Source: Thermoanaerobaculia bacterium
GTDB taxonomy: Bacteria; Acidobacteriota; Thermoanaerobaculia; Gp7-AA8
Length of the DNA: 64,000 nt
Assembly: GCA_036390755.1 (NCBI GenBank)
Contig: DASWBH010000037.1
Coordinates: forward strand, 2,185-66,184
Reading direction: 5' to 3'
In this document: piece by piece, positions 1 to 64,000 of the stretch
How positions within the stretch are numbered: the stretch's first letter is position 1
Layout of the letters: the number at the start of each line of letters is the position of its first letter
Notes under the pieces: generated by a model
What the model was told of the DNA's origin: nothing
Databases searched by the model: none
What the model saw: the letters and a program-made list of their open reading frames with translations, nothing else
Made by a program: the position numbers and the translations under genes

Positions 1-61
1 ATTCCGGTCTTCGCGATCGTCAGGTCGTCCGGGCGGATCGAGCCGGTCGTGGGGAAATGAG

Positions 62-1123
62 ATGACCTTCCGCTTCGACCACCGGCTCGAATTCGCGTCG
101 ACGCTTCCGTCGAGCTGCTACATCGATCGCGCCGTGCTCGAACAGGAGCAGCGAAAGATCTTCGCGACGACGTGGCAGCTCGCCGGCCGCGCCGAACAGG
201 TTCGCGAGCCCGGCCAGTACTTCACGGCCGCGCTCGCGGGCGAGCCGCTGCTGATCGTTCGCGGCAACGACAACGCGCTGCGCGCGATGTCGAACGTCTG
301 CCGCCACCGCGCCGGTCCGGTTGCCAAAGGCGAAGGGAAGCGGCCCGTCCTTCAGTGCGGCTACCACGGCTGGACGTACTCGCTCGACGGCCGGCTGGCC
401 GTCACGCCGGAGTTCGAAGGAGTCGAGTGCTTCGACCGCGCGTCGGTGGCACTGCCGCAGTTCCGGATCGACGAGTGGCACGGGCTGCTGTTCGTGAACC
501 TCGATCCGGCCGCCGCATCGCTCACTGAATTTCTCGGCGATCTGCCGCGCGACATGCCGCAGCACGATCACGGCGGCTTCCGCCTCGCGGCGAGCAAGCG
601 ATGGGAGCTCGACTGCAACTGGAAGGTCTACGTCGACAACTACCTCGAGGGTTACCACATCCCGATCGTGCATCCGGGACTCTTCCGCGAGCTCGATTAT
701 CCGAGCTACCGCACCGAGACGCGCACGAACTATTCGATCCAGTTCGCGCCGACGAAGCACGCGAACCGCATCCGCACGAGCGGCGGCCAAGACGAGGTGC
801 GCTACTTCTGGATCTTTCCGAACCTCATGCTCAACGTCTACCCGGACAACTTCTCGACGAACCTCATCGTGCCACTCGGCCACGAGCGGACGCTGACGGT
901 CTTCGAGTGGTTCTTCCGCGATCCGGACGACGAGAAGACGAAGCGCGACCTCGCCGAGACGATCGCCTTCAGCGACGAGATCCAGCTCGAAGACGTCGCC
1001 ATCTGCGAAGCCGTCCAGCGCGGCCTGGCGTCATCGACCTACACGAGCGGCCGGTACTCGCCGCAGCGGGAAAATGGGGTCCATCATTTTCACTCGCTCT
1101 ACGTTGAAGCGATGGGCCTGTGA
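62..1123 (+). CDS. Rieske [2Fe-2S] aromatic ring-hydroxylating oxygenase alpha subunit-like protein
   Basis: Rieske motif CRHRAGP...CGYHGW at the N-terminus, with a C-terminal catalytic (mononuclear Fe) domain. 353 aa; ATG start. Confidence 0.8.
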   Translation: MTFRFDHRLEFASTLPSSCYIDRAVLEQEQRKIFATTWQLAGRAEQVREPGQYFTAALAGEPLLIVRGNDNALRAMSNVCRHRAGPVAKGEGKRPVLQCGYHGWTYSLDGRLAVTPEFEGVECFDRASVALPQFRIDEWHGLLFVNLDPAAASLTEFLGDLPRDMPQHDHGGFRLAASKRWELDCNWKVYVDNYLEGYHIPIVHPGLFRELDYPSYRTETRTNYSIQFAPTKHANRIRTSGGQDEVRYFWIFPNLMLNVYPDNFSTNLIVPLGHERTLTVFEWFFRDPDDEKTKRDLAETIAFSDEIQLEDVAICEAVQRGLASSTYTSGRYSPQRENGVHHFHSLYVEAMGL

Positions 1124-1200
1124 GTTAGTGGCTGGTGACTGGTTGCTAGTCGCTGAACGATCCATCCGCGACTAGCAACTAACAACCAGCAACCAACACC
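1124..1200. terminator. Imperfect heptamer-built inverted repeat downstream of the Rieske gene
   Basis: Arms GTTAGTG GCTGGTG ACTGGTT GCTAGTCGC and GCGACTAGC AACTAAC AACCAGC AACCAAC, with a perfect 12-bp core GTTGCTAGTCGC/GCGACTAGCAAC. Confidence 0.4.
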
Positions 1201-1217
1201 GTACACTTGAACCCGCA

Positions 1218-2996
1218 ATGGTCTCCTTCGAGATCCTCGGCTCGATCGCGCTGCTCTTTGTCGCGATCTACATCGTGTACCGGCAGATCGCTGCCGCGCG
1301 GGCCGAGCGCGCGCTCCGCGAGACCAACCAGTTCGCGGCGGAGATCATCGAGAACGCCGGCGAAGGAATCGTCGTCTACGACAGCCAGCTTCGCTATCTC
1401 CTCTGGAACCGGTTCATGGAGGACCTCACCGGCGTACCGGCGGAGGATGTGATCGGAAAGCATGCGATGGATCTGTTCCCGCACATCCGCGAGCAGCACG
1501 TCGACGATCTGCTGCGCCGGGCGATGGAAGGGCAGACCGTCTCGTCGCCCGACATCCACTACTTCGTCCCCGGCTCGAGCCGCCGCGGCTGGGTCTCGGC
1601 GGTCTATCGCCCGCATTACGACGCCAGCGGCAACATCGTCGGCGTCATCGGCCTCATTCGCGACATCACGATGCGGAAGGCGGCCGAGCAGCAGATCGAG
1701 TATCAGGCGTACCACGACTCGTTGACCGGTCTGGCGAACCGGCGTCTGTTCCAGGAGCACCTCACGCTCGCGCTGGCGCTGGCGCAGCGCCGGCGGAAGC
1801 TCGTCGGCGTGCTCTTCCTCGACCTCGACCACTTCAAAGTCGTCAACGACTCCCTCGGGCACAGCGTCGGCGATGACCTGCTCAAGCAGATCGCCGTCCG
1901 GCTGAAAGCGACCGTGCGCGAAGGCGACACGGTCGCGCGCGTCGGCGGCGACGAGTTCACGATCGTCCTGCAGGACCTGCAGCGCAAGGACGACGCTGCG
2001 CTCGTCGCCGAGAAGGTGCTGCGCACGATCGCGCAGCCGGCAGAGGTCGCGGGGAAGCGGATCTACGTGACGACCAGCATCGGCATCACGACGTTCCCCG
2101 ATGACGGCGAAGACGCGGAGACACTGCTCAAAAACGCCGACAACGCGATGTACAGCGCGAAAGCGCAGGGGCGGAACACGTACCACATGTCGACGCAGGA
2201 GCTGAGCCGCTCGGTGCAGGAGCGCATGTCGCTCGAGAGCGCGCTGCACCTGGCCATGGAGCGCGAGGAGTTCGAGCTCGTCTATCAGCCGCAGATCGAC
2301 CTGCGGACGATGAAGATCGCCGGCATGGAGGCCCTGCTGCGCTGGCGTCATCCCGATCGAGGCCTGATCTCACCCGGCGACTTCATCTCCGTGGCCGAGG
2401 ATCGCGGCTACATCGTGTTGATCGGCGACTGGGTTCTGCGCACCGCGTGTCTGCAGGCGCGCTCTCTGCGCGATCGCGGGCACGGTTCGGTGAGAGTGGC
2501 GGTGAATCTGTCGGCGCGACAGTTCCGCGAGCTCTCGCTCGTCGCACGCGTCGAGGCGGCGATCGCCGCGGCGAAAATCGATCCGCATGTCCTCGAGCTC
2601 GAGATCACCGAGAGCGTCGCGGTGGAGAACGTCGATCTGACGCTGGCGGTGCTCAAGCAATTGCGGGAGCTCGGCATCTCGATCGCGATTGACGACTTCG
2701 GCACGGGCCACTCCGCGCTCAGTTACCTGAAACGCTTCCCGATCGACACGTTGAAGATCGATCGCAGTTTCATCTCCGATCTGCCCGCGCCGGCCGACGC
2801 GGCGATCGTTCGCGCGGTCATCCAGCTTGCCGCGGGCCTGAAGCTGCGCGTCGTCGCGGAAGGTGTCGAGAGGAAGGAGCAGCTCGACTTTCTCATCGAG
2901 AACGGCTGCGCCGAAGTGCAGGGGTTTTACTTTGGTGCGCCGATCAGGGAGGAGAATGTTGAGGAATTGTGGACTAAGGCGGTGGTCGTGGAGTAG
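1218..2996 (+). CDS. Membrane-anchored PAS-GGDEF-EAL protein (diguanylate cyclase/phosphodiesterase)
   Basis: N-terminal TM segment, a PAS region, the GGDEF motif (RVGGDEFTIVL), and an EAL domain (EALLRW, DDFGTGHS). Confidence 0.85.
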   Translation: MVSFEILGSIALLFVAIYIVYRQIAAARAERALRETNQFAAEIIENAGEGIVVYDSQLRYLLWNRFMEDLTGVPAEDVIGKHAMDLFPHIREQHVDDLLRRAMEGQTVSSPDIHYFVPGSSRRGWVSAVYRPHYDASGNIVGVIGLIRDITMRKAAEQQIEYQAYHDSLTGLANRRLFQEHLTLALALAQRRRKLVGVLFLDLDHFKVVNDSLGHSVGDDLLKQIAVRLKATVREGDTVARVGGDEFTIVLQDLQRKDDAALVAEKVLRTIAQPAEVAGKRIYVTTSIGITTFPDDGEDAETLLKNADNAMYSAKAQGRNTYHMSTQELSRSVQERMSLESALHLAMEREEFELVYQPQIDLRTMKIAGMEALLRWRHPDRGLISPGDFISVAEDRGYIVLIGDWVLRTACLQARSLRDRGHGSVRVAVNLSARQFRELSLVARVEAAIAAAKIDPHVLELEITESVAVENVDLTLAVLKQLRELGISIAIDDFGTGHSALSYLKRFPIDTLKIDRSFISDLPAPADAAIVRAVIQLAAGLKLRVVAEGVERKEQLDFLIENGCAEVQGFYFGAPIREENVEELWTKAVVVE

Positions 2997-3083
2997 CGGC
3001 CAGCCCTGCTACACCGGCACCGATGACGATGACGTCAAACCGCAATCGGAAAGAGGGGAGTGCGCGTTACGTGCCGGGAGGGA

Positions 3084-3126
3084 GTTGTCGGTTGTCGGTT
3101 GCCAGTCGTTGGCAACCGTCACCCGG
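3084..3126. terminator. Heptamer-repeat hairpin between convergent genes
   Basis: GTTGTCG GTTGTCG GTTGCCA GTCG TTGGCAACC; the palindromic core is GGTTGCCA-gtcg-TTGGCAACC. Confidence 0.45.
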
Positions 3127-3129
3127 TAA

Positions 3130-3372
3130 CTACTCTCCGACGATCTCGCGCCACGGCAGTTTGCGAACTGCCATCACCTTTTCGTCGATCTCCACCTGCG
3201 TGGCCTTGTCGCCGAGCACACGACGCAGGTACTCGACTTCCGGCGAGACCAGTTTGTTGTGCTTGGGAAGGAGGCGGATCGCGGCGTTCTGGAGATTTCG
3301 TTCGGAAACGGTGATGAGCTTCGATGGTTTCTTGATCCTGATCATTTCGCTCATAGTATGACCAACCGGCAA
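3130..3372 (-). CDS. Hypothetical small protein (80 aa)
   Basis: ORF with protein-like composition lying downstream of the Zn-ribbon ORF on the same strand. No family recognised. Confidence 0.4.
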   Translation of the reverse strand: MPVGHTMSEMIRIKKPSKLITVSERNLQNAAIRLLPKHNKLVSPEVEYLRRVLGDKATQVEIDEKVMAVRKLPWREIVGE

Positions 3373-3403
3373 TAGTGCCGAAACAATCCTATAGCAGAGT
3401 CAT

Positions 3404-3598
3404 TTACCTTTTTCGGGTGTTTGAGATCACACGTGCCGGTAGTGCGGAGCGAAACGCGAGCGTCTGTTGCACGAACTCGCGGCGCTCCGAAACGCATCCG
3501 CACAGCGCGCAGCGCACGCCGTCGGGATGCGCGGCGCGCGAGTGGAGGCAGATCTCGCATTTCTTCGCAGGAGCGCTCATCTCCATGATCATCATCAA
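3404..3598 (-). CDS. Putative small zinc-ribbon protein
   Basis: Two CxxC pairs (CEIC...CALCGC) in 64 aa; 31-nt gap to the next minus-strand gene. Confidence 0.35.
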   Translation of the reverse strand: MMMIMEMSAPAKKCEICLHSRAAHPDGVRCALCGCVSERREFVQQTLAFRSALPARVISNTRKR

Positions 3599-3603
3599 AA
3601 GCG

Positions 3604-4536
3604 ATGCCTGCGCGGTCGTTTTCTCTTCCGCGTAGAATTTCGGACCTCCAGGTGAGCGACGAAGTCCTGATCAATCCGCCATCCGGACCGATCGGCGATC
3701 GCAACGCGATCCTCTCCGGCATCACGCGCTACTACGACGTGCGGCGATTCGCCGGCCCTCTGTCACTGAAGAGCGTCGTGCGCGGCCGGGCCACGTGGAC
3801 GACGGGCGCCGGTAGCTTCGTCGTCGACCCCGGTGCCGCGCTGATCGTCCACGAAGGCGAGGAGTACGACATCGCCATCGATGCTCTGCAGCCGGTAGAG
3901 ACTTTCTGCATTTTCTTCGCCCCTCGGTTCGTCGAGGACGCGCTCCAGTCCGCCACGACATCGAGCGCGGCGCTGCTCGACGCGCCACCGCCGGAGCGGC
4001 GGATCGAATTTCCCGAGCGCTTGCTGTACGCGCTGCCTGTCGTCGAGTCGCTCATCGCGGCGCACGGCTCGATGCGCGCCGGAGAGCCAGTCGCTGAAAC
4101 GATCGCCGGCGTCGCCTCCGCGCTCGTTCACGCGGCGTGCGATGTCGACGCGCGCGTGGCGCGGCTGCCGGCGCTGCGCTCGTCGACGCGCGAGGAGCTG
4201 CGCCGCCGCATCGCGCGCGGCACTGATTACATTCACGCGAACATCGATCGCGCGCTGCCGCTCGCCGAAGTCGCGGGCGCAGCGTGCCTGTCGCCGTTTC
4301 ACTTCCATCGCCTCTTCTCCGCGTTTCACGGCGAGCCGCCGCATCGCTACATCACGCGCGTGCGCCTGGCCCGGGCGTGTGCGCTGCTGCGCGGCGAGCG
4401 CAGCGTGACCGAGGTGGCGATGGAGTGCGGGTTCGAGAGCGTCGGCTCGTTCACGACGCTCTTCACGCGACGCTTCGGCCAGCCGCCGGCGCGATTTCGC
4501 AAGAATGAAGAAGCGGCCGCGTCGCGCGCTCACTAG
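3604..4536 (+). CDS. AraC-family transcriptional regulator
   Basis: C-terminal AraC HTH (FHFHRLFSAFHGEPPHRYITRVRLARACALL). The N-terminal ligand-binding domain is unclassified. Confidence 0.75.
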   Translation: MPARSFSLPRRISDLQVSDEVLINPPSGPIGDRNAILSGITRYYDVRRFAGPLSLKSVVRGRATWTTGAGSFVVDPGAALIVHEGEEYDIAIDALQPVETFCIFFAPRFVEDALQSATTSSAALLDAPPPERRIEFPERLLYALPVVESLIAAHGSMRAGEPVAETIAGVASALVHAACDVDARVARLPALRSSTREELRRRIARGTDYIHANIDRALPLAEVAGAACLSPFHFHRLFSAFHGEPPHRYITRVRLARACALLRGERSVTEVAMECGFESVGSFTTLFTRRFGQPPARFRKNEEAAASRAH

Positions 4537-4539
4537 GAT

Positions 4540-5193
4540 GTGAGCATGAACGAGCTATTCGAAGCGATCAGCCGCGGCGACGCGGCGAAGGTGCAGTCGA
4601 TCCTCGACCGCGATCCCGCGCAGATCTCCTCGACCGAGAACAACACCACGCCGCTGCTGATGGCGCTCTATTGCGGGCAGAAGCACGTTGCCGATGTGCT
4701 CGCCGGCCGCGGCGCCCGCATCGGCTTCCCCGAGGCGTGCGCGATGGGAGACCTCGATCGAGTGCGATCGATGGCGGAGAAGGACCTCTCCCTCATCGAC
4801 ACCCGCAGCCCCGACGGCTTCCCGCCCCTCGGCCTGGCGATTTTCTTCCGGCACCCGCAGATCGCAAAACTCCTGATCGAGCGCGGAGCGGACGTGAACT
4901 CGGTCTCGACGAACAAGCAGCACGTCGCGCCGGTCCATGCGGCCGCGGCGGTGGGCGACGTCGCGATGATGAAGCTGCTGCTCGAGCGCGGCGCGAACGC
5001 GAACGCGAAGCAGGAGTCGGACTACACGCCACTGCACGAGGCGGCCGGACGCGGAAACACAGAGATGGCGCAGCTGCTCCTCGCGCACGGCGCCGACTTG
5101 CACGCGAAGGCGAGCGACGGCTCGACGCCGGCGGATACAGCGGTGAAGCGGGGGCAGCCGGCCTTTGCGGAGTGGATTCGTACCGTCACGTAG
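4540..5193 (+). CDS. Ankyrin-repeat protein
   Basis: About five ANK repeats (TPLLMAL..., PLHEAAGRGNTEMAQLLLAHGAD). Confidence 0.8.
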   Translation: MSMNELFEAISRGDAAKVQSILDRDPAQISSTENNTTPLLMALYCGQKHVADVLAGRGARIGFPEACAMGDLDRVRSMAEKDLSLIDTRSPDGFPPLGLAIFFRHPQIAKLLIERGADVNSVSTNKQHVAPVHAAAAVGDVAMMKLLLERGANANAKQESDYTPLHEAAGRGNTEMAQLLLAHGADLHAKASDGSTPADTAVKRGQPAFAEWIRTVT

Positions 5194-6307
5194 TTGCTGG
5201 TTGCCGGTTGTCGGTGGTCGAGTGCAGCGGGATGTCCGGAAACGATCCTCGCGCGAAGAAGACGTGCTCGGCGACCGCGCGCATCAACGGCAGTCGCAGC
5301 ATCGCGCACGCAAGCTCCATCGTCAGCGGGTGAGAGACCGCTGCCATCGCGCGGCGCATCCATCGGCGTGCGACGAAGCGCGCGCGGAAGCGCTCGCCGG
5401 AGTATCGCTGCAGGACCGCTGGATCGCCGCTGTCGAGAAACTCCGCGACCACGTTGGCCGCGAACGCTGACAGTCGCATCGCGGCGTCCAGTCCGCCCGC
5501 GGTCAGCGGAGACACGGCGCCGGCTGCGTCGCCGACGAGCAGCGCGTGCGTGTTCGCGATTCTTCGCAGAATCCCGTTCACCGGAATCAGACCTCCGCGC
5601 CGTTCGAGCGCGCGGCCATGACGGAATCGCTCGCGGAACCGTGCGAGTGAGGCGACCGGGTCGAAGCGGCCGCGATAGCCGGCCAGGCCGATGTGCGCTT
5701 CCGTCCCGTCATCGACGAGCCAGGCGATGTAGCCCGGTGCAAGCCGCGGATCGAGAAAGCAGTGCAGTGCCGGCGAACCGCCGCGGCTCGGCACCACGTC
5801 TTCGAGTCCGACGAGGAACTCGGAGTTGCGGTCGAGACCGAACGTGCGGGCGACGCGCGAGCGAGGTCCATCAGCCCCGACAGCGAATCGCGCGGAGATT
5901 CGCTCCGTGTGGCGGCCGCGTTCGACCGTGAACGTTGAACGCTCCGCGCTGACGAACTTCGTCGCCGGCATCCACCGCACGCCCGCACGCACGCACTGCT
6001 CGAGCATGTCGATGTAGATCCACGGCATGCGTCCGACGCGAAACTCGTCATGACCGGCGACGAGCCGGAGCGGACGTCCGGCCGGAGAGTAGAGCGTGAC
6101 CTCGCGGATGGGCGGGCCGAGCTGCTCGCCGCGAATCGGAAAGTCCTCCCAGGTTTTGCGGACGAAGATGCCGGTCGTCTGAATCGCGTCGGTCACCGAT
6201 GCCTTGCGGTCGACGAGCACGACGCGAGCGCCGCGGTGGGCGAGTCTGCGCGCGCACTGCAGTCCGGCCAGGCCGGCTCCGATGACGACCACATCCGATC
6301 TGTGCAT
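5186..6307 (-). CDS. FAD-dependent oxidoreductase, geranylgeranyl reductase family
   Basis: N-terminal GxGxxG (VVVIGAGLAGL) and a GDAAG motif. 373 aa. Confidence 0.75.
   Translation of the reverse strand: MHRSDVVVIGAGLAGLQCARRLAHRGARVVLVDRKASVTDAIQTTGIFVRKTWEDFPIRGEQLGPPIREVTLYSPAGRPLRLVAGHDEFRVGRMPWIYIDMLEQCVRAGVRWMPATKFVSAERSTFTVERGRHTERISARFAVGADGPRSRVARTFGLDRNSEFLVGLEDVVPSRGGSPALHCFLDPRLAPGYIAWLVDDGTEAHIGLAGYRGRFDPVASLARFRERFRHGRALERRGGLIPVNGILRRIANTHALLVGDAAGAVSPLTAGGLDAAMRLSAFAANVVAEFLDSGDPAVLQRYSGERFRARFVARRWMRRAMAAVSHPLTMELACAMLRLPLMRAVAEHVFFARGSFPDIPLHSTTDNRQPATT
5194..5221. repeat. Direct tandem heptamers TTGCTGG TTGCCGG TTGTCGG TGGTCGA
   Basis: 7-nt periodic array immediately after the ankyrin stop. 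It encodes the last residues (RQPATT) of the convergent gene 5186..6307. Confidence 0.5.
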
Positions 6308-6351
6308 GCGAGTACTTTACACTGCAAAGTACTCGCCGACAATCGGGCCGG

Positions 6352-7593
6352 CTACGACGGCTGCGAAAAAATCAGCGTCGCGTTCGTGCCGCCGAACCCG
6401 AACGAGTTCGACATCACGTGGCGAACCTTCTTCTCGCGCGCCTTGTTCGGCACGTAGTCGAGGTCGCACTCCGGGTCGGGCGTTTCATAGTTGATCGTCG
6501 GCGGGATGATCCCGGTCTCGACGACCTTCGCCGCGATCGCAGACTCGAGCCCGCCCGCGGCGCCGAGGAGGTGACCGGTCATCGATTTGGTGGAGCTGAC
6601 GGCGACCTTGTACGCGTAGTCGGCGAACACCCGCTTGATCGCCAGGGTCTCGATCCTGTCGCCGACCGGTGTCGACGTTCCGTGTGCGTTGATGTAGTCG
6701 ATCTCTTCGGGCTGCATGCCGGCGTCTTTGAGCGCGCGTTGCATCACGCGCATCATTCCGCCGGCGTCTTCCGACGGCGACGTGATGTGGTACGCGTCGC
6801 TCGACATGCCGTAGCCGGTCAGCTCGCAGTAAATCCGCGCGCCGCGCGCGAGAGCATATTCGCGCTCCTCGAGCAGCAGCACGCCCGCTCCCTCGCCCAT
6901 GACGAAGCCGTCTCGATTGAGGTCCCACGGACGCGACGCTTTCTCCGGCTCGTCGTTGCGCGTGGAGAGCGCGCGCATCGCCGCGAATCCGCCCACCGCC
7001 AGCGGCGTGATGACCGCCTCGCTGCCGCCGGCGAACATCACGTCCGCTTCGTCATAGCGGATCACGCGCGCGGCGTCGCCGATGGCATGCGCTCCCGTCG
7101 CGCAGGCGGTCGCCGGCGCGGAGCTCGGCCCCTTCGCGCCGAAGCGGATCGAGATCTGTCCGGCCGCCAGGTTGACGATCAGGCCGGGAATGAAGAACGG
7201 CGAGATGCGGGTCGGCCCGCGCTCCATCATCTTCGTATGCATCTCTTCGATGAGCGGCAGACCGCCGATCCCCGATCCGATGATCACGCCCACGCGGTCG
7301 CCGTCGCATGTCTTCCAATCGAGCCTCGCATCGTCGACGGCCATCTGCGCCGCGGCCACGGCGTAGTGGATGAAGGTGTCGGACTTCTTGACTTCCTTTT
7401 TCTCGATCCAGTCCTCGGGGTTGAAGCCGCGCACTTCGCCGGCGATCTGCGCGGGGAAGGCGCTGGCGTCGAACTTCGTGATCTTCCCTACACCGGAGCG
7501 GCCCTCGATGAGGCCCTGCCAAGTCGGCTCGCTCCCCACGCCGAGGGGCGAGATCATTCCGATGCCGGTGACGACGACGCGACGTTTGGTCAT
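6352..7593 (-). CDS. fabF: Beta-ketoacyl-ACP synthase II
   Basis: Conserved KAS II sequence throughout ([18 protein letters not shown], active-site Cys region, [17 protein letters not shown]). Start moved to the internal ATG at 7593, which matches the FabF N-terminus. Confidence 0.9.
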
Positions 7594-7599
7594 CAAAAA

Positions 7600-7665
7600 A
7601 ATGCTGAGGATGAAGGCCTCAGGGCTGAGGAACGGCTCAGCACCACGACCCACAGCTCAGCAGCA
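7600..7665 (-). terminator. acpP-fabF intergenic stem-loops followed by a U7 tract (attenuator/terminator)
   Basis: Minus-sense CCTCAGCCCTGAGG and CTGAGG..CCTCAG palindromes, then TTTTTTT immediately before the fabF ATG. Confidence 0.45.
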
Positions 7666-7690
7666 GGGGACAATCAGATGTTGTGCCGGA

Positions 7691-7930
7691 TTATTGCGCC
7701 TTGGCGCGCTTCTCGATGTAGTCGACGGCGTCGCGGACCTTGCGGATCTTCTCGGCTTCGTCATCCGAGATCTCCACGCCGAATTCCTCTTCGAACGCCA
7801 TGATCAGCTCGACCGTGTCGAGCGAGTCTGCGCCCAGATCTTCCACGAAGGAGGCGTCGGGCGTGACCTCCTCCGCGTCGACCCCAAGCTGCTCGACGAT
7901 GATGTTCTTGACCCGATCCTCAACGGACAT
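7691..7930 (-). CDS. acpP: Acyl carrier protein
   Basis: 79 aa with the phosphopantetheine attachment motif [16 protein letters not shown] upstream of the internal ATG at 7930. Confidence 0.9.
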
Positions 7931-8031
7931 CGAAATTCCTCCTCGCTTTCCGGCGCAGCGAAAATGCAGGCCGCGTTTTAGCACAAAAGGCGTCAGGGAC
8001 AAGTGCGGCGAGCGCGAATCGTATACAGTCC

Positions 8032-8343
8032 ATGACGTTGGGGAACAGGATTTTCTCGTACGAAGAAGCGGCTGAGCTTCTGCCGGAAGTGCAGAAGTTG
8101 ACGAACGACGCCGTCGCTCGCGCCGACGCGCTCGACGAGGCCACGGCAACCGGTGACGACTACCAGCGCATCGTCCAGTCCTGGGCCGACTCCATCCTCC
8201 GCCTCGGCATCGAGGTCAAGGGTCTCTGGCTCATCGACTTCGACAACGGCAGCGGTTACTACTGCTGGAAGTATCCGGAGGAATCGCTGCAGTACTTCCA
8301 CGGATACGAGGAAGGCTTCGGCGGACGCGTCAAACTGCAATGA
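8032..8343 (+). CDS. Conserved hypothetical protein (103 aa)
   Basis: Clean ORF; no family recognised. Stop overlaps the start of the next gene. Confidence 0.5.
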
Positions 8344-9143
8344 CCCTGAAAGCCATCGGATTCGATTTGTGGGAGACGCTCATCACCGATACACCCGAGG
8401 CATCGCGCGCGCAGGAGCGGCTGCGGATCGCGCGGATGGAATCGCTCCTCGTCGCGCGCGGCTACCGGCACGAGGCCCATCAACTCGAGCGCGCGTATCG
8501 CGTGCTGTGGCAGCGGTGTCATGACCTGTACTGGTCGGAGGACCGCGACATCCCGTGCCGCAGACAGATCGAGGTGTTCCTCGAGGAGCTCGGCGTCGCG
8601 CCTGCTGATCTCGATCCCGCCACGCTCGAGCAGCTCGAGCACGTGTACGCCAACGCCGCGGTCGAGCTGCTGCCGTCGGTCGTGCCCGGCGCGCGCGAGC
8701 TCCTTGCCGAAGTGCGCCGCCGCGGATTCGGAACGGGACTGATCAGCAACACCGGCCGCACACCGGGCTACGCGCTGCGCGAGATTCTGAAGCGCCTCGA
8801 GCTCGCTCCGATGATCGACGCGATGGTCTTCTCCAACGAACACGGCCAGTGCAAGCCGCAGCCGTCGATCTTCGAGCAGCTCCGCCGCCACCTCGGCGTC
8901 GCATACGACGAGATGCTCTTCGTCGGCGATAACCTCTACGTCGACATCCTCGGCGCGAAACGATGCGGGATGAAGGCGATCCACTTCATCCCGCCGGTAA
9001 GAGGAACGGCGGTGGCGCCGGCCGTCGAGCACGAGGAAGTCGAGCCGGATGCAGTTGTGAGCGACTTGCGGGACGTCGTCGAGGCGATCGCGAGATTCGA
9101 GACTCGAGATTCGGGATTCGAGAAAACGGGCCGCGGCAAATGA
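8340..9143 (+). CDS. HAD-superfamily hydrolase
   Basis: HAD motif I (FDLWETLITD) and motif IV-like (FVGDNLYVDILGA). Confidence 0.75.
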   Translation: MTLKAIGFDLWETLITDTPEASRAQERLRIARMESLLVARGYRHEAHQLERAYRVLWQRCHDLYWSEDRDIPCRRQIEVFLEELGVAPADLDPATLEQLEHVYANAAVELLPSVVPGARELLAEVRRRGFGTGLISNTGRTPGYALREILKRLELAPMIDAMVFSNEHGQCKPQPSIFEQLRRHLGVAYDEMLFVGDNLYVDILGAKRCGMKAIHFIPPVRGTAVAPAVEHEEVEPDAVVSDLRDVVEAIARFETRDSGFEKTGRGK

Positions 9144-9175
9144 CGAATCCCGAATCCCGAATCCCGTATCCCGAG
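9092..9175. repeat. Heptamer-built inverted repeat spanning the HAD stop / MBL start junction
   Basis: Left arm GAGATTC GAGACTC GAGATTC GGGATTC GAG; right arm (CGAATCC)x3 CGTATCC CGAG. The 13-bp perfect stem 9108-9120/9144-9156 encloses the ATG at 9140. Confidence 0.6.
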
Positions 9176-10030
9176 CCCCGCGACAAGAACTTCTTCACCC
9201 TCGCCGCCGGTCACTTCACGATCGAAGGGCGCTCGCGCGCGGGGCACGAGACGTATTTCCGCGTGCGCGAGCTCGGCATCTCGCTCGACGTCGGGCGCTG
9301 TCCCGATCTCGTCATCAACATGCCGCACGTCTTCGTCACGCACGCGCACCTCGATCACGCCCTCGGCATTCCGCATTACGCGGGACAGCGGCATCTGCAG
9401 CGGATCGAAGGTGGACGCGTGTACGTTCCGTCGGAGGCAGCGGATGACTTCCGGGCGCTGATGGCGCTTCACGAGAAGCTGGAGGACACCGGATACGGCA
9501 TCGAGATCGTGGGCGTCGCCGCGGGTGACGAGGTCCGCATCGGGCGCACGCACGTCGTCCGCGCGCATCGGGCCACCCATCGCGTCGCGGCGCGAGCGTA
9601 TGAAGTGCTCGAGATCCGGCATCATCTGAAGACGGAGTTCGAGCACGCCTCGCCGCAGGAGCTGGTTCATCTTCGCCGGCGAGGCGTTCAGGTCGCGGAC
9701 GAGTTCGCGCAGCCGATGTTGTTCTACACCGGCGACACGGACCGCGGCATTCTCGAAACGAACGAGCGGCTGTTCAAGTCAGATGTCCTGATGATCGAAT
9801 GTTCGTTCATCGAGGACGGGCATCAGGTGCGGGCGGCGAAGTACCGGCACATCCACTTCGACGACATCGCCGAATTCGCGGCGCGGTTCGAGAACCGGCT
9901 GATCGTGCTGACGCACTTCAGCCGCCGCTATTCGCGCGAGGAGATTCACGCTTCGCTCCGGCGGCGCTGTCCGCCGATTCTTCGCGAGCGGCTGCGCCTT
10001 GCGCTACCGCATCCGTTCACGACACTGTGA
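9140..10030 (+). CDS. Metallo-beta-lactamase-fold hydrolase (RNase Z-like)
   Basis: HxHxDH motif (THAHLDHALG). Start set at the ATG at 9140, which forms an ATGA overlap with the HAD stop. Confidence 0.7.
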   Translation: MTNPESRIPYPEPRDKNFFTLAAGHFTIEGRSRAGHETYFRVRELGISLDVGRCPDLVINMPHVFVTHAHLDHALGIPHYAGQRHLQRIEGGRVYVPSEAADDFRALMALHEKLEDTGYGIEIVGVAAGDEVRIGRTHVVRAHRATHRVAARAYEVLEIRHHLKTEFEHASPQELVHLRRRGVQVADEFAQPMLFYTGDTDRGILETNERLFKSDVLMIECSFIEDGHQVRAAKYRHIHFDDIAEFAARFENRLIVLTHFSRRYSREEIHASLRRRCPPILRERLRLALPHPFTTL

Positions 10031-10097
10031 TTGTCCGGCCGAACCCGTTGCACCGAAATTGCACAAGGCGGCGGACAGAAAGGGGTTCTCAGCATCG

Positions 10098-11612
10098 ATG
10101 AAGTGGGTGGGGTCGCGTGTCCTCGCGGGCGTTCTCGTTTTCCTGATCTCGATCGTGCCGCAGCCCGCGGGCGCGGCGAAGCGCAGGAAGCCGGCTCGCC
10201 GCGGGCGTGCCGCACGGGCTGCGCCGGCGAGCGTCGCCACCGGCACGACGCTCGAGGAGCGCCTGTCGTCGCTGATGAACGGCGGGGTCTCGCGGGCGTC
10301 CGAAGCGAGCCTGCAGGTCGTGGAGCTCGAAAACGGGCGCGTCGTCGCGGAGCACGATCCGCATCAGCCGCTCGCGCCGGCTTCGAACATGAAACTGTTC
10401 ACGACGGCCGCGGCGATCGATCTGCTGAAGCCGTCGTTCGAGCTCACGACGACGGTGTTCGTGCGAGGGACGGTCGACTCGTCGGGGACGCTCGAGGGTG
10501 ACATCAAGATCGTCGGCCACGGCGATCCGACGATCGGCGGCCGCTTTCACGACGGTCAGGCCACGGCGGTGCTGCAGGAGTGGGCGACCGACCTGCAGCG
10601 CGCCGGCATCAAGGCCGTTCGCGGCAATCTCGTCTTCGAGTACGGCTACATGGACACGGAGTACATCCACCCGACCTGGCCGCTCGATCAGCTCGTGAAC
10701 TGGTACGAGGCGCCGGTCTCCGCGTTCTCGATGCAGGAAGGCTGCGTTCAGGTGCGGGTGCTTCCGAACCGCCCCGGACGTCAGTGCGTGGTCCAGCTCG
10801 AGCCGCCGACCGAGTTCCTCGAAGTGGAGAACAGTTGCACGACCGGGCGCGGATTGCCGTTCATCACGCGGCCCCGAAACTCGAACACGATCATCGTGCG
10901 CGGCGGCGTTCCCGCGCGGTCGGGTGCGACCGAAATCTTCGTGTCGGTCGAGGATCCGATCCACTACTTCGCGACGGTGACGGCGGAAACGTTCATCCGC
11001 AGCGGGATGCGGATGGAAGGCCGCATCGTGATCACGCCGAAAGATCCGCACAACGACTGGCGTCCCGTGTCGCAGCACGCAACGCCGCTGAACATCGTCG
11101 TCTATGTCATCAACAAGAAGAGCCAGAACCATTACGCCGAGCAGCTCGTGAAGATCATCGGCGCGGAGACGAAGCACAGCGGGACCTGGCAGGCCGGTAC
11201 CGAAGCAGTGACCGGTTGGCTGACGACGAAGCCCGGCGTTCCCGCGGGCGAGTATCACCAGGCCGACGGCTCGGGCATGTCGCGCGACAACCGCGCGTCG
11301 GCGAACGCGTTCATTCATCTGCTGACCTACATGTGGAAGAGCCCGTGGCGCGAGGACTTCGTCAGCTCAATGCCGTACTCCGGCGACCCCGACGCGAAAT
11401 TCGGCAAGCGCCTGCGTCAGGCGCCGTATGCGCGTCAGGTCTACGCGAAGACCGGCTACATCGTGGGCGTGGTCGGTTTATCCGGCTACGTGCACGCGCA
11501 GAGCGGAAAGGTCTACGCGTTCTCCTTCATCTTCAATCACTACAGAGTCGGCGTGTATGCCGTGTACAACCTGCAGGATGAGATGTTGAAGGAGATCATT
11601 CGCAGTGGTTAG
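10098..11612 (+). CDS. dacB: D-alanyl-D-alanine carboxypeptidase/endopeptidase (PBP4, peptidase S13)
   Basis: Signal peptide, SxxK active site (ASNMKLF), and PBP4 fold motifs. The internal ATG at 10098 gives a typical signal peptide. Confidence 0.8.
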   Translation: MKWVGSRVLAGVLVFLISIVPQPAGAAKRRKPARRGRAARAAPASVATGTTLEERLSSLMNGGVSRASEASLQVVELENGRVVAEHDPHQPLAPASNMKLFTTAAAIDLLKPSFELTTTVFVRGTVDSSGTLEGDIKIVGHGDPTIGGRFHDGQATAVLQEWATDLQRAGIKAVRGNLVFEYGYMDTEYIHPTWPLDQLVNWYEAPVSAFSMQEGCVQVRVLPNRPGRQCVVQLEPPTEFLEVENSCTTGRGLPFITRPRNSNTIIVRGGVPARSGATEIFVSVEDPIHYFATVTAETFIRSGMRMEGRIVITPKDPHNDWRPVSQHATPLNIVVYVINKKSQNHYAEQLVKIIGAETKHSGTWQAGTEAVTGWLTTKPGVPAGEYHQADGSGMSRDNRASANAFIHLLTYMWKSPWREDFVSSMPYSGDPDAKFGKRLRQAPYARQVYAKTGYIVGVVGLSGYVHAQSGKVYAFSFIFNHYRVGVYAVYNLQDEMLKEIIRSG

Positions 11613-11870
11613 TCACCGGTTCACGAACTGCTGGCTCGACGGGGAGACCTGCAGCGTGTACACGCCTCCCATGCTGCGCAGCGTCGCTACGGCCTGAAGT
11701 CCCGGGAACTTCAGCACGTCTCCGATCAGCTCGCCCGACTGCTTTTTTACGAAGATGCGCACGGCGTCGTCGACGTTCTCGGCGTCGAAGGTGTGGAAGG
11801 ACACGGAGCCCGGCGGCACCGGCCGCCCGCTCTCGTCCGTGAGGTGCCGCTGCTCCACGGTGAAGCGCAT
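11613..11870 (-). CDS. Hypothetical small protein (85 aa)
   Basis: The 3' end of a long antisense ORF has protein-like sequence, with an ATG at 11870. Divergent from guaB. Confidence 0.35.
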   Translation of the reverse strand: MRFTVEQRHLTDESGRPVPPGSVSFHTFDAENVDDAVRIFVKKQSGELIGDVLKFPGLQAVATLRSMGGVYTLQVSPSSQQFVNR

Positions 11871-11903
11871 GCGGGGTTTTTGCGTGCAATTACGATGCAC
11901 TGA

Positions 11904-13502
<1,599 letters not shown>

Positions 13503-13510
13503 CGCGGCGG

Positions 13511-13909
13511 ATGCGCGTTCCCGGCGACGACGGCATCGGATCGTTTCCGACAGTCAACGACTTTGCCGTGCGCGTGAGCAACACGCCGGACAGGCACATC
13601 GAGTTCGCCAGTTCGCAAGGACGTGTCGCTTCGTTTCCGGCGTGGGAGCGCGCCGATCGCGACCTGCGGCACTTCACTCCGTCGGACGTCCCGATCGGCT
13701 CGATGGATGAACCGTTCGACGATGCCGACGAGAACTGGCGCATCGTGATCCTGGAGCACAAAGGATTCGTCTACGTGCTCGAGGCCGACGATCCGGTCGC
13801 CGAAGATTTCCCGCGCTACTTTCGCGTGCCGCGAAATCGATACCTCACGGCGTGGGCTGCGTTGATCGATTTCTACAATCCCATCAAGCCGCTCGAGGAC
13901 CTTGAGTAG
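13511..13909 (+). CDS. Hypothetical protein (132 aa)
   Basis: ORF immediately downstream of guaB; no family recognised. Confidence 0.4.
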   Translation: MRVPGDDGIGSFPTVNDFAVRVSNTPDRHIEFASSQGRVASFPAWERADRDLRHFTPSDVPIGSMDEPFDDADENWRIVILEHKGFVYVLEADDPVAEDFPRYFRVPRNRYLTAWAALIDFYNPIKPLEDLE

Positions 13910-13927
13910 CTCTCAGAGCTTCATGCG

Positions 13928-15211
13928 TCACCGCTTGAAAACGGTCCCGTCCTTCATCACGAAGGACACGTTCTTCAGCACGTTGACGTCGCGCAGCGGA
14001 TCGCCGCTCACTGCTACGACGTCGGCGTAAGCGCCTGCCGCGATGATGCCGATCTCGCCGGTCTGGCCGAGAAGATCGGCGGCCGAGGAGGTGGCGGCGC
14101 GGATCGCGTCCATCGGCGACATCCCGAATTCCACCATGCGTCCGAACTCCTGCGCGATCGGCTCAGTCCACGGGAAGCCGCCCGCATCGGTGCCGAACGC
14201 GATCTTCACGCCGGCGCGCATCGCCTTCTGGAAGGACGGACCGTGGAGCGCGACTCGTTTGGCATCGCGACGGCCCGACGGTGTGTTCGGCGGATCGTTG
14301 TCGTAGTAGTAGACCGAAAGCGTCGGCACGTACCACGTTCCCTGTCGCACCATCTGCGCTATGGCGGCGTCGTCGAGGTCGAGCCCGTGCTCGATCGAGT
14401 CGCATCCGCCGTCCAGTGCGCGATGCAGTCCCTCGCCGCCGTACGCATGACACGCCACCTTGCGCCTCCAGCCGTGCGCTTCGTCGACGATCGCGCGCAG
14501 CTCGTCGACGGTGAGCGTCGGCTGCGATACGAGATTACCGTTCTTGTCCACCCACGATCGATGGGTCATGTACACCTTGATCCAGTCGGCGCCGTGGTCG
14601 AGCTGTTCGCGCGCCGCTTTGCGCGCCTCGACCGGGCCGTCGACGATCTGCACGCCTTTGGGCAGGCCGGTCAGCTCGGGCGCGTAACCCTCGAGCGGAT
14701 AGCCGCCGGTCGTCGAGATCGCCCGCGTGACCACGAACATACGCGGTCCCGGAATGCGCCCCTCGGCGATGGCCTGTCTGATTCCGATGTCGCCATAGCC
14801 GGCGCCTTCGGTCTCGACGTCGCGAATGGTCGTGAAGCCCTGCTCGAGCGCGCGTCGCGCCGCGACGGCCGCCCGCACCGCGCGATACGCGAGCGGGTAC
14901 TTCAGCAGCTGAACGTCGTAGCCGCCTTCGGCCGGATCTTCGCCCTGCAGAAAGATGTGCGTGTGCGTGTCGATCAGGCCGGGCAGCACGGTCATGTTCG
15001 ACAGGTCGATGACGCTCGCGCCCGCCGGAATCGCCGTCGACGCGCCGCCCACGCTCTCGATGCGATTGCCGCGGATGACGATCACCTGATTGCTGCGCGG
15101 CTGTGCAGACTTGCCGTCGATCAACGTGCCGGCCTTGATCACCGTCACGTTCTGCGCGCGCAGCGACGCGGCGACGAGAACAGAGAGAACGATGAGGCGA
15201 GAGGTGCGCAT
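13928..15211 (-). CDS. Amidohydrolase-family metal-dependent hydrolase (secreted)
   Basis: Signal peptide, HxH motif (DTHTHIF), and an amidohydrolase fold. AGGAGG RBS. Confidence 0.8.
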   Translation of the reverse strand: MRTSRLIVLSVLVAASLRAQNVTVIKAGTLIDGKSAQPRSNQVIVIRGNRIESVGGASTAIPAGASVIDLSNMTVLPGLIDTHTHIFLQGEDPAEGGYDVQLLKYPLAYRAVRAAVAARRALEQGFTTIRDVETEGAGYGDIGIRQAIAEGRIPGPRMFVVTRAISTTGGYPLEGYAPELTGLPKGVQIVDGPVEARKAAREQLDHGADWIKVYMTHRSWVDKNGNLVSQPTLTVDELRAIVDEAHGWRRKVACHAYGGEGLHRALDGGCDSIEHGLDLDDAAIAQMVRQGTWYVPTLSVYYYDNDPPNTPSGRRDAKRVALHGPSFQKAMRAGVKIAFGTDAGGFPWTEPIAQEFGRMVEFGMSPMDAIRAATSSAADLLGQTGEIGIIAAGAYADVVAVSGDPLRDVNVLKNVSFVMKDGTVFKR

Positions 15212-15217
15212 CGGTCC

Positions 15218-15257
15218 TCCTAAGAGCTAAGAGCCAGGAGCTGAGAGCTGGTAGCTT
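15218..15257. repeat. Direct 7-nt periodic array (TAAGAGC TAAGAGC CAGGAGC TGAGAGC TGGTAGC) in a divergent promoter / 5' UTR
   Basis: AGCT recurs every 7 nt. The array lies immediately upstream of the AGGAGG RBS of the amidohydrolase gene. Confidence 0.5.
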
Positions 15258-15263
15258 ATCGCG

Positions 15264-15968
15264 GTGCCGCATCTGAGAATCGTTCTTGTCGAGCCCCGGG
15301 AAGCCGGCAACGTCGGCGCGGCCGCCCGGGTGATGAAGAACTTCGGCTTCGACGATCTCTGGATCGCCGGACAGCATCCCCAGTTGCTTCCCGTCGCCGG
15401 GTGGTGGGCGAGCGGGGCGGATGACCTGCTCGAACGCGCGCACTTCGCGGCGACGTTGCACGACGCTCTGGCCGGCGCGCACCTCACGGTGGCGACCACG
15501 TCGATGCGCGGACGAACGACGCCGGCAGACTTTACGCCGCAAGGTCTCCGCGAGCAGTTCGCGTCGCTCGCTCCGGATCAGACGATGGCGCTCGTCTTCG
15601 GTCGCGAGGACAGCGGGCTCACGCGCGAGGAGGTCGTGCTCTGCCAGGGCACGGCATCGATTCCGACCTCCGAGCAGTTCCCGACGATGAATCTCGCTCA
15701 GGCCGTCGCAGTATTCTGCTTCTCGCTGTCGACGATCGAGCGCGCCGGCGGCTCACGGCAGCTCGCGCCGGCGGAGCTGGTCGAGAGGATGCACGAGCGT
15801 TTCGAGTCGCTCCTTCTCGAGGCCGGCTTTCTTCACGCGAACAATCCCGATCGCATCTACGACGACATCCGTGCGATCCTCGGACGCGCGTCGCTGGACG
15901 AACGGGAAACGACGATTCTGTTGGGAATGGTGCGGCAGATCGAGTGGAGGTTCAGATCGGGCCGGTAA
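15264..15968 (+). CDS. trmJ: SpoU/TrmH-family RNA 2'-O-methyltransferase (TrmJ-like)
   Basis: N-terminal region (RIVLVEPREAGNVGAAARVMKNFGF) is typical of TrmJ/TrmH group. GTG start. Confidence 0.65.
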   Translation: MPHLRIVLVEPREAGNVGAAARVMKNFGFDDLWIAGQHPQLLPVAGWWASGADDLLERAHFAATLHDALAGAHLTVATTSMRGRTTPADFTPQGLREQFASLAPDQTMALVFGREDSGLTREEVVLCQGTASIPTSEQFPTMNLAQAVAVFCFSLSTIERAGGSRQLAPAELVERMHERFESLLLEAGFLHANNPDRIYDDIRAILGRASLDERETTILLGMVRQIEWRFRSGR

Positions 15969-16419
15969 TGCGCCGCTGCGGCGTGTCGTGATTCTTCTTC
16001 AGGCAGTCGGTGATGATCTCGATGAACCGGTCGAGATCGAACGGCTTGAGGATCGCGTTGCACACTGCGGAGGCGGGGATTTTGTCCACGCCGCGTTTTC
16101 CGGCGGCGGTGAAGACCACGATGTGCGGCCGTTCGTTCGGATAATTCTCGGTGATTTTCTGGATGAACTCGTACCCGTTGAGGCGAGGCATCATGAGGTC
16201 GAGGAGGATGAGATCGAACCCGCCGTTCTGCTGGATCTTCTCGAGGCCGACGGCGCCGTCTTCGGCCACCTCGACCTCGAACTTCATCCGCCTGAGAACG
16301 GCCTGCAGCAGAACGCGAATCGCCAGATCATCGTCGATGACGAGGATCTTCCGGCCGCTGCCGTTGATTTTCGATGCTGCCATTTCCGGGCCCTTGATAA
16401 CGGTCGAACTGCGAAACAC
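15952..16419 (-). CDS. Single-domain response regulator (receiver only)
   Basis: Receiver-domain signature (KILVIDDD...LILLDLMMP). Confidence 0.75.
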   Translation of the reverse strand: MFRSSTVIKGPEMAASKINGSGRKILVIDDDLAIRVLLQAVLRRMKFEVEVAEDGAVGLEKIQQNGGFDLILLDLMMPRLNGYEFIQKITENYPNERPHIVVFTAAGKRGVDKIPASAVCNAILKPFDLDRFIEIITDCLKKNHDTPQRRITGPI

Positions 16420-16445
16420 GGATCGAGCTGAAGTACTTCCAGTAA

Positions 16446-19594
<3,149 letters not shown>

Positions 19595-19622
19595 GTGTTC
19601 CTCCCGGGCGCAATTCTATCGA

Positions 19623-20249
19623 TTAGCGCCAGGCGTAGACGTCGACGTTCGCGCGGCTGCGAAGCTGGCTCGTCCACTGCTCGATCTCTTTCTGCAGGCG
19701 GTCGGCGCGCAGGAGCGTCCGAATCTCTTCGCGCACATCCGCGAGCGGAGGAATGGGCAGTCCGCGCTGGCGGCGCTGCTGGCTCCACGTTCCGCGGTAG
19801 TACGCGTCGATGTCTTCGTTCGGGATGAAGACGAGCGGCGCGAAGCGCTCCTGGATGTACGCCTCGACCTGCAGCTGCCGTTTGACGAGCGCGCGAAATT
19901 CGTCGAGCGTCAGCTCCGCGCGCTGCAGTGCGGCGGTGAAATCGGCGGGCGACGCGAACCGCTTCTCGATCTCCTGCAGCCGCGCCTCGATCGAGTCTTT
20001 CGGGATGTCCTGCGCGCCGAATCGCTCGACGTCGCGGAACCGGAGCGCCTGCGCAATCAGGTTGTCGAGCACGGCGCGGCGATAGTCGTCCTCGCTCTGG
20101 CCCGCCGTTCTGGGAAAGAAACGCGTCTCCACCATCTGCGAGACTTCGCTGACTGTAACGACTTGCCGGTCGATGACCGCGGCGACCCGGTCGACCGTCA
20201 CGGCCGAGACCGGCGGCGTAAACAGCAGCAGAAGGAAGAGCTTTCTCAT
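19623..20249 (-). CDS. SurA N-terminal-domain periplasmic chaperone-like protein
   Basis: Signal peptide (MRKLFLLLLF...) and a SurA_N-like helical domain. Start moved to 20249 so that the CIRCE site stays intergenic. Confidence 0.55.
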   Translation of the reverse strand: MRKLFLLLLFTPPVSAVTVDRVAAVIDRQVVTVSEVSQMVETRFFPRTAGQSEDDYRRAVLDNLIAQALRFRDVERFGAQDIPKDSIEARLQEIEKRFASPADFTAALQRAELTLDEFRALVKRQLQVEAYIQERFAPLVFIPNEDIDAYYRGTWSQQRRQRGLPIPPLADVREEIRTLLRADRLQKEIEQWTSQLRSRANVDVYAWR

Positions 20250-20275
20250 TGAACCGGTTAGCCTTGACAGAGCGG

Positions 20276-20302
20276 TTGGCACTCGCGCTAAATGAGTGCT
20301 AA
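20276..20302 (+). promoter_or_regulatory. CIRCE operator (HrcA binding site)
   Basis: TTGGCACTC-gcgctaaat-GAGTGCTAA matches the consensus TTAGCACTC-N9-GAGTGCTAA at 17 of 18 positions. It lies 40 nt upstream of hrcA. Confidence 0.85.
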
Positions 20303-20341
20303 CGCGGCGCATGCCGGTTAGCGCATGCTGCGTGCCCGAAA

Positions 20342-21412
20342 ATGGTACAGAAACTCGACATCCACGGCGACGATCTCGACGCTCGAGCGCGCGAAGTGCT
20401 GCGCGAGATCATCGTCCAGCATATCTCCAGCGGCGAGCCCATCGGGTCCCGGGCGCTCGCGAAATGCGGCCACTTCCAGCTCTCGCCGGCCAGCCTCCGC
20501 AACGTCATGGCCGACCTCGAGGACCTCGGCTACCTGCAGCAGCCGCATACGTCGGCAGGCCGGGTTCCCACCGATCGTGGCTACCGCTTCTTCATCGAGC
20601 ACCTGATGAAATCGCGCGCGCTTTCGGCGCATGAGCGCGAGTCGATCGACGATCAGGTCAGCCACTCCAACGAGTTCGATGAGGTCCTGCAGGCCGCCTC
20701 GAAGCTGCTCTCGTCGATGAGCGACCAGGTCGGCGTCGTCTTCATGCCCACTCTGCTGCAGTTCACGATCCGCAGCATGGACTTCATCCTCGTCGCCGAG
20801 AACAAGATCATGTGCGTGATCGTCGGCACGAACGGCATGGTCGTGAACAAGCTGGTCGAGACGCGGCTGGCGCTCACGCGCGATGAGCTGGAGAAGATCG
20901 GCCGCTATATCAGCAGCGAGTTCAGCGGTCTGACGCTCGACCAGATCCGGCGCCGGCTGATCCTGATGACCGAACAGGAGCGGGCGTTGCACGACCAGAT
21001 GATGCAGAAGACCATCGCACTCGGCATCGACGCGGTGAATGACGTCACCCCTGTGCAGCGCGAGCTGATCGTCGAGGGCGCGACTTCGATTCTGACCAAG
21101 CCGGAATTCGCCGACGCAGGCGCATTGCGCAAGACGTTCCTGGCGCTCCAGGAGAAGGAGAAGCTGATCGACATCCTCGAATCGTTCCTGGGCGAAGAAG
21201 ATCTGCAGATCCTGATCGGATCGGAGAGCGACTTCACGCAGGTGCACAACTTCTCGATCGTCGCGCGGCGCTACGGCACGCAGTCCTCGCCGCTGGGCAT
21301 GGTCGGTATCATCGGTCCGATGCGGATGGAGTACGCGCGCCTCGCGCCGCTGGTCGACTATCTCGGCCGCGCGCTCTCGCGAAAGATCGAGGAACAGGAG
21401 CACAAGAACTGA
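20342..21412 (+). CDS. hrcA: Heat-inducible transcription repressor HrcA
   Basis: HrcA N-terminal wHTH (RAREVLREIIVQHISSGEPIGSRALA) and C-terminal domain. Confidence 0.9.
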   Translation: MVQKLDIHGDDLDARAREVLREIIVQHISSGEPIGSRALAKCGHFQLSPASLRNVMADLEDLGYLQQPHTSAGRVPTDRGYRFFIEHLMKSRALSAHERESIDDQVSHSNEFDEVLQAASKLLSSMSDQVGVVFMPTLLQFTIRSMDFILVAENKIMCVIVGTNGMVVNKLVETRLALTRDELEKIGRYISSEFSGLTLDQIRRRLILMTEQERALHDQMMQKTIALGIDAVNDVTPVQRELIVEGATSILTKPEFADAGALRKTFLALQEKEKLIDILESFLGEEDLQILIGSESDFTQVHNFSIVARRYGTQSSPLGMVGIIGPMRMEYARLAPLVDYLGRALSRKIEEQEHKN

Positions 21413-22026
21413 TGGATCAGAAACCGCCGCCCGGGCAACCCGATGATGACTCGTACATCCTCGAGGACACCGGCGAATCCATCGCCGACATCGAGCACGA
21501 GATGGAAGTCGCCGCGCAGGAAGCCGACGACACGCTGACGCGCGCCGAACAGCCGCCCGCGCCTGGCGGCGCCCAGAACGAGGAGATCCGCAAAGCTCAC
21601 GATCGCTACCTCCGCACGCTCGCTGATTTCGAGAACTATCGCAAGCGCTCCGATCGCGAGAAGGAAGACTTCCGCAAGTACGCCGTCGCGAACCTGCTGC
21701 GCGAACTGCTGCCGGTGCTCGACAACTTCGACCGCTCGCTCGAACACGCGGAGGAGGGCGATGACTTTCACAAAGGCGTGCTGCTGATCTACAAACAGCT
21801 CTTCGACCTGCTGCGGAAAGCGGGACTGCGCCCGATCGACGAGGTGGGCGTCCGGTTCAACCCGAACATCCACGAAGCCGTCATCCGGGAAGAGAACCCT
21901 TCGGTGCCTACGCAGACCGTCACGGCCGTGTTGCAGAGGGGCTATTTCCTGCACGACCGGCTGCTGCGGCCGGCACTCGTGAGGGTGGCAGTGGGCGGGC
22001 CGGAGCAGCCTGACGATGTGCAGTAA
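21412..22026 (+). CDS. grpE: Nucleotide exchange factor GrpE
   Basis: GrpE core (RTLADFENYRKRSDRE...LLPVLDNFDRSL). Confidence 0.9.
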   Translation: MDQKPPPGQPDDDSYILEDTGESIADIEHEMEVAAQEADDTLTRAEQPPAPGGAQNEEIRKAHDRYLRTLADFENYRKRSDREKEDFRKYAVANLLRELLPVLDNFDRSLEHAEEGDDFHKGVLLIYKQLFDLLRKAGLRPIDEVGVRFNPNIHEAVIREENPSVPTQTVTAVLQRGYFLHDRLLRPALVRVAVGGPEQPDDVQ

Positions 22027-22034
22027 AATCGGGT

Positions 22035-22126
22035 GTCATCCTGAGCGAATCGAAGAATCCCCTGCGGGAGCATCATCCGGCTCCGCCGGCACGGGATTCC
22101 TCGCCGTGTGCGCGGCTCGGAATGAC
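22035..22126 (+). promoter_or_regulatory. Bipartite stem-loop in the grpE-dnaK intergenic region
   Basis: Outer stem GTCATCCTGAGC/GCTCGGAATGAC (10 of 12 bp) and inner stem GAAGAATCCC/GGGATTCCTC (9 of 10 bp). Candidate partial terminator or processing element. Confidence 0.4.
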
Positions 22127-22155
22127 ATCGAAACGCCTTTGTTAGCGACTTTCCA

Positions 22156-23991
<1,836 letters not shown>

Positions 23992-23994
23992 TCG

Positions 23995-25110
23995 ATGGCT
24001 ACCACCGAAAAACGCGATTACTACGAGGTGCTCGGAGTCGAGCGGGCCGCTACGATCGATGAGATCAAGAAGGCGTACCGCCGTCTCGCGCTGAAGTACC
24101 ACCCGGACAAGAACCCCGGCGATCCGACTGCCGAAGAAAAGTTCAAGGAGGCTGCCGAAGCGTACGGCGTTCTCTCCGATGAGGAAAAGCGCTCGCGTTA
24201 CGACCGTTACGGCCACGCCGGAACGGCCGGCATGGGCGGCTTCGATCCGAACCAGTTCGCCGACTTCGGCGACATCCTCGGCGACCTGTTCGGGTTCGGC
24301 GATTTCTTCGGCACAGGGCGCCGGCGATCGACGCGCCCGATGCGCGGCAACGACCTCCGCTTCGATCTCGAGCTCGACTTCAACGACGCTGTCTTCGGCA
24401 AAGAGATCACGCTCAACGTTCCGCGCGTCGTGACCTGCCAGACCTGCAGCGGGTCGGGCGCGAAGAAAGGGACGCAGCCGGTCACGTGCACCGGATGCGG
24501 CGGCCGCGGACAGATCCGCTACTCGCAGGGCTTCTTCGCCGTCGCGCGGACATGCCCGCAGTGCGGCGGCGCGGGCAAAGTGATCAAGGATCCGTGCCCC
24601 ACGTGCAACGGCGCCGGCCGCGTCCGCGAGGAGAAGAAGATCTCGGTCAAGATTCCAGCCGGCGTCGACGACGGCTCACGCTTGCGCGTCGCGGCGGAGG
24701 GCGAGTCGGGCGCCAACGGCGGGCCGCCGGGCGACCTGTATGTGTTCATCAGCGTCCGGCCGCATCCGCAATTCACGCGCCGCGACTACGACATCCATTC
24801 CGAACAGCCGGTCACGATGACGCAAGCGGTCCTCGGCGGCGAAGTGAGCACGGCGACGATCGACGGCGACGAGACGCTGAAGGTCCCGCCGGGCACGCAG
24901 CCGAATCAGGTGTTCCGCCTCCGCGGCAAGGGAGTGCAGTTCCTCGACGGCAGCGGCCGCGGCGACCACTACGTCCACGTGTCGGTGCGCATTCCGACTT
25001 CGCTGACCGACGAGCAGAGACGGTTGCTCGATCAGCTCGCGAAACTCGAAGGCGAGGTTCCGCCCGAGCGCAGAGTGCTCGACAAGGTCAAGGATTTCTT
25101 CTCGGCGTAG
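23995..25110 (+). CDS. dnaJ: Chaperone DnaJ
   Basis: J-domain HPD motif, a G/F region, and four CxxCxGxG zinc-finger repeats. Confidence 0.95.
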
Positions 25111-25142
25111 CGGCCGCTCGACGTTCGGCGGTACAGTGAGCC

Positions 25143-25586
25143 GTGTCTCGTCGAGGAGGTCGAATGCGACCCATCATTCTCGCCGTCGCGATTCTCTCGA
25201 TGCTTCTGCTCGCAGCCAGCGCGACGCCGCCGGCTCTACTCCGGAGTGATGCCCCGGCGCTCGAAGTGGAGATCCACATCTGGCCGGTGACGCAGGACCC
25301 GTTGCAACTCCTCACGCGCGTCACGCCGGGCATGTATCGCTGCTCGGTGCTCGTGCACGACGAGCCGGGAAGCAATCGCACCTGGAAAACGAAAGACGTC
25401 GTGATCTCGCCCGGTCACAGCGGCGAGGAAACGGCAACCGCTGGTGAGCTGCAGCTTCACTTCAAAGCGACCGTCGATCGCGCGGCGGAGAAGGCGAACG
25501 CGGTGGCAACGGTGACTCGCAACGGAAGAGTCGTCAGCCGGCAGAAAACATCGGTCTTTCTCTCCCGCGCACGCGAGCGTGGCTGA
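25143..25586 (+). CDS. Hypothetical secreted protein
   Basis: N-terminal signal peptide; no family recognised. Confidence 0.4.
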   Translation: MSRRGGRMRPIILAVAILSMLLLAASATPPALLRSDAPALEVEIHIWPVTQDPLQLLTRVTPGMYRCSVLVHDEPGSNRTWKTKDVVISPGHSGEETATAGELQLHFKATVDRAAEKANAVATVTRNGRVVSRQKTSVFLSRARERG

Positions 25587-26139
25587 GCATCGGATCCTCT
25601 GGCGGAGGCTCGATCGGCCCGGTCACGAGTACGCGGGGCTGCGTCGCGACGGGTCGAACTGGCTGCTCAGCGGCGTGGCGGTGTTCGTCGACGACAAACT
25701 GCCGTGTCGTCTCGAATACGCGGTCGTGTGCAATGAAGCGTGGGCGACGCTGCACGCGTCGGTGAACGGCTCCGTCGGCTCGCGCGAAGTCAGCGCCCAG
25801 GTCAGCGCGCGTCCCGACGGTGTGTGGCTGCTCAACCGTGAGCCGTGTCCGCAAGTCGCCGGCTGCACCGATATCGATCTCAATTTCAGCCCGTCGACGA
25901 ATCTGCTCCCGATCCGGCGGTTGAATCTTGCGACCGGTGAAGAGGCGCACGTTCGCGCGGCGTGGCTCCGCTTTCCGGGCTTCACGCTCGAGCCGCTCGA
26001 GCAGACGTACCGACGGCTGAGCGGGCGCATGTTTCGCTACGAGAGCGCGGCAGGAACATTCGTTGCGGAGCTCGAGGTGGGCGAATTGGGTCTGCCGTTG
26101 CGGTACGGAGACATCTGGTCGGCTGATGCGGTGCTCTGA
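25579..26139 (+). CDS. Hypothetical protein (186 aa)
   Basis: ORF whose ends overlap both neighbouring genes. Confidence 0.45.
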   Translation: MAEHRILWRRLDRPGHEYAGLRRDGSNWLLSGVAVFVDDKLPCRLEYAVVCNEAWATLHASVNGSVGSREVSAQVSARPDGVWLLNREPCPQVAGCTDIDLNFSPSTNLLPIRRLNLATGEEAHVRAAWLRFPGFTLEPLEQTYRRLSGRMFRYESAAGTFVAELEVGELGLPLRYGDIWSADAVL

Positions 26140-26615
26140 TGTTTAGAGAAGTGCAGCTGCCCGACGGCATCCGCGGCAAGCTGTTCCTCCACAGCATGCC
26201 CGGTCGTCTGGAGCGATTCGCCGCCGCGCGCACAGCGATCGCCGACAGCGAAGTGAAGCACGTGGTCTGCCTCACCCTCGATCGGGAGATTCGCGAGATG
26301 AGTCCCGACTACGCGGCGGCGATCGAGGCAGGTCCGCCGTGGCGTCACGTCGCGATTCCGGTGCCGGACGGCGGGATTCCGAGTGACGCGGAGTCGTTCC
26401 GCGAAGCGGCGCGCTCGATCGCCGCGTTGCTGAAGAACGGCGAGAACGTCCTCGTGCACTGCGCGGCCGGCATCGGTCGCACGGGCACGTTCGCCGCAGC
26501 GGTGTTGTGCCAGCTCGGCGTCGCGCTTCCAGATGCGCAGCGCATCGTGCGCGCTGCCGGTTCGTCGTCCGAAAGCGACGCGCAACGGCGCTTTCTGCGC
26601 TCGATTTGCGAGTAG
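26139..26615 (+). CDS. Dual-specificity / tyrosine protein phosphatase
   Basis: CX5R P-loop (VHCAAGIGRTG). Confidence 0.7.
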   Translation: MFREVQLPDGIRGKLFLHSMPGRLERFAAARTAIADSEVKHVVCLTLDREIREMSPDYAAAIEAGPPWRHVAIPVPDGGIPSDAESFREAARSIAALLKNGENVLVHCAAGIGRTGTFAAAVLCQLGVALPDAQRIVRAAGSSSESDAQRRFLRSICE

Positions 26616-26626
26616 GATATCGCCCG

Positions 26627-27010
26627 ATGTTCGACCGGATGAAGGGCTGGATCAAGGACAAGAGCGAGTGGAACGAGCAGCATCGCCGCAACTGGGACCG
26701 CGCCACGATCCCGGCCAGCGACGGCTTGAGCATGCTGCAGCGGCTGCTCGAGACGCGGCTGGCGATGTGGCTCGCTGACGACGGCTGCGAGGTCGTCGAC
26801 CGGCAGTTGCTGCAGAACCCCAAGGGCGAGTACGTCGTGCGCTACAAAGTCGTGCCGGTCGGCGTCGACGTCTGGGTGTTCAACGCTGGCGTTCAGGCCG
26901 GGATCGGCGAACCCGAGCTGAAGCTCCACGACGGCGATGCGATCAGCCCCGACGAGCTCGCGAAGATGGTCGTGGACTTCGTGAAGAGCAAGCTGCCTCC
27001 GCGCGCGTAA
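26627..27010 (+). CDS. Hypothetical protein (127 aa)
   Basis: Internal ATG at 26627 chosen; the upstream extension is Arg-rich and overlaps the phosphatase gene. Confidence 0.45.
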   Translation: MFDRMKGWIKDKSEWNEQHRRNWDRATIPASDGLSMLQRLLETRLAMWLADDGCEVVDRQLLQNPKGEYVVRYKVVPVGVDVWVFNAGVQAGIGEPELKLHDGDAISPDELAKMVVDFVKSKLPPRA

Positions 27011-27014
27011 CGGG

Positions 27015-27566
27015 ATGGCCGGCCGGTTCTTTTCGTTTGTCGGCGGCGACGGAGGCGCGTGGCGAGTGACGCGAATGGCCGCGATCACCGGCCAGAGTCT
27101 CGAGCGCGTCGAACGGCTCCACGTCGTCGAGAAGCGGCTGGAGAGTCCGCCCGCGAACGCAGAATGGGTCCTCCGCGGCGTCACCAGCTACGAACGCTAC
27201 GTGACGGCGGCGGAGCAACAGCAACTTCGCGCCAGGCAGCCGCCCGTCGGCCGGCCTGAGGCCACTCGCGCGGCGCTGATTCCCATACGCAAATCGGACG
27301 AGTGGTGGCAATTGCCGCACGACGAACGCCGGCGCATCTTCGAAGATCGATCCGCGCACATCGCGACAGGGCTCCGGTATCTGCCTGCCGTCGCGCGCCG
27401 CCTGCATCACGGCTACGAGCTCGGCGAGCCGTTCGATTTCCTGACATGGTTCGAGTTCGCGCCGGGCGATGCGCACGCCTTCGAAGAGCTCGTCGGAGAG
27501 TTGCGGCGCACGGAGGAGTGGCGCTTCGTGATTCGCGAGGTCGATGTGAGAGTGGAGCGCGACTGA
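27015..27566 (+). CDS. Chlorite-dismutase-like (Cld/HemQ-family) protein
   Basis: IPIRKSDEWWQLPHDERRRIF...DFLTWFEF resembles short Cld-family proteins (assigned from memory of the family). Confidence 0.45.
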   Translation: MAGRFFSFVGGDGGAWRVTRMAAITGQSLERVERLHVVEKRLESPPANAEWVLRGVTSYERYVTAAEQQQLRARQPPVGRPEATRAALIPIRKSDEWWQLPHDERRRIFEDRSAHIATGLRYLPAVARRLHHGYELGEPFDFLTWFEFAPGDAHAFEELVGELRRTEEWRFVIREVDVRVERD

Positions 27567-27570
27567 GGAC

Positions 27571-28233
27571 TCACGATGCCCCCAGCGTCTCCAGAAATCC
27601 GCGAGCTGCGTGGTCGAGTGTCGGATTCGTCTGCGCGCCGACGCCGCCGGCCTCGACCACCAGCACGTGCGGCGACTCGACCGAATCGGGCGACTTCTCG
27701 TGCCGCTCGAGCCCGCGCAGCTCCTCGTGGCGGCTGTTGCCGTAGGTGAGGAATCGAACGTCGGCGAAGCCGGCGCGTCGCAGCAGCGCCGCGAGCGTCG
27801 TCGCGTTGAACAGAAACTGATGACCCCACCCGCGGAACGACGTGTTCAGAGCGAAGCAGTTCCGGATCGCGTCGTTCGCGCCGTACTGCGTCGCCACGAC
27901 CCAGTCGAGATTCGGCGTCGACAGACGCAGCACGCCGTCGTCCGCCAGTGCGCTCCGGCAATCGCGCAGAAATCGCTCGCACTCCCAGTACGGCAGATGC
28001 TCGATGAAGTGCTCGGCGAAGACAAAGCGCAGATCGTGAAACGGAAGCCCGTCGCGGACGTCGAGCACGTAGTCGACGCCCCGGTAACGCCGCACGTCGA
28101 TGTTGATCCAGCCGTCGAGATGTACGGGACCGCAGCCGACGTGCAGCTTGCCGCCGGGAGGCAGCCGGCGGCATCGCCACGCGTTGTACGACTTTCTCGC
28201 TGTGCGCCACCAGTGGCGGAGGATGCCGGTCAT
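27571..28233 (-). CDS. SAM-dependent methyltransferase
   Basis: Methyltransferase-11-like fold (LHVGCGPVHLDGWINIDV). Its start forms an ATGA overlap with the hydrolase stop. Confidence 0.65.
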   Translation of the reverse strand: MTGILRHWWRTARKSYNAWRCRRLPPGGKLHVGCGPVHLDGWINIDVRRYRGVDYVLDVRDGLPFHDLRFVFAEHFIEHLPYWECERFLRDCRSALADDGVLRLSTPNLDWVVATQYGANDAIRNCFALNTSFRGWGHQFLFNATTLAALLRRAGFADVRFLTYGNSRHEELRGLERHEKSPDSVESPHVLVVEAGGVGAQTNPTLDHAARGFLETLGAS

Positions 28234-29051
28234 TTCGCCGCGGCCGTTTTGATGAAGCGCGTGACGGTGTCGTAGTAGCGCTGCTGCTCGGCGTTCGCCA
28301 GCTCGCAATGGCCGGCCGTCTCGCTGACGAGCAGCTCCTTCGGCACGCGCAGCTGCTGATAGAGCGACATGCCGAGCTTGAACGGGATCACCTGGTCGGG
28401 CTTGCCGTGCATGACCAGCACCGGCGCGCCGGCGGCGTTGAGCCAGCGAGCGGTCGTGAGCGCGAGCGGCGCCGTCCAGCCGAGGGGAATCGGCGCGTAC
28501 AGCGCGTTGCCGAGCTCGGCGAGCGAGGGGAACGAATTCTCGATCACCACGCTTTGCGCGCCGCGCTCCTTCGCCACGTACGCGGCATACGGGCCGCCGA
28601 GGGATTCGCCGTAAAGACTGATGTCGGAGGTCAGCTTGCGCGCGTGGTCATACGCGGCGATCGCGTCGATGAACAGCGCGTTCTCAGCCGGTATGCCGTC
28701 GCTCTTGCCGTAGCCGCGCCAGTCGAACAGCAGCACCGAGATGCCGCGCGCCGCCAGGTTCGCCGCGATCGGCCCGCGCTCTCCGATGTTGCCGCCGTTG
28801 CCGTGGAAGTAGACGAGCAGCGGCGCGTTCGCGTCGCGTGACCGAAACAGCCACGCGTTGAGCCGGACTCCGTCCCGCGTCGTGATCCATTGCTCTTCCG
28901 GCTGCACCGCGAATGACGACGTGTCCCAGAATCCTTCCGGATACCGCAGCGGGAAAAACATCGATCCGCGGCGGACGTGCTGGGCGAAGAAGTAGAGCGC
29001 GACGGCTGCGACGACGGCGACGACGGCAGCGGTCGCGAGGAGGCGGATCAC
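28230..29051 (-). CDS. Membrane-anchored alpha/beta hydrolase
   Basis: N-terminal TM segment, HGNGGN oxyanion region, GESLGG nucleophile elbow. ATGA overlap with the actin-like gene. Confidence 0.7.
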   Translation of the reverse strand: MIRLLATAAVVAVVAAVALYFFAQHVRRGSMFFPLRYPEGFWDTSSFAVQPEEQWITTRDGVRLNAWLFRSRDANAPLLVYFHGNGGNIGERGPIAANLAARGISVLLFDWRGYGKSDGIPAENALFIDAIAAYDHARKLTSDISLYGESLGGPYAAYVAKERGAQSVVIENSFPSLAELGNALYAPIPLGWTAPLALTTARWLNAAGAPVLVMHGKPDQVIPFKLGMSLYQQLRVPKELLVSETAGHCELANAEQQRYYDTVTRFIKTAAAK

Positions 29052-30082
29052 GCCGATAGTTTTTCCCAGTCTGTCTCCGGCGCGTCAAGGGCCAGCGCGA
29101 GACCGCCGTCGGATCCGACGAACACGGGATCCTCCATGTACGTCACGCGTCCGCCGCCGACTTCGCGGAGCGCGGCTTCGAGCGCCTGCGGCAGATTGCG
29201 AATCAGTCCGCCGCCGCCCGACAGGATGATGTTGTTGCGCACCTTCTCCTGGAACTCCGGTTCCACGCGCGAGAGCAGGTCCAGCATCGTCTCGATCGTC
29301 GGAGCGAGGAGGGTCTCGCACGCCGCTTTGAGCTCGTCGGTGATGTCGAGCTCCGTCGGTACGCCCTTCACCGGCGCCGTCACGACCGCGCGCCGGCCCG
29401 GATCGCCGACGAAGCTGAACTTCTCCTTCCACTCGCGCACCATGAAGATCGTGACGTTCGCCTGCGGGAAGCGCTCCTCGATGAGCCCCAGCAGGTGCGC
29501 ATCGATCGAGTCGCCGGCGATCGTCAGCGTCCGCTGGTCCTCTTCGGTCGGATAGCGGCCCTTCATGACGCAGAAGTCGGTGGTGCCCGCGCCGATGTCG
29601 ACGATCATCGTGTTGAGCAGCGCGTCGAGTCCGTACGCGACGGCGAACGGCTCCGAGACGATCATCAGACTGTCGACGATCCCTTTCATCGAATTGCGCA
29701 GGTACTGCTTGTTCGTGCGCAGCGCCGCGGCGGGTACGCCGACGACCGCCCGCACGTTCGACGTACGCGCCTTGCCGTTCGCGTTCACGCCGACGAGTCC
29801 GAGCAGATGCCGGAGCAGCTCGCGGACCGCTTCGACATCCTTTTCCGATCCTTCCTTGAGCAGGCCGCGCTCGAGAGGCCGATGGAGGTCGAGCATGGTC
29901 CGGTTCGACACGGCTTCGTGTCCGATGAGCACCTGGCGTTTGAGGACTTTCTTCGCGACCATGTCCACGGGCCATCCGACGAAGCTGTCGACGACGAAGC
30001 GCTCGCCGTTCGACGCGGAGATTGCGCTCCGCGAGGTGCCGAGGTCGATGCCGACGTGAAGAAGCTCGGAGGGTGCGGACAT
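29048..30082 (-). CDS. Actin-like ATPase, MamK family
   Basis: The MamK motif set is shared across the whole protein, and the sequence is closer to MamK than to MreB or ParM. Motifs: phosphate-1 GIDLGTS, connect-1, VSEPFAVAYGLD, IVDIGAGTTD, KEKFSFVG, ILSGGGG. Confidence 0.8.
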   Translation of the reverse strand: MSAPSELLHVGIDLGTSRSAISASNGERFVVDSFVGWPVDMVAKKVLKRQVLIGHEAVSNRTMLDLHRPLERGLLKEGSEKDVEAVRELLRHLLGLVGVNANGKARTSNVRAVVGVPAAALRTNKQYLRNSMKGIVDSLMIVSEPFAVAYGLDALLNTMIVDIGAGTTDFCVMKGRYPTEEDQRTLTIAGDSIDAHLLGLIEERFPQANVTIFMVREWKEKFSFVGDPGRRAVVTAPVKGVPTELDITDELKAACETLLAPTIETMLDLLSRVEPEFQEKVRNNIILSGGGGLIRNLPQALEAALREVGGGRVTYMEDPVFVGSDGGLALALDAPETDWEKLSA

Positions 30083-30084
30083 CG

Positions 30085-31107
30085 TCAGGTTCCTTTCTTT
30101 CGGGGCGACTCCGCCGCTCCCGCGTACGCTCGAATCCCTTCGAACAACGCCTCGGCGATCTTCTGCCGGTAGTCGGCTTTGCCGAGCATGGCCGCTTCTT
30201 TCTGGTTCGAGAGGCAGCCGATTTCGGCGAGGATTGCCGGCATCTCGGTCGCGACGAGCACGACGAACGGTGCGCGCTTCACGCCCCAGTTCTCGAGGCC
30301 GGGGTCGTTCGCGCGGAGCTGCCCGAAGAGCCGCTGCTGCACGGTACGGGCGAGCTGCCGCGACTCGTCGCGCCGCGCGTCCGCGTAAATGCCGTCGAGC
30401 AGCTTGCGCAGATCGGCCATCGAATAGCCGGACATGCTGTTCTCGTCGGCGGCGAGTTTAGTCAGCGACGGATCGTCGGTCGGGCCGAGGTAGTAGGTCT
30501 CGACGCCGTGCGACGCGGTGTGGTTGACGATCGAGTTGACGTGGATCGAAACGAAGACGTCGCTGCGCGATTCGTTGGCCAGACGCGCGCGATCGCGGAG
30601 GCGGATGGTGCGGTCGTCGCCGCGCGTGACGATGACTTCGAAGCCGCCGCGCTCGAGGATTCGCTTCAGGCGGCGGCCGACGTCGAGCGTCACGAATTTT
30701 TCCTCGAGGCCGAGCGCGGAGGCACCGGGATCGGTCCCGCCGTGGCCCGCATCGAGAACGACGCGGCGGACGGCCAGGGGGAAGGCCGAGGCGGCGACGC
30801 GCTGGAGGGGATCGGGCGTCGCGATGACTTCGGGCGTCGCGGCAGCCAGCGCGTGCACGGGCGCGGGAGACGGCTGCGCCGGAGGTGCGGGTGAGGGCGT
30901 GGCCTGATTCGCGACGAAATACGTCGAGCCGGCGAGCGCGAAGGCGATCAGCACGGGAGCGCGCCGCAGCCACACGTTCAGCAGCCGCTTCGGCCTTTGG
31001 AGCGACCGAGGCGGCAAGCCGCGAATGGTGGCGACGTTCTCCGCGATGGCCTGTTTCAGCAGGCGCCGCCGCATTCGTTCGATTCTGTCCGCGCTCATTC
31101 CGCTCAC
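30085..31107 (-). CDS. N-acetylmuramoyl-L-alanine amidase (Amidase_3), bitopic
   Basis: About 45-aa cytoplasmic tail, one TM helix, and a periplasmic Amidase_3 catalytic domain (VVLDAGHGG...SIHVNS...YYLG). Confidence 0.85.
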   Translation of the reverse strand: MSGMSADRIERMRRRLLKQAIAENVATIRGLPPRSLQRPKRLLNVWLRRAPVLIAFALAGSTYFVANQATPSPAPPAQPSPAPVHALAAATPEVIATPDPLQRVAASAFPLAVRRVVLDAGHGGTDPGASALGLEEKFVTLDVGRRLKRILERGGFEVIVTRGDDRTIRLRDRARLANESRSDVFVSIHVNSIVNHTASHGVETYYLGPTDDPSLTKLAADENSMSGYSMADLRKLLDGIYADARRDESRQLARTVQQRLFGQLRANDPGLENWGVKRAPFVVLVATEMPAILAEIGCLSNQKEAAMLGKADYRQKIAEALFEGIRAYAGAAESPRKKGT

Positions 31108-31177
31108 CCGATCGACGATTTGACGTCAACGATTCTAACTCGGCCGCTAGAATGCCCCGCGAAAGGAGTCATCCGAG

Positions 31178-31393
31178 ATGGCGGACAACAGAGTCTACAA
31201 ACTGGTCGAGCTCGTCGGCACGTCGGAGAAAGGCTTCGCCGAGGCGGTCGCGACGGGCGTCAAACGCGCGGCGAAAACGCTCCGCAACATGGACTGGTTC
31301 GAGGTCACCGAGCTGCGGGGCCGGGTCACCGGGAACAAGGTCGCGCAGTATCAGGTGAAGCTGAAGGTCGGGTTCCGGCTCGACGACGAGTAG
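31178..31393 (+). CDS. Dodecin (flavin-binding)
   Basis: 71 aa, strongly dodecin-like (VELVGTS...W(F)EV...KV.F). AAAGGAG RBS. Confidence 0.8.
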   Translation: MADNRVYKLVELVGTSEKGFAEAVATGVKRAAKTLRNMDWFEVTELRGRVTGNKVAQYQVKLKVGFRLDDE

Positions 31394-32489
31394 GCGAAGG
31401 GTTGTCGGTTATCGGTGCTGACGACCGATAACCGACAACCGACAACTCACTCCGGTTTCGCGAACTCCTTCTCGTGGTCTTCGCGTTCAATCTGATCTCG
31501 CTGTATGTCCGGGTCGCTCCGGCACGCGGATCGACCGTAACGACCTTGACGACGAACGGCAGCTTCATGCCGTCGACTTCGCGATAGTCCGAAAAGTCGG
31601 TCTGCTGCGGAATGAGACCGATGGGTGTCGGCGTCAGGCGGATGCGGCGAACGAGCAGACCGGTTTCCGCGTCGAAGTAGAGTCGCTCGCGTCCGTTCTC
31701 GCCGAATCGGGCAACCATCAGATAAGCGTCGCGATCGCCGACCTTCGTCAGCAGGTGCACGCGAGCATTGGCCGGGATGTCGTTCGGAAGCGTCGGCCGG
31801 TACGCGTTGGCGATCATCGTGGCGGTCTCGATCTGATTCGGCTCCATCGCGCGCGTGCCTTTTGCGTCGCGCACCCATCCGCTGCTGCCGTCGATGACGT
31901 TCACCATCTCGCCTTGCGGAGTCATTCCGGTTGCGCGCATCCTGCCCGGCGCGATCACGACGTCGATGGGTGTCTTTCCCTGCTGCGCCTCGCGCACGCC
32001 CTTCAGTTCCATGGTCGCGAGCGCTTTCTCGTTGAGGTTGCCCAGCGCTTTCGCATAGCGCGCGACGACTTCATCGCGCGTCGGCAGCGGCGGCTTCGGT
32101 GCGGCCTGTGCCTCCGCGGGCCGTGGCACGAGCGCGATCGGCAGCACCGGAACGCTGACGGGGTTCGGCGCACCGCGGTGGCAGGTTTCGCACGAGACCT
32201 CCGTCTGTCCTTTGAAGTACTTCACGTTCGTGTCGATGACGAGCTGCATCATCTGACGTGCAGTCTTCTTCTCGTCCTTGGCGTCGTTCGGGAGATCGAG
32301 CTCGCCGTTCGCGGCGCGCACGTGGCAGAAATCGCAAGTGACACCGAGCGAGGCGGAGATGAACTGCATCGCCCGAAACAGCTGACCGGGCGTCAGGCCC
32401 TTCAGCACCTGCACGTTTTTCAGCTCCTGCTGGCCAGCAGCAGTGGTCGCGATCAGCGCGAGTGTCACAGCAAACGTCATTCGCTTCAT
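31326..32489 (-). CDS. Diheme c-type cytochrome domain protein (3' end uncertain)
   Basis: Signal peptide; two CxxCH motifs (CDFCH, CETCH) followed by a C-terminal domain. The ORF runs through the 31400-31446 hairpin and overlaps dodecin by 68 nt; an alternative frame stops at 31447. Confidence 0.55.
   Translation of the reverse strand: MKRMTFAVTLALIATTAAGQQELKNVQVLKGLTPGQLFRAMQFISASLGVTCDFCHVRAANGELDLPNDAKDEKKTARQMMQLVIDTNVKYFKGQTEVSCETCHRGAPNPVSVPVLPIALVPRPAEAQAAPKPPLPTRDEVVARYAKALGNLNEKALATMELKGVREAQQGKTPIDVVIAPGRMRATGMTPQGEMVNVIDGSSGWVRDAKGTRAMEPNQIETATMIANAYRPTLPNDIPANARVHLLTKVGDRDAYLMVARFGENGRERLYFDAETGLLVRRIRLTPTPIGLIPQQTDFSDYREVDGMKLPFVVKVVTVDPRAGATRTYSEIRLNAKTTRRSSRNRSELSVVGYRSSAPITDNPSPTRRRAGTRPSASPDTARPCSR
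31400..31446. terminator. Perfect 16-bp heptamer-built hairpin
   Basis: GGTTGTCGGTTATCGG-tgctgacga-CCGATAACCGACAACC, plus an extra GACAAC unit. Confidence 0.6.
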
Positions 32490-32554
32490 CGAGGCTCCTT
32501 TCCGGGGAGGCGATCTTAGCTTTTGCGGCGCCGGTCATGCATTACTCGACATGA

Positions 32555-33682
32555 ATGCGCGAGCCGGTGACGAGCGAGATGGAGCTTCACATTCCGTTCC
32601 TCACGATGCTGAAGGTCGCGCTGTTCCTTCTCCTCGTCTTCCTGACGATCAAGATCGTTCCGCTGATCGCGATCATCTACGTCGCGGCAATGGTCGCGGT
32701 GGTGATCTCGGCGGCCGCCGGCTGGATGGAGCGGCATCGCGTCCGGCGCAGCTTCGGGCTGACGCTGGTCGCGGCGTCGATCTTCGTCCTGGTTCTGCTG
32801 TTCCTGTTCGTCGTGGTTCCCTCGATGTTTGCCCAGGTGCGGCAGATCATCGCCGACCTGCCGCGCATCGCGCAGCGTCTCGAACGTGAATTGCCGGCGG
32901 CTGCGCCGTATATCCGCAGCATCACAGCTCAGGCGAAATCGCCGCCGAATTCCGGGAATCTGAGGGATTGGCTGGCGCGCGGAGCGATCGCCGGCTGGTA
33001 CGCGGTCGAGGCGATCGCGGCGATTTTCATGACGCTCGTCATGGCCGTGTACTTCGCGCTGCAGGGGAAGAAGGCGCTGGCGTGGCTGTTCAGTTTTGCG
33101 CCGATGGAGAAGCGGCGAAAACTCGTGCAGACGGCCGAGGAGGTCGAGCCGGTGATGCTGGCGTACATGCGCGGGCAGCTGATCACGTCGTCGCTCGCCG
33201 CGGCCGTTGCGCTGGTGACTGCGCTGGCGCTGCACCTGCCGGCGGCGATCCCTCTCGCCTTTCTCGCCTTCGTCGGCGACTTCGTCCCGGTCCTCGGTTT
33301 CATCTCTGCGGTCGTCCCCGCCGTCCTGCTCGCGCTGCTGCGCTCTCCGCTTTCGGCGCTGATCGTGATTGCAGCGTACGCGGCCTATCACGTCGTCGAG
33401 AACTACTACGTCGTTCCGATCGTCTACGGATCGTCGATGCGGCTGTCGAGTCTGGCCGTCCTGCTGACGGTCGCAACCGGCGGAATGATTGCCGGGCCGG
33501 CCGGCGCCGTTCTCGTTCTGCCGATCGCGGCGGCGTATCCGCCGATCGAGCGCATCTGGCTCAGCTCGCGTCTCGCGCCGGACACGATTCGCAAGCACGA
33601 CGCGATCGAAGGCGACGACGAGGAGCGCGCCGACGCCGTTGCGGAAGACGTGTTGAGGGCGGACGAGCGGCGCCGGAGATGA
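32555..33682 (+). CDS. AI-2E family transporter (UPF0118/PerM-like)
   Basis: Eight predicted TM helices with AI-2E family organisation. Confidence 0.75.
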   Translation: MREPVTSEMELHIPFLTMLKVALFLLLVFLTIKIVPLIAIIYVAAMVAVVISAAAGWMERHRVRRSFGLTLVAASIFVLVLLFLFVVVPSMFAQVRQIIADLPRIAQRLERELPAAAPYIRSITAQAKSPPNSGNLRDWLARGAIAGWYAVEAIAAIFMTLVMAVYFALQGKKALAWLFSFAPMEKRRKLVQTAEEVEPVMLAYMRGQLITSSLAAAVALVTALALHLPAAIPLAFLAFVGDFVPVLGFISAVVPAVLLALLRSPLSALIVIAAYAAYHVVENYYVVPIVYGSSMRLSSLAVLLTVATGGMIAGPAGAVLVLPIAAAYPPIERIWLSSRLAPDTIRKHDAIEGDDEERADAVAEDVLRADERRRR

Positions 33683-34294
33683 CTACTTCTCGATCCGCTT
33701 GATGTCGATCACGTCGCCGGAGATCGAGCCGGGCGTGAACGAGTCGCGGATCTGTTGCGTCGTCATGTAGTGCAGCTTCGCTGTCGTCTGATAGCGGTCA
33801 GCATCAATGACGAGCCGGTTGAGCAGCTTCGCGTGCCGGCGCTCGTACGTGTAGTGGACGATGTCGGGATACAGAGCGCCTGCGGCGGTCAACCCGAAGG
33901 CAAACAGGTCCTCGAAAATCGGGATGAACGGCATCGCGATGATGATGCTGCCGATGATCAGGCCGCCCAGGGCGAAGATGAAGCGCGCCGCGGGATCGCC
34001 GCGGCGGAACACGCCGAAGCCGTTTCGCTCCAGGGCGTTCATTTCCGTCGCGGCGGCGATGTACTGAGGCATTGCGGTGTTCAGCACTTCGTTCTGCAAT
34101 GACTCCCAGTACGCTGCCGAGCCGCCGAACTCGTCGTAGGCCGCTTTGATCCCGGCGAGCTTGTCGCGCGCGATCGCATCCAGCCCGCTCTCCATCTGGT
34201 CGGCGTCGATGCCGCGACGGCGATGCTCGCATTCCTGCAGGACCGCAAACACGACCTGCGCGAAGTCGTACTCGGGGCCGGCGATGTTGAGCAT
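33683..34294 (-). CDS. Hypothetical membrane protein, third gene of the SPFH operon
   Basis: One central TM helix (FIFALGGLIIGSIIIAMPFIPIF). Its start codon overlaps the stop of the upstream SPFH gene. Confidence 0.5.
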   Translation of the reverse strand: MLNIAGPEYDFAQVVFAVLQECEHRRRGIDADQMESGLDAIARDKLAGIKAAYDEFGGSAAYWESLQNEVLNTAMPQYIAAATEMNALERNGFGVFRRGDPAARFIFALGGLIIGSIIIAMPFIPIFEDLFAFGLTAAGALYPDIVHYTYERRHAKLLNRLVIDADRYQTTAKLHYMTTQQIRDSFTPGSISGDVIDIKRIEK

Positions 34295-35313
34295 TACTGT
34301 TTCTGTTCTGCCTGTTGCTGCGCGTACTGAATCACGCCGAGCTGCTGCAGGAGCTTGTTGCCGTCGATGATCACGTTGCCGTTCGGCAGCTTCGGAATCT
34401 GACGGATTTCTTTTTTCTGCAATGCCTCGATGAGCTGCAGGGTCACGTAGGCGTCGCCGGCGCTGCTGTTGAGCGCTGCCCGCTCTTTGCGGATGCCTTC
34501 GGCGACTGCGTTGCGCTCGGCGAGCGTGGCCTGGGCCTCCTGCTGCCGGCGCACGACATACGCGTCGGCGTTGCGGCGGGTCTGCTCGAGCGCGCCCTGC
34601 GAGCGCGTCAGCAGCTCCGTCAATTCGGCGATTTTCGTCTGCAGGTTGGCCTGATTCGCCTCATTCGTCGCCAGGATCTGCGCCTCGAGCTTCTCGGCCT
34701 GCTTCTCCGCTTCCTTGCGCCCATTGATCAGGCGCTGATAGTCGGGCTTGAAGGAGAAGTCGCCGAGGATGACGTTCTCGACGATGATGCCATAGGGTTT
34801 GAGCTGCGCGGCGAGTACGTTCGTGGCGTCGCGCGCCGCGGCGAACCGCAGGTCCGGGTTGTAGTACTCCTCGGAGTCGAGCCGGTTGAGCACGTCGCGC
34901 ACATAAGAGCGCGCATCCGGGCGCACCAGGCGCTCCTTGATCATCTCGGTCGTTGGCGCGACCGTTTGCCAGATGTACGCAGCGCGGGTCGGATCGATCC
35001 GCCAACGGACCGTCACGTCGGTTTCGATGTCGTTGCCGTCGCGCGTCTTGAAGCGAAGATCGTCTTTTTCTCTGCGATCGCCTTCGCTGGATTTCGCCGA
35101 CATGATGAGACTCTGGGTCTTCGTGTCGAACGTCGTCCAGTCGTTCACGATGGGCATGAAGAAATAGGTGGCGCCCGGATCGGCGATCTCGGTCGAGTGC
35201 GTGACCTTGTTGAACTTCACGCCGACTTCAGTCGCCGCGGTCGTATGTGGCGTGCACGCCGACAGCGCGATGAGCAGCGCCGCGGCAAGTGTGAGCGTAC
35301 AGAGTCTTTTCAT
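34294..35313 (-). CDS. SPFH/band-7 domain lipoprotein (HflC/flotillin-like)
   Basis: Lipobox (LIALSAC), an SPFH domain, and a C-terminal coiled coil (QAEKLEAQILATNEANQ...). Confidence 0.7.
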   Translation of the reverse strand: MKRLCTLTLAAALLIALSACTPHTTAATEVGVKFNKVTHSTEIADPGATYFFMPIVNDWTTFDTKTQSLIMSAKSSEGDRREKDDLRFKTRDGNDIETDVTVRWRIDPTRAAYIWQTVAPTTEMIKERLVRPDARSYVRDVLNRLDSEEYYNPDLRFAAARDATNVLAAQLKPYGIIVENVILGDFSFKPDYQRLINGRKEAEKQAEKLEAQILATNEANQANLQTKIAELTELLTRSQGALEQTRRNADAYVVRRQQEAQATLAERNAVAEGIRKERAALNSSAGDAYVTLQLIEALQKKEIRQIPKLPNGNVIIDGNKLLQQLGVIQYAQQQAEQKQ

Positions 35314-35323
35314 GGCCGGTTCC

Positions 35324-36376
35324 TCAGTGGCTCGCGGCGAGCCGCGTCAGGTCAGTCGGGTCCTCGCTGATGTAGATCGGACCCTTGATGCTGTTCAGAA
35401 TGGCCAGACCTTTGCGGAGCCGCAGCAGCTTGTCCGAGCCTGCTCCTTCCATCGCCTTGTTGATCAGCTCCGTTCCGTGCGCGTCCGCGCTCTTCACGAG
35501 CAGGTCGGCTTCGGCGTGTTTGGAGCGCTCGTACAGATCTCGGCCGGCGTCGATCCCCGTGATCTGCGCCTGAAATTCGGCCGCTTTCACGTTGATCATG
35601 TTCTGGCCTTGAGCGACCGTCTGTTTGAGCCGTGTCTCGACTTCGGCCTGTTTCGCCAGCGCGCGGTTCGTCAGCACCGACTGGTCCTGAATCTTCTTCT
35701 GCTCCGTCAGCGCCTGGAACGTGTCGGGATAGTCGTACTGCCGGATGAGCACGTCGGCGAGCTCCAGGCCGTTTTCGGCGAACCTCTGTGCGAGATCGCG
35801 CTTCAGATCGTGCACTTTTGCGATCCGTTGGTCGCGGTAGAACTCCTCGGCTCGCAGCTCGCCGAGGTGCTGTTTGACCGTCGGGTCCGTGAAGCGGATG
35901 ACGACGTTGTCCTCGTAGCCTTTGCCGAATCCGAATCGCGACACGACCTTGAACGGGTCAGCGATGCGATAGAGCACCGTAATGTCGAGTGCGACCGGAT
36001 AGCCGTCGACCGTCGGCACGTTGACGGCAGGAATCGTTCGATGATCGGCGCCGCGCTCGGTCGGATCGTTCGTAAACTCGATCGCCTGAACGTCGCGGCG
36101 GAAGGTCCGAACGGTTTCATAGCCGCGGATCTGCCGGCGATAACCCGACTGGATGAGGTTCTTCTGCAGTCCCTTGTTCGGACCGAATGAGACCTGCCGC
36201 AGCCCGATCTCGCCCGGTGCGACGTATGTGAACACGCACGCGCGAAGGAACAGCACCGGAGAAATGATCAACAGGATCTTCGCCAGAGCCGAGACAAGGC
36301 CGCCCCCGAAAGAGGGAAGGTGGATCGGAAACCGCGCCCGGAAGCGAGGCGCCGCCGTTGTGCTCTCGTACATCAT
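35324..36376 (-). CDS. SPFH/band-7 domain membrane protein (HflK-like)
   Basis: N-terminal TM helix, an SPFH domain, and a coiled-coil tail. Confidence 0.75.
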
Positions 36377-36499
36377 TGTGCCTGCCTTTGTTGGTGGGAC
36401 CGTCGGCGGGATTCTAAATTATTTTCAGCAGGGAAGCTGGATTTTCGGGCCTCTGCGTTAGAATTCGCCGTTTTCACGAGCAGGAGCAAAACCGCACAA

Positions 36500-37999
36500 A
36501 TGACAGCAACACTCGAAGTTACGCATCAGTTCGACGCCGCCGCGGCGGCAGGACGGACGCCGTTCAAGGTCCGCGATCTCTCCCTCGCCATTCTCGGCCG
36601 TTCCGAGATCCGGCTGGCCGAGCATGAGATGCCGGGCTTGATGGCCGTCCGGCAGAAGTACGGGAAAGACAAGCCGCTCGAGGGCGCGCGAATCATGGGC
36701 TCGCTGCACATGACCATTCAGACCGCCGTCCTCATCGAGACGCTGCAACTCCTCGGCGCCGACGTGCGCTGGGTGTCGTGCAACATTTTCTCGACGCAGG
36801 ATCACGCGGCGGCGGCAGTGGTCGTGGGACGTCCGGAAACCGGCGGCACGATCGAGAACCCGCGAGGCATTCCGGTATTTGCGTGGAAGGGCGAGACGCT
36901 GGAGGAGTACTGGTGGTGCACGTCGGAAGCGCTGATGTGGCCCGACGGCGCCGGCCCGAACCTGATTGTCGATGACGGCGGCGACGCCACTCTGCTGGTT
37001 CATAAAGGCGCGGAGTGCGAAGGCAAGAAGCGCGTCCCCGACTTCAATCCGTCCGATGATCCTGAAGAGTGGGGCGTCATTCTCGACCTCCTTCGCGCCG
37101 AGCTCGCACGCGATCCGCAGCGCTGGACGCGCGTCGTCGCGAACATCAAAGGCGTGTCCGAGGAGACGACGACGGGCGTGCACAGGCTGTATCAGATGAT
37201 GGAGAGCGGAGCGCTGCTGTTCCCGGCCATCAACGTCAATGACTCTGTGACGAAGTCGAAATTCGACAATATCTATGGATGCCGCCACTCGGTCATCGAC
37301 GGTCTCAATCGTGCCACCGACGTGATGATCGCCGGCAAGCTGGCCGTCGTTTGCGGGTACGGCGAAGTCGGCAAAGGCTGCGCGCAGGCGTTGCGCGGAC
37401 AGGGCGCGCGCGTCGTCGTCACGGAAATCGATCCGATCTGCGCGCTGCAGGCCTCAATGGAAGGCTATGAAGTGCGCCGCCTGGAAAGCGTGGTCGAGAA
37501 GGTGGACATCTTCGTCACCGCGACCGGCAACCGGAACATCATTACGGCCGAGCACATGTCGCGGATGAAGAACAAGGCCATCGTCAGCAACATCGGGCAT
37601 TTCGACAACGAGATCGACATGGCCGGGCTGAAGAAGGTCGCCGGAATCCGCAAGGTCAACATCAAGCCGCAGTACGACGAGTGGGTCTTCCCGGACGGCC
37701 ACTCCGTTCTCGTTCTGGCCGAAGGCCGCCTGATGAATCTGGGCTGCGCGACCGGCCATCCGTCGTTCGTGATGTCCGCGTCGTTTACGAATCAGGTTCT
37801 TGCGCAGCTCGCGCTATGGCAGAACAAAGGCGAGTATCAGAAACAGGTTTATGTCCTGCCGAAACATCTCGATGAAGAAGTGGCGCGTCTCCATCTGGCG
37901 CACCTCGACGTCGAGCTCACCGCCCTGACGCCCGATCAGTCCAACTACCTCGGAATCCCGATTGAGGGACCGTACAAGTCCGATCATTATCGGTATTGA
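36500..37999 (+). CDS. ahcY: Adenosylhomocysteinase
   Basis: Conserved AdoHcyase sequence with an NAD-binding [10 protein letters not shown] motif. AGGAGC RBS; start at the ATG at 36500. Confidence 0.9.
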
Positions 38000-38009
38000 T
38001 TTCATTATG

Positions 38010-38032
38010 GGGGCCGGTGCAAAGCCGGCCCC
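38010..38032 (+). terminator. GC-rich hairpin after ahcY
   Basis: GGGGCCGG-tgcaaag-CCGGCCCC; there is no clear U-tract. Confidence 0.4.
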
Positions 38033-38098
38033 GCGTCGCGCCATTCACTCCTCTTGCACATGGTGATGTGCTATTGTGCGCGTACAGGAGGAACTTGA

Positions 38099-38581
38099 GT
38101 GGCAACACGTAAACGTAGACGACGGCGACGCGGAACAACAACCTCTTCTCCACAACAGAGCGAACTCAGTCCGGGACAGGCGAAGTATGTGCTCGACCGC
38201 CTGGTGAACGAGCGCCAGGTTGCGCAGAGCGTCATTCAGCGGTACGTGAACGAAATGAAGCGCGAGATCGGTGAGCTCGAGCGGCGTCTCGCTTCGCTGC
38301 GCGAAGCCGCCGGCGAGGCGATCCGGGGCGCGATCAGCGCCCTGACGCCGGGCCGCCGCCGCGGACGTCCTCCCGGAGGAGGAGCGAAGAAAGCAGCAGG
38401 CGGCACGAAGCGGCGCTCACGGATTACAGCCGAGCAGCTCGCTTCTCGCCAGCTTCAGGGACGCTACCTCGGATTGATCCGCCAGATCCCGGCCAGCCGG
38501 CGCGGGCAATATCAGAAGATTGCGAAAGAGCGCGGCCGCGAGTCGGCGATCAAGGAAATGCAGTCGGCTCTCAACAAATAG
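38099..38581 (+). CDS. Highly basic K/R-rich protein with coiled coil (putative nucleic-acid binding)
   Basis: RKRRRRRRG N-terminus and a central RRRGRPPGGGAKKAAGGTKRR stretch. AGGAGG RBS 7 nt before a GTG start. Confidence 0.55.
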   Translation: MATRKRRRRRRGTTTSSPQQSELSPGQAKYVLDRLVNERQVAQSVIQRYVNEMKREIGELERRLASLREAAGEAIRGAISALTPGRRRGRPPGGGAKKAAGGTKRRSRITAEQLASRQLQGRYLGLIRQIPASRRGQYQKIAKERGRESAIKEMQSALNK

Positions 38582-38627
38582 TCCCACCGCATGCGCGGCG
38601 GCCGGCATCGGCCGCCGCTCTTCCCAT

Positions 38628-39052
38628 TCATTGCGGACTGACGAGCGTGACACGTTGCGTGTCGTTGTTTGTGATGCTCACGAACGTCCAGTAGCGGCTC
38701 CCGGTAGTCAGCGGGTCGACGTCGATGCGCATCGCGGCTGTCGCCCGTGGGTTCGTCAACAGGTTCGCGAACTGCGAGTATTCGGCATAAGCGGGATGCA
38801 CGCGAAACGGGCCGGTTTCCGCAGAACTCACTGGCAATGTAAATTGCACAATCGGAATGTCGCTTTTGCCGGACACGGCAGGAGGCACGCAAATCCGGGC
38901 GGAAGTCCGAAGTGTTCGCCGAAGAGGGTGACGCGACTGCCACCGCTGGCTGGACCCGTGGGCGGCGAAATGGAGCGGATCACCGGAGAGTCTTGTGCGA
39001 ACAGCGGAGCGGACGCGAGAAGCAGAACGGCGAGGCGTCTCATGCGGCACAT
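38628..39052 (-). pseudogene. Small secreted IPT/TIG-domain protein split over two frames
   Basis: Frame A carries a signal peptide plus ISPPTGPASGGSRVTLFGEHFG and stops at 38828. Frame B continues with an IPT-like beta-strand sequence down to 38628. The shift lies around 38860-38900. Confidence 0.4.
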
Positions 39053-39066
39053 CGTAAACTCGCGGC

Positions 39067-40410
39067 GTGATCAAGACGGCGACGTTTCTGCTGCTGCTGA
39101 TCGGTGGCTCTTTGCGCGCATCGACAACGATCGCGATCGTCCATTTCTCCGACTATCACTCGCACGCGCTGCCGTTCTATGTCGAGGGAGGCGAGCGCGG
39201 TGGTCTTGCGCGCGCGATCGGATTTCTGGAGCGCGCGAAACGTCGCGGCGCGCTCGTCTTCAACGGCGGCGACATGATGAACAGAGGAGCGCCGGCCTGG
39301 TCGGACAGATACCGCTGCGCCGAATGGCCGTGGTTCAACGGCATCGTGGACGCGATGGCGTTCGGCAATCACGACGCCGATTACGGCAAGGACGATTGGA
39401 ACCGCTGCCGAAGTGCTGTTGCGTATCCGATTCTCAGCGCGAACACGACCGGTTTCGAGCGTTACCGCGTTTTCGTGCGACACGGCATCCGCATCGGCGT
39501 CTTCGCGATCGCCGGCAGCGATTTTCCTAAGCTCGTCACGAACGCGCAGTTCGCGTACTCGGATCCGATCGCCAGCGCGCGCGACGTCGTCGACACGCTG
39601 CGAAATCGTGAGCACGCCGATGCCGTCGTGATGATCGGACACGAGCACGCCCAGGATGACTACAAGCTCGCCTCCGCGGTTCCCGGCATCGACGTGATCC
39701 TCGGCACGCATACGCATCTGAAGCGCGAGCTCACGCGGATTCCGGGAACGCAGACGTGGTTCATCTCGCCGTATCAGTACCTTGCGTATGTGAGCGAGGT
39801 CGAGCTGACATTTCAGAAGCACAAGCTCGCGTCGGTTCGCGGACGCCTCGTGCCGATCGACGCGTCGGTGAAGCCGGACGCAAAGATCGCCGGCCGCGTC
39901 GGCGCGATGCAGCGCGACCTCGAGCGCGACCCCGTGTACCGCGACCTCTTTGTGCCAATCGCACGTCTTCGCCGGCCGATGGAGCTCGACTCAGTCGCGC
40001 GGTTCACGCTCGAAGCGATGCGTGACGCGGCACATGCCGATGCGGCGCTGTCGACGACGAGCAGCTTCCGCCAGCCTTTGCCGTCGGGCACGATCGATCT
40101 GGAGACTCTTCGCGCAGCGCTGCCGTACGACAACGAGATCGTCGTCGGCCAAATGCGCGGCGACAAATTGCAGGCGCTGCTTGAGCGAGCGAACACGGCT
40201 GATCCGGCCAGCGACGCTCGCGCGTTCGCGATCGCGCCGCCGCAGATCGACGACGCGCGCACGTACACCGTGGCGGTCACCGACTACATGAGCGGCGTGA
40301 GCGCTGCGTATCGCGATCTTTTCGAAGGCGTGAAATGGACCAGCAGCGGCGCCCGCGTGCGCTCGGAGGTCAGAAAACGCCTGGCAGCGCAGTGGCCCTC
40401 CGCACCTTGA
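39067..40410 (+). CDS. Secreted metallophosphoesterase / 5'-nucleotidase (UshA-like)
   Basis: Signal peptide, a calcineurin-like motif (GGDMMNRG, GNHD), and a C-terminal 5'-nucleotidase domain. GTG start. Confidence 0.75.
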   Translation: MIKTATFLLLLIGGSLRASTTIAIVHFSDYHSHALPFYVEGGERGGLARAIGFLERAKRRGALVFNGGDMMNRGAPAWSDRYRCAEWPWFNGIVDAMAFGNHDADYGKDDWNRCRSAVAYPILSANTTGFERYRVFVRHGIRIGVFAIAGSDFPKLVTNAQFAYSDPIASARDVVDTLRNREHADAVVMIGHEHAQDDYKLASAVPGIDVILGTHTHLKRELTRIPGTQTWFISPYQYLAYVSEVELTFQKHKLASVRGRLVPIDASVKPDAKIAGRVGAMQRDLERDPVYRDLFVPIARLRRPMELDSVARFTLEAMRDAAHADAALSTTSSFRQPLPSGTIDLETLRAALPYDNEIVVGQMRGDKLQALLERANTADPASDARAFAIAPPQIDDARTYTVAVTDYMSGVSAAYRDLFEGVKWTSSGARVRSEVRKRLAAQWPSAP

Positions 40411-40529
40411 CCGAGGGACGGCGTCGAATATGATGTCCGACCGGAATGGCGCGCTCGATCGCGCGGGACGCGCGACAACCTTTCGCCACACCCGCACCGG
40501 ACCATCCAAACCCGCGAGGTGAGTTTTCG

Positions 40530-41213
40530 ATGTCGTTCTTGGGCAATTTCTATCGCTCCGCCGTCGGGAAAAAGGCGGTCATGGCCGTGACCGGAGTGAT
40601 CCTCTTCGGATGGATCTTCCTGCACATGGTCGGCAACCTGAAGCTGTATCTCGGGCCGGAGCACATGAATGAATACGCGCACTGGCTGCGCACCCTCGGC
40701 ACGCCGGCACTGCCGCAGACGACAGCGCTGTGGATCTCGCGCCTGGTGCTGCTCGTCGCGGTGGTGCTGCACATCCACGCCGCGTACGCGCTGACGATGA
40801 TGAATCGCGCGGCGCGGCCGGTCGCCTATCGCGACCGCGACTACGTCGCCGCGACCTACGCCGCACGGACGATGCGCTGGGGCGGCGTGATCATTCTGCT
40901 GTTCGTCATTTACCACCTGCTGCATCTGACCGTCGGCGCCCGTGTCGCGCCGCAGACGTTCATCGAAAACGATCCCTACCACAACGTCGTCGCCGGATTT
41001 CAGATCTGGTGGGTGGCGGCGGTGTACATCATCGCCAACCTCGCGCTCGGCCTGCACCTGTACCACGGCGTCTGGAGCATGTTCAATTCAGTCGGCCTCA
41101 ATCATCCGAGATTCAATGCGTGGCGCCGCCACTTCGCGACGATCTTCGCGGTCCTCATCACGGTGGCGAACATCTCATTCCCGATCTCGGTACTGATCGG
41201 CATCGTAAGGTGA
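40530..41213 (+). CDS. sdhC: Succinate dehydrogenase / fumarate reductase cytochrome b subunit
   Basis: Five TM helices with conserved His residues; a single membrane-anchor subunit of about 227 aa. GAGGTGAG RBS. Confidence 0.8.
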
Positions 41214-41221
41214 CGGACGCA

Positions 41222-43135
41222 ATGGAACTCAACTCGAAGACCCCTCCCGGCCCGATCGAAGAGAAGTGGGAGTACGCGAAGGCGCACTACAAGCTCGTCA
41301 ATCCGTCGAACAAGCGGAAGTTCGACGTCATCGTCGTCGGTGCCGGTCTGGCCGGCGCGTCCGCTGCCGCGAGCCTGGGCGAGCTCGGCTACAACGTGAA
41401 GTGCTTTGTGTTCCACGACTCGCCGCGCCGCGCGCATTCGATTGCAGCGCAGGGCGGCATCAACGCGGCGAAGAATTACAGCAACGACGGCGACAGCGTT
41501 TATCGCCTGTTCTATGACACGATCAAAGGCGGCGACTATCGCTCACGCGAGTCGAACGTCTACCGGCTGGCCGAGCTTTCCGTCGACATCATCGACCAGG
41601 CTGTCGCGCAAGGCGTGCCGTTTGCGCGTGAGTACGGCGGCCTGCTCGAGAACCGGTCATTCGGCGGCGTGCAGGTGTCCCGCACCTTCTACGCTCGCGG
41701 ACAAACGGGTCAGCAACTGCTCCTCGGCGCATTTCAGGCGCTGGAGCGCCAGATCTCTCTCGGCGCGGTAAAGATGTTTCCGCGCCACGACATGCTCGAC
41801 GTCGTGCTCGTCGACGGCCACGCCAAGGGCATCGTCACGCGCGATCTCGTCAGCGGGCGCGTCGAGTCGCACGCCGGCGACGCCGTCGTCCTCGCCACCG
41901 GCGGTTACGCAAACGTTTTCTATCTGTCCACGAATGCGAGGGCGTCGAACGCGACCGCTATCTGGCGCGCGTACAGGCGCGGCGCCGCGTTCGCGAATCC
42001 CTGCTACACGCAGATCCATCCGACGTGCATTCCGCAGGCCGGCGATTTTCAGTCGAAGCTGACGCTGATGTCGGAGTCGCTGCGCAATGACGGCCGCATC
42101 TGGGTGCCGAAACGCGAGGGCGACAAGCGTCCGCCGCAGGAGATCCCGGAATCGGAGCGCGACTACTACCTCGAACGGAAGTATCCGAGCTTCGGCAATC
42201 TCGCGCCGCGCGACATCGCTTCACGCGCGGCGAAGGAAGTTTGCGACGAGGGGCGCGGAGTCGGCCCGAGCGGACGCGGCGTCTATCTCGACTTCGCCGA
42301 TGCCATCGAACGCCTGGGGCGCAAGACGATCGAAGAGCGCTACGGCAACCTCTTCGAGATGTACCACGACATCACAGCCGAGGATCCGTATCACGTGCCG
42401 ATGCGGATCTATCCGGCGCCGCATTACACGATGGGCGGACTGTGGGTCGACTACAACCTCATGAGCACGATCCCCGGACTGTACGTCGCCGGTGAAGCGA
42501 ATTTCTCCGATCACGGCGCCAACCGGCTCGGCGCGAGCGCGCTGATGCAGGGACTGGCCGACGGCTACTTCGTCGTGCCGATGACGGCCGGCGACTACCT
42601 CGTCGGTGAGAAGGGCAAACGTCCGACGCTCGACCGTCCTGAGTTCAAGGAAGCAGAGGCGGGAGTCAATGGCCGGCTGAACCGTCTGCTGTCGGCGAAA
42701 GGCAAGCGCAGCGTCGACTCCTACCACCGCGAGCTCGGCCTGATCATGTGGGAGTACTGCGGGATGGCGCGGTCGGCGGACGGGCTCAAGAAAGCGCTCG
42801 AGCTGGTGCGCGATCTGCGCGGGCAGTATTGGCGCGACGTCCGCGTCCTCGGTGCAGAGGAAGAGCCGAACCAGGCGTTGGAGAAGGCCGGACGGGTCGC
42901 CGACTTCTTCGAGCTGGCCGAGTTGATGTGCATCGACGCACTGCACCGCGAAGAGTCGTGCGGCGGCCATTTCCGCGTCGAACATCAGACGGCCGACGGC
43001 GAGGCGAAGCGCAATGACGACAAGTACCTGTACGTCGCAGCATGGGAGTTCAAGGGCGACGGAAACGAGCCGGTGCTGCACAAGGAACCGCTCGTCTATG
43101 AAGAAGTGAAGCTGGCGACGCGGTCCTACAAGTAA
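41222..43135 (+). CDS. sdhA: Succinate dehydrogenase / fumarate reductase flavoprotein subunit
   Basis: FAD-binding [21 protein letters not shown] (covalent-FAD His), and the catalytic Arg/His region. Confidence 0.9.
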
Positions 43136-43160
43136 GAATGCAAGAAGGCAGAAGTCGACG

Positions 43161-43952
43161 ATGGATCTGACACTTCACGTTTGGCGGCAGAAATCGCGAG
43201 AAGCAGCCGGCGATTTCGTGATGTACAAGGCGACCGGCATCAGCCCTGATGCTTCGTTTCTCGAATTGCTCGACGTCGTCAACGAAGGGCTGATCGAGAG
43301 CGGGCAGGAGGCGATTCACTTCGAGCACGACTGCCGCGAAGGCATCTGCGGCTCGTGCGGCATGATGATCAACGGCGTCGCGCACGGCCCGCTCGGCCGC
43401 ACGGCGACGTGTCAGTTGCACATGCGCAACTTCAAGGACGGCGACGAGATCTGGATCGAGCCGTGGCGCGCGCGCGCATTTCCGGTCATCAAGGACCTGA
43501 TCGTCGACCGCAGTCCGCTCGATCGCATCATCCAGGCCGGCGGATTCATCTCCGTGAACACCGGCGCCGCTCCGGACGCAAACGAGATCCTGATTCCGAA
43601 GACGGTGCAGGAGCTCTCGATGGACGCGGCGGCGTGCATCCAGTGCGGCGCGTGTGTGGCCCAGTGCCCGAACGGTGCGGCCCAGCTCTTCACCGCCGCG
43701 AAAGTCTCGCACCTCGGACTGCTGCCGCAGGGTCAGCCGGAGCGCTGGGACCGAGTCGTCCGCATGGTCGAAGTCATGGAGTCCATGTTCGGCAGCTGCA
43801 CGATGTTCGGCGAATGCGAAGCGGTGTGCCCGAAAGGCATCTCGCTCGATTTCATCGCGCGCATGAACCGGGATTACATCAAGGCGAGGTTCAAGGCTCC
43901 GGGGGAAACAGCGCCCGCGACCGAAGAGGGCGGCAGGCTGGCAGAGGCGTAG
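43161..43952 (+). CDS. sdhB: Succinate dehydrogenase / fumarate reductase iron-sulfur subunit
   Basis: Three Fe-S cysteine clusters: 2Fe-2[11 protein letters not shown], 4Fe-4[12 protein letters not shown], and 3Fe-4[13 protein letters not shown]. Confidence 0.9.
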
Positions 43953-44407
43953 TTGCCGGTGATCGGTTGTCCGTTGTCGCGGCGATGCATTGTGCAGCGA
44001 GCCGCGTCGACAACCGATAACCAGCCACTGTCGGCGTTTTTGGCCTCTTTCGATTCCTTTTCGAATTTCTTCACATCCTTTTCATGGTCGCTGACCATGT
44101 CCTTCATGCAGGCCTTCTCGAAGTCTTTGCCCTTCTTCGAAGCGAGCTCACTTCGGCCTTCATAACGAAGTGTTTGTCGCCGCCTGACAGGTTGCTGACG
44201 GTCCTGCCGGTAGAACCTGTAGTCGCAGGTGAAGCGGCGGTACTCGTGGTCGTTGCCCCTGAAGTGTCGGTCGCGCTCGTGGAAGTGGTCGATGTGTCGG
44301 TTGTCCCGGCCGCACCGTTGTCTTACTTTCTCGTTCGAGTTCCGGCATGCCACGGCGGCGACCACGAGTACCACGGCGATGAAGATGAAAAGACGATGAC
44401 GAAGCAT
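43874..44407 (-). CDS. Hypothetical secreted His/Arg/Lys-rich protein (3' end doubtful)
   Basis: Signal peptide and a low-complexity charged body. The ORF reads through the sdhB terminator hairpin and overlaps sdhB by 79 nt. Confidence 0.3.
43952..44040 (+). terminator. Heptamer-built imperfect hairpin plus TTTT after sdhB
   Basis: GTTGCCG GTGATCG GTTGTCC GTTGTCG ... CGACAAC CGATAAC CAGCCAC ... GGCGTTTT. Confidence 0.55.
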
Positions 44408-44439
44408 CGCAGCAACTCGTTTTTGGGTGAATTTCGCGG

Positions 44440-46956
44440 GTGGCGAAGGCTGCAGGAAGCAGTCCGGCGATGCCGGAAGTCCGGAAACGCCGGCGTGGGA
44501 AGCGCGGTATGATCGCGCGCTCGATTACTTCAGATAAGTTGGAGGGCGTGGTGGCGACTGCTCCTGCTGTACCGGAGCTCGACAACATCGTTGCGGAGGC
44601 GGCCCGTGCCGCCAACGTGCCGGTCGCATTCGTCGGCTTCGTCGACAAATCGGGTGAATCGATCAAGGCGGCTCGCGGCTGGAACGTCGCGACGATTCCG
44701 CCTGCCGTTTCGTTCGCGATCCGCATCGCGAACCAGTCGGACGTGGTCGTCGTTCCCGACACGACGCGCGACGTCCGTTTCTCTTCGCATCCGCTCGTGA
44801 CGGGCGCTCCGAACCTTCGCTTCTACGCCGGCGCTCCGATCTTCGACGACGGCTCGTTCGTCGGCGCGCTGTCGGTCATCGATCGAGTGCCGCGCACGCT
44901 CACACCGGAACAGACCGCGGTCCTGCGCCTGCTGGCACGGCAGATCTCGCGCGAGCTCGAAGTTCGTCGCGAGAAGGCCGAGCTCAACGAACGCTTCCGC
45001 GAGTTCTTCGAACAGACCGACGACTTCGTGATGAGCATCGGTCCCGATCTGCGGCTCATCCACTCCAACGAAACCGTCGTGGGCACCCTCGGCTACACGC
45101 GCGAGGAGCTGACTTCGCAGCCGCTGCTGCGCGTCGTCGCGCCGGAAGCGCGCGACGAGTTCCGGAGCTACTTCGCCGACGTGTTCGGCTCCGGCGAGCC
45201 GCGCACACTCGAAACCGTCTTCGTCACCTCCGGCGGCCGCCGCATCACGGTGGAAGGCTCGCTGCGGCCGCGCGTCATCGACGGCCGCACGCTCATGGTC
45301 CGCGTCATCTTCCGCGACATCACTGAGCGGAAGGAGTTCGAGTCCGAGCTCGGCAACGCGCGCGACGCCGCTCTCGAAGCGGCGCGCCTGAAGTCGCAGT
45401 TCCTGACCAACGTGAGCCACGAGATCCGCACGCCGATGAACGGCATCGTCGGCATGCTCGACCTGCTCGAGTCGACGCAGCTCAACGTCGAGCAGCTCGA
45501 TTACGCGCGCCAGGCCCACGCCAGCGCGGATCAGCTGCTGTCGATCGTCAACAACGTGCTTTACGTGTCGAACGTCGAAGCTGGCGGCATGGGGTCGCAG
45601 AACGTCGACTTCGATCTGTACAAGACCCTCCAGCGCGTCGTCGAAGTCATGAAGATCGCCGCCCTCGGCAAGGAAGTCGAGGTCGAGTTCTTCTACGACC
45701 AGCAGTTGCCGCCGGTGCTGCGCGGCAACCAGAGCAAACTGCGCCAGGTCATCACGAACCTGATGGACAACGCCATCAAGTTCACCGAAGAGGGGAAGGT
45801 CATGCTGCGCGTCACGCAGCAGACCGAGACCGACACGCACCGCGTGATTCGTTTCGAGATTCACGACACCGGCATCGGCATCTCCGAAGAGGACCGTCTG
45901 CTGCTGTTCGAGAAGTTCTCGCAGATCGACGGGTCGCAGTCGCGGCGTTTCCAGGGCACGGGACTCGGCCTGGCGACGGCGCGGCAGCTCGTCGAGACGC
46001 TGGGCGGTTTGATCGACGTCGACAGCAAGCCGGGCGTCGGCTCGACCTTCTGGTTCACCATTCCGTTCGCGAAGCACGCGCAGGGCCGCAAGCCGATCGC
46101 GTCGTCCGAGCTCGACTTCAAAGGCAAGCGCGCGCTGCTCGTCGATCACGTTCCGACGAGCCGCAAGATCGTGCACCACTACCTCGACGGCACGTGGGGC
46201 ATGCGCGTCGACGTCGCCGAGAGTGCGACGAACGCGCTGGGGATGCTGCGCCAGGCGGAGACCGATCCCTATCGCGTGGTGATCTTCGATGCGATGCCCG
46301 ACATCGATGCGTTTTCGTTTGCGCGCGAAGTCCACGCCGACGCGCGCATCGCGAACACGAGCCTCATCCACCTCGTGGCGACGAACAACGACGTCAATCG
46401 CGAGAAGATGCGCGAAGCCGGCATCAATGCCTACGTCGTCAAGCCGGTCGGGCAGAGCGAGCTGTTCGACGCCATGACGGTTGCGCTCGCGCACGACGCG
46501 CTGTCGATGGCTACGCCTGTTTCACAGCCGTCCAGTCCACAACCCGCCAGACCGGCCGACGTCTCCCCGGATATGCGCAAGCGCGTGCGCGTGCTTCTGG
46601 CCGAGGACAATTTCCTGAACGCGAAGCTGACGATGAGCCAGCTGCACAAACTCGGCTATGAGGCGGATTCCGTTCCGAACGGCAAGGAAGCCGTCGAGGC
46701 GATCGCGAAGAACGACTACCAGATCATCCTCATGGATTGTCAGATGCCGGTGCTCGATGGCTATCAGGCCACGATCGAGATCCGCCGTCTCGATCGCGAG
46801 CGCGGCGCCAGGCGGCGCATCATCGCCATGACTGCGAACGCGCTCGAAGGCGATCGTGAGAAGTGCCTGGCAGCAGGCATGGACGATTACCTCGCCAAGC
46901 CGACGAAGCACGACGATCTGGAGTCGGCACTGGCGAAGTACTTCTCCGTCGGGTAA
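44440..46956 (+). CDS. Hybrid sensor histidine kinase (GAF-PAS-HisKA-HATPase-REC-REC)
   Basis: H-box (NVSHEIRTPMNGI), N/G1/G2 boxes, and two receiver domains (LLVDH..., VLLAEDN...DCQMP). An alternative ATG lies at 44509. Confidence 0.85.
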   Translation: MAKAAGSSPAMPEVRKRRRGKRGMIARSITSDKLEGVVATAPAVPELDNIVAEAARAANVPVAFVGFVDKSGESIKAARGWNVATIPPAVSFAIRIANQSDVVVVPDTTRDVRFSSHPLVTGAPNLRFYAGAPIFDDGSFVGALSVIDRVPRTLTPEQTAVLRLLARQISRELEVRREKAELNERFREFFEQTDDFVMSIGPDLRLIHSNETVVGTLGYTREELTSQPLLRVVAPEARDEFRSYFADVFGSGEPRTLETVFVTSGGRRITVEGSLRPRVIDGRTLMVRVIFRDITERKEFESELGNARDAALEAARLKSQFLTNVSHEIRTPMNGIVGMLDLLESTQLNVEQLDYARQAHASADQLLSIVNNVLYVSNVEAGGMGSQNVDFDLYKTLQRVVEVMKIAALGKEVEVEFFYDQQLPPVLRGNQSKLRQVITNLMDNAIKFTEEGKVMLRVTQQTETDTHRVIRFEIHDTGIGISEEDRLLLFEKFSQIDGSQSRRFQGTGLGLATARQLVETLGGLIDVDSKPGVGSTFWFTIPFAKHAQGRKPIASSELDFKGKRALLVDHVPTSRKIVHHYLDGTWGMRVDVAESATNALGMLRQAETDPYRVVIFDAMPDIDAFSFAREVHADARIANTSLIHLVATNNDVNREKMREAGINAYVVKPVGQSELFDAMTVALAHDALSMATPVSQPSSPQPARPADVSPDMRKRVRVLLAEDNFLNAKLTMSQLHKLGYEADSVPNGKEAVEAIAKNDYQIILMDCQMPVLDGYQATIEIRRLDRERGARRRIIAMTANALEGDREKCLAAGMDDYLAKPTKHDDLESALAKYFSVG

Positions 46957-47008
46957 CAGGTAACAGGTAACAAAGCGGCAGGAACGTTACCGGTTACCTG
47001 TTACCTCA
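46952..47008. terminator. (GGTAACA)x3 hairpin between convergent genes
   Basis: GGTAACAGGTAACAGGTAAC-aaagcggcaggaac-GTTACCGGTTACCTGTTACC; 19 of 20 bp pair. Confidence 0.6.
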
Positions 47009-48170
47009 AGAGCTCCTGCAACGCACGGGCAAGCTGCTCGTACTCGTGTTCCTGGTTGTACACCTGCGCCGAGACCCTCAGAACCCGATGGGGCGCGTTC
47101 GGCCACGGCGCGATGGGCACTTCGATTTTGAATCGCTCGAGCAGCTCGTCCTGCAACGCGTCGCCGTAGAGACTCGGCGCCTCCGACGCGTTTCCGTCCG
47201 GCAGAGGAACGGCGGCCATCGAGCCGAGCATCTCGTCCGGCGCCGGCTTCCCGATTCCGAGCACGCCGATGAGGATGTCGCGCGCGCGAAGTGCCAGCGC
47301 GTGATTGCGGCGCATGATCTCCGGCCAGCCGCCATCGACGAGAGTCGGCAGGAACCGGATCGCCTCGGGGATCGCGAGCCACGCCGTCGGATCGAACGTG
47401 CCGGGCCAGTCGAATTCGAGGTGATACCGGCTGCGATCGGTGCGCATCGAGTTCGCGCCGTGGCTGATGACGAGCGGCCGCACGCTCGCGCGCCGGTTTT
47501 CACGCACGTAAAGAAACGCGGCGCCCTTCGGCGCGCAGACCCACTTGTGCAGGTTGCCCGTGTAGTACGCCGACCCGATCGCGCGCACGTTCAGCGGAAG
47601 CATGCCCGCGACGTGCGCGCCGTCGATCAGCGTGTCGATTCCCCTCGCGGTCATCTCCGCGACCAGCCGCTCGACAGGATTGATCAGCGCGGTCGGGCTG
47701 GTGACGTGATCGACGAGAAGCAGCCGCGTGCGATCGGTGACCCGATCGAGGATGCGCGAGACGACTTCGTCCGATGAGGAAATCGGGAACGGCACGTCGA
47801 CGACGATGACTTTCGCGCCGGCAAGTTGCGCGACATAGTCGAGCGCGTTGCGGCAGGCGTTGTACTCCTGATCGGTGACGAGCAGCTCATCGTGCTTGTC
47901 GAGGTCGAGTGACCGCAGCACCGCGTTGGCGCCCGACGTCGCATTGGGCACGAACGCCAGACCGGCAGGGTCGGCGCCGATGAAATCCGCCAGAACGTCG
48001 CGCCCCTGATCGAGCAGGCCCTCGAGCTCGCGAACCATGAAGCGCACCGGCTCGGCTTCGAGGCGCGCGCGAAACTCGTCCTGCTTGCGCAACACGGGAA
48101 TCGGAGTCGCACCAAACGAGCCGTGGTTGAGAAAGATGATGTCGCGCTCAAGCAGCCAGTGTTCCTTCAT
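47001..48170 (-). CDS. Class V aminotransferase-fold PLP enzyme (cysteine desulfurase / isopenicillin-N-epimerase-like)
   Basis: Class V fold motifs (LNHGSFG..., PLP lysine region). ATGA overlap with the upstream gene. Confidence 0.75.
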   Translation of the reverse strand: MKEHWLLERDIIFLNHGSFGATPIPVLRKQDEFRARLEAEPVRFMVRELEGLLDQGRDVLADFIGADPAGLAFVPNATSGANAVLRSLDLDKHDELLVTDQEYNACRNALDYVAQLAGAKVIVVDVPFPISSSDEVVSRILDRVTDRTRLLLVDHVTSPTALINPVERLVAEMTARGIDTLIDGAHVAGMLPLNVRAIGSAYYTGNLHKWVCAPKGAAFLYVRENRRASVRPLVISHGANSMRTDRSRYHLEFDWPGTFDPTAWLAIPEAIRFLPTLVDGGWPEIMRRNHALALRARDILIGVLGIGKPAPDEMLGSMAAVPLPDGNASEAPSLYGDALQDELLERFKIEVPIAPWPNAPHRVLRVSAQVYNQEHEYEQLARALQELLR

Positions 48171-49270
48171 CCTTCGTCCTTCATCCTTTCGAGCCCCGCT
48201 CGAAAGATGTCCGGCTCGGTCAGCAGTGACACCACGACGTACCCCTCACGGTCGAAATCAAAGAACCATCCGGGCTGGACGACCACGCCGCGGCGAAGCA
48301 GGACGAGCGCGATGTCTTCATCCGTGCGCGGCATGCGCAGGACCGCCGACCACCCACCCTCGACTGGCAGCGCGGTGACCGACGGCGGCAGCGATGCATG
48401 TAACACGTCGAGGTTGCGGAGCGTTCGCTCGCGGATGGCGTTGCGGATCGTCGCGCCGATGCGCAGCAGATCGGGAAGCGCCTGCTGCACCGGTGTGCTC
48501 ACCGAGAGGAAGTTGTCTGCGATGAGCTCGAGCGCCGCGATCGCGCGATCGCGTCCCGGACCGGTGATCCGAAGCCATCCGAGCTTGTAGTGCGGCAGCC
48601 CCGCTGATTTCGACAGCCCGCCGAGAGTGAACGTCAGAACGTCATCGTGGACGAACGACGTGTGCTCGCCCTCGAGCGCGTAGTCGAAAAAAACTTCGTC
48701 GGAGATGATCGGAACGCCGATTGCGGCGAGCGCGTCCTTCTCGTCCGCGCGGACATAGGAGCCGGTCGGATTGTTCGGATTCACGACGACAATCGCCTTC
48801 GTCTGTGGCGTCATCGCTTCGCGCACTCGCTCCGCGTGCAGCTCCCACCGGCGATGAAACTCGAGCGGGAAGGTGCGCAGCTCGAGGAGCTCGAGCGCGG
48901 CGAGATGTTCCAGCAGCGGATACGACGGCGTCGTGGTCAGAACTGCGTCGCCGGGATCGCCGAGCAGCTTGAACAGAAACGAATACGTCTCACTTGTCGA
49001 CGCCGTGATCATCACCCCGGATGCATCGCACCGGAGCTCGCGCGCGACGGCCTCGCGCGCCTTCGCGATGCCGAGGGGCTGCGGGTCGTAGGGGTATCGA
49101 GAGGCGCGTGACATGGCGTCCGCGAGCTCGTCGACAGGGTAGGGGAGGGATACCTGCGTCGGATTCGAGACGGTGAGATCGAGGAGTTTCTCGCCGCGGC
49201 GGGTGCGCTCTTCGCGCTCGACGGTGAACCGGTTGAGGGCGGCGTTCCAGTTGCCGCGGCGCGAGAACAT
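48167..49270 (-). CDS. Class I/II PLP-dependent aminotransferase
   Basis: Class I/II aminotransferase signatures (NPNNPTG, SKSAGLPHYKLGW). Confidence 0.8.
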   Translation of the reverse strand: MFSRRGNWNAALNRFTVEREERTRRGEKLLDLTVSNPTQVSLPYPVDELADAMSRASRYPYDPQPLGIAKAREAVARELRCDASGVMITASTSETYSFLFKLLGDPGDAVLTTTPSYPLLEHLAALELLELRTFPLEFHRRWELHAERVREAMTPQTKAIVVVNPNNPTGSYVRADEKDALAAIGVPIISDEVFFDYALEGEHTSFVHDDVLTFTLGGLSKSAGLPHYKLGWLRITGPGRDRAIAALELIADNFLSVSTPVQQALPDLLRIGATIRNAIRERTLRNLDVLHASLPPSVTALPVEGGWSAVLRMPRTDEDIALVLLRRGVVVQPGWFFDFDREGYVVVSLLTEPDIFRAGLERMKDEG

Positions 49271-49286
49271 CGCGCCGGATGCTATC

Positions 49287-50420
49287 TCACGACCGGCAGC
49301 GCTGCCGTGCGTCGGTCATCGCTTTCGCCATGTCGTCGCGATCGCCGCCACGCGTCGAGGGAACGTGTTTGATTGCGCGCTCCCACGTCTGCAGCGCGTC
49401 GCCGCATGCGCCTCGCGCGAGCTGGATCCGGGCGAGCGTATCGAGCCGCATCCACTCGTCCGGCGCGGGAGCTTCGACGGCGCGATGCGCGAGCTGCTCC
49501 GCCTCGTCGAGCCGCTGTTCCTGATACAGCAGCCAGGCCAGGTTGTTCAGCGCGTCGGCTGACGTCCCGTCGATTGCGAGCGCTTTGCGGAACGACTCCT
49601 CGGCCTGTTTCCTGTCTCCGAGCTGCATCTCCGCGTTGCCGAGGTCCGTCCAGGCGAGGACGGAGTCGGGGTGATCCGTGAGGATCTGGCGGTATGCGGC
49701 GGCAGCGTCGGCGTACTTGCCGGCATCCTCGAGCGCGACCGCCGCGCGCAGCGCATCAGCTGCCGGATCTTTCGGCGCGATGACGATCTGGGCGTGACCG
49801 CCGCCCTCCCATGCGCTCTCGAGCCGGTCGAGGTGAATCCACCGCACTTTGCGATCGCCGAACTGGACGCGCACGAGCTGCGCGGCCGTGTCGATGCCGT
49901 CGAGGACGATGTAGTGGAAGAAGTCATAGCTCTTGCCCGGCGCCTGAATGACCTGGAGCATCAGGATGACGGGACGGCCGTCGAGGAGCTCGCGCTCGAC
50001 GGTCGCGCGCGTGCCGGTGACGAGCCGCGCGTCGAAGCCCTTCTGACGCGCAGCGAGCACGAGGTCGATCGAGAGCACCCCGCCGCGCGTCTTCGGAAGA
50101 CTGCGGTCCCACTCGTCCATCGAAGTCGTGTCGCCGTAGTGCTGCAACACGGCGGAGAGCGAGCCGGCGCCGCACGATTCGATGTCCCACTTCTGCAGCG
50201 GAACGTCGGGGATGACTTTCGCCGATGCCGATGGGTGATGCGACATCGGCGTCCAGTAGACGCAGGAAAAAGTCAGAAGGCAGAAGGTCGCAGTCAGAAG
50301 TGAGAACGCGAATCGCCGCACGGCCACGATTCTACGATCCACTTCTGCCTTTTGCCTTCTGCCTTCACACTTCAGAACGGGCGGACCCGGAGATCCACCC
50401 ATCCGTTCATCGGGTGACAA
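49287..50420 (-). CDS. Papain-like C39-type peptidase domain fused to TPR repeats (start uncertain)
   Basis: IESCGAGSLSAVLQHYG matches the C39 catalytic Cys region; C-terminal TPR repeats. Alternative starts: GTG near 50327 (gives a signal peptide) or ATG at 50246. Confidence 0.6.
   Translation of the reverse strand: MSPDERMGGSPGPPVLKCEGRRQKAEVDRRIVAVRRFAFSLLTATFCLLTFSCVYWTPMSHHPSASAKVIPDVPLQKWDIESCGAGSLSAVLQHYGDTTSMDEWDRSLPKTRGGVLSIDLVLAARQKGFDARLVTGTRATVERELLDGRPVILMLQVIQAPGKSYDFFHYIVLDGIDTAAQLVRVQFGDRKVRWIHLDRLESAWEGGGHAQIVIAPKDPAADALRAAVALEDAGKYADAAAAYRQILTDHPDSVLAWTDLGNAEMQLGDRKQAEESFRKALAIDGTSADALNNLAWLLYQEQRLDEAEQLAHRAVEAPAPDEWMRLDTLARIQLARGACGDALQTWERAIKHVPSTRGGDRDDMAKAMTDARQRCRS
50272..50368. 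repeat. Heptamer-built inverted repeat (CAGAAGG units) at the 5' end of the C39-TPR gene
   Basis: GTCAGAAGG CAGAAGG TCGCAGT CAGAAGT ... ACTTCTG CCTTTTG CCTTCTG CCTTCAC. Confidence 0.5.
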
Positions 50421-50769
50421 TGACGAGGATCAGAGCGGCCAGCGCGCCGATGCCGATCCAGATCCACTGCTGCTGTGTGAGTCCCGCAGCCTGGAGCTGA
50501 TTCAGGTTCTGCGCGAGCTGGTGAAGGTCCTGCGGCGACATCTGCGCGACCTTCTGGTTGACCTGCTCCTGCGTGAAGCCCTGGCCGGCCAGCGCGGTGG
50601 CGACCTGCTCGTTCGCAACGACATCGCGGACGAGCGCCAGATCGGCGGCGCGGGAGTCGAGGCTCTGATTGGCGGCGGTCTTCGACGGCGTCGCTACGGC
50701 GAACGCCGGGACCGCAGCCACGACACAGAGCAAGGTGAGAGCGACAACGATGGATTTCGACGAACGCAT
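50407..50769 (-). CDS. Small secreted LTXXQ-motif (Spy/CpxP-like) protein with C-terminal TM anchor, paralog 1
   Basis: Signal peptide, GFTQEQV and GLTQQQW motifs, C-terminal WIWIGIGALAALILVIV. GGAGG RBS. Confidence 0.55.
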   Translation of the reverse strand: MRSSKSIVVALTLLCVVAAVPAFAVATPSKTAANQSLDSRAADLALVRDVVANEQVATALAGQGFTQEQVNQKVAQMSPQDLHQLAQNLNQLQAAGLTQQQWIWIGIGALAALILVIVTR

Positions 50770-50824
50770 ACCAACTACCTCCGATTCTTTCTGAGCGGCA
50801 CCAAGCCGTCGTTGTGGGGAACCG

Positions 50825-51190
50825 TTACTGCGTGAGTGCGACGATCAGAATCAGCGCAGCGAGAGCGCCGATGCCGACCCAGATCCATTCCTGTCGAGTG
50901 AGGCCGGCGGCCTGAAGCTGGTCGAGGTTCTGCGCGAGCTGGTGAAGGTCCTGCGGCGACATCTGCGCCAGCTTCTGGTTCACCTGCTGCTGATCGAACC
51001 CGTGCGCCGCGAGGACGGCCGCCACCTGTTCGGTGCCGGCGATGTCGCGCACCAGGGCCAGATCGGCGTCGCGCGAAGCGAGGCTCTGATTCGGCGCCGT
51101 CTTCGAAGGTGCCGGGCCGGCGAACGCAGGAATCGCAGCGAAGACGAAGACCAGGGCGAGAACGAAGAGAACCTGTTTCTGGGAGCGCAT
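50825..51190 (-). CDS. Small secreted LTXXQ-motif protein with C-terminal TM anchor, paralog 2
   Basis: About 60% identical to its neighbour. AAGGAGG RBS 8 nt upstream of the ATG at 51190. Confidence 0.6.
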   Translation of the reverse strand: MRSQKQVLFVLALVFVFAAIPAFAGPAPSKTAPNQSLASRDADLALVRDIAGTEQVAAVLAAHGFDQQQVNQKLAQMSPQDLHQLAQNLDQLQAAGLTRQEWIWVGIGALAALILIVALTQ

Positions 51191-51371
51191 GGACAAAGTA
51201 CAACCTCCTTCATTGCATTCAGTCCCGCCGGTCACGGCCGCGATGCGGTCGCCGGCGACGGCTTCAGCAAGCGCAGTCAGCAAGTTGGGTGCCCGTGGGC
51301 GGAAGGATGGAGCCTGAAGGAATGCCCAAAACGGAAATTGGTACGATGAACGTCCGTTAACACAAACGCCC

Positions 51372-53549
51372 ATGATCCGCTTTGAAGACATCCTCGATCG
51401 CGTCGAGAGCTATAAGCCGGACTTCGACGAGGAGCTGCTGCAGAAGGCCTACATCTTCTCGGCGCGCGAGCACCGCGATCAGGTCCGCAGCTCCGGTGAG
51501 CCTTACCTCGTCCACCCGCTCAACGTCGCGTACATCCTGGCCGACATGCACCTCGACGAGACGTCGATCGCCGTCGGGCTGCTGCACGACGTGCTCGAAG
51601 ACACGCTGACCACGAAGGAGAAACTGGAGGAGATCTTCGGCGAAGACGTCGCCGATCTCGTCGACGGCGTGACGAAGATCTCCCGCTACGCATACGTGTC
51701 GAAGGAGGAGCAGCAGGCCGAGACGTTCCGGAAGATGCTTCTGGCGATGGTCTCCGACCTGCGCGTCGTGCTGGTCAAGCTCGCCGACCGCCTCCACAAC
51801 ATGCGCACGCTGCAGTACCTCCCGGAAGAGCGCCGCATCGCCATCGCCAAAGAGACGATGGAAATCTACGCGCCCATCGCCAACCGCCTCGGCATGGGCC
51901 GCATCAAGCACGAGCTCGAAGACCTCTCGTTCCATCACCTTCATCCGCGTGAGTCGGAAGAGCTGCGGAAAGCGGTCGCGGAGAAGATGGCCGTGTCGGG
52001 CGATGTCGTCGATCGCATCAAGGCCACGCTCGCGGACAAGCTGAACGAAAACGAGATCGGGGGCGAGGTCACCGGCCGCGTGAAGTCGATGTTCTCGATC
52101 TGGACGAAGATGCAGCGCCAGGAGATCGACATCGGCCAGCTGTACGACTATCTGGCCTTCCGCATCATCACCAGCAGCGTGAAGGACTGCTACGCCTGTC
52201 TCGGCATCATCCATCAGATGTGGCGCCCGGTTCCCGGCCGCATCAAGGACTACATCGCGATGCCGAAGCCGAACTTCTATCAGTCGCTGCACACCACGGT
52301 CGTGGCCGAGCGCGGACAACCGTTCGAAGTGCAGATCCGCACGAAGGAGATGGACCTCGTCGCGGAGCAGGGCATCGCCGCGCACTGGAAGTACAAGGAA
52401 GGACGCGTCGGCGCGTCACACGACGACGCGAACTTCCTCTGGCTGCGGCAGCTTGTCGAGTGGCAGCACGACATCAAGGATCCGCGAGTCTTCATGAACT
52501 CGCTGAAGATCGACCTCTATCCGGACGAGGTCTACACGTTTACGCCGAAGGGCGACGTGTTCGCATTTCCGCGCGGAGCGACACCGCTCGACTTCGCGTA
52601 CCGCATTCACACCGACGTCGGCCACCGCTGCATGGGTGCGCGCGTGAACGGCAAGCTCGTTCCGCTGCGCACGCCGCTGAAGAACGGCGACATCGTGGAG
52701 ATCACGACCGGCACATCGCAGACACCCAGCCGCGAGTGGGTGAACATGGTCGTCACCTCGCGCGCCCGGCACAAGATCCGTCACTGGCTGAACCTCGAGC
52801 AGAAGAACCGTTCCATCGAGCTCGGCCGGAAACTCGTGGAGAAGGAAGCGAAGAAATACAAGGTGCAGTGGCGCAAGCTCGTCGCGGAGAACGCGCTCGA
52901 CGGCGTGCTGCACGAGTACGGGCTGTCACGGCTCGACGATCTGTACGCGGACGTCGGTTACGGCAAGCTTTCGGCGCGTTCGCTCGTCGAGCGTTTCACG
53001 AGCGACGAGCAGAAGGAGAAGGGGCCGACCGATCAGGGGGTCATCGAGGCCGCGGTCCGGAAGATCTTCCCGTTCACCTCATCGCCCGGCGCGATCAAGG
53101 TCAAGGGCTACGATGACTTGATGACTTACCTCGCCAAGTGCTGTAAGCCGCTGCCCGGCGAAAAGATCCTCGGCTACGTCACGCGCGGGAAGGGCGTGGC
53201 GGTCCACAGCGCGAACTGCCCCAACGTCAAGAACCTGATGTTCAACCCCGATCGTGAGATCGCCGTGGAGTGGGCGGACCAGCGCGTCTCGTCGAACTTC
53301 AACGTCGAGCTGGAGATCCTGAGCGAGGATCGGCAGGGGATTCTTGCGCGCGTCGTGTCGACGATCGCGAACCTGAAGACGAACATCCGCCAGATGGAGA
53401 CGCGGACCGGAGACGGCAAGGCGACGACCGAGCTCGTGCTGGAGATCGCCGACCTCAAGCACCTGGAGAAGGTGACGAGATCGCTGTCGAATGTCGACGG
53501 GGTGATGAGAGTCGACCGGAAGTACAACATCCGGCACGCCACGGCGTAG
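51372..53549 (+). CDS. rel: Bifunctional (p)ppGpp synthetase/hydrolase
   Basis: HD hydrolase domain, synthetase domain, TGS and ACT domains. 725 aa. Confidence 0.9.
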   Translation: MIRFEDILDRVESYKPDFDEELLQKAYIFSAREHRDQVRSSGEPYLVHPLNVAYILADMHLDETSIAVGLLHDVLEDTLTTKEKLEEIFGEDVADLVDGVTKISRYAYVSKEEQQAETFRKMLLAMVSDLRVVLVKLADRLHNMRTLQYLPEERRIAIAKETMEIYAPIANRLGMGRIKHELEDLSFHHLHPRESEELRKAVAEKMAVSGDVVDRIKATLADKLNENEIGGEVTGRVKSMFSIWTKMQRQEIDIGQLYDYLAFRIITSSVKDCYACLGIIHQMWRPVPGRIKDYIAMPKPNFYQSLHTTVVAERGQPFEVQIRTKEMDLVAEQGIAAHWKYKEGRVGASHDDANFLWLRQLVEWQHDIKDPRVFMNSLKIDLYPDEVYTFTPKGDVFAFPRGATPLDFAYRIHTDVGHRCMGARVNGKLVPLRTPLKNGDIVEITTGTSQTPSREWVNMVVTSRARHKIRHWLNLEQKNRSIELGRKLVEKEAKKYKVQWRKLVAENALDGVLHEYGLSRLDDLYADVGYGKLSARSLVERFTSDEQKEKGPTDQGVIEAAVRKIFPFTSSPGAIKVKGYDDLMTYLAKCCKPLPGEKILGYVTRGKGVAVHSANCPNVKNLMFNPDREIAVEWADQRVSSNFNVELEILSEDRQGILARVVSTIANLKTNIRQMETRTGDGKATTELVLEIADLKHLEKVTRSLSNVDGVMRVDRKYNIRHATA

Positions 53550-53550
53550 A

Positions 53551-53620
53551 AAAGAGCGCAGTGGGCGGAGCGCGGATCAGCCCCTCCTGCGCTCCGCGCT
53601 CTGCCCTCCGCGCTCTGTTC
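53551..53620. terminator. Bidirectional terminator between rel and rpmB
   Basis: Nested GC-rich stems (GAGCGCAG/CTGCGCTC, GGAGCGCGG/CCGCGCTC). On the rpmB side they are followed by TCTTTT. Confidence 0.6.
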
Positions 53621-53815
53621 TTACCGGGCCGCTTTCTGAATTTTGCCGGTACGGATGCAGCGGGTGCAGACGTTCATCCGCTTCACGGCTGCGCCGACTT
53701 TCACGCGGACGCGCTGCAGGTTCGGGTTCCAGCGCCGGCTGGAAACGTTATGAGCATGGCTCACTTTGTTTCCGAATACCGGTGCCTTGCCGCAGACTTC
53801 GCAGGTCTTTGCCAT
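53621..53815 (-). CDS. rpmB: 50S ribosomal protein L28
   Basis: [10 protein letters not shown]...RRWNPNLQ; 64 aa. Confidence 0.9.
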
Positions 53816-53942
53816 CTCGACTCCCTCAAATAACGCGAAAGGCGTGGATTCTAACGATCGAGCCGATTCCGCGCAATGCCCGGCAGCACAAAAGTGCGGC
53901 CAAACACGCGTGATCGTTTCACTTATCTAATTTCTTGTAGAG

Positions 53943-53971
53943 TTGACACCGCACATTAAACGTTGTAATTT
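53943..53971 (+). promoter_or_regulatory. Candidate sigma-70 promoter for the pilM operon
   Basis: TTGACA, a 17-nt spacer, then TAATTT, in an unusually AT-rich stretch about 60 nt upstream of pilM. Confidence 0.35.
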
Positions 53972-54031
53972 CGCATCACCTTTCTGACATCCGGAGCCAG
54001 CGAGAAGTGAGTGAGATGGATGGGGTGAGCG

Positions 54032-55090
54032 GTGTTCTTCTCAAAGAGCAAAAATGTCGTTGGTCTTGATATCGGCTCCTCAGCAATCAAGCTTGTCGAG
54101 CTGAAGGAGAAGAAGGGCGGCACTTATCAACTCGTGAAGCTCGGAGTTGAGCGCCTCTCTCCGGAAGCGATCGTCGACGGCTCCATCATGGACTCCTCCA
54201 TGGTGGTCGAGACGATCTCGCGGTTGAACAGCGAAAAGGCCGTTAAGAATTCCAATTACGCGACGTCTCTCTCCGGCCACTCCGTCATCATCAAGAAGAT
54301 CACGCTTCCGGCGATGTCGGCCGAGGAGCTGGCGGAATCGATTCAGTGGGAGGCGGAGCAGTACATCCCCTTCGACATCAACGACGTCAACCTCGACTAC
54401 GTGCCGCTGAGCTCTCCCGGTGGCGGGGACAACATCGAAGTGATCCTGGTCGCGGTGAAGAAGGAGAAGATCAACGACTATACGTCGGTGATCAGCCAGA
54501 CGGGGAAAGTGCCTGTCCTCGTCGACGTCGACGCCTTCGCTCTGCAGAACTGCTACGAGATCAATCACGACGTGAGCGAAGGGAAAGTCCTCGCCCTCGT
54601 GAACATCGGCGCCTCGGTCACGAACGTGAACGTGATGAGCGGAAGGAACTCGCTCTTCTGGCGCGACATCACCTTCGGCGGCAACCAGTACACCGATGCG
54701 ATTCAGCGCGAGCTCTCGCTCTCCTTCGAGCAGGCTGAAGAGCTCAAGCGCGGACGGGCGGTGGCGGACTACACGATCCAGCAGGTCATCCCGATCCTCA
54801 ACTCGGTCTCTGAGGACTTCGCCGGCGAGCTGCGGAAGACGCTCGACTTCTTCACCGCAACATCGGGCGCCGAACGCGTCGACGAAATCGTTCTGGCCGG
54901 CGGCGGCTCCGGTGTGCTGAATCTCGACGCGATCCTCCGCGACAAGTTCGGCATCCCCGTCTCGATCATGGACCCGTTCCGCAACGTGACCGTCGACGAG
55001 AGCGAGTTCAACCCCGAGGAACTGGCGGAGATTGCGCCGAGCATGGCGATCGCGGTCGGTCTCGCCTCAAGGAAGTTGGGGGACGCTTGA
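54032..55090 (+). CDS. pilM: Type IV pilus assembly protein PilM
   Basis: Actin-like PilM signature (VVGLDIGSSAIKLVEL). GTG start. Confidence 0.9.
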   Translation: MFFSKSKNVVGLDIGSSAIKLVELKEKKGGTYQLVKLGVERLSPEAIVDGSIMDSSMVVETISRLNSEKAVKNSNYATSLSGHSVIIKKITLPAMSAEELAESIQWEAEQYIPFDINDVNLDYVPLSSPGGGDNIEVILVAVKKEKINDYTSVISQTGKVPVLVDVDAFALQNCYEINHDVSEGKVLALVNIGASVTNVNVMSGRNSLFWRDITFGGNQYTDAIQRELSLSFEQAEELKRGRAVADYTIQQVIPILNSVSEDFAGELRKTLDFFTATSGAERVDEIVLAGGGSGVLNLDAILRDKFGIPVSIMDPFRNVTVDESEFNPEELAEIAPSMAIAVGLASRKLGDA

Positions 55091-55773
55091 TCAAGATCAA
55101 TCTGGTGCGGGAAGGGCGGGCGGTCCGGGGAGCAGGCATGGCTCCATCGGTCGCTGCAGGTGTCGGCGCGGCAGCACCCGCCAACATCAACAATCTCATC
55201 GTGATCGGCCTCATCGGCCTCAGCATCGTCGTGGCCGCGGCGTACTGGTTCATCAACAACCGCACGCTGGCCCGGCGGCAGGGAGAAGTGGCGACGCGCA
55301 AAGCTGAAGCGGAGAAGCTCGAGTCGATCATCAAAGAGGTCGAGGACTTCCAGAAGCGCAAGGACAGCCTGCAGAACCGCATCGATCTGATCAACCAGCT
55401 CAAGCAGAGCCAGAAGGGTCCCGTGCGGATCATGGATCAGATCAGCCGCGATCTGCCCGATCTGGTGTGGCTCGACAGGATGTCGATCGCGGGCGGACGC
55501 ATCACTCTCGCAGGACGCGGGCTCAACCCGAACGCGATCGCGAACTTCGTCGAGAACATCAAGAACGATCCGTACTTCGAAGAGCCCGAGTTCGGGAACG
55601 TGACCGAAACGGCGCCGACAACGCCGGTGGTCTACTCGTTCGACATGGCGTTCAACTTCTCGTACGCGCCGAAGACGCCGGGTGCGGCGCCGGCAACGCC
55701 CGGAGCAACCGGCACGGCAGGAACGACGTCGACGACGGGCACGGGCGCTCGGCCCGGTGCGCCGGCGCGGTGA
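55087..55773 (+). CDS. pilN: Type IV pilus assembly protein PilN
   Basis: IKINLV N-terminus, one TM helix, and a coiled coil. TTG start overlapping the pilM stop. Confidence 0.8.
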   Translation: MIKINLVREGRAVRGAGMAPSVAAGVGAAAPANINNLIVIGLIGLSIVVAAAYWFINNRTLARRQGEVATRKAEAEKLESIIKEVEDFQKRKDSLQNRIDLINQLKQSQKGPVRIMDQISRDLPDLVWLDRMSIAGGRITLAGRGLNPNAIANFVENIKNDPYFEEPEFGNVTETAPTTPVVYSFDMAFNFSYAPKTPGAAPATPGATGTAGTTSTTGTGARPGAPAR

Positions 55774-55783
55774 GGAGACGACG

Positions 55784-56440
55784 ATGGCGATCAGTTTGAA
55801 TGACCAGCCCTGGTACGTCGCTCTCGGCGTCGGCATCCTCGTCGCGGGCGTGATCCTGTACGGAGTCCACGCCTATCTCGTGCAGCCGATCAAGGATCAG
55901 ATCTCCGGCGCCGAAGCGCAGATCGCGGAGTACGACAAGAAAATCGAACAGGGACGCGCCGCGGAGCGGAAGCTTCCTCAGTTCCGCGAGGAGGTGCGCC
56001 GACTCGAGCTCGAGCTCGAGAAACTGCGCCGCATTCTCCCGTCGACGCGCAACACCGAAGAGATCATCAAGAAGATCAAGTCGCTCGTCGATCAGGGCGA
56101 CTTCGGTCTGAAGAAACTCGTCTTCCCGAAGCTTGCTGAGGTGAAGGGTTCCGATCCGTACGCCGAGTGGCCGATCTCCGTCTCCGTCGACGGCCGCTAT
56201 CACGATCTGGCGATCCTCTTCAATCGCCTCAGCAACTTCTCGCGCATCATCAACGTCGAGCAGATCAACATCACGGCGCTGTCGGTCCAGACGACGAAGA
56301 CGATCTCGTCCGACTTCATCGCGAAGACGTTCGTCTATGTCGAGCCGACCGCCGGCAAGGGATCGAAGGACAAGAACAAGACGGGCGGCACCGGAACATC
56401 GAAACCGGGCGGTGGAACCGGAACGGCGGGTGGCGCATGA
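55784..56440 (+). CDS. pilO: Type IV pilus assembly protein PilO
   Basis: One TM helix, a coiled coil, and a PilO domain. GAGGAG RBS; ATG at 55784. Confidence 0.8.
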   Translation: MAISLNDQPWYVALGVGILVAGVILYGVHAYLVQPIKDQISGAEAQIAEYDKKIEQGRAAERKLPQFREEVRRLELELEKLRRILPSTRNTEEIIKKIKSLVDQGDFGLKKLVFPKLAEVKGSDPYAEWPISVSVDGRYHDLAILFNRLSNFSRIINVEQINITALSVQTTKTISSDFIAKTFVYVEPTAGKGSKDKNKTGGTGTSKPGGGTGTAGGA

Positions 56441-57024
56441 GCGGGGGCACCGCGCCGATGAAGAGCTGGAGATTCGCGGCGTCGCTGTCGATCGTCGTCC
56501 TCGCCGTCGTCACGGTGATGGCGCAGACGGCGCGTCCCGGCGCGACAAGCACGTCGACGACAGGAACTTCGGCCACGGCGACCACCGGCACGACGTCGAC
56601 CGCAAAAACGTCGACGACCGGCACGAGCGTGCAGCAGACGCTCGAGGAGATTCTCGAAGAGCCGCAGGGCGGCGAGACGTATCGCTACGACCCGCAGGGA
56701 CGGCGCGATCCGTTCCGGTCGCTCGTCGGTCCCGCGCCGAAGCTCGAGCCGGGCCAGCGGCCTCCCGGAGTTCCGGGATTCCTCATCGATGAAATCAAGC
56801 TGACAGGCATCGTCCGTACGAAGCAGGGGATCGTCGGTGTCATCAGCGGTCCTGACAACAAGGGTTACCTCATTCGCGTGGGAGACAAGGTCCTCGATGG
56901 CGAGGTCATTCGCATTACCCCAACCTCCGTTGTCTTTCGGCAGGAGGTCAACGACCCAACTCGCATCGAGCGGTACCGCGAGGTGGTCAAGGACCTGACT
57001 CCGCCTTCCGAACAGAAGCGTTAA
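56437..57024 (+). CDS. pilP: Type IV pilus assembly lipoprotein PilP
   Basis: T/S-rich linker followed by a PilP beta-domain (KLTGIVRTKQGIVGVI). ATGA overlap with pilO. Confidence 0.75.
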   Translation: MSGGTAPMKSWRFAASLSIVVLAVVTVMAQTARPGATSTSTTGTSATATTGTTSTAKTSTTGTSVQQTLEEILEEPQGGETYRYDPQGRRDPFRSLVGPAPKLEPGQRPPGVPGFLIDEIKLTGIVRTKQGIVGVISGPDNKGYLIRVGDKVLDGEVIRITPTSVVFRQEVNDPTRIERYREVVKDLTPPSEQKR

Positions 57025-57060
57025 GGGCAGAGTGCAGGCTGGGGCTGCGTGGAGGGTGAG

Positions 57061-59625
57061 ATGAAGGTGGGAAGGATGAGTAGAGGCAAGCGAACCCTGC
57101 TGGTAACGGCTACGTTCCTGCTCGCGGTCGGCAGTCTGAACGCCGGACTGTGGAGATCGCGGAAGCCGCAGCCGACTCAGAAAGCCGCACCGGCTGTGAC
57201 CACGATGTCGGTAACCGCCATCGACGTCGACGCGTCGCGCGTGATGCTGAGGACCAGCGGCGCTCCGGCCTACACGTCGTACAGCCCTTCGCCCGACATG
57301 TTCGTGGTCGACCTGACCGGCGCCTCCCGTCCCGCGGACCTGAGCATCCCGACGACGCTGCCTTCGCCGGTCGCATCGATGACCGCCGAAGAAGCGGTGG
57401 AGATGGGCAGCAAGTTGACGCGCGTGACATTCCGGCTGAAGCAGCCGGTGACGCCGCAAACGTCGGTCGCAGACAACACCGTGGTGATCACGATTCCGGC
57501 ACCGGCGATCGCCGATGCGCCGCCCGTCGTGACTGAGAAACCGGCTGCGCCGGTTACTGTCGCCGAGGTGACGCCGCGGGTCGAGGCGATGCCGGAGCCG
57601 CCTGCGCCCGTGAAGACGGTCGAGCCGGTCGTCAAGGCTGAGACCGCGCCGCTGCCGAACGCGAAGTCTGTCCGTCGCGTGATGACGACGGGCAAGGGCA
57701 CATCGCTCGAAGTCGACATCGCCGGCGACGGCGCCTTGACCAATTACAAGTCCTTCAAGCTCGCGAATCCGGATCGCCTCGTGATCGACATCAAGGGCGT
57801 GAAAGACCGCGTCGCGAAGCCTGCCGTGAACGTGGAAGACGGTGCCGTGAAGCGCGTGAGAGTCGCGCAATTCGAGGCGGACGTCACTCGCGTCGTCCTC
57901 GATCTGAACGGGAAGACGCCGTACTCGGTCACACCTTCCGGCGACATGCTGCGCGTGAGGTTCGGCGAGAACGCGAAATCAGCGATGGCCATCGCTCCGC
58001 CGCCGGCGGCCCCTTCTGCACCGGCCGCTCCGCCAGCGACGGCTTCGGTCAACGTGACACCGGCCACGACTGCCGCGCCGGCGATGAAGAAGGATGAGCC
58101 GGCGAAGGTCGCCGCTGCAGACATCCCGTCGCAGGTTCCGACGGTCGCCGAGGACGCGACGTGGAAGATGCCGGCGAATACGCGGCAGGTCATCAACGCC
58201 GCGGCCGATCAGTACCCGCCGGCCACACCCGCTCCGCGCACGACCACAACCAGCGCTCCCCAGCCGAGCACCAACACCGCAACGCCGGGCACGACGCCCA
58301 CGGGCTCAACGACGACGACAGAAAACGTCTTCGACGACGCCGCCAAGCAGACTGCCGGGCAGCCGCAGGTCGGCGGCGGGAACGTACAGAGCGGACATCT
58401 GCTGAGCGGAACGCAGCGCGTGTTCACTGGCGATCCGATCTCGCTCAACCTGAAGGATGCGGACATCAAAGACGTGCTGCGCACTTTCGCGCAGCTCACC
58501 GGTCTCAACATCGCGGTGGACCCGCAGGTGACCGGAACGGTCACGGTCGACTTCGTCGATGTGCCGTGGGACCAGGCGCTCGATCTGATCCTTCGTCAGA
58601 ACGGGCTCACGTTCGTTCTCGAAGGGAACGTGATGCGCGTCGGCACGATCCAGCGTCTCGCCGCGGAGTCGGAAGCGACCGCGAAGCTCGCCGAGCAGGA
58701 ACGCCTCAGCGTTCCGACGACGACGCTCAGCTTCAAGCTTTCGTACGCGCGCGCGGCCGAAGTTGCCACCCTGCTGCACGATCTGGCGTCGCCGCGCGCC
58801 CGCATCATCGTCGACTCGCGCACGAATCAGCTGATCGTCAGCGAGATTCCGCAATACCTGCAGGTGATGCGCAACCTCATCGACACGGTCGATATCCCGA
58901 ACCGTCAGGTGGTCATCGAGGCGCGCATCGTTGAGACCACGAAGATCTACAACCTGCAATACGGCTTCTCGTGGAGCTTCAACGGACTGCTCGATCCGGC
59001 TCTCGGAACGGGCACCGGCCTGATCTTCCCGAACCGCGTCGGCTTCACCGGTGGTCCGTTCAGCTTCACCGGCGGCGCCGCCAACGTCCTCGGCATCTCG
59101 CTGACGGACGTCCTCGGCACGTTCACGCTCGACCTCGCACTCGCCGCGGCCGAGACCAACAGTCTTCTGAAAGTCATCTCCGCGCCGAAGGTAACGACGC
59201 AGGACAACACGCCGGCCGAAATCCAGAGCGGCGTGCAGATCCCGTATCAGACACGCGTCAACTTCACGACGACGGTCCAGTACATCGACGCCACGCTGCG
59301 CCTGTCCGTCACTCCTCAGATCACCGAGGCGGGGACGATCATCATGGATATCTCCGTGCAGAAGACGACGCCCGGTCAGCCGATTGAAGGCGCGGCCGGC
59401 ACGCCGCTGAACACGCGGCAGGCGCGTACGCGCGTGATGGTTCGCGACGGCGGAACGGCCGTCATCGGCGGCATCTATCAGGCCAGCGACACGTCTGCGC
59501 AGAGCGGAATCCCGGTGCTGAAAGACATCCCTGTCCTCGGCGCGCTGTTCCGTTCGCACTCGCAGAACACGCAACATGACGAGCTGCTGATCTTCATCAC
59601 GCCGCGCATCGTGAGGGGGTCATAA
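57061..59625 (+). CDS. pilQ: Type IV pilus secretin PilQ with N-terminal AMIN domains
   Basis: Two AMIN-like domains, N0/N1 domains, and a secretin C-domain (VISAPKVTTQDN...GGIYQ...VLGALF). Confidence 0.9.
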   Translation: MKVGRMSRGKRTLLVTATFLLAVGSLNAGLWRSRKPQPTQKAAPAVTTMSVTAIDVDASRVMLRTSGAPAYTSYSPSPDMFVVDLTGASRPADLSIPTTLPSPVASMTAEEAVEMGSKLTRVTFRLKQPVTPQTSVADNTVVITIPAPAIADAPPVVTEKPAAPVTVAEVTPRVEAMPEPPAPVKTVEPVVKAETAPLPNAKSVRRVMTTGKGTSLEVDIAGDGALTNYKSFKLANPDRLVIDIKGVKDRVAKPAVNVEDGAVKRVRVAQFEADVTRVVLDLNGKTPYSVTPSGDMLRVRFGENAKSAMAIAPPPAAPSAPAAPPATASVNVTPATTAAPAMKKDEPAKVAAADIPSQVPTVAEDATWKMPANTRQVINAAADQYPPATPAPRTTTTSAPQPSTNTATPGTTPTGSTTTTENVFDDAAKQTAGQPQVGGGNVQSGHLLSGTQRVFTGDPISLNLKDADIKDVLRTFAQLTGLNIAVDPQVTGTVTVDFVDVPWDQALDLILRQNGLTFVLEGNVMRVGTIQRLAAESEATAKLAEQERLSVPTTTLSFKLSYARAAEVATLLHDLASPRARIIVDSRTNQLIVSEIPQYLQVMRNLIDTVDIPNRQVVIEARIVETTKIYNLQYGFSWSFNGLLDPALGTGTGLIFPNRVGFTGGPFSFTGGAANVLGISLTDVLGTFTLDLALAAAETNSLLKVISAPKVTTQDNTPAEIQSGVQIPYQTRVNFTTTVQYIDATLRLSVTPQITEAGTIIMDISVQKTTPGQPIEGAAGTPLNTRQARTRVMVRDGGTAVIGGIYQASDTSAQSGIPVLKDIPVLGALFRSHSQNTQHDELLIFITPRIVRGS

Positions 59626-59663
59626 TGAATCGATGGGGTAGGGATTCAAGGATGGGAGGTCGC

Positions 59664-60254
59664 ATGAAACTCAATCGGATGTGGATGCGCGCCGGCCTTG
59701 TCATCATGGTTGTCGTCGCGGCGGTTTCATGCAGCAGCGATTTCTCGCGGAACGCCGCTCCGGTCGAATTGATCGTGACAAACAGTCAGGACATTCAGCA
59801 GATCGATCTGAATGGCAACGGCGCGTCGGGAAATACGAACTGCGACAAGGACATCGGCACGATCAACATCCAGGGTCGCCTCCGCGACCTCGGCAACAAC
59901 GTCGATCCGCGATTCCTCGATGTGCGCGTCACGCGCTTCCAGGTGTCGTACGTCCGCACCGACGGAGGCACCGCGGTGCCGGCACCATTCACCCGCTCGA
60001 TCGACATCATCGTACAGGCCGGCGGTTCGGCCAGTCTCTCGAAGTTTCTCATCCTGCAGAGCGACGCGCTGACGCAGGCGCCGTTCGTTTCACTTCTCCC
60101 GAACAACGGCGGGCGCGACCCGCAGACCGGACGGCCCGTCGTGCAGATGGACGTCGTCATCCAGTTGTTCGGCGAAACGCTGTCAGGAGTCAGCGTGAGC
60201 GGCTCCACCCGTTTTCCGCTCGACTTCTGCTTCCAGTGCGGCGGGTGCGCGTAG
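59664..60254 (+). CDS. Hypothetical lipoprotein downstream of pilQ
   Basis: Lipobox (AAVSCSS); GGGAGG RBS; CQCGGCA C-terminus. Confidence 0.5.
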   Translation: MKLNRMWMRAGLVIMVVVAAVSCSSDFSRNAAPVELIVTNSQDIQQIDLNGNGASGNTNCDKDIGTINIQGRLRDLGNNVDPRFLDVRVTRFQVSYVRTDGGTAVPAPFTRSIDIIVQAGGSASLSKFLILQSDALTQAPFVSLLPNNGGRDPQTGRPVVQMDVVIQLFGETLSGVSVSGSTRFPLDFCFQCGGCA

Positions 60255-60309
60255 TCAGCAGGAGCTTGTGAGGTCGTAAGGGTGTGAGGAAGGCAGACGG
60301 GGGTTTGAA

Positions 60310-62364
60310 ATGAAGGTTCTCAGAGAGCGGAAATACCTCTTCGCGCTGCTCGCGCTGCTGGTCGTCTTCGCGGCGTGCAAAGGCGAGTCGCCGACCGCGC
60401 CGCCGGTCACAAATCCGGGCGGCACGGGGACGTCGGGCGGCGGAACACCGCCGACCGGCGCGACGATCGTACTCACCGTGTCGAACGCGAACCCGCTCGT
60501 GAACTCGACGAGCATCATGACCGCAACCGTGACGCAGAATGGCAACCCGGTTCCGAACGGCACGGCCGTCGAGTTCAACACGACGCTCGGTACCTGGCAG
60601 GACACCGGCCTGTCGACGACGATTCGCACCACAACCAACGGCGTGGCGACGGCCTCGCTGACATCCGGCACCCCCGGCCCCGCTCAGATCACCGCCATTG
60701 TGAATAACGTCACCCAGCGCGCGACGGTCACGTTCCAGTCCGCGCCGGTCACGCCGCCGCCCGTGAACACGGTGCCGACGATCACCTCGATCACGCCGTC
60801 CACCGGGCCGCCGAGCGGCGGTCAGACCATCACCATCAACGGGACGAACTTCCGCACGCCGGTGCGCGTGCTTTTCGACTTCGGCAACGGCAACGTGCAG
60901 GACGCTCTCGTCGCGAGCGTGACTCCGACTCAAGTCACCGTCGTCACGCCCAAGGTGAACCTCGGCGCCGGCCAGACGCTCGACGCAATCGTTACGCTGA
61001 TCAACGAGGCAGGGACCCCGGCCGAGGTGCGCGTGGCTGCGCCGACGCCATTCACATTCCGGCTCGCTCAGCTCACGCCGATCGTGAGCACGGTTTCTCC
61101 CGACTCCGGCCCGATCACGGGAGGAACGCGCATCACGATTTTCGGATCAGGATTCGAGTCGCCGGTGCAGGTCTCGTTCGCACCGGGTGGCTCCGCCGGC
61201 GCGAACGGCTGGAGTGCCATGCAGGTCCTCACCACGACCTTCAGTCAGATCCTCGCTGTCACTCCTGCCGCGCGCGACGTCACGCCGACCGGATCGGGAA
61301 TACTCACCGGACCGGTCGATCTGCGCATTCACAACATCAACTCCAACAAGGAAGTCATCGTCCCGAACGTCTTCCGCTACACCCCGGCGATGCAGATCAC
61401 GGGCGCACGGCCGCTCACCGGCTCGGCGCTCGGCGGTACCGATGTCACGATCGACGGAATCGGATTCGATCCGCCGGTCGATGTGTTCATCGGCGGTGTC
61501 CTGGCGCAGCAGCTGCGCGTGTCGGGCACGCAGATCCTGGCGCGCACGAGTGCTCTCGCGGTTCCCTGCAGCAACACCTCTACGGCCATAACAGTCACGA
61601 ATATCAACAACGGCGAGACAGCGGCAGGCCCGGCGTTCAACGTCATCGGTGTGAATCCGATCATCACGAGCGTCCTGTCGTCGGGTCCGATCAACCCGGG
61701 AAGCTCGATCACTGTCAACGTTCAGAACCCCGGCATCGGTCCGCTCGGGAGCGCCGTCATCCGCTTCTCGATCGGGAGCACCGTCGTGACGCCGACACCG
61801 AATCAGATCACCGCGGGAACCGGTGTCCAGACGTTCACGCTCGTCGTGCCGACGACCGGCTTCACCTTCCCGCAGGTTACATGTACGACGCCGGGCGGCA
61901 ACCCGGCCGGCAAGCAGCTCGGACCGGTGACCGTCGACCTGGTGTTCACGAACGCGACCACCGGCTGCACGAACACGCTGCCCAACGGAATCACGGTACA
62001 GCCGCCGGGAGCGAACCCCTGCCAGCTGTTGCCGACGCCTACTGTTTCAAATCCGGTCGGCTCGTGCGCGACGGTGAGTGCTGCGGTAAACGGTTCGAAC
62101 ACCACCACGGTGACTCTGTTCAATGCTGCCGATGCCGCACCGCTCGACGTTACGGGCGTTACGTCGTCGAATCCGATGTTCACCGTGAACCCGCAGACTG
62201 TCACCGGCATCGCCGGCGGCGGCAGCGCTCCGTTTACGGTGACCTTCGCACCGCCCACGGGCACTGCGGTGAGCCCGCCGACGCAAAACACGACGCTAAC
62301 GTTCACGACGAACGGAACGCCGTCGACGGTGCAGGCCTGCGTCACAGGCACCGTGACTCCGTAG
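60310..62364 (+). CDS. Large cell-surface lipoprotein with multiple IPT/TIG and Ig-like domains
   Basis: Lipobox (VFAACKG) and at least four P.(S/T)GP..GG..(I/V)TI.G..F IPT repeats. T/S/G-rich composition. Confidence 0.8.
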   Translation: MKVLRERKYLFALLALLVVFAACKGESPTAPPVTNPGGTGTSGGGTPPTGATIVLTVSNANPLVNSTSIMTATVTQNGNPVPNGTAVEFNTTLGTWQDTGLSTTIRTTTNGVATASLTSGTPGPAQITAIVNNVTQRATVTFQSAPVTPPPVNTVPTITSITPSTGPPSGGQTITINGTNFRTPVRVLFDFGNGNVQDALVASVTPTQVTVVTPKVNLGAGQTLDAIVTLINEAGTPAEVRVAAPTPFTFRLAQLTPIVSTVSPDSGPITGGTRITIFGSGFESPVQVSFAPGGSAGANGWSAMQVLTTTFSQILAVTPAARDVTPTGSGILTGPVDLRIHNINSNKEVIVPNVFRYTPAMQITGARPLTGSALGGTDVTIDGIGFDPPVDVFIGGVLAQQLRVSGTQILARTSALAVPCSNTSTAITVTNINNGETAAGPAFNVIGVNPIITSVLSSGPINPGSSITVNVQNPGIGPLGSAVIRFSIGSTVVTPTPNQITAGTGVQTFTLVVPTTGFTFPQVTCTTPGGNPAGKQLGPVTVDLVFTNATTGCTNTLPNGITVQPPGANPCQLLPTPTVSNPVGSCATVSAAVNGSNTTTVTLFNAADAAPLDVTGVTSSNPMFTVNPQTVTGIAGGGSAPFTVTFAPPTGTAVSPPTQNTTLTFTTNGTPSTVQACVTGTVTP

Positions 62365-62393
62365 GGCGGGTCTTCCTTTGCTCCACCCTTGAA

Positions 62394-62420
62394 CCGCCCC
62401 GAAATGGGGCGGTTCTTGTG
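62394..62420 (+). terminator. Rho-independent terminator
   Basis: CCGCCCC-gaaat-GGGGCGG followed by TTCTTGTG. Confidence 0.6.
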
Positions 62421-62454
62421 TGGGGTGGCAGTTTCACGCAAGAATTCAACAAAG

Positions 62455-63705
62455 ATGGTTCAGGCGGCGACAAATCCGAAAATCGAGGAGTTGCGGTTCC
62501 GGCTCAAGTCGGACCCGAAGAGCCGCCTCTTTTACCCACTCGCGGAAGAGCTCAGGAAATTCGGCCAGGTCGAGGAAGCGGAAAACGTCCTGCACACCGG
62601 ACTCGCGGTTCATCCCACCTATCTGTCTGCCTGGGTGAGCCTCGGCCGCGTGCTTCGCGACGAGAAGAAAAACACCGAAGCCGTCGAAGCGCTCAATAAA
62701 GCGATGCAGCTCGACCCGGCGAACGTCGTCGCGGCGCGGCTGCTCGCGGATGCGTATCTCGCGCTCGGCGAAAAGGTGGAAGCGATCAAGAAGTACAAGC
62801 TCGTCTACGCGCTGTTGCCGGCGGATGAAAATCTCGAGGCGACGATCGCGCGGCTCGATGCCGAGATCAACGCGGCGGCCGCCATTCCTGAACCGGAGCC
62901 GGTGATCGAGCCGCCGTCCGCCGCACCGGAACAGCCGGTGCTCCCGGCAGAACCCGAACCTTTTGCGCCGCCGGTGACTGCACCGCCTTTCGAGGCGCCG
63001 CGATTTCCTGCAGCGGACGAGCGAGTGTTCGACGAAACCGGTTCCTCGATTCTCAAGCGGCAGGAGTTCGCGATCGAGACGGGCGACGCGATCCCGATGC
63101 GCGCCGACCACGCGGAGAGCCCGTTCGAAGAACCGGGTGTCGAGGAAGGCTACGGAACAGATGCCTTCGATATCGAGCAGCCCGTCGGGATGCACATCGC
63201 GAGCTCGCCACTCTCGGCCGATCTCGCCGCGCCGCTGCCGTTCGAGCCGTTTGCGTTCGAGCCGCAGCCGCCTGAGAGCGTGACGCCTCCGGAACCCGAC
63301 CAGCCGGCAGCCGTCGACGCAGCCGACGTATTCGAGCCGGCCGACACGGGATTGGCCGCAGGAATCGTGACCGAAGAATTCGCAGTCACGCCGGAGCTGC
63401 CGCCGCTCGACGAAGCCGACTTCGCCCGAACCATCCGCATGGCCGATCTGTACGCAAGCGAAGGATTGATCGCCGAGGCGCGGGATATCTACGAGGATCT
63501 TCTGGCGCGCGATCCGAGGAACGAGTCCATTCGCGCGAAGCTCGAAGCGCTGAGCGCCGCTGCCGAATTCGCCGAGCCGGCCCAAGGCGCTCCATCTGAG
63601 GCGCCGCAGGCTGCATCGCCACCCGGACCGTCACGCAATCCGAAAGTCGAGAAGCTGGAGAGCTGGCTCGCCCGGGTCAAGCGAGGCGAGGTGGGGCGTG
63701 TTTAG
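62455..63705 (+). CDS. TPR-repeat protein with long acidic Pro/Glu-rich region
   Basis: N- and C-terminal TPR units flank a low-complexity PEPEP region. ATG at 62455. Confidence 0.6.
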   Translation: MVQAATNPKIEELRFRLKSDPKSRLFYPLAEELRKFGQVEEAENVLHTGLAVHPTYLSAWVSLGRVLRDEKKNTEAVEALNKAMQLDPANVVAARLLADAYLALGEKVEAIKKYKLVYALLPADENLEATIARLDAEINAAAAIPEPEPVIEPPSAAPEQPVLPAEPEPFAPPVTAPPFEAPRFPAADERVFDETGSSILKRQEFAIETGDAIPMRADHAESPFEEPGVEEGYGTDAFDIEQPVGMHIASSPLSADLAAPLPFEPFAFEPQPPESVTPPEPDQPAAVDAADVFEPADTGLAAGIVTEEFAVTPELPPLDEADFARTIRMADLYASEGLIAEARDIYEDLLARDPRNESIRAKLEALSAAAEFAEPAQGAPSEAPQAASPPGPSRNPKVEKLESWLARVKRGEVGRV

Positions 63706-64000
63706 GGATGTTCTCGCCGGGATCAAGAACTCTGTCGACGGAGCGCTCGCAATCAGTCTGATCGGGCTCGACGGCATCGCCGTCGAGACGATCAACGACG
63801 GCCGCGTGCCGCTCGATGTCCTCGCCGCCGAGTTCGGCGGGTTCATCCGCTCCATCCGCCTGTCGAACACCGAGCTCAACACCGGGGAAGTGCTGCAGTT
63901 TTCGCTCACGACCGAGAAATACATTACCTTCCTCTCTGCAGTGACGCCGGAGTACTTCATCCTCCTCGTGATGAGACCCGACGGTAATTACGGGCGGGCG
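63698..64000 (+). CDS. Roadblock/LC7-domain protein (MglB-like), partial at window end
   Basis: GTG start overlapping the TPR stop. Translation VFRDVLAGIKNSVDGALAISLIGLDGIAVETINDG... fits the Roadblock/LC7 fold. The ORF has no stop before the window end. Confidence 0.5.
   Translation, partial: MFRDVLAGIKNSVDGALAISLIGLDGIAVETINDGRVPLDVLAAEFGGFIRSIRLSNTELNTGEVLQFSLTTEKYITFLSAVTPEYFILLVMRPDGNYGRA

Follow-up and report, generated by a model that had tools for sequence, protein, structure and literature searches.

A MamK-like actin forms a conserved gene pair with an AmiA/B/C-type peptidoglycan amidase in several bacterial phyla

A gene for a MamK-like actin lies directly behind a cell-wall amidase gene in a 64,000-nucleotide stretch of DNA from a Thermoanaerobaculia bacterium, which we refer to as the window. 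This arrangement raises the question of whether the two proteins form a functional unit in which a filament governs a peptidoglycan hydrolase. The initial annotation had described an operon of four minus-strand genes at this position, and all four open reading frames were present, with domain assignments for these and for the neighbouring dodecin gene that agreed with our Pfam results (Table 1). Two of its three gene junctions were as described, namely the 2 nt (30083-30084) between the amidase stop and the actin start and the ATGA overlap of hydrolase and methyltransferase at 28230-28233; the actin/hydrolase junction at 29048-29051, also given as ATGA, is GTGA because the hydrolase start codon is GTG. 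The hydrolase had been called TM-anchored, and an N-terminal hydrophobic helix was indeed found (Kyte-Doolittle 2.4). Within the window the operon is flanked by housekeeping genes only, and the reported lack of mam genes was borne out across the approximately 50 window open reading frames scanned, none of which belonged to a magnetosome-type family (CDF, LemA, magnetochrome or Trypsin-PDZ).

Table 1. Positions of the genes and amidase segments discussed in the text, numbered along the window.
Feature	Position	Strand	Description
Class I SAM methyltransferase	27571..28233	-	220 aa; Pfam Methyltransf_23, E 5e-9
Alpha/beta hydrolase	28230..29051	-	273 aa, GTG start; Pfam Hydrolase_4 and Abhydrolase_1
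Actin-like ATPase	29048..30082	-	344 aa; MamK superfamily; second of conserved pair
Amidase	30085..31107	-	Pfam Amidase_3, E 1.6e-48; first of conserved pair
Amidase_3 catalytic domain	30115..30768	-	amidase codons 114-331; AmiA/B/C type with ~55-aa insert (208-265)
Pro/Ala-rich periplasmic linker (predicted)	30781..30909	-	amidase codons 67-109; pLDDT <50; putative tether
Hydrophobic TM/signal-anchor segment	30910..30963	-	amidase codons 49-66; AF2 helix 50-65, pLDDT about 80
N-terminal cytoplasmic helix (predicted)	31018..31083	-	amidase codons 9-30, IERMRRRLLKQAIAENVATIRG; putative filament contact site
Dodecin gene	31178..31393		Pfam Dodecin, E 2.8e-28

The actin-like protein is a member of the MamK/BeeR superfamily. 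Against NCBIfam it scored 375.7 bits with the MamK model NF040964 (E 1.8e-112; residues 8-343 on profile positions 1-331 of 335), slightly under the curated cut-off of 400 bits, compared to 208.8 bits for BeeR and 67.6 bits for MreB. Sequence comparison with PDB entries gave the same order, with 268 bits for MamK (E 1e-78), 125 for BeeR and 44 for MreB, and full-length identity was 42% to MamK and 31% to BeeR. The AF2 model (pLDDT 87.3) had the MamK filament protomer 5ljv_A as its top Foldseek match (E 9.8e-40, TM 0.91/0.96, rmsd 1.6 A), followed by BeeR at 7.8e-32 and by actins and MreB at about 1e-22. Every actin motif quoted in the initial annotation was present, and its MamK-family assignment, including a match far above that to MreB, is upheld at the superfamily level by profile, sequence and predicted fold. 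In a bootstrapped neighbour-joining tree, the window actin and P0121 grouped together at 100% bootstrap, apart from the AMB-1 MamK clade (71-98% for its own groupings), and the window actin appears to represent a separate clade outside the magnetosome MamK clade; support at the deeper nodes was 25% or less. It also fell outside the MreB clade (22% identity, 44 bits) and outside the plasmid-partition actins. We rejected a plasmid or phage partition actin of the ParM, AlfA or Alp7A type, since Alp7A_like_C scored only 17 bits, below its cut-off, and a tblastn search of 72,556 plasmids and 50,697 phages returned no relative of the actin at E 1e-10. NCBI names some members of the sister amidase-linked clade 'MamK family'. 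The ATPase residues D13, G15, E144, D162, G164, D169 and G289-291 are intact, which leads us to expect polymerisation of this MamK-superfamily member. One clade of amidase-linked actins (P0159) has Ala in place of the catalytic Glu, and dynamics driven by ATP may therefore not extend to every member. Neither the sequence nor the AF2 model of the actin contains a membrane-binding element.

We then asked how far the neighbourhood of the actin gene is conserved. In a survey of 80 species-representative genome loci, 78 had upstream DNA, and in all 78 (actin identity 65-92%) the actin gene is immediately preceded by the amidase gene in the same orientation; the same was true of 75/75 metagenome loci with upstream DNA in a second clade, giving 153 of 153 testable related loci, a recurrence beyond chance. 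The pair was also found on inspected contigs from three clades, one of Acidobacteriota at 70% identity, one of Nitrospira at 50% and a third at 43%, and on Defluviicoccus, Desulfobulbaceae and Syntrophobacteraceae contigs; all source organisms are MAGs, and their taxonomic labels therefore depend on binning. The amidase adjacency, whose conservation the initial annotation had proposed to check, is thus maintained well beyond close relatives. The spacing between the two genes is tight, with the actin start at -11 to +8 nt from the amidase stop at 70 of the 89 loci measured. Among individually inspected pair contigs the flanking genes were unrelated to one another and of a housekeeping kind at each locus, with no candidate for a conserved cargo-type gene beside the pair. 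The amidase neighbour was missing from four further MamK-like clades, among them a member of the BeeR clade.

The downstream genes behaved differently. The hydrolase follows the actin gene in 32 of the 53 loci whose actin identity is 80% or higher, but in none of the 27 loci at 76% or less, which restricts it to the close soil clade and to about 60% of the loci there. The methyltransferase was found downstream in only two of the 80 genome loci, L011 and L013 (L001 and L002 coincide with L013). The conserved unit is therefore the amidase-actin pair and not the four-gene operon of the initial annotation, and the hydrolase and methyltransferase are lineage-specific accessories added downstream, outside the core module. 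The soil Thermoanaerobaculia clade retains synteny with the dodecin gene, consistent with vertical descent. A literature search found no published description of a MamK-like actin paired with an amidase.

The amidase has three candidate start codons, GTG 31107 (340 aa), ATG 31098 and ATG 31074, the last of which begins the 329-aa NCBI product. The initial annotation had proposed a cytoplasmic tail and one TM helix, and the AF2 model and hydrophobicity predict the same topology. The modelled order is helix, TM segment, disordered linker and catalytic domain, with helices at residues 6-28 and 34-48, a hydrophobic helix at 50-65 and disorder from 67 to 109. An Arg/Lys-rich flank lies N-terminal to the hydrophobic segment, which occupies an equal position in every aligned orthologue. 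Six orthologues belonging to distant clades gave Kyte-Doolittle values of 1.4-2.7 for this segment; in the window amidase it is weak (<1.5) and Gly/Ala/Ser-rich. The linker is the least conserved part of the protein (1.31 bits of information per column), and its length varies between clades from about 40 to >100 aa. The N-terminal helix, in contrast, is conserved nearly as strongly as the catalytic domain (2.83 and 3.07 bits per column, respectively), and its motif, approximately hydrophobic-L-x-x-A/G-V-x-E/D-E/D/N-N-L (signature LLxxAVxENL), is common to all amidase-linked clades. N24 was kept in 76/77 sequences, A20 in 72/77 and K/R13 in 76/76, and a strict regular expression for the motif matched 121 of 135 distinct amidases, the misses being near-variants, at a background rate of 0.01 per 150 aa. 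A helix motif conserved across phyla strengthens the idea of a direct contact between filament and amidase.

The catalytic domain scored 165.5 bits against Pfam Amidase_3. Residues H122, E136 and H189, presumably the zinc ligands, and E295, presumably the catalytic Glu by comparison with the AmiC/CwlV motifs, are invariant together with N191 (59-81 homologues). In sequence the amidase aligned end to end with AmiB (3ne8), AmiA (8c2o) and AmiC (4bin), and the best Foldseek match of its AF2 model was E. coli AmiA. The ~55-aa insert is conserved and aligns with the same three structures (model pLDDT 50-68 in this region); CwlV and AmiC2 lack it, and their alignments to the window amidase break into two segments. 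We nevertheless rejected an assignment as an AmiA, AmiB or AmiC equivalog, since the NCBIfam scores were far under the respective cut-offs (93 against 400 bits for AmiA, 87 against 700 for AmiC and 86 against 532 for AmiB) and no AMIN or other septal-targeting domain was found in the protein, which has the conserved helix and TM segment there instead. An amidase of the LytH/ActH type was rejected as well: an anchor is predicted, but no ActH-like gene is present at the locus, and LytH was only a moderate match at 62.9 bits.

On this sequence evidence we lean, with slightly better than even confidence, towards a module in which the actin filament binds the N-terminal helix and thereby positions an AmiA/B/C-type amidase. 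The data show the family assignments, the conservation and tight spacing of the pair, the conserved motif and the intact catalytic residues; that the actin polymerises, how the amidase lies in the membrane, that the two proteins touch and which cellular process they serve are parts of this peptidoglycan-remodelling reading that we infer. The MamK-superfamily actin would polymerise in the cytoplasm, and the amidase would be inserted with its N terminus inside, so that a conserved amphipathic helix of some 22 residues would face the filament, while the zinc amidase domain would reach the peptidoglycan by way of a single membrane helix and a flexible tether that spans the periplasm at a length differing between clades. 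Through the helix contact and the tether to the wall, the filament would dictate where the amidase resides, setting its position, clustering or movement along the envelope, with daughter-cell separation or local wall remodelling as candidate roles. Since the tether is disordered and unconserved, coupling is more likely to be positional than allosteric, and the catalytic domain probably still requires release of its presumed AmiB-type autoinhibitory insert.

The same arrangement could work in the opposite direction, with the amidase serving mainly as an envelope anchor that tethers the filament to the membrane by its cytoplasmic helix and to the wall through its peptidoglycan-binding domain, so that the anchored filament positions cytoplasmic cargo, sets cell shape or marks polarity. 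Such an arrangement would parallel that of MamK, which requires adaptors such as MamJ and MamY. Conservation of the pair and of the amidase tail would suit an anchoring role, as would an actin devoid of a membrane-binding element, and MamK-family filaments are known positioning devices (PMC11929497). However, the catalytic residues and presumed regulatory insert are invariant across phyla, which argues that hydrolysis, beyond anchoring, is under selection, and the inspected loci offered no conserved cargo candidate next to the pair. We consider this direction of control unlikely, if still a serious contender.

We give less credence to co-expression without contact, whereby both proteins would act in the same process, for example division, while the helix binds another cytoplasmic partner or aids export or targeting, perhaps by acting as an extended n-region of a Tat or Sec signal. 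The Tat route is used by AmiA and AmiC of E. coli. In the window amidase and its close relatives, WLRRAP precedes the hydrophobic stretch, and with a segment this weak a Tat-type signal is possible for the close clade; operon adjacency is, moreover, by itself no proof of binding. Distant orthologues have lost the twin-arginine, though, and yet keep the helix motif 25-35 residues upstream. A signal-peptide n-region would not normally reach a conservation of 2.8 bits per column across phyla, and the motif-bearing amidase and the actin move jointly into unrelated genomic contexts.

An MreB paralogue in ordinary rod-shape maintenance, as 'rod shape-determining protein' annotations would imply, is highly improbable. 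MreB_Mbl is the top Pfam match (74 bits), and homologues are labelled MreB by NCBI and JGI, but NCBIfam MreB models scored only 44.6-67.6 bits against cut-offs of 293-515, leading us to reject this identity. The PDB score of 44 bits against 268 for MamK and the identity of 22% to C. crescentus MreB against 42% to MamK agree with this, and no mreC, mreD or rodZ adjoins the actin gene among the window open reading frames and Pfam matches. Least probable of all is a magnetosome remnant or part, or a mobile cassette of a plasmid or phage actin with a signal-anchor-release endolysin, which the resemblance to MamK, the weakly hydrophobic, Gly/Ala/Ser-rich anchor of the window amidase and the occurrence of the pair in unrelated contexts in different phyla (suggestive of horizontal cassette transfer) might favour, but which is at odds with the lack of Mam-type families in the window, housekeeping flanks at all inspected loci, the empty plasmid and phage searches, the absence of a significant PADLOC result, the strongly hydrophobic anchor of other clades (Kyte-Doolittle 2.1-2.7) and the dodecin synteny within the soil Thermoanaerobaculia clade.

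Among characterised proteins, MamK (5ljv/5ljw/5jyg; NF040964) is the closest relative of the window actin, whose predicted fold superposes on the MamK filament protomer; the two share their ATPase motifs and the lack of a membrane-binding element. They differ in that no magnetosome gene cluster surrounds the window actin and in that its fixed partner is an amidase rather than MamJ, MamY or the mamAB genes. MamK-related actins have been described in non-magnetotactic bacteria, namely BeeR of Verrucomicrobiota, a three-stranded tubular actin (8r2n; PMC11929497), and Bbp, the 'big bacteria protein' (PMC10580974), and the MamK superfamily thus reaches well beyond magnetosomes. BeeR begins with a disordered extension of 30-50 aa (PMC11929497) for which the window actin has no counterpart, and the BeeR-clade locus, unlike that of the window, has no amidase neighbour. 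In the bbp operon as described, bbp is accompanied by one hypothetical and one Kelch-like gene, and the word 'amidase' is absent from the main text of that report (PMC10580974).

Taken together, the recurrence of the pair across several phyla points to a previously undescribed cytoskeleton-guided module for cutting the cell wall. Short cytoplasmic segments bind bacterial actins and thereby couple an envelope or cargo function in RodZ-MreB, FtsN-FtsA and ParR-ParM; in RodZ and FtsN the segment is part of a bitopic protein, and in ParR an amphipathic helix docks in the cleft between subdomains. To our knowledge, none of RodZ, FtsN and ParR is itself a peptidoglycan hydrolase, and none shows sequence similarity to the helix motif of the window amidase. 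An actin homologue that directs a wall hydrolase is known from MreBH-LytE in B. subtilis, although LytE is a secreted NlpC/P60 endopeptidase without the fused cytoplasmic tail of the window amidase. LytH and CwlD, both membrane-anchored Amidase_3 enzymes, were among the structural and sequence matches of the window amidase. LytH of LytH-ActH (7tj4) is likewise an N-terminally anchored Amidase_3 protein relying on a dedicated partner, but this partner is a polytopic, TPR-containing membrane protein and that of CwlD (CwlD-GerS, 7rag) a lipoprotein, neither being a cytoskeletal filament. The cell-separation amidases AmiA/B/C (8c2o, 8c0j, 4bin, 3ne8) are of the same catalytic subtype, presumed regulatory insert included, and in the E. 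coli FtsA-FtsEX-EnvC-AmiA/AmiB pathway an Amidase_3 enzyme in the periplasm is ultimately under the control of an actin-family protein in the cytoplasm, as we propose here. Unlike the FtsEX-EnvC pathway, the locus encodes no ABC-like transducer or LytM activator, and the link from filament to enzyme would instead be direct, through the amidase's own helix and TM anchor.

Comparison of related loci showed that the conserved unit is the pair formed by the MamK-superfamily actin gene and the Amidase_3 gene directly upstream of it. A 92%-identical relative kept all four genes of the operon next to a different downstream flank, while a 70%-identical Acidobacteriota relative kept only the amidase, 4 nt upstream of the actin gene, which is followed by ligA. 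The amidase was also directly upstream, within wholly unrelated surroundings, in the case of a 50%-identical Nitrospira-clade protein, in a 43%-identical clade and on contigs from Defluviicoccus, Desulfobulbaceae and Syntrophobacteraceae. At least 509 genomes were found to encode a relative of the actin when one genome per species was scanned. Among the best 80 of these (65-92% identity; Thermoanaerobaculia, Vicinamibacterales, Holophagales, Binatia, Methylomirabilota and others), a same-strand amidase lay directly upstream in 78/78 with upstream DNA. A metagenome scan seeded with a second amidase-linked actin clade returned an upstream amidase in 75/75 loci, bringing the pairing to 153 of 153 testable loci, and the phyla that carry it are Acidobacteriota, Nitrospirota, Desulfobacterota, Pseudomonadota, Methylomirabilota and Binatota. 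The amidase adjacency reported in the initial annotation therefore holds in related genomes. The distance from amidase stop to actin start was between -11 and +8 nt in 70 of 89 loci. Of 53 loci at ≥80% identity, 32 have the hydrolase gene after the actin gene, against 0 of 27 at ≤76%; the methyltransferase was confined to the nearest genomes.

Features of the operon and its divergent neighbour
Feature	Length	Position	Strand	Evidence
Amidase	340 aa	30085..31107	-	ORF; Pfam Amidase_3 (E 1.6e-48)
Actin-like protein	344 aa	29048..30082	-	ORF; Pfam MreB_Mbl/Actin
Hydrolase	273 aa	28230..29051	-	ORF; Pfam Hydrolase_4/Abhydrolase_1
Methyltransferase	220 aa from ATG 28233	within 27571-31107	-	Pfam Methyltransf_23 (E 5e-9)
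Dodecin gene, divergent		31178..31393		Pfam Dodecin

In the window, region 27571-31107 contains four minus-strand ORFs, and in the sequence 2 nt separate the stop codon of the amidase from the start codon of the actin. The two stop/start overlaps had both been read as ATGA; this is correct for the hydrolase/methyltransferase junction, whereas the actin/hydrolase junction is GTGA, the hydrolase start being GTG. At its N terminus the hydrolase is strongly hydrophobic. The start codon of the amidase is ambiguous (31107, 31098 or 31074, the last being that of the 329-aa NCBI product), and we number the protein from the GTG at 31107. The source is a MAG of the Thermoanaerobaculia (Acidobacteriota); a genome from this group encodes a 100% identical protein, and the remainder of the window is ordinary chromosome, with hrcA-grpE-dnaK-dnaJ, ligA, genes for IMP dehydrogenase and succinate dehydrogenase, relA/spoT, pilM/pilO and the pilQ secretin. 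A scan of 27300-31500 for promoters and terminators gave none above shuffled expectation.

Several further features of the neighbourhood were observed. Directly 3' of the dodecin stop lies a perfect 16-bp inverted repeat (31401-31416 and 31424-31439, 7-nt loop), which falls in the last ~35 codons of a long minus-strand cytochrome ORF (31326..32489); the repeat is probably a bidirectional terminator, which casts doubt on where the cytochrome ORF is annotated to end. Downstream of the operon, the plus strand of 26139-27566 encodes a DSP-type protein phosphatase, of families associated with polymorphic toxins (Tc-R-P/PTP-SAK), and a chlorite-dismutase-like protein; other genes replace this flank in the 92%-identical relative. 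The NAD-dependent DNA ligase gene ligA is located at 16626-19004, 10 kb from the pair, and directly downstream of the actin gene in the 70%-identity Acidobacteriota clade (locus L003, 7455-9509), and its proximity in both loci may be a trace of older synteny. The type IV pilus assembly cluster at 54032-59625 comprises pilM, pilO and a PilQ secretin with an AMIN domain, so that PilM provides a second actin-fold ATPase in the window.

The catalytic domain of the amidase aligned end to end with Bartonella AmiB and E. coli AmiA and AmiC, and the best fold match of its AF2 model was E. coli AmiA. Residues H122, E136, H189, N191 and E295 were invariant. The alignment with AmiA/B/C includes an insert of ~55 residues (208-265) that is absent from the short amidases CwlV and AmiC2; in AmiA/B/C this region is an autoinhibitory element. 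Upstream of the domain, the model predicted two helices (6-28 and 34-48), then a hydrophobic helix spanning 50-65, and disorder from 67 to 109. Conservation tracked these segments, with 2.83 bits per column in the N-terminal helix, 2.19 in the hydrophobic (TM) helix, 1.31 in the linker and 3.07 in the catalytic domain. Within the N-terminal helix, the window clade has the motif LLxEAVAENL; in the second clade the corresponding sequence is ILRGVYEENL, and the Nitrospira and 43%-identity clades have recognisable variants. A strict regular expression for this motif matched 121 of 135 distinct amidases, the misses being one-residue variants, against a background of 0.01 per 150 aa. An N-in orientation is predicted because the flank preceding the hydrophobic helix is strongly basic. 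Two other explanations of the N terminus were rejected. A Tat signal, prompted by the sequence WLRRAP, fails as a general explanation since distant orthologues keep the upstream helix but not the RR of close relatives. A SAR endolysin is contradicted by the strongly hydrophobic anchor in other clades and by the context of chromosomal housekeeping genes.

The placement and restraint of peptidoglycan hydrolases is a long-standing question, and bacterial actins of known job are few (MreB, FtsA, ParM-like proteins and MamK). Here, a compact two-gene system appears to couple an actin filament firmly to a wall-cleaving enzyme by way of a short, recognisable cytoplasmic helix. In the reading that we favour, the helix would serve as a handle by which the filament holds the bitopic amidase, the floppy, length-variable tether would let the catalytic domain reach the wall, and the filament would thereby set where cleavage can happen. 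As the tether is disordered and unconserved, allosteric activation across the membrane is unlikely, and a separate release of autoinhibition is thus probably still needed. We tentatively propose, as a single joint reading that we regard as possible rather than probable, a self-contained and hitherto unrecognised cytoskeleton-hydrolase machine in which a MamK-like cytomotive filament directly grips the N-terminal helix and positions or transports a bitopic AmiA/B/C-type amidase along the envelope, its lineage being perhaps ancestral and magnetosome MamK a specialised offshoot. The same gene pair could alternatively reflect an amidase that acts as an anchor for a filament serving another task, or two genes that are co-expressed and whose products make no contact. 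Binding of the helix by the filament, the core of the proposed machine, is a directly testable hypothesis, and the helix motif is diagnostic for finding the system.

Two other rival readings are contradicted by our data. According to the first, the actin is an MreB paralogue. In NCBIfam it scored 375.7 bits with the MamK model (cut-off 400), 208.8 with BeeR and at most 67.6 with MreB models; among solved structures, sequence comparison gave 268 bits for MamK (E 1e-78, full length), 125 for BeeR and ~44 for MreB. The AF2 model (pLDDT 87.3) superposed best on the MamK filament protomer 5ljv (TM 0.91/0.96, rmsd 1.6 Å), with BeeR second and eukaryotic actins and MreB ~17 orders of magnitude weaker by E-value. 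The motifs for phosphate binding, catalysis (E144) and adenosine are all intact, and of 1.84 billion cluster representatives searched exhaustively only 186 reached E ≤1e-30. In bootstrapped NJ trees, which resolve shallow clades only and leave deep nodes and the placement of the related actin P0127 unresolved, the window actin and its 70%-identical representative formed their own clade with 100% support, separate from both the AMB-1 MamK clade and the BeeR clade. Searches of plasmid and phage collections yielded no relatives. From these profile, sequence, structure, motif, tree and plasmid/phage results, the protein is a MamK-superfamily actin, in line with the MamK-family assignment of the initial annotation; it is neither an MreB nor a partition actin, and not demonstrably a magnetosome MamK. 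The second rival, which sees the pair as the remnant of a magnetosome system or as a mobile cassette, is at odds with window ORFs free of any magnetosome-typical family, as the initial annotation had noted, with the plasmid and phage searches and with a PADLOC search for defence systems that gave no meaningful match.

Some related actins differ in sequence or setting. The related actin P0159 joined the window clade in the NJ tree at 63%; in its amidase-linked clade (locus L008) Ala stands in place of the catalytic Glu (VSAPL) and the phosphate-2 motif has degenerated (GARSSD), which suggests a hydrolysis-deficient filament variant. No amidase accompanied the MamK-like clades found near parAB and bactofilin, standing alone or within a chemotaxis cluster, and a BeeR-clade member likewise had no amidase neighbour. 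The first of these, P0130 (L009, 8001-12606, and L010), lies beside a cytidylyltransferase-like gene, a V4R protein, bactofilin and parB-parA-gidB, and the actin in the chemotaxis cluster, P0143 (L093, 1-4507), lies in the order CheA C-terminus/CheW, CheC, CheD, actin, a 291-aa unknown protein and CheC/CheX. P0131-P0154 form a well-separated clade of 500-1232-aa proteins with a C-terminal MamK-like actin domain and an N-terminal extension of 200-900 aa without a Pfam match.

For nearly all of the relatives P0001-P0120 and P0412-P0530, NCBI and JGI give the name 'rod shape-determining protein MreB', and for a few 'MamK family actin-like protein'; either name is misleading for this clade. Within the 'MamK family', the amidase-linked lineage may be a major and perhaps ancestral branch. 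Since amidase-linked, non-magnetosomal proteins make up a large share of MamK-like sequences, the use of mamK as a magnetotactic marker gene calls for care, as marker studies could pick up amidase-linked sequences. The pair occurs widely among abundant soil, sediment and nitrifier lineages whose cell biology is otherwise poorly understood.

MamK-related actins are already known from bacteria that are not magnetotactic: BeeR of Verrucomicrobiota, of unknown function (PMC11929497), and Bbp, which large sulfur bacteria and cable bacteria encode in one operon with a Kelch-like and a hypothetical gene (PMC10580974). A further one is Mad28 of deep-branching magnetotactic bacteria. None is described with an amidase in these accounts. 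Full-text literature searches that combined MamK or MamK-like with amidase gave nothing relevant, in agreement with the earlier impression that the pairing is undescribed. Taken together, the actin and amidase genes make up a two-gene module that is widespread, apparently undescribed and recognisable by its diagnostic motif. Its logic resembles that of RodZ-MreB, FtsN-FtsA, ParR-ParM, MreBH-LytE and FtsA-FtsEX-EnvC-AmiA/B; unlike in those five systems, we propose that here the hydrolase itself bears the cytoskeleton-facing peptide.

Follow-up and report, generated by a model that had tools for sequence, protein, structure and literature searches.

The window analysed here, a 64,000-nt (64-kb) stretch of DNA from a soil bacterium of an uncultured Thermoanaerobaculia lineage, harbours many arrays with a period of 7 nt. 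These arrays are probably intergenic heptanucleotide microsatellites, mostly organised as two inverted arrays that together form one long imperfect palindrome. Heptamer-array repeats of this class are abundant across the Thermoanaerobaculia. As such repeats have previously been described in Xanthomonas and cyanobacteria, the arrays are a further example of this kind and not a new class of terminators. The majority of the copies are probably near-neutral or REP-like, and some may have been co-opted.

Heptamer arrays in the 64-kb window

TRF and our own detector together identified 11 heptamer loci in the window, whose arms comprise 3.0-4.7 copies each. All eight loci that an earlier note on this DNA had listed were recovered at their positions and with their units, and its estimate of at least eight was exceeded by three (15220-15249, 48163-48188 and 53548-53621). 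Eight of the 11 loci are hairpins with inverted-paired arms, and those at 5193, 15220 and 48163 are single-arm arrays. RNA folding, which the note had proposed as a check, showed that all eight hairpins are unusually stable (z-scores of about −3.5 to −8).

The hairpin at 31400-31446 is composed of GGTTGTCGGTTATCGGT, a 7-nt loop, ACCGATAACCGACAACC and an extra CGACAAC unit. Its stem had been described as perfect with 16 bp; the pairing of 31400-31416 with 31424-31440 is indeed perfect and comprises 17 bp, and the third CGACAAC unit extends to 31446. The predicted RNA fold reaches −31.7 kcal/mol on the plus strand (z −7.2) and −31.0 on the minus strand (z −8.1). The hairpin starts 6 nt past the stop codon of a dodecin gene (31391-31393), and its right edge adjoins the TGA (31447-31449) of a minus-strand gene. 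The metagenome contig L001, which is 98% identical to the window, carries it unchanged. An exact-protein lookup for orthologues of this locus returned only one 1-kb, 98%-identical contig. When metagenomes were scanned with the gene neighbouring the hairpin, 10 loci were found, of which one was close (72%) and stops 41 nt past the gene, at an apparent array start. As this hairpin could not be followed from species to species, the relA region was used for the clade comparison instead.

Three further hairpins lie in the first 10 kb. At 1124-1197, the units GTTAGTG GCTGGTG ACTGGTT GCTAGTC face GACTAGC AACTAAC AACCAGC AACCAAC across an 8-nt loop (33-nt arms, 79% complementary; fold −39.4, z −7.7), starting right after the TGA (1121-1123) of a Rieske oxygenase gene and ending 20 nt ahead of a PAS-GGDEF-EAL gene. 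The hairpin at 3083-3131 pairs GTTGTCG GTTGTCG GTTGCCA with TGGCAAC CGTCACC CGGTAAC (22-nt arms, 82% complementary, loop of 5; fold −28.7, z −5.5). Its right edge overlaps the TAG (3130-3132) of a minus-strand ORF (3130-3354) that is convergent with the gene at 1218-2996. At 9088-9183, 4.3 copies of CGAGATT (9091-9120) are combined with 4.3 copies of CGAATCC (9144-9173), the latter reading (GGGATTC)n on the minus strand; the 36-nt arms are 78% complementary and the fold is −40.6 on the plus and −57.6 on the minus strand. The Pfam match of a HAD hydrolase ends at residue 245 of 267, so that the tail of this ORF enters the left arm, and the TGA at 9141-9143 is located within the loop.

The remaining hairpins are found beyond 43 kb. 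On the plus strand at 43951-44040, GTTGCCG GTGATCG GTTGTCC GTTGTCG is followed by a 37-nt loop, CGACAAC CGATAAC CAGCCAC and a TTTTT run at 44036-44040, which makes this hairpin terminator-like on that strand (21-nt arms, 86% complementary; fold −43.7, z −4.0); its left edge is the final base of the TAG of an Fe-S subunit gene (43221-43952). At 46952-47006, three copies of GGTAACA pair with GTTACCG GTTACCT GTTACCT (20-nt arms, 95% complementary, loop of 14; fold −31.0, z −6.7), and both convergent stop codons are inside the hairpin, namely the TAA at 46954-46956 of a hybrid histidine kinase gene and the minus-strand TAA at 47001-47003 of a class-V aminotransferase gene. The minus-strand hairpin at 50267-50372 is built from CAGAAGG and CTTCTGC units with 33-nt arms (79% complementary, loop of 37; fold −58.8 with z −5.4 on the minus and −50.0 on the plus strand). 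It is followed by TTTTT on the minus strand (plus-strand A-run at 50267-50271) and lies 34 nt downstream of the stop codon of a minus-strand DUF6627 gene (50407-50769); L017 and L042 carry the same unit at the corresponding position. Finally, AGAGCGC AGTGGGC GGAGCGC and GCTCCGC GCTCTGC CCTCCGC GCTCT form the hairpin at 53548-53621 (29-nt arms, 86% complementary, loop of 16; fold −51.5, z −6.8; TRF period 7 and 14), which fills the 71-nt gap between the stop codon of relA (53547-53549) and that of the minus-strand rpmB encoding L28 (53621-53623).

Among the single-arm arrays, the one at 5193-5220 (GTTGCTG GTTGCCG GTTGTCG GTGGTCG; 4.0 copies, 86% identity) begins at the G of the TAG of an ankyrin-repeat gene (4546-5193) and encodes the last 11 codons of a minus-strand FAD-binding ORF (5186-6292). 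The array at 15220-15249 (4.3 copies of CTAAGAG; TRF period 7, 78% matches) is located not at a gene end but in the 52-nt divergent spacer between an amidohydrolase gene (minus) and a SpoU methylase gene (plus). The minus-strand array at 48163-48188 carries 3.7 copies of TCCTTCA as read on the plus strand, or GAAGGAT on the minus strand, and covers the ATGA stop/start overlap of two aminotransferase genes. Read on the minus strand, its unit contains a Shine-Dalgarno-like AAGGA, the ATG of 47001-48170 (MKEH...) and the TGA of 48167-49270. The array is thus built from the gene's own Shine-Dalgarno-ATG sequence, which points to a local origin of the unit. In the orthologues L016, L029 and L057, the same junction harbours TCATCCN arrays or a full hairpin.

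A GGTTG(Y)CG core had been proposed for five loci. It was found at 3083, 5193, 31400 and 43951; the unit at 46952 (GTTACCG) is a relative of it, and those at 1124 (GTTAGTG and GCTGGTG) are only loosely related. Overall, GTTNNCG matches occur 30 times in the window, at five to six loci, compared to 13.4 ± 3.8 expected. At least six unrelated units are present within the 64 kb. The units are diverse and mostly lack GGG, and only 9144-9173 on the minus strand, (GGGATTC)4, is of the G-quadruplex type. We also considered that the units could supply stop codons in three frames. This holds for GGTAACA, CTAAGAG and TGAAGGA; the units GTTGTCG, CGAGATT and CAGAAGG, however, are free of stop codons, which led us to reject the idea as a general explanation.

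Excess over chance and the period of seven

To be counted in the window, a period-7 array needed at least three copies and 80% identity. Eight such arrays were observed, compared to a mean of 0.13 in 30 dinucleotide shuffles, and the array detector found none with periods of 8-12 in the window. When the window was scanned by structure alone, nine long ungapped inverted repeats were obtained. The lag-7 self-match of the arms was at least 0.6 in six of these and 0.57 in a seventh, and at the remaining lags between 4 and 10 none of the nine showed periodicity. The 40 shuffles gave 3.5 inverted repeats on average, with lag-7 ones at a mean of 0.20 and a maximum of 1. The shuffled controls, another check named in the note, thus leave both the lag-7 inverted repeats and the period-7 arrays far above chance, and the architecture and the period are non-random.

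The survey was extended to 57 Thermoanaerobaculia relA loci (905 kb), which together with the window make up 58 sequences and 969 kb. The 57 loci contain 94 arrays of period 7, 12 of period 8 and 9 of period 9. Across the 58 sequences, 86 of the 102 period-7 arrays are intergenic, while intergenic DNA accounts for 11% of the sequence; intergenic arrays of other periods are few (11 of period 8, 4 of period 5, 2 of period 6 and 4 of period 9). Within 93 kb of intergenic DNA, an excess is already seen for short exact tandem duplications: for k = 7 there were 102 with 2-3 copies, 19 with 3-4 and 16 with at least 4, compared to 5.6, 0 and 0 in shuffles. This corresponds to 18-fold over shuffles, compared to 15 versus 1.6 for k = 8 and 42 versus 21.9 for k = 6. 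The density of arrays is about 0.8 per kb of intergenic DNA.

At least 57 of the 102 period-7 arrays have an inverted partner within 150 nt, and the arrays make up about half of the long intergenic hairpins. Among the long intergenic hairpins (119 in total), periodicity at lag 7 was seen in 37%, at lag 8 in 8% and at lag 9 in 4%; lags 3-6 and 10 were not represented. An assembly artefact was ruled out, as L007, L052 and L060, independent assemblies whose contigs range from 0.5 to 5 Mb, show the same features and the hairpin at 31400 is kept in the 98%-identical contig.

Position relative to genes and the relA region

Each of the eight window hairpins has a stop codon within 0-35 nt, and those at 3083, 31400, 46952 and 53548 either take up the interval separating convergent stop codons or overlap a stop codon. 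The elements had been placed mostly at the stop codons of convergent gene pairs; the adjacency to stop codons was borne out, but only about half of the pairs are convergent, the others being co-directional. The adjacency extends to the whole clade, where hairpin edges have a median distance of 4 nt to stop codons (n = 33) and 78 nt to start codons.

In many genomes, long hairpins are found at the same three positions around relA, which could mean that structure is selected there rather than merely tolerated. About 60% of the genomes with a spacer downstream of relA harbour a strong hairpin in it, with unrelated sequences. Moreover, 21 relatives carry a periodic hairpin in the spacer that separates a sigma-54-type promoter from the region of the relA promoter, the two being arranged back to back. 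That these upstream hairpins are binding sites for a sigma-54 activator was rejected, because their sequence differs from genome to genome.

Unit turnover at orthologous sites

Alignment of orthologous sites, also suggested in the note, revealed that unit sequences change while the 7-nt period is kept, even at one and the same site. An example is the position downstream of relA, where the window and L002 carry AGAGCGC units, L060 carries GTTGTCG and L003 carries TAGTCCT. The left arm of this hairpin has three units in the window and four in L002. Larger differences were found between L040 and L047, which have the loop and flanks in common but carry 4 and about 10 units in one arm, and between L032 and L044 (3.6 and 13.6 units with conserved flanks, the latter being the highest copy number in the relatives). 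Such differences in copy number with the same loop and flanks indicate slippage, in line with the description of the elements as slippage-expanded.

Units are mostly specific for their locus. Among same-genome arrays, 47 of 51 pairs differ at two or more of the 7 positions, and non-adjacent pairs within one mismatch amount to 7.8% compared to 3.0% in the null. Within a hairpin, variant units tend to be mirrored: the arm complementarity score was 19.5 as observed and 15.7 with permuted units, and the observed order was above the permuted mean in 33 of 39 hairpins, a test that favours well-paired hairpins, since detection picks out just these. The arms frequently retain mismatches at variable unit positions, and the data do not demonstrate the structure selection that had been proposed.

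Origin of the arrays and alternative explanations

Under the microsatellite reading, replication slippage creates the arrays and alters their length in 7-nt steps. Direct support comes from the copy-number differences among relatives described above and from the period-7-specific excess that is visible from two copies on. The palindrome would then evolve as a single unit in which the arms remain complementary, possibly because one arm templates the other (quasipalindrome correction) or because it arose by inverted duplication; the mirrored variants are consistent with this, though arm lengths may differ widely. Arrays expand into spacer DNA, and the observed distribution, in which they halt at stop codons and about 70-80 nt off start codons, would reflect constraint on all but dispensable sequence. 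In a transcribed 3′ UTR, hairpins of −29 to −59 kcal/mol would be expected to impede 3′ exonucleases, and where a U-run follows the stem (43951, 50270 on the minus strand and 53548) transcription termination is probable too, by analogy with REP elements and intrinsic terminators. Slippage alone leaves two observations unexplained, namely the step of 7 nt and the recurrence of GTTGYCG-type units at many sites.

The position after stop codons would also be expected if the hairpins were terminators without U-tracts, often bidirectional, or protectors of 3′ ends, with selection keeping the structure and slippage merely lengthening the stems. Besides the stop-codon distances in the window and the clade and the four hairpins at convergent or overlapped stops, the low z-scores, the T-runs after three of the eight window stems and the unrelated but strong hairpins downstream of relA argue for such a role. 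However, at least 5 T within 10 nt after the stem were found in 12% of the periodic hairpins (n = 33), compared to a background of 4.8%, and the sense strand (−55.4 kcal/mol) folds as stably as the antisense strand (−56.2), being better in 8 of 15 cases. Both of these tests of an RNA-level role, by T-tract and by G-U asymmetry, were negative. Furthermore, no termination is needed between the back-to-back promoters upstream of relA, where 21 periodic hairpins are located, single-arm arrays occur in 5′ regions (15220 and 48163), variable positions often stay mismatched, and the window has ordinary short GC-rich terminators with T-rich tails (38594-38625 and 62390-62425). A consensus terminator scan gave 18 matches compared to 13.7 expected, but is uninformative here, as its loop limit misses the hairpins studied. 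Rfam returned no family for the whole window at the gathering threshold, nor for 51100-51420 at E-values up to 10. We consider a general role of this type unlikely, and the suggestion that the elements are expanded terminators was not upheld. That they mostly lack a U-tract, show no sense/antisense asymmetry and in many relatives lie between the back-to-back promoters ahead of relA speaks against a dedicated terminator class, even if those at 43951, 50270 and 53548 resemble terminators.

We regard it as quite unlikely that the elements are long palindromes kept at fixed intergenic sites in which only structure and 7-nt register matter, rebuilt repeatedly from differing units by a dedicated process and acting as U-tract-independent transcript-end or insulator elements. 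The sites would be those immediately past stop codons and next to the relA promoter, and the process would combine template switching from arm to arm with a slippage step of about 7 nt that is set by the replisome or a binding protein. If this were true, they would constitute a class of elements selected for structure whose sequence turns over rapidly, and would offer a natural system to address why 7-nt repeats dominate in prokaryotes.

Spread as REPIN- or MITE-like mobile palindromes, by a REP-associated tyrosine transposase (RAYT) or another enzyme, with arms that are heptamer arrays by coincidence and slippage only modifying inserted copies, could account for the recurrent units. Hairpins of the GTTNNCG type are found not only at five to six loci in the window but also at non-orthologous sites in L060, L023, L014, L042 and L037, with a common inner arm end, GTGGTCTG, which points to some dispersal or a sequence preference. 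In addition, unrelated hairpins occur at one orthologous site in different genomes, and the window and L002 differ by presence or absence of a hairpin upstream of relA. The non-periodic long hairpins of the relatives are clearly dispersed: those at 13124 and 18631 in L042 are one element of about 125 nt in opposite orientations, and a 12-mer was common to 8 of 71 same-genome, non-orthologous pairs of non-periodic hairpins compared to 0.66% of control segments. For the periodic arrays, mobility is distinctly improbable, given that units are unrelated in most same-genome comparisons and that relatives, in the pairs compared, differ by gains of whole units within conserved loci. A REP-type search for over-represented extragenic 10-12-mers in the 64-kb window yielded only GC-rich coding words and no k-mer family, and a Pfam scan of about 65 window proteins detected no transposase and no Y1 domain of the RAYT type. 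Nor did we see the hallmarks of MITEs: loops are unrelated between loci, no core is conserved, and the hairpins consist of the arrays themselves, with no separate terminal inverted repeats and no flanking target-site duplications. The label REP-like fits the architecture of extragenic inverted doublets that form hairpins, but, judged from 64 kb of the genome, hardly the notion of a high-copy conserved family, with units that are mostly locus-specific.

Given that the period is sharply 7 even in single arms, and that CspB binds heptamer repeats with one protein per heptamer (PMC4679880), the arrays could be platforms for a protein of the cold-shock-domain type that reads single strands in a register of about 7 nt. 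They could also be phase-variable switches at gene ends or at translational coupling, as the arrays at 5193, 9088, 46952 and 48163 run into ORF ends or a stop/start junction, and gaining or losing 7 nt there would alter the reading frame. We consider both highly improbable: the units are too diverse for one sequence-specific binder, and in most arrays pairing into a duplex would hide the single strands. Array length does not differ in the sole near-identical pair (window and L001), and the neighbouring genes are housekeeping genes, with no enrichment of surface or contingency genes.

Comparison with known repeats

Periodic 7-nt stems had been taken as no known terminator class; as far as repeats are concerned, the idea that they are unknown is wrong. 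In Xanthomonas, GGGAATC heptamer repeats occur singly or as inverted pairs (Rehm et al. 2015, PMC4692102), with 70 and 75 inverted pairs among 186 and 183 arrays (PMC4692102). Like the arrays in the window, they are intergenic tandem repeats of mostly about four 7-nt units in a genome of about 65% GC, and most form nearby inverted pairs with the potential to adopt stem-loops or cruciforms; related species differ in array length but mostly agree in whether an array is single or paired (PMC4692102). The (GGGATTC)n array at 9144-9173 on the minus strand has nearly the same unit. In contrast to the essentially single, G-rich and quadruplex-capable unit of Xanthomonas, the window contains at least six unrelated units mostly without a G-tract. 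The phylum also differs (Acidobacteriota), and array edges adjoin stop codons in Thermoanaerobaculia, unlike in Xanthomonas.

Heptanucleotide repeats are the most abundant long SSR class in many prokaryotes, and polymerase slippage was proposed as their cause, according to papers that cite Mrazek 2007 (PMC4679880, PMC4692102). As here, period 7 dominated the long, mostly non-coding tandem repeats in this survey by Mrazek, Guo and Shah; in the accounts of the citing papers, neither the paired-hairpin architecture nor this clade is described (PMC4679880, PMC4692102). The STRR (GGGGAYT) repeats of Calothrix and Nostoc and the TAACTGA repeats of Beggiatoaceae likewise consist of tandem heptamers in intergenic DNA, with several different units in each genome and arrays of 2 to over 40 copies, some of which lie just upstream of start codons as at 48163 and 15220 (PMC4679880). 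However, few paired repeats form inverted repeats in Nostoc (PMC4692102), and one indirect repeat was reported in 170 sets in Beggiatoaceae (PMC4679880), whereas more than half of the Thermoanaerobaculia arrays are inverted pairs.

REPINs are doublets of REP elements that form hairpins (Bertels and Rainey 2011, PMC3116915). They share with the arrays the scattered, extragenic inverted doublets with a spacer and long hairpins in single-stranded DNA or mRNA, but belong to a few high-copy conserved families linked to RAYTs (PMC3116915), as opposed to mostly locus-specific units, microsatellite arms and a window in which no RAYT was seen. The non-periodic hairpins of the relatives do behave like REPINs. 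With intrinsic terminators, the arrays have in common a stable stem-loop right after a stop codon and, at three window hairpins, the T-runs. The periodic stems are much longer (17-36 nt arms), mostly lack a U-tract, show no strand asymmetry, are not GC-rich (about 59% GC compared to 65% in non-periodic hairpins) and are also found where no terminator is needed.

These data extend a poorly understood class, intergenic heptanucleotide arrays and their inverted pairs, at high density to the Acidobacteriota. Because it offers many units per genome and orthologous sites that can be compared across dozens of assemblies, the clade is a good natural data set to separate mutational causes (7-nt slippage and arm complementarity) from selective ones (transcript ends). 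The arrays also enter ORF ends, where they change predicted C-termini and stop codons, and lie near the ends of metagenome contigs, so that both gene calling and assembly are affected in this widespread soil lineage.

Heptamer hairpins in the window

The window is bacterial chromosome with a GC content of 64% and carries housekeeping genes (ligA, hrcA-grpE-dnaK-dnaJ, IMP dehydrogenase, fabF/acpP, succinate dehydrogenase, pilMNOPQ, rpmB and relA), with no transposase among its genes. Gene calls came from a codon-bias model that had been trained on the clade's long ORFs, with exact stops and approximate starts. The eight loci listed in the earlier note, built from tandem 7-nt units, are all present as described. 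In the flagged hairpin (31400-31446), 17 bp pair without a mismatch around a loop of 7 nt (folding energy -31.7 kcal/mol, z = -7.2), and the remaining window hairpins fold with z from -3.5 to -8. In addition, we found a hairpin (53548-53621) that takes up the entire space from the relA stop codon to that of rpmB, and two single-arm arrays (15220-15249 and 48163-48188).

Period-7 repeats are in excess in the window. Eight period-7 arrays were found compared to 0.13 in dinucleotide shuffles, and none with periods of 8-12. In the comparison of lag-7 inverted repeats with shuffled sequence that the earlier note had proposed, six of the nine long inverted repeats have lag-7-periodic arms and no arm has a lag of 4-6 or 8-10; the shuffled window gave 3.5 inverted repeats, of which 0.20 were lag-7.

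Abundance in related genomes

Proteins with 76-93% identity to the window RelA/SpoT protein (51372-53549) are encoded in over 50 genome assemblies under the labels Thermoanaerobaculia or Acidobacteriota. From these genomes we took 57 relA loci (905 kb) as the clade sample; 23 more distant loci served as the outgroup. Period-7 arrays occur at 10.4 per 100 kb in the 57 relatives (period 8: 1.3; period 9: 1.0) and at 2.6 in the outgroup. In the relatives and the window together, 86 of 102 arrays are intergenic, where intergenic DNA makes up 11% of the sequence, and for at least 57 of the 102 a partner in inverted orientation lies no more than 150 nt away. Among 119 long intergenic hairpins found by structure, the arms were periodic with lag 7 in 37%, with lag 8 in 8%, with lag 9 in 4% and with lags 3-6 or 10 in none; the period of 7 is therefore dominant, but not exclusive. 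Exact intergenic tandem duplications with k=7 numbered 102 versus 5.6 in shuffled sequence, and the 7-nt bias is present already at two copies. Upstream of relA, hairpins of 8-nt units (GTCTCAAA) or 9-nt units (TCCTATNNG) replace the 7-nt ones in some relatives (loci L026, ~9845-9920; L019, ~9790-9920; L031, ~9880-9950), so that the periodic-arm architecture is not strictly bound to 7.

An assembly artefact is unlikely, because the same features recur in assemblies whose contigs measure 0.5 to 5 Mb and the flagged hairpin is unaltered in a 98%-identical metagenome contig. At the true contig ends of short-read assembled genomes, heptamer arrays lie at most a few hundred bases away in roughly 8-9 of ~55 cases counted by eye (relatives' loci L005, 1-100; L014, 14-106; L009, 123-143; L015, 210-231; L022, 300-330; L030, 207-242; L034, 126-156; and the end of L082), which suggests that the arrays break assemblies.

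Evolution at orthologous sites

Directly 3′ of the relA stop codon, the window and the relative's locus L002 both carry AGAGCGC-type units, with 3 and 4 units in the left arm, respectively. At this site GTTGTCG units are found in L060 and TAGTCCT units in L003, and other genomes have unrelated non-periodic hairpins or no hairpin. The loci L040 and L047 have a common loop and flanks, with left arms of 4 and ~10 units, and L032 and L044 have 3.6 and 13.6 units; both differences are of the slippage type. Where two aminotransferase genes meet, the window array (GAAGGAT, coding strand) consists of the gene's own Shine-Dalgarno-ATG sequence, and in orthologues this junction holds the array's complement or a complete hairpin, which suggests that units may be seeded locally. 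Variant units tend to be mirrored between arms (complementarity score 19.5 versus 15.7 after permutation), although the two arms sometimes differ greatly in length and the unit's variable position frequently carries a mismatch.

In the region upstream of relA (51191-51371 in the window, 150-386 in L002), L002 carries a GTTGCCG-type hairpin, whereas the window has only 38 nt with a GAAGGA repeat, degenerate and of lag 14. The hairpin is thus present in one and absent from the other of two genomes with RelA proteins of 93% identity.

Terminators or dispersed elements

The hairpins lie close to gene ends: in the clade, the median distance from the hairpin edge to the adjacent stop codon is 4 nt (52% within 6 nt) compared to 78 nt for start codons, and every window hairpin has a stop codon 0-35 nt away, several overlapping stop codons or the final codons of an ORF. 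Three window hairpins look terminator-like, namely 43951 (TTTTT), 50270 on the minus strand, where it folds better and has its TTTTT, and 53548. The evidence for canonical termination is nevertheless weak, since at least five T within 10 nt past the stem follow only 12% of periodic hairpins (background 4.8%), the sense and antisense strands fold with equal stability, and the window has ordinary non-periodic terminator-like hairpins in addition to the heptamer ones (38594-38625, 62390-62425 and 6308-6336; short GC-rich stems, T-rich tails in two of three). Furthermore, the periodic hairpin upstream of relA in 21 relatives is flanked by a conserved, oppositely facing sigma-54-type -24/-12 element and a -10-like box before relA, and such a spacer is no terminator position.

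The units of one genome are mostly unrelated, and no REP-type k-mer family was found in the window. Units of the GTTNNCG type are nevertheless present at 5-6 loci of the window and, in several relatives, at non-orthologous sites with the inner arm end in common. The relatives' non-periodic long hairpins are clearly dispersed elements. Some are REPIN- or MITE-like, because L042 holds the same ~125-nt palindromic, non-periodic element twice (13124-13255 and 18631-18755), with 5.5 kb between the two copies, which face opposite ways and whose arms are identical over at least 33 nt. Likewise, GGAGGACAGGCACTCYTGCCTGTCC is found both downstream of relA in L021 and upstream of relA in L052. Given these hairpins and the scattered GTTNNCG-type units, a REP-like component appears to exist in the clade, and it may overlap with the heptamer hairpins. 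Of the earlier reading as slippage-expanded terminators or REP-like elements, slippage expansion and the REP-like architecture are supported, but the terminator class is not.

Relation to known heptamer repeats

As PMC4679880 and PMC4692102 relate of Mrazek 2007, the heptanucleotide class outnumbers all others among the long simple sequence repeats of many prokaryotes, and the hypothesis given is polymerase slippage. Xanthomonas has 186 and 183 GGGAATC arrays, with 70 and 75 inverted pairs as potential stem-loops, and their length varies between species (PMC4692102); related arrays occur in Cyanobacteria and Beggiatoaceae (PMC4679880). Our literature search returned no report from Acidobacteria or Thermoanaerobaculia, and the hairpins are therefore a new case of an already known kind of repeat. 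They stand out in that many unit sequences occur per genome, the arrays often pair into hairpins and the hairpins tightly abut stop codons.

Further observations in the window

A conserved sigma-54-type promoter, GGCAC-N5-TTGC (51262-51283, minus-strand sense; reverse complement of ...AGCAAGTTGGGTGCC...), faces two paralogous small signal-peptide genes, 50825..51190, which has no Pfam match, and 50407..50769, which matches DUF6627. At 16 orthologous loci, its AGCA...GCC core shows no or almost no variation. The -10-like box of relA (TACGAT / TATACT) lies ~20 nt before the ATG.

Relative to the 98%-identical contig, one base is absent at ~31476 in ORF 31326..32489 (minus, cytochrome-c domain), owing to a genuine frameshift or to an error in the sequence. 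As a result, the ORF skips its natural TGA (31447-31449), runs through the flagged hairpin and shares 68 nt with the dodecin gene. The lipoprotein-like ORF 43874-44407 (minus) matches DUF4142 only at positions 76-116 of the 138-position profile, and its frame then directly enters the hairpin 43951-44029; it resembles a gene that has decayed or been truncated, with the array in place of its 3′ end.

At 9088-9183, the minus strand folds far more stably (-57.6 kcal/mol) than the plus strand (-40.6 kcal/mol), and both neighbouring genes lie on the plus strand nonetheless. The left-arm unit GAGATTC and the complement of the right-arm unit, GGGATTC, differ by a consistent A/G change, which allows G-U pairs on the minus strand only. 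With four GGG tracts on this strand, a quadruplex is possible there.
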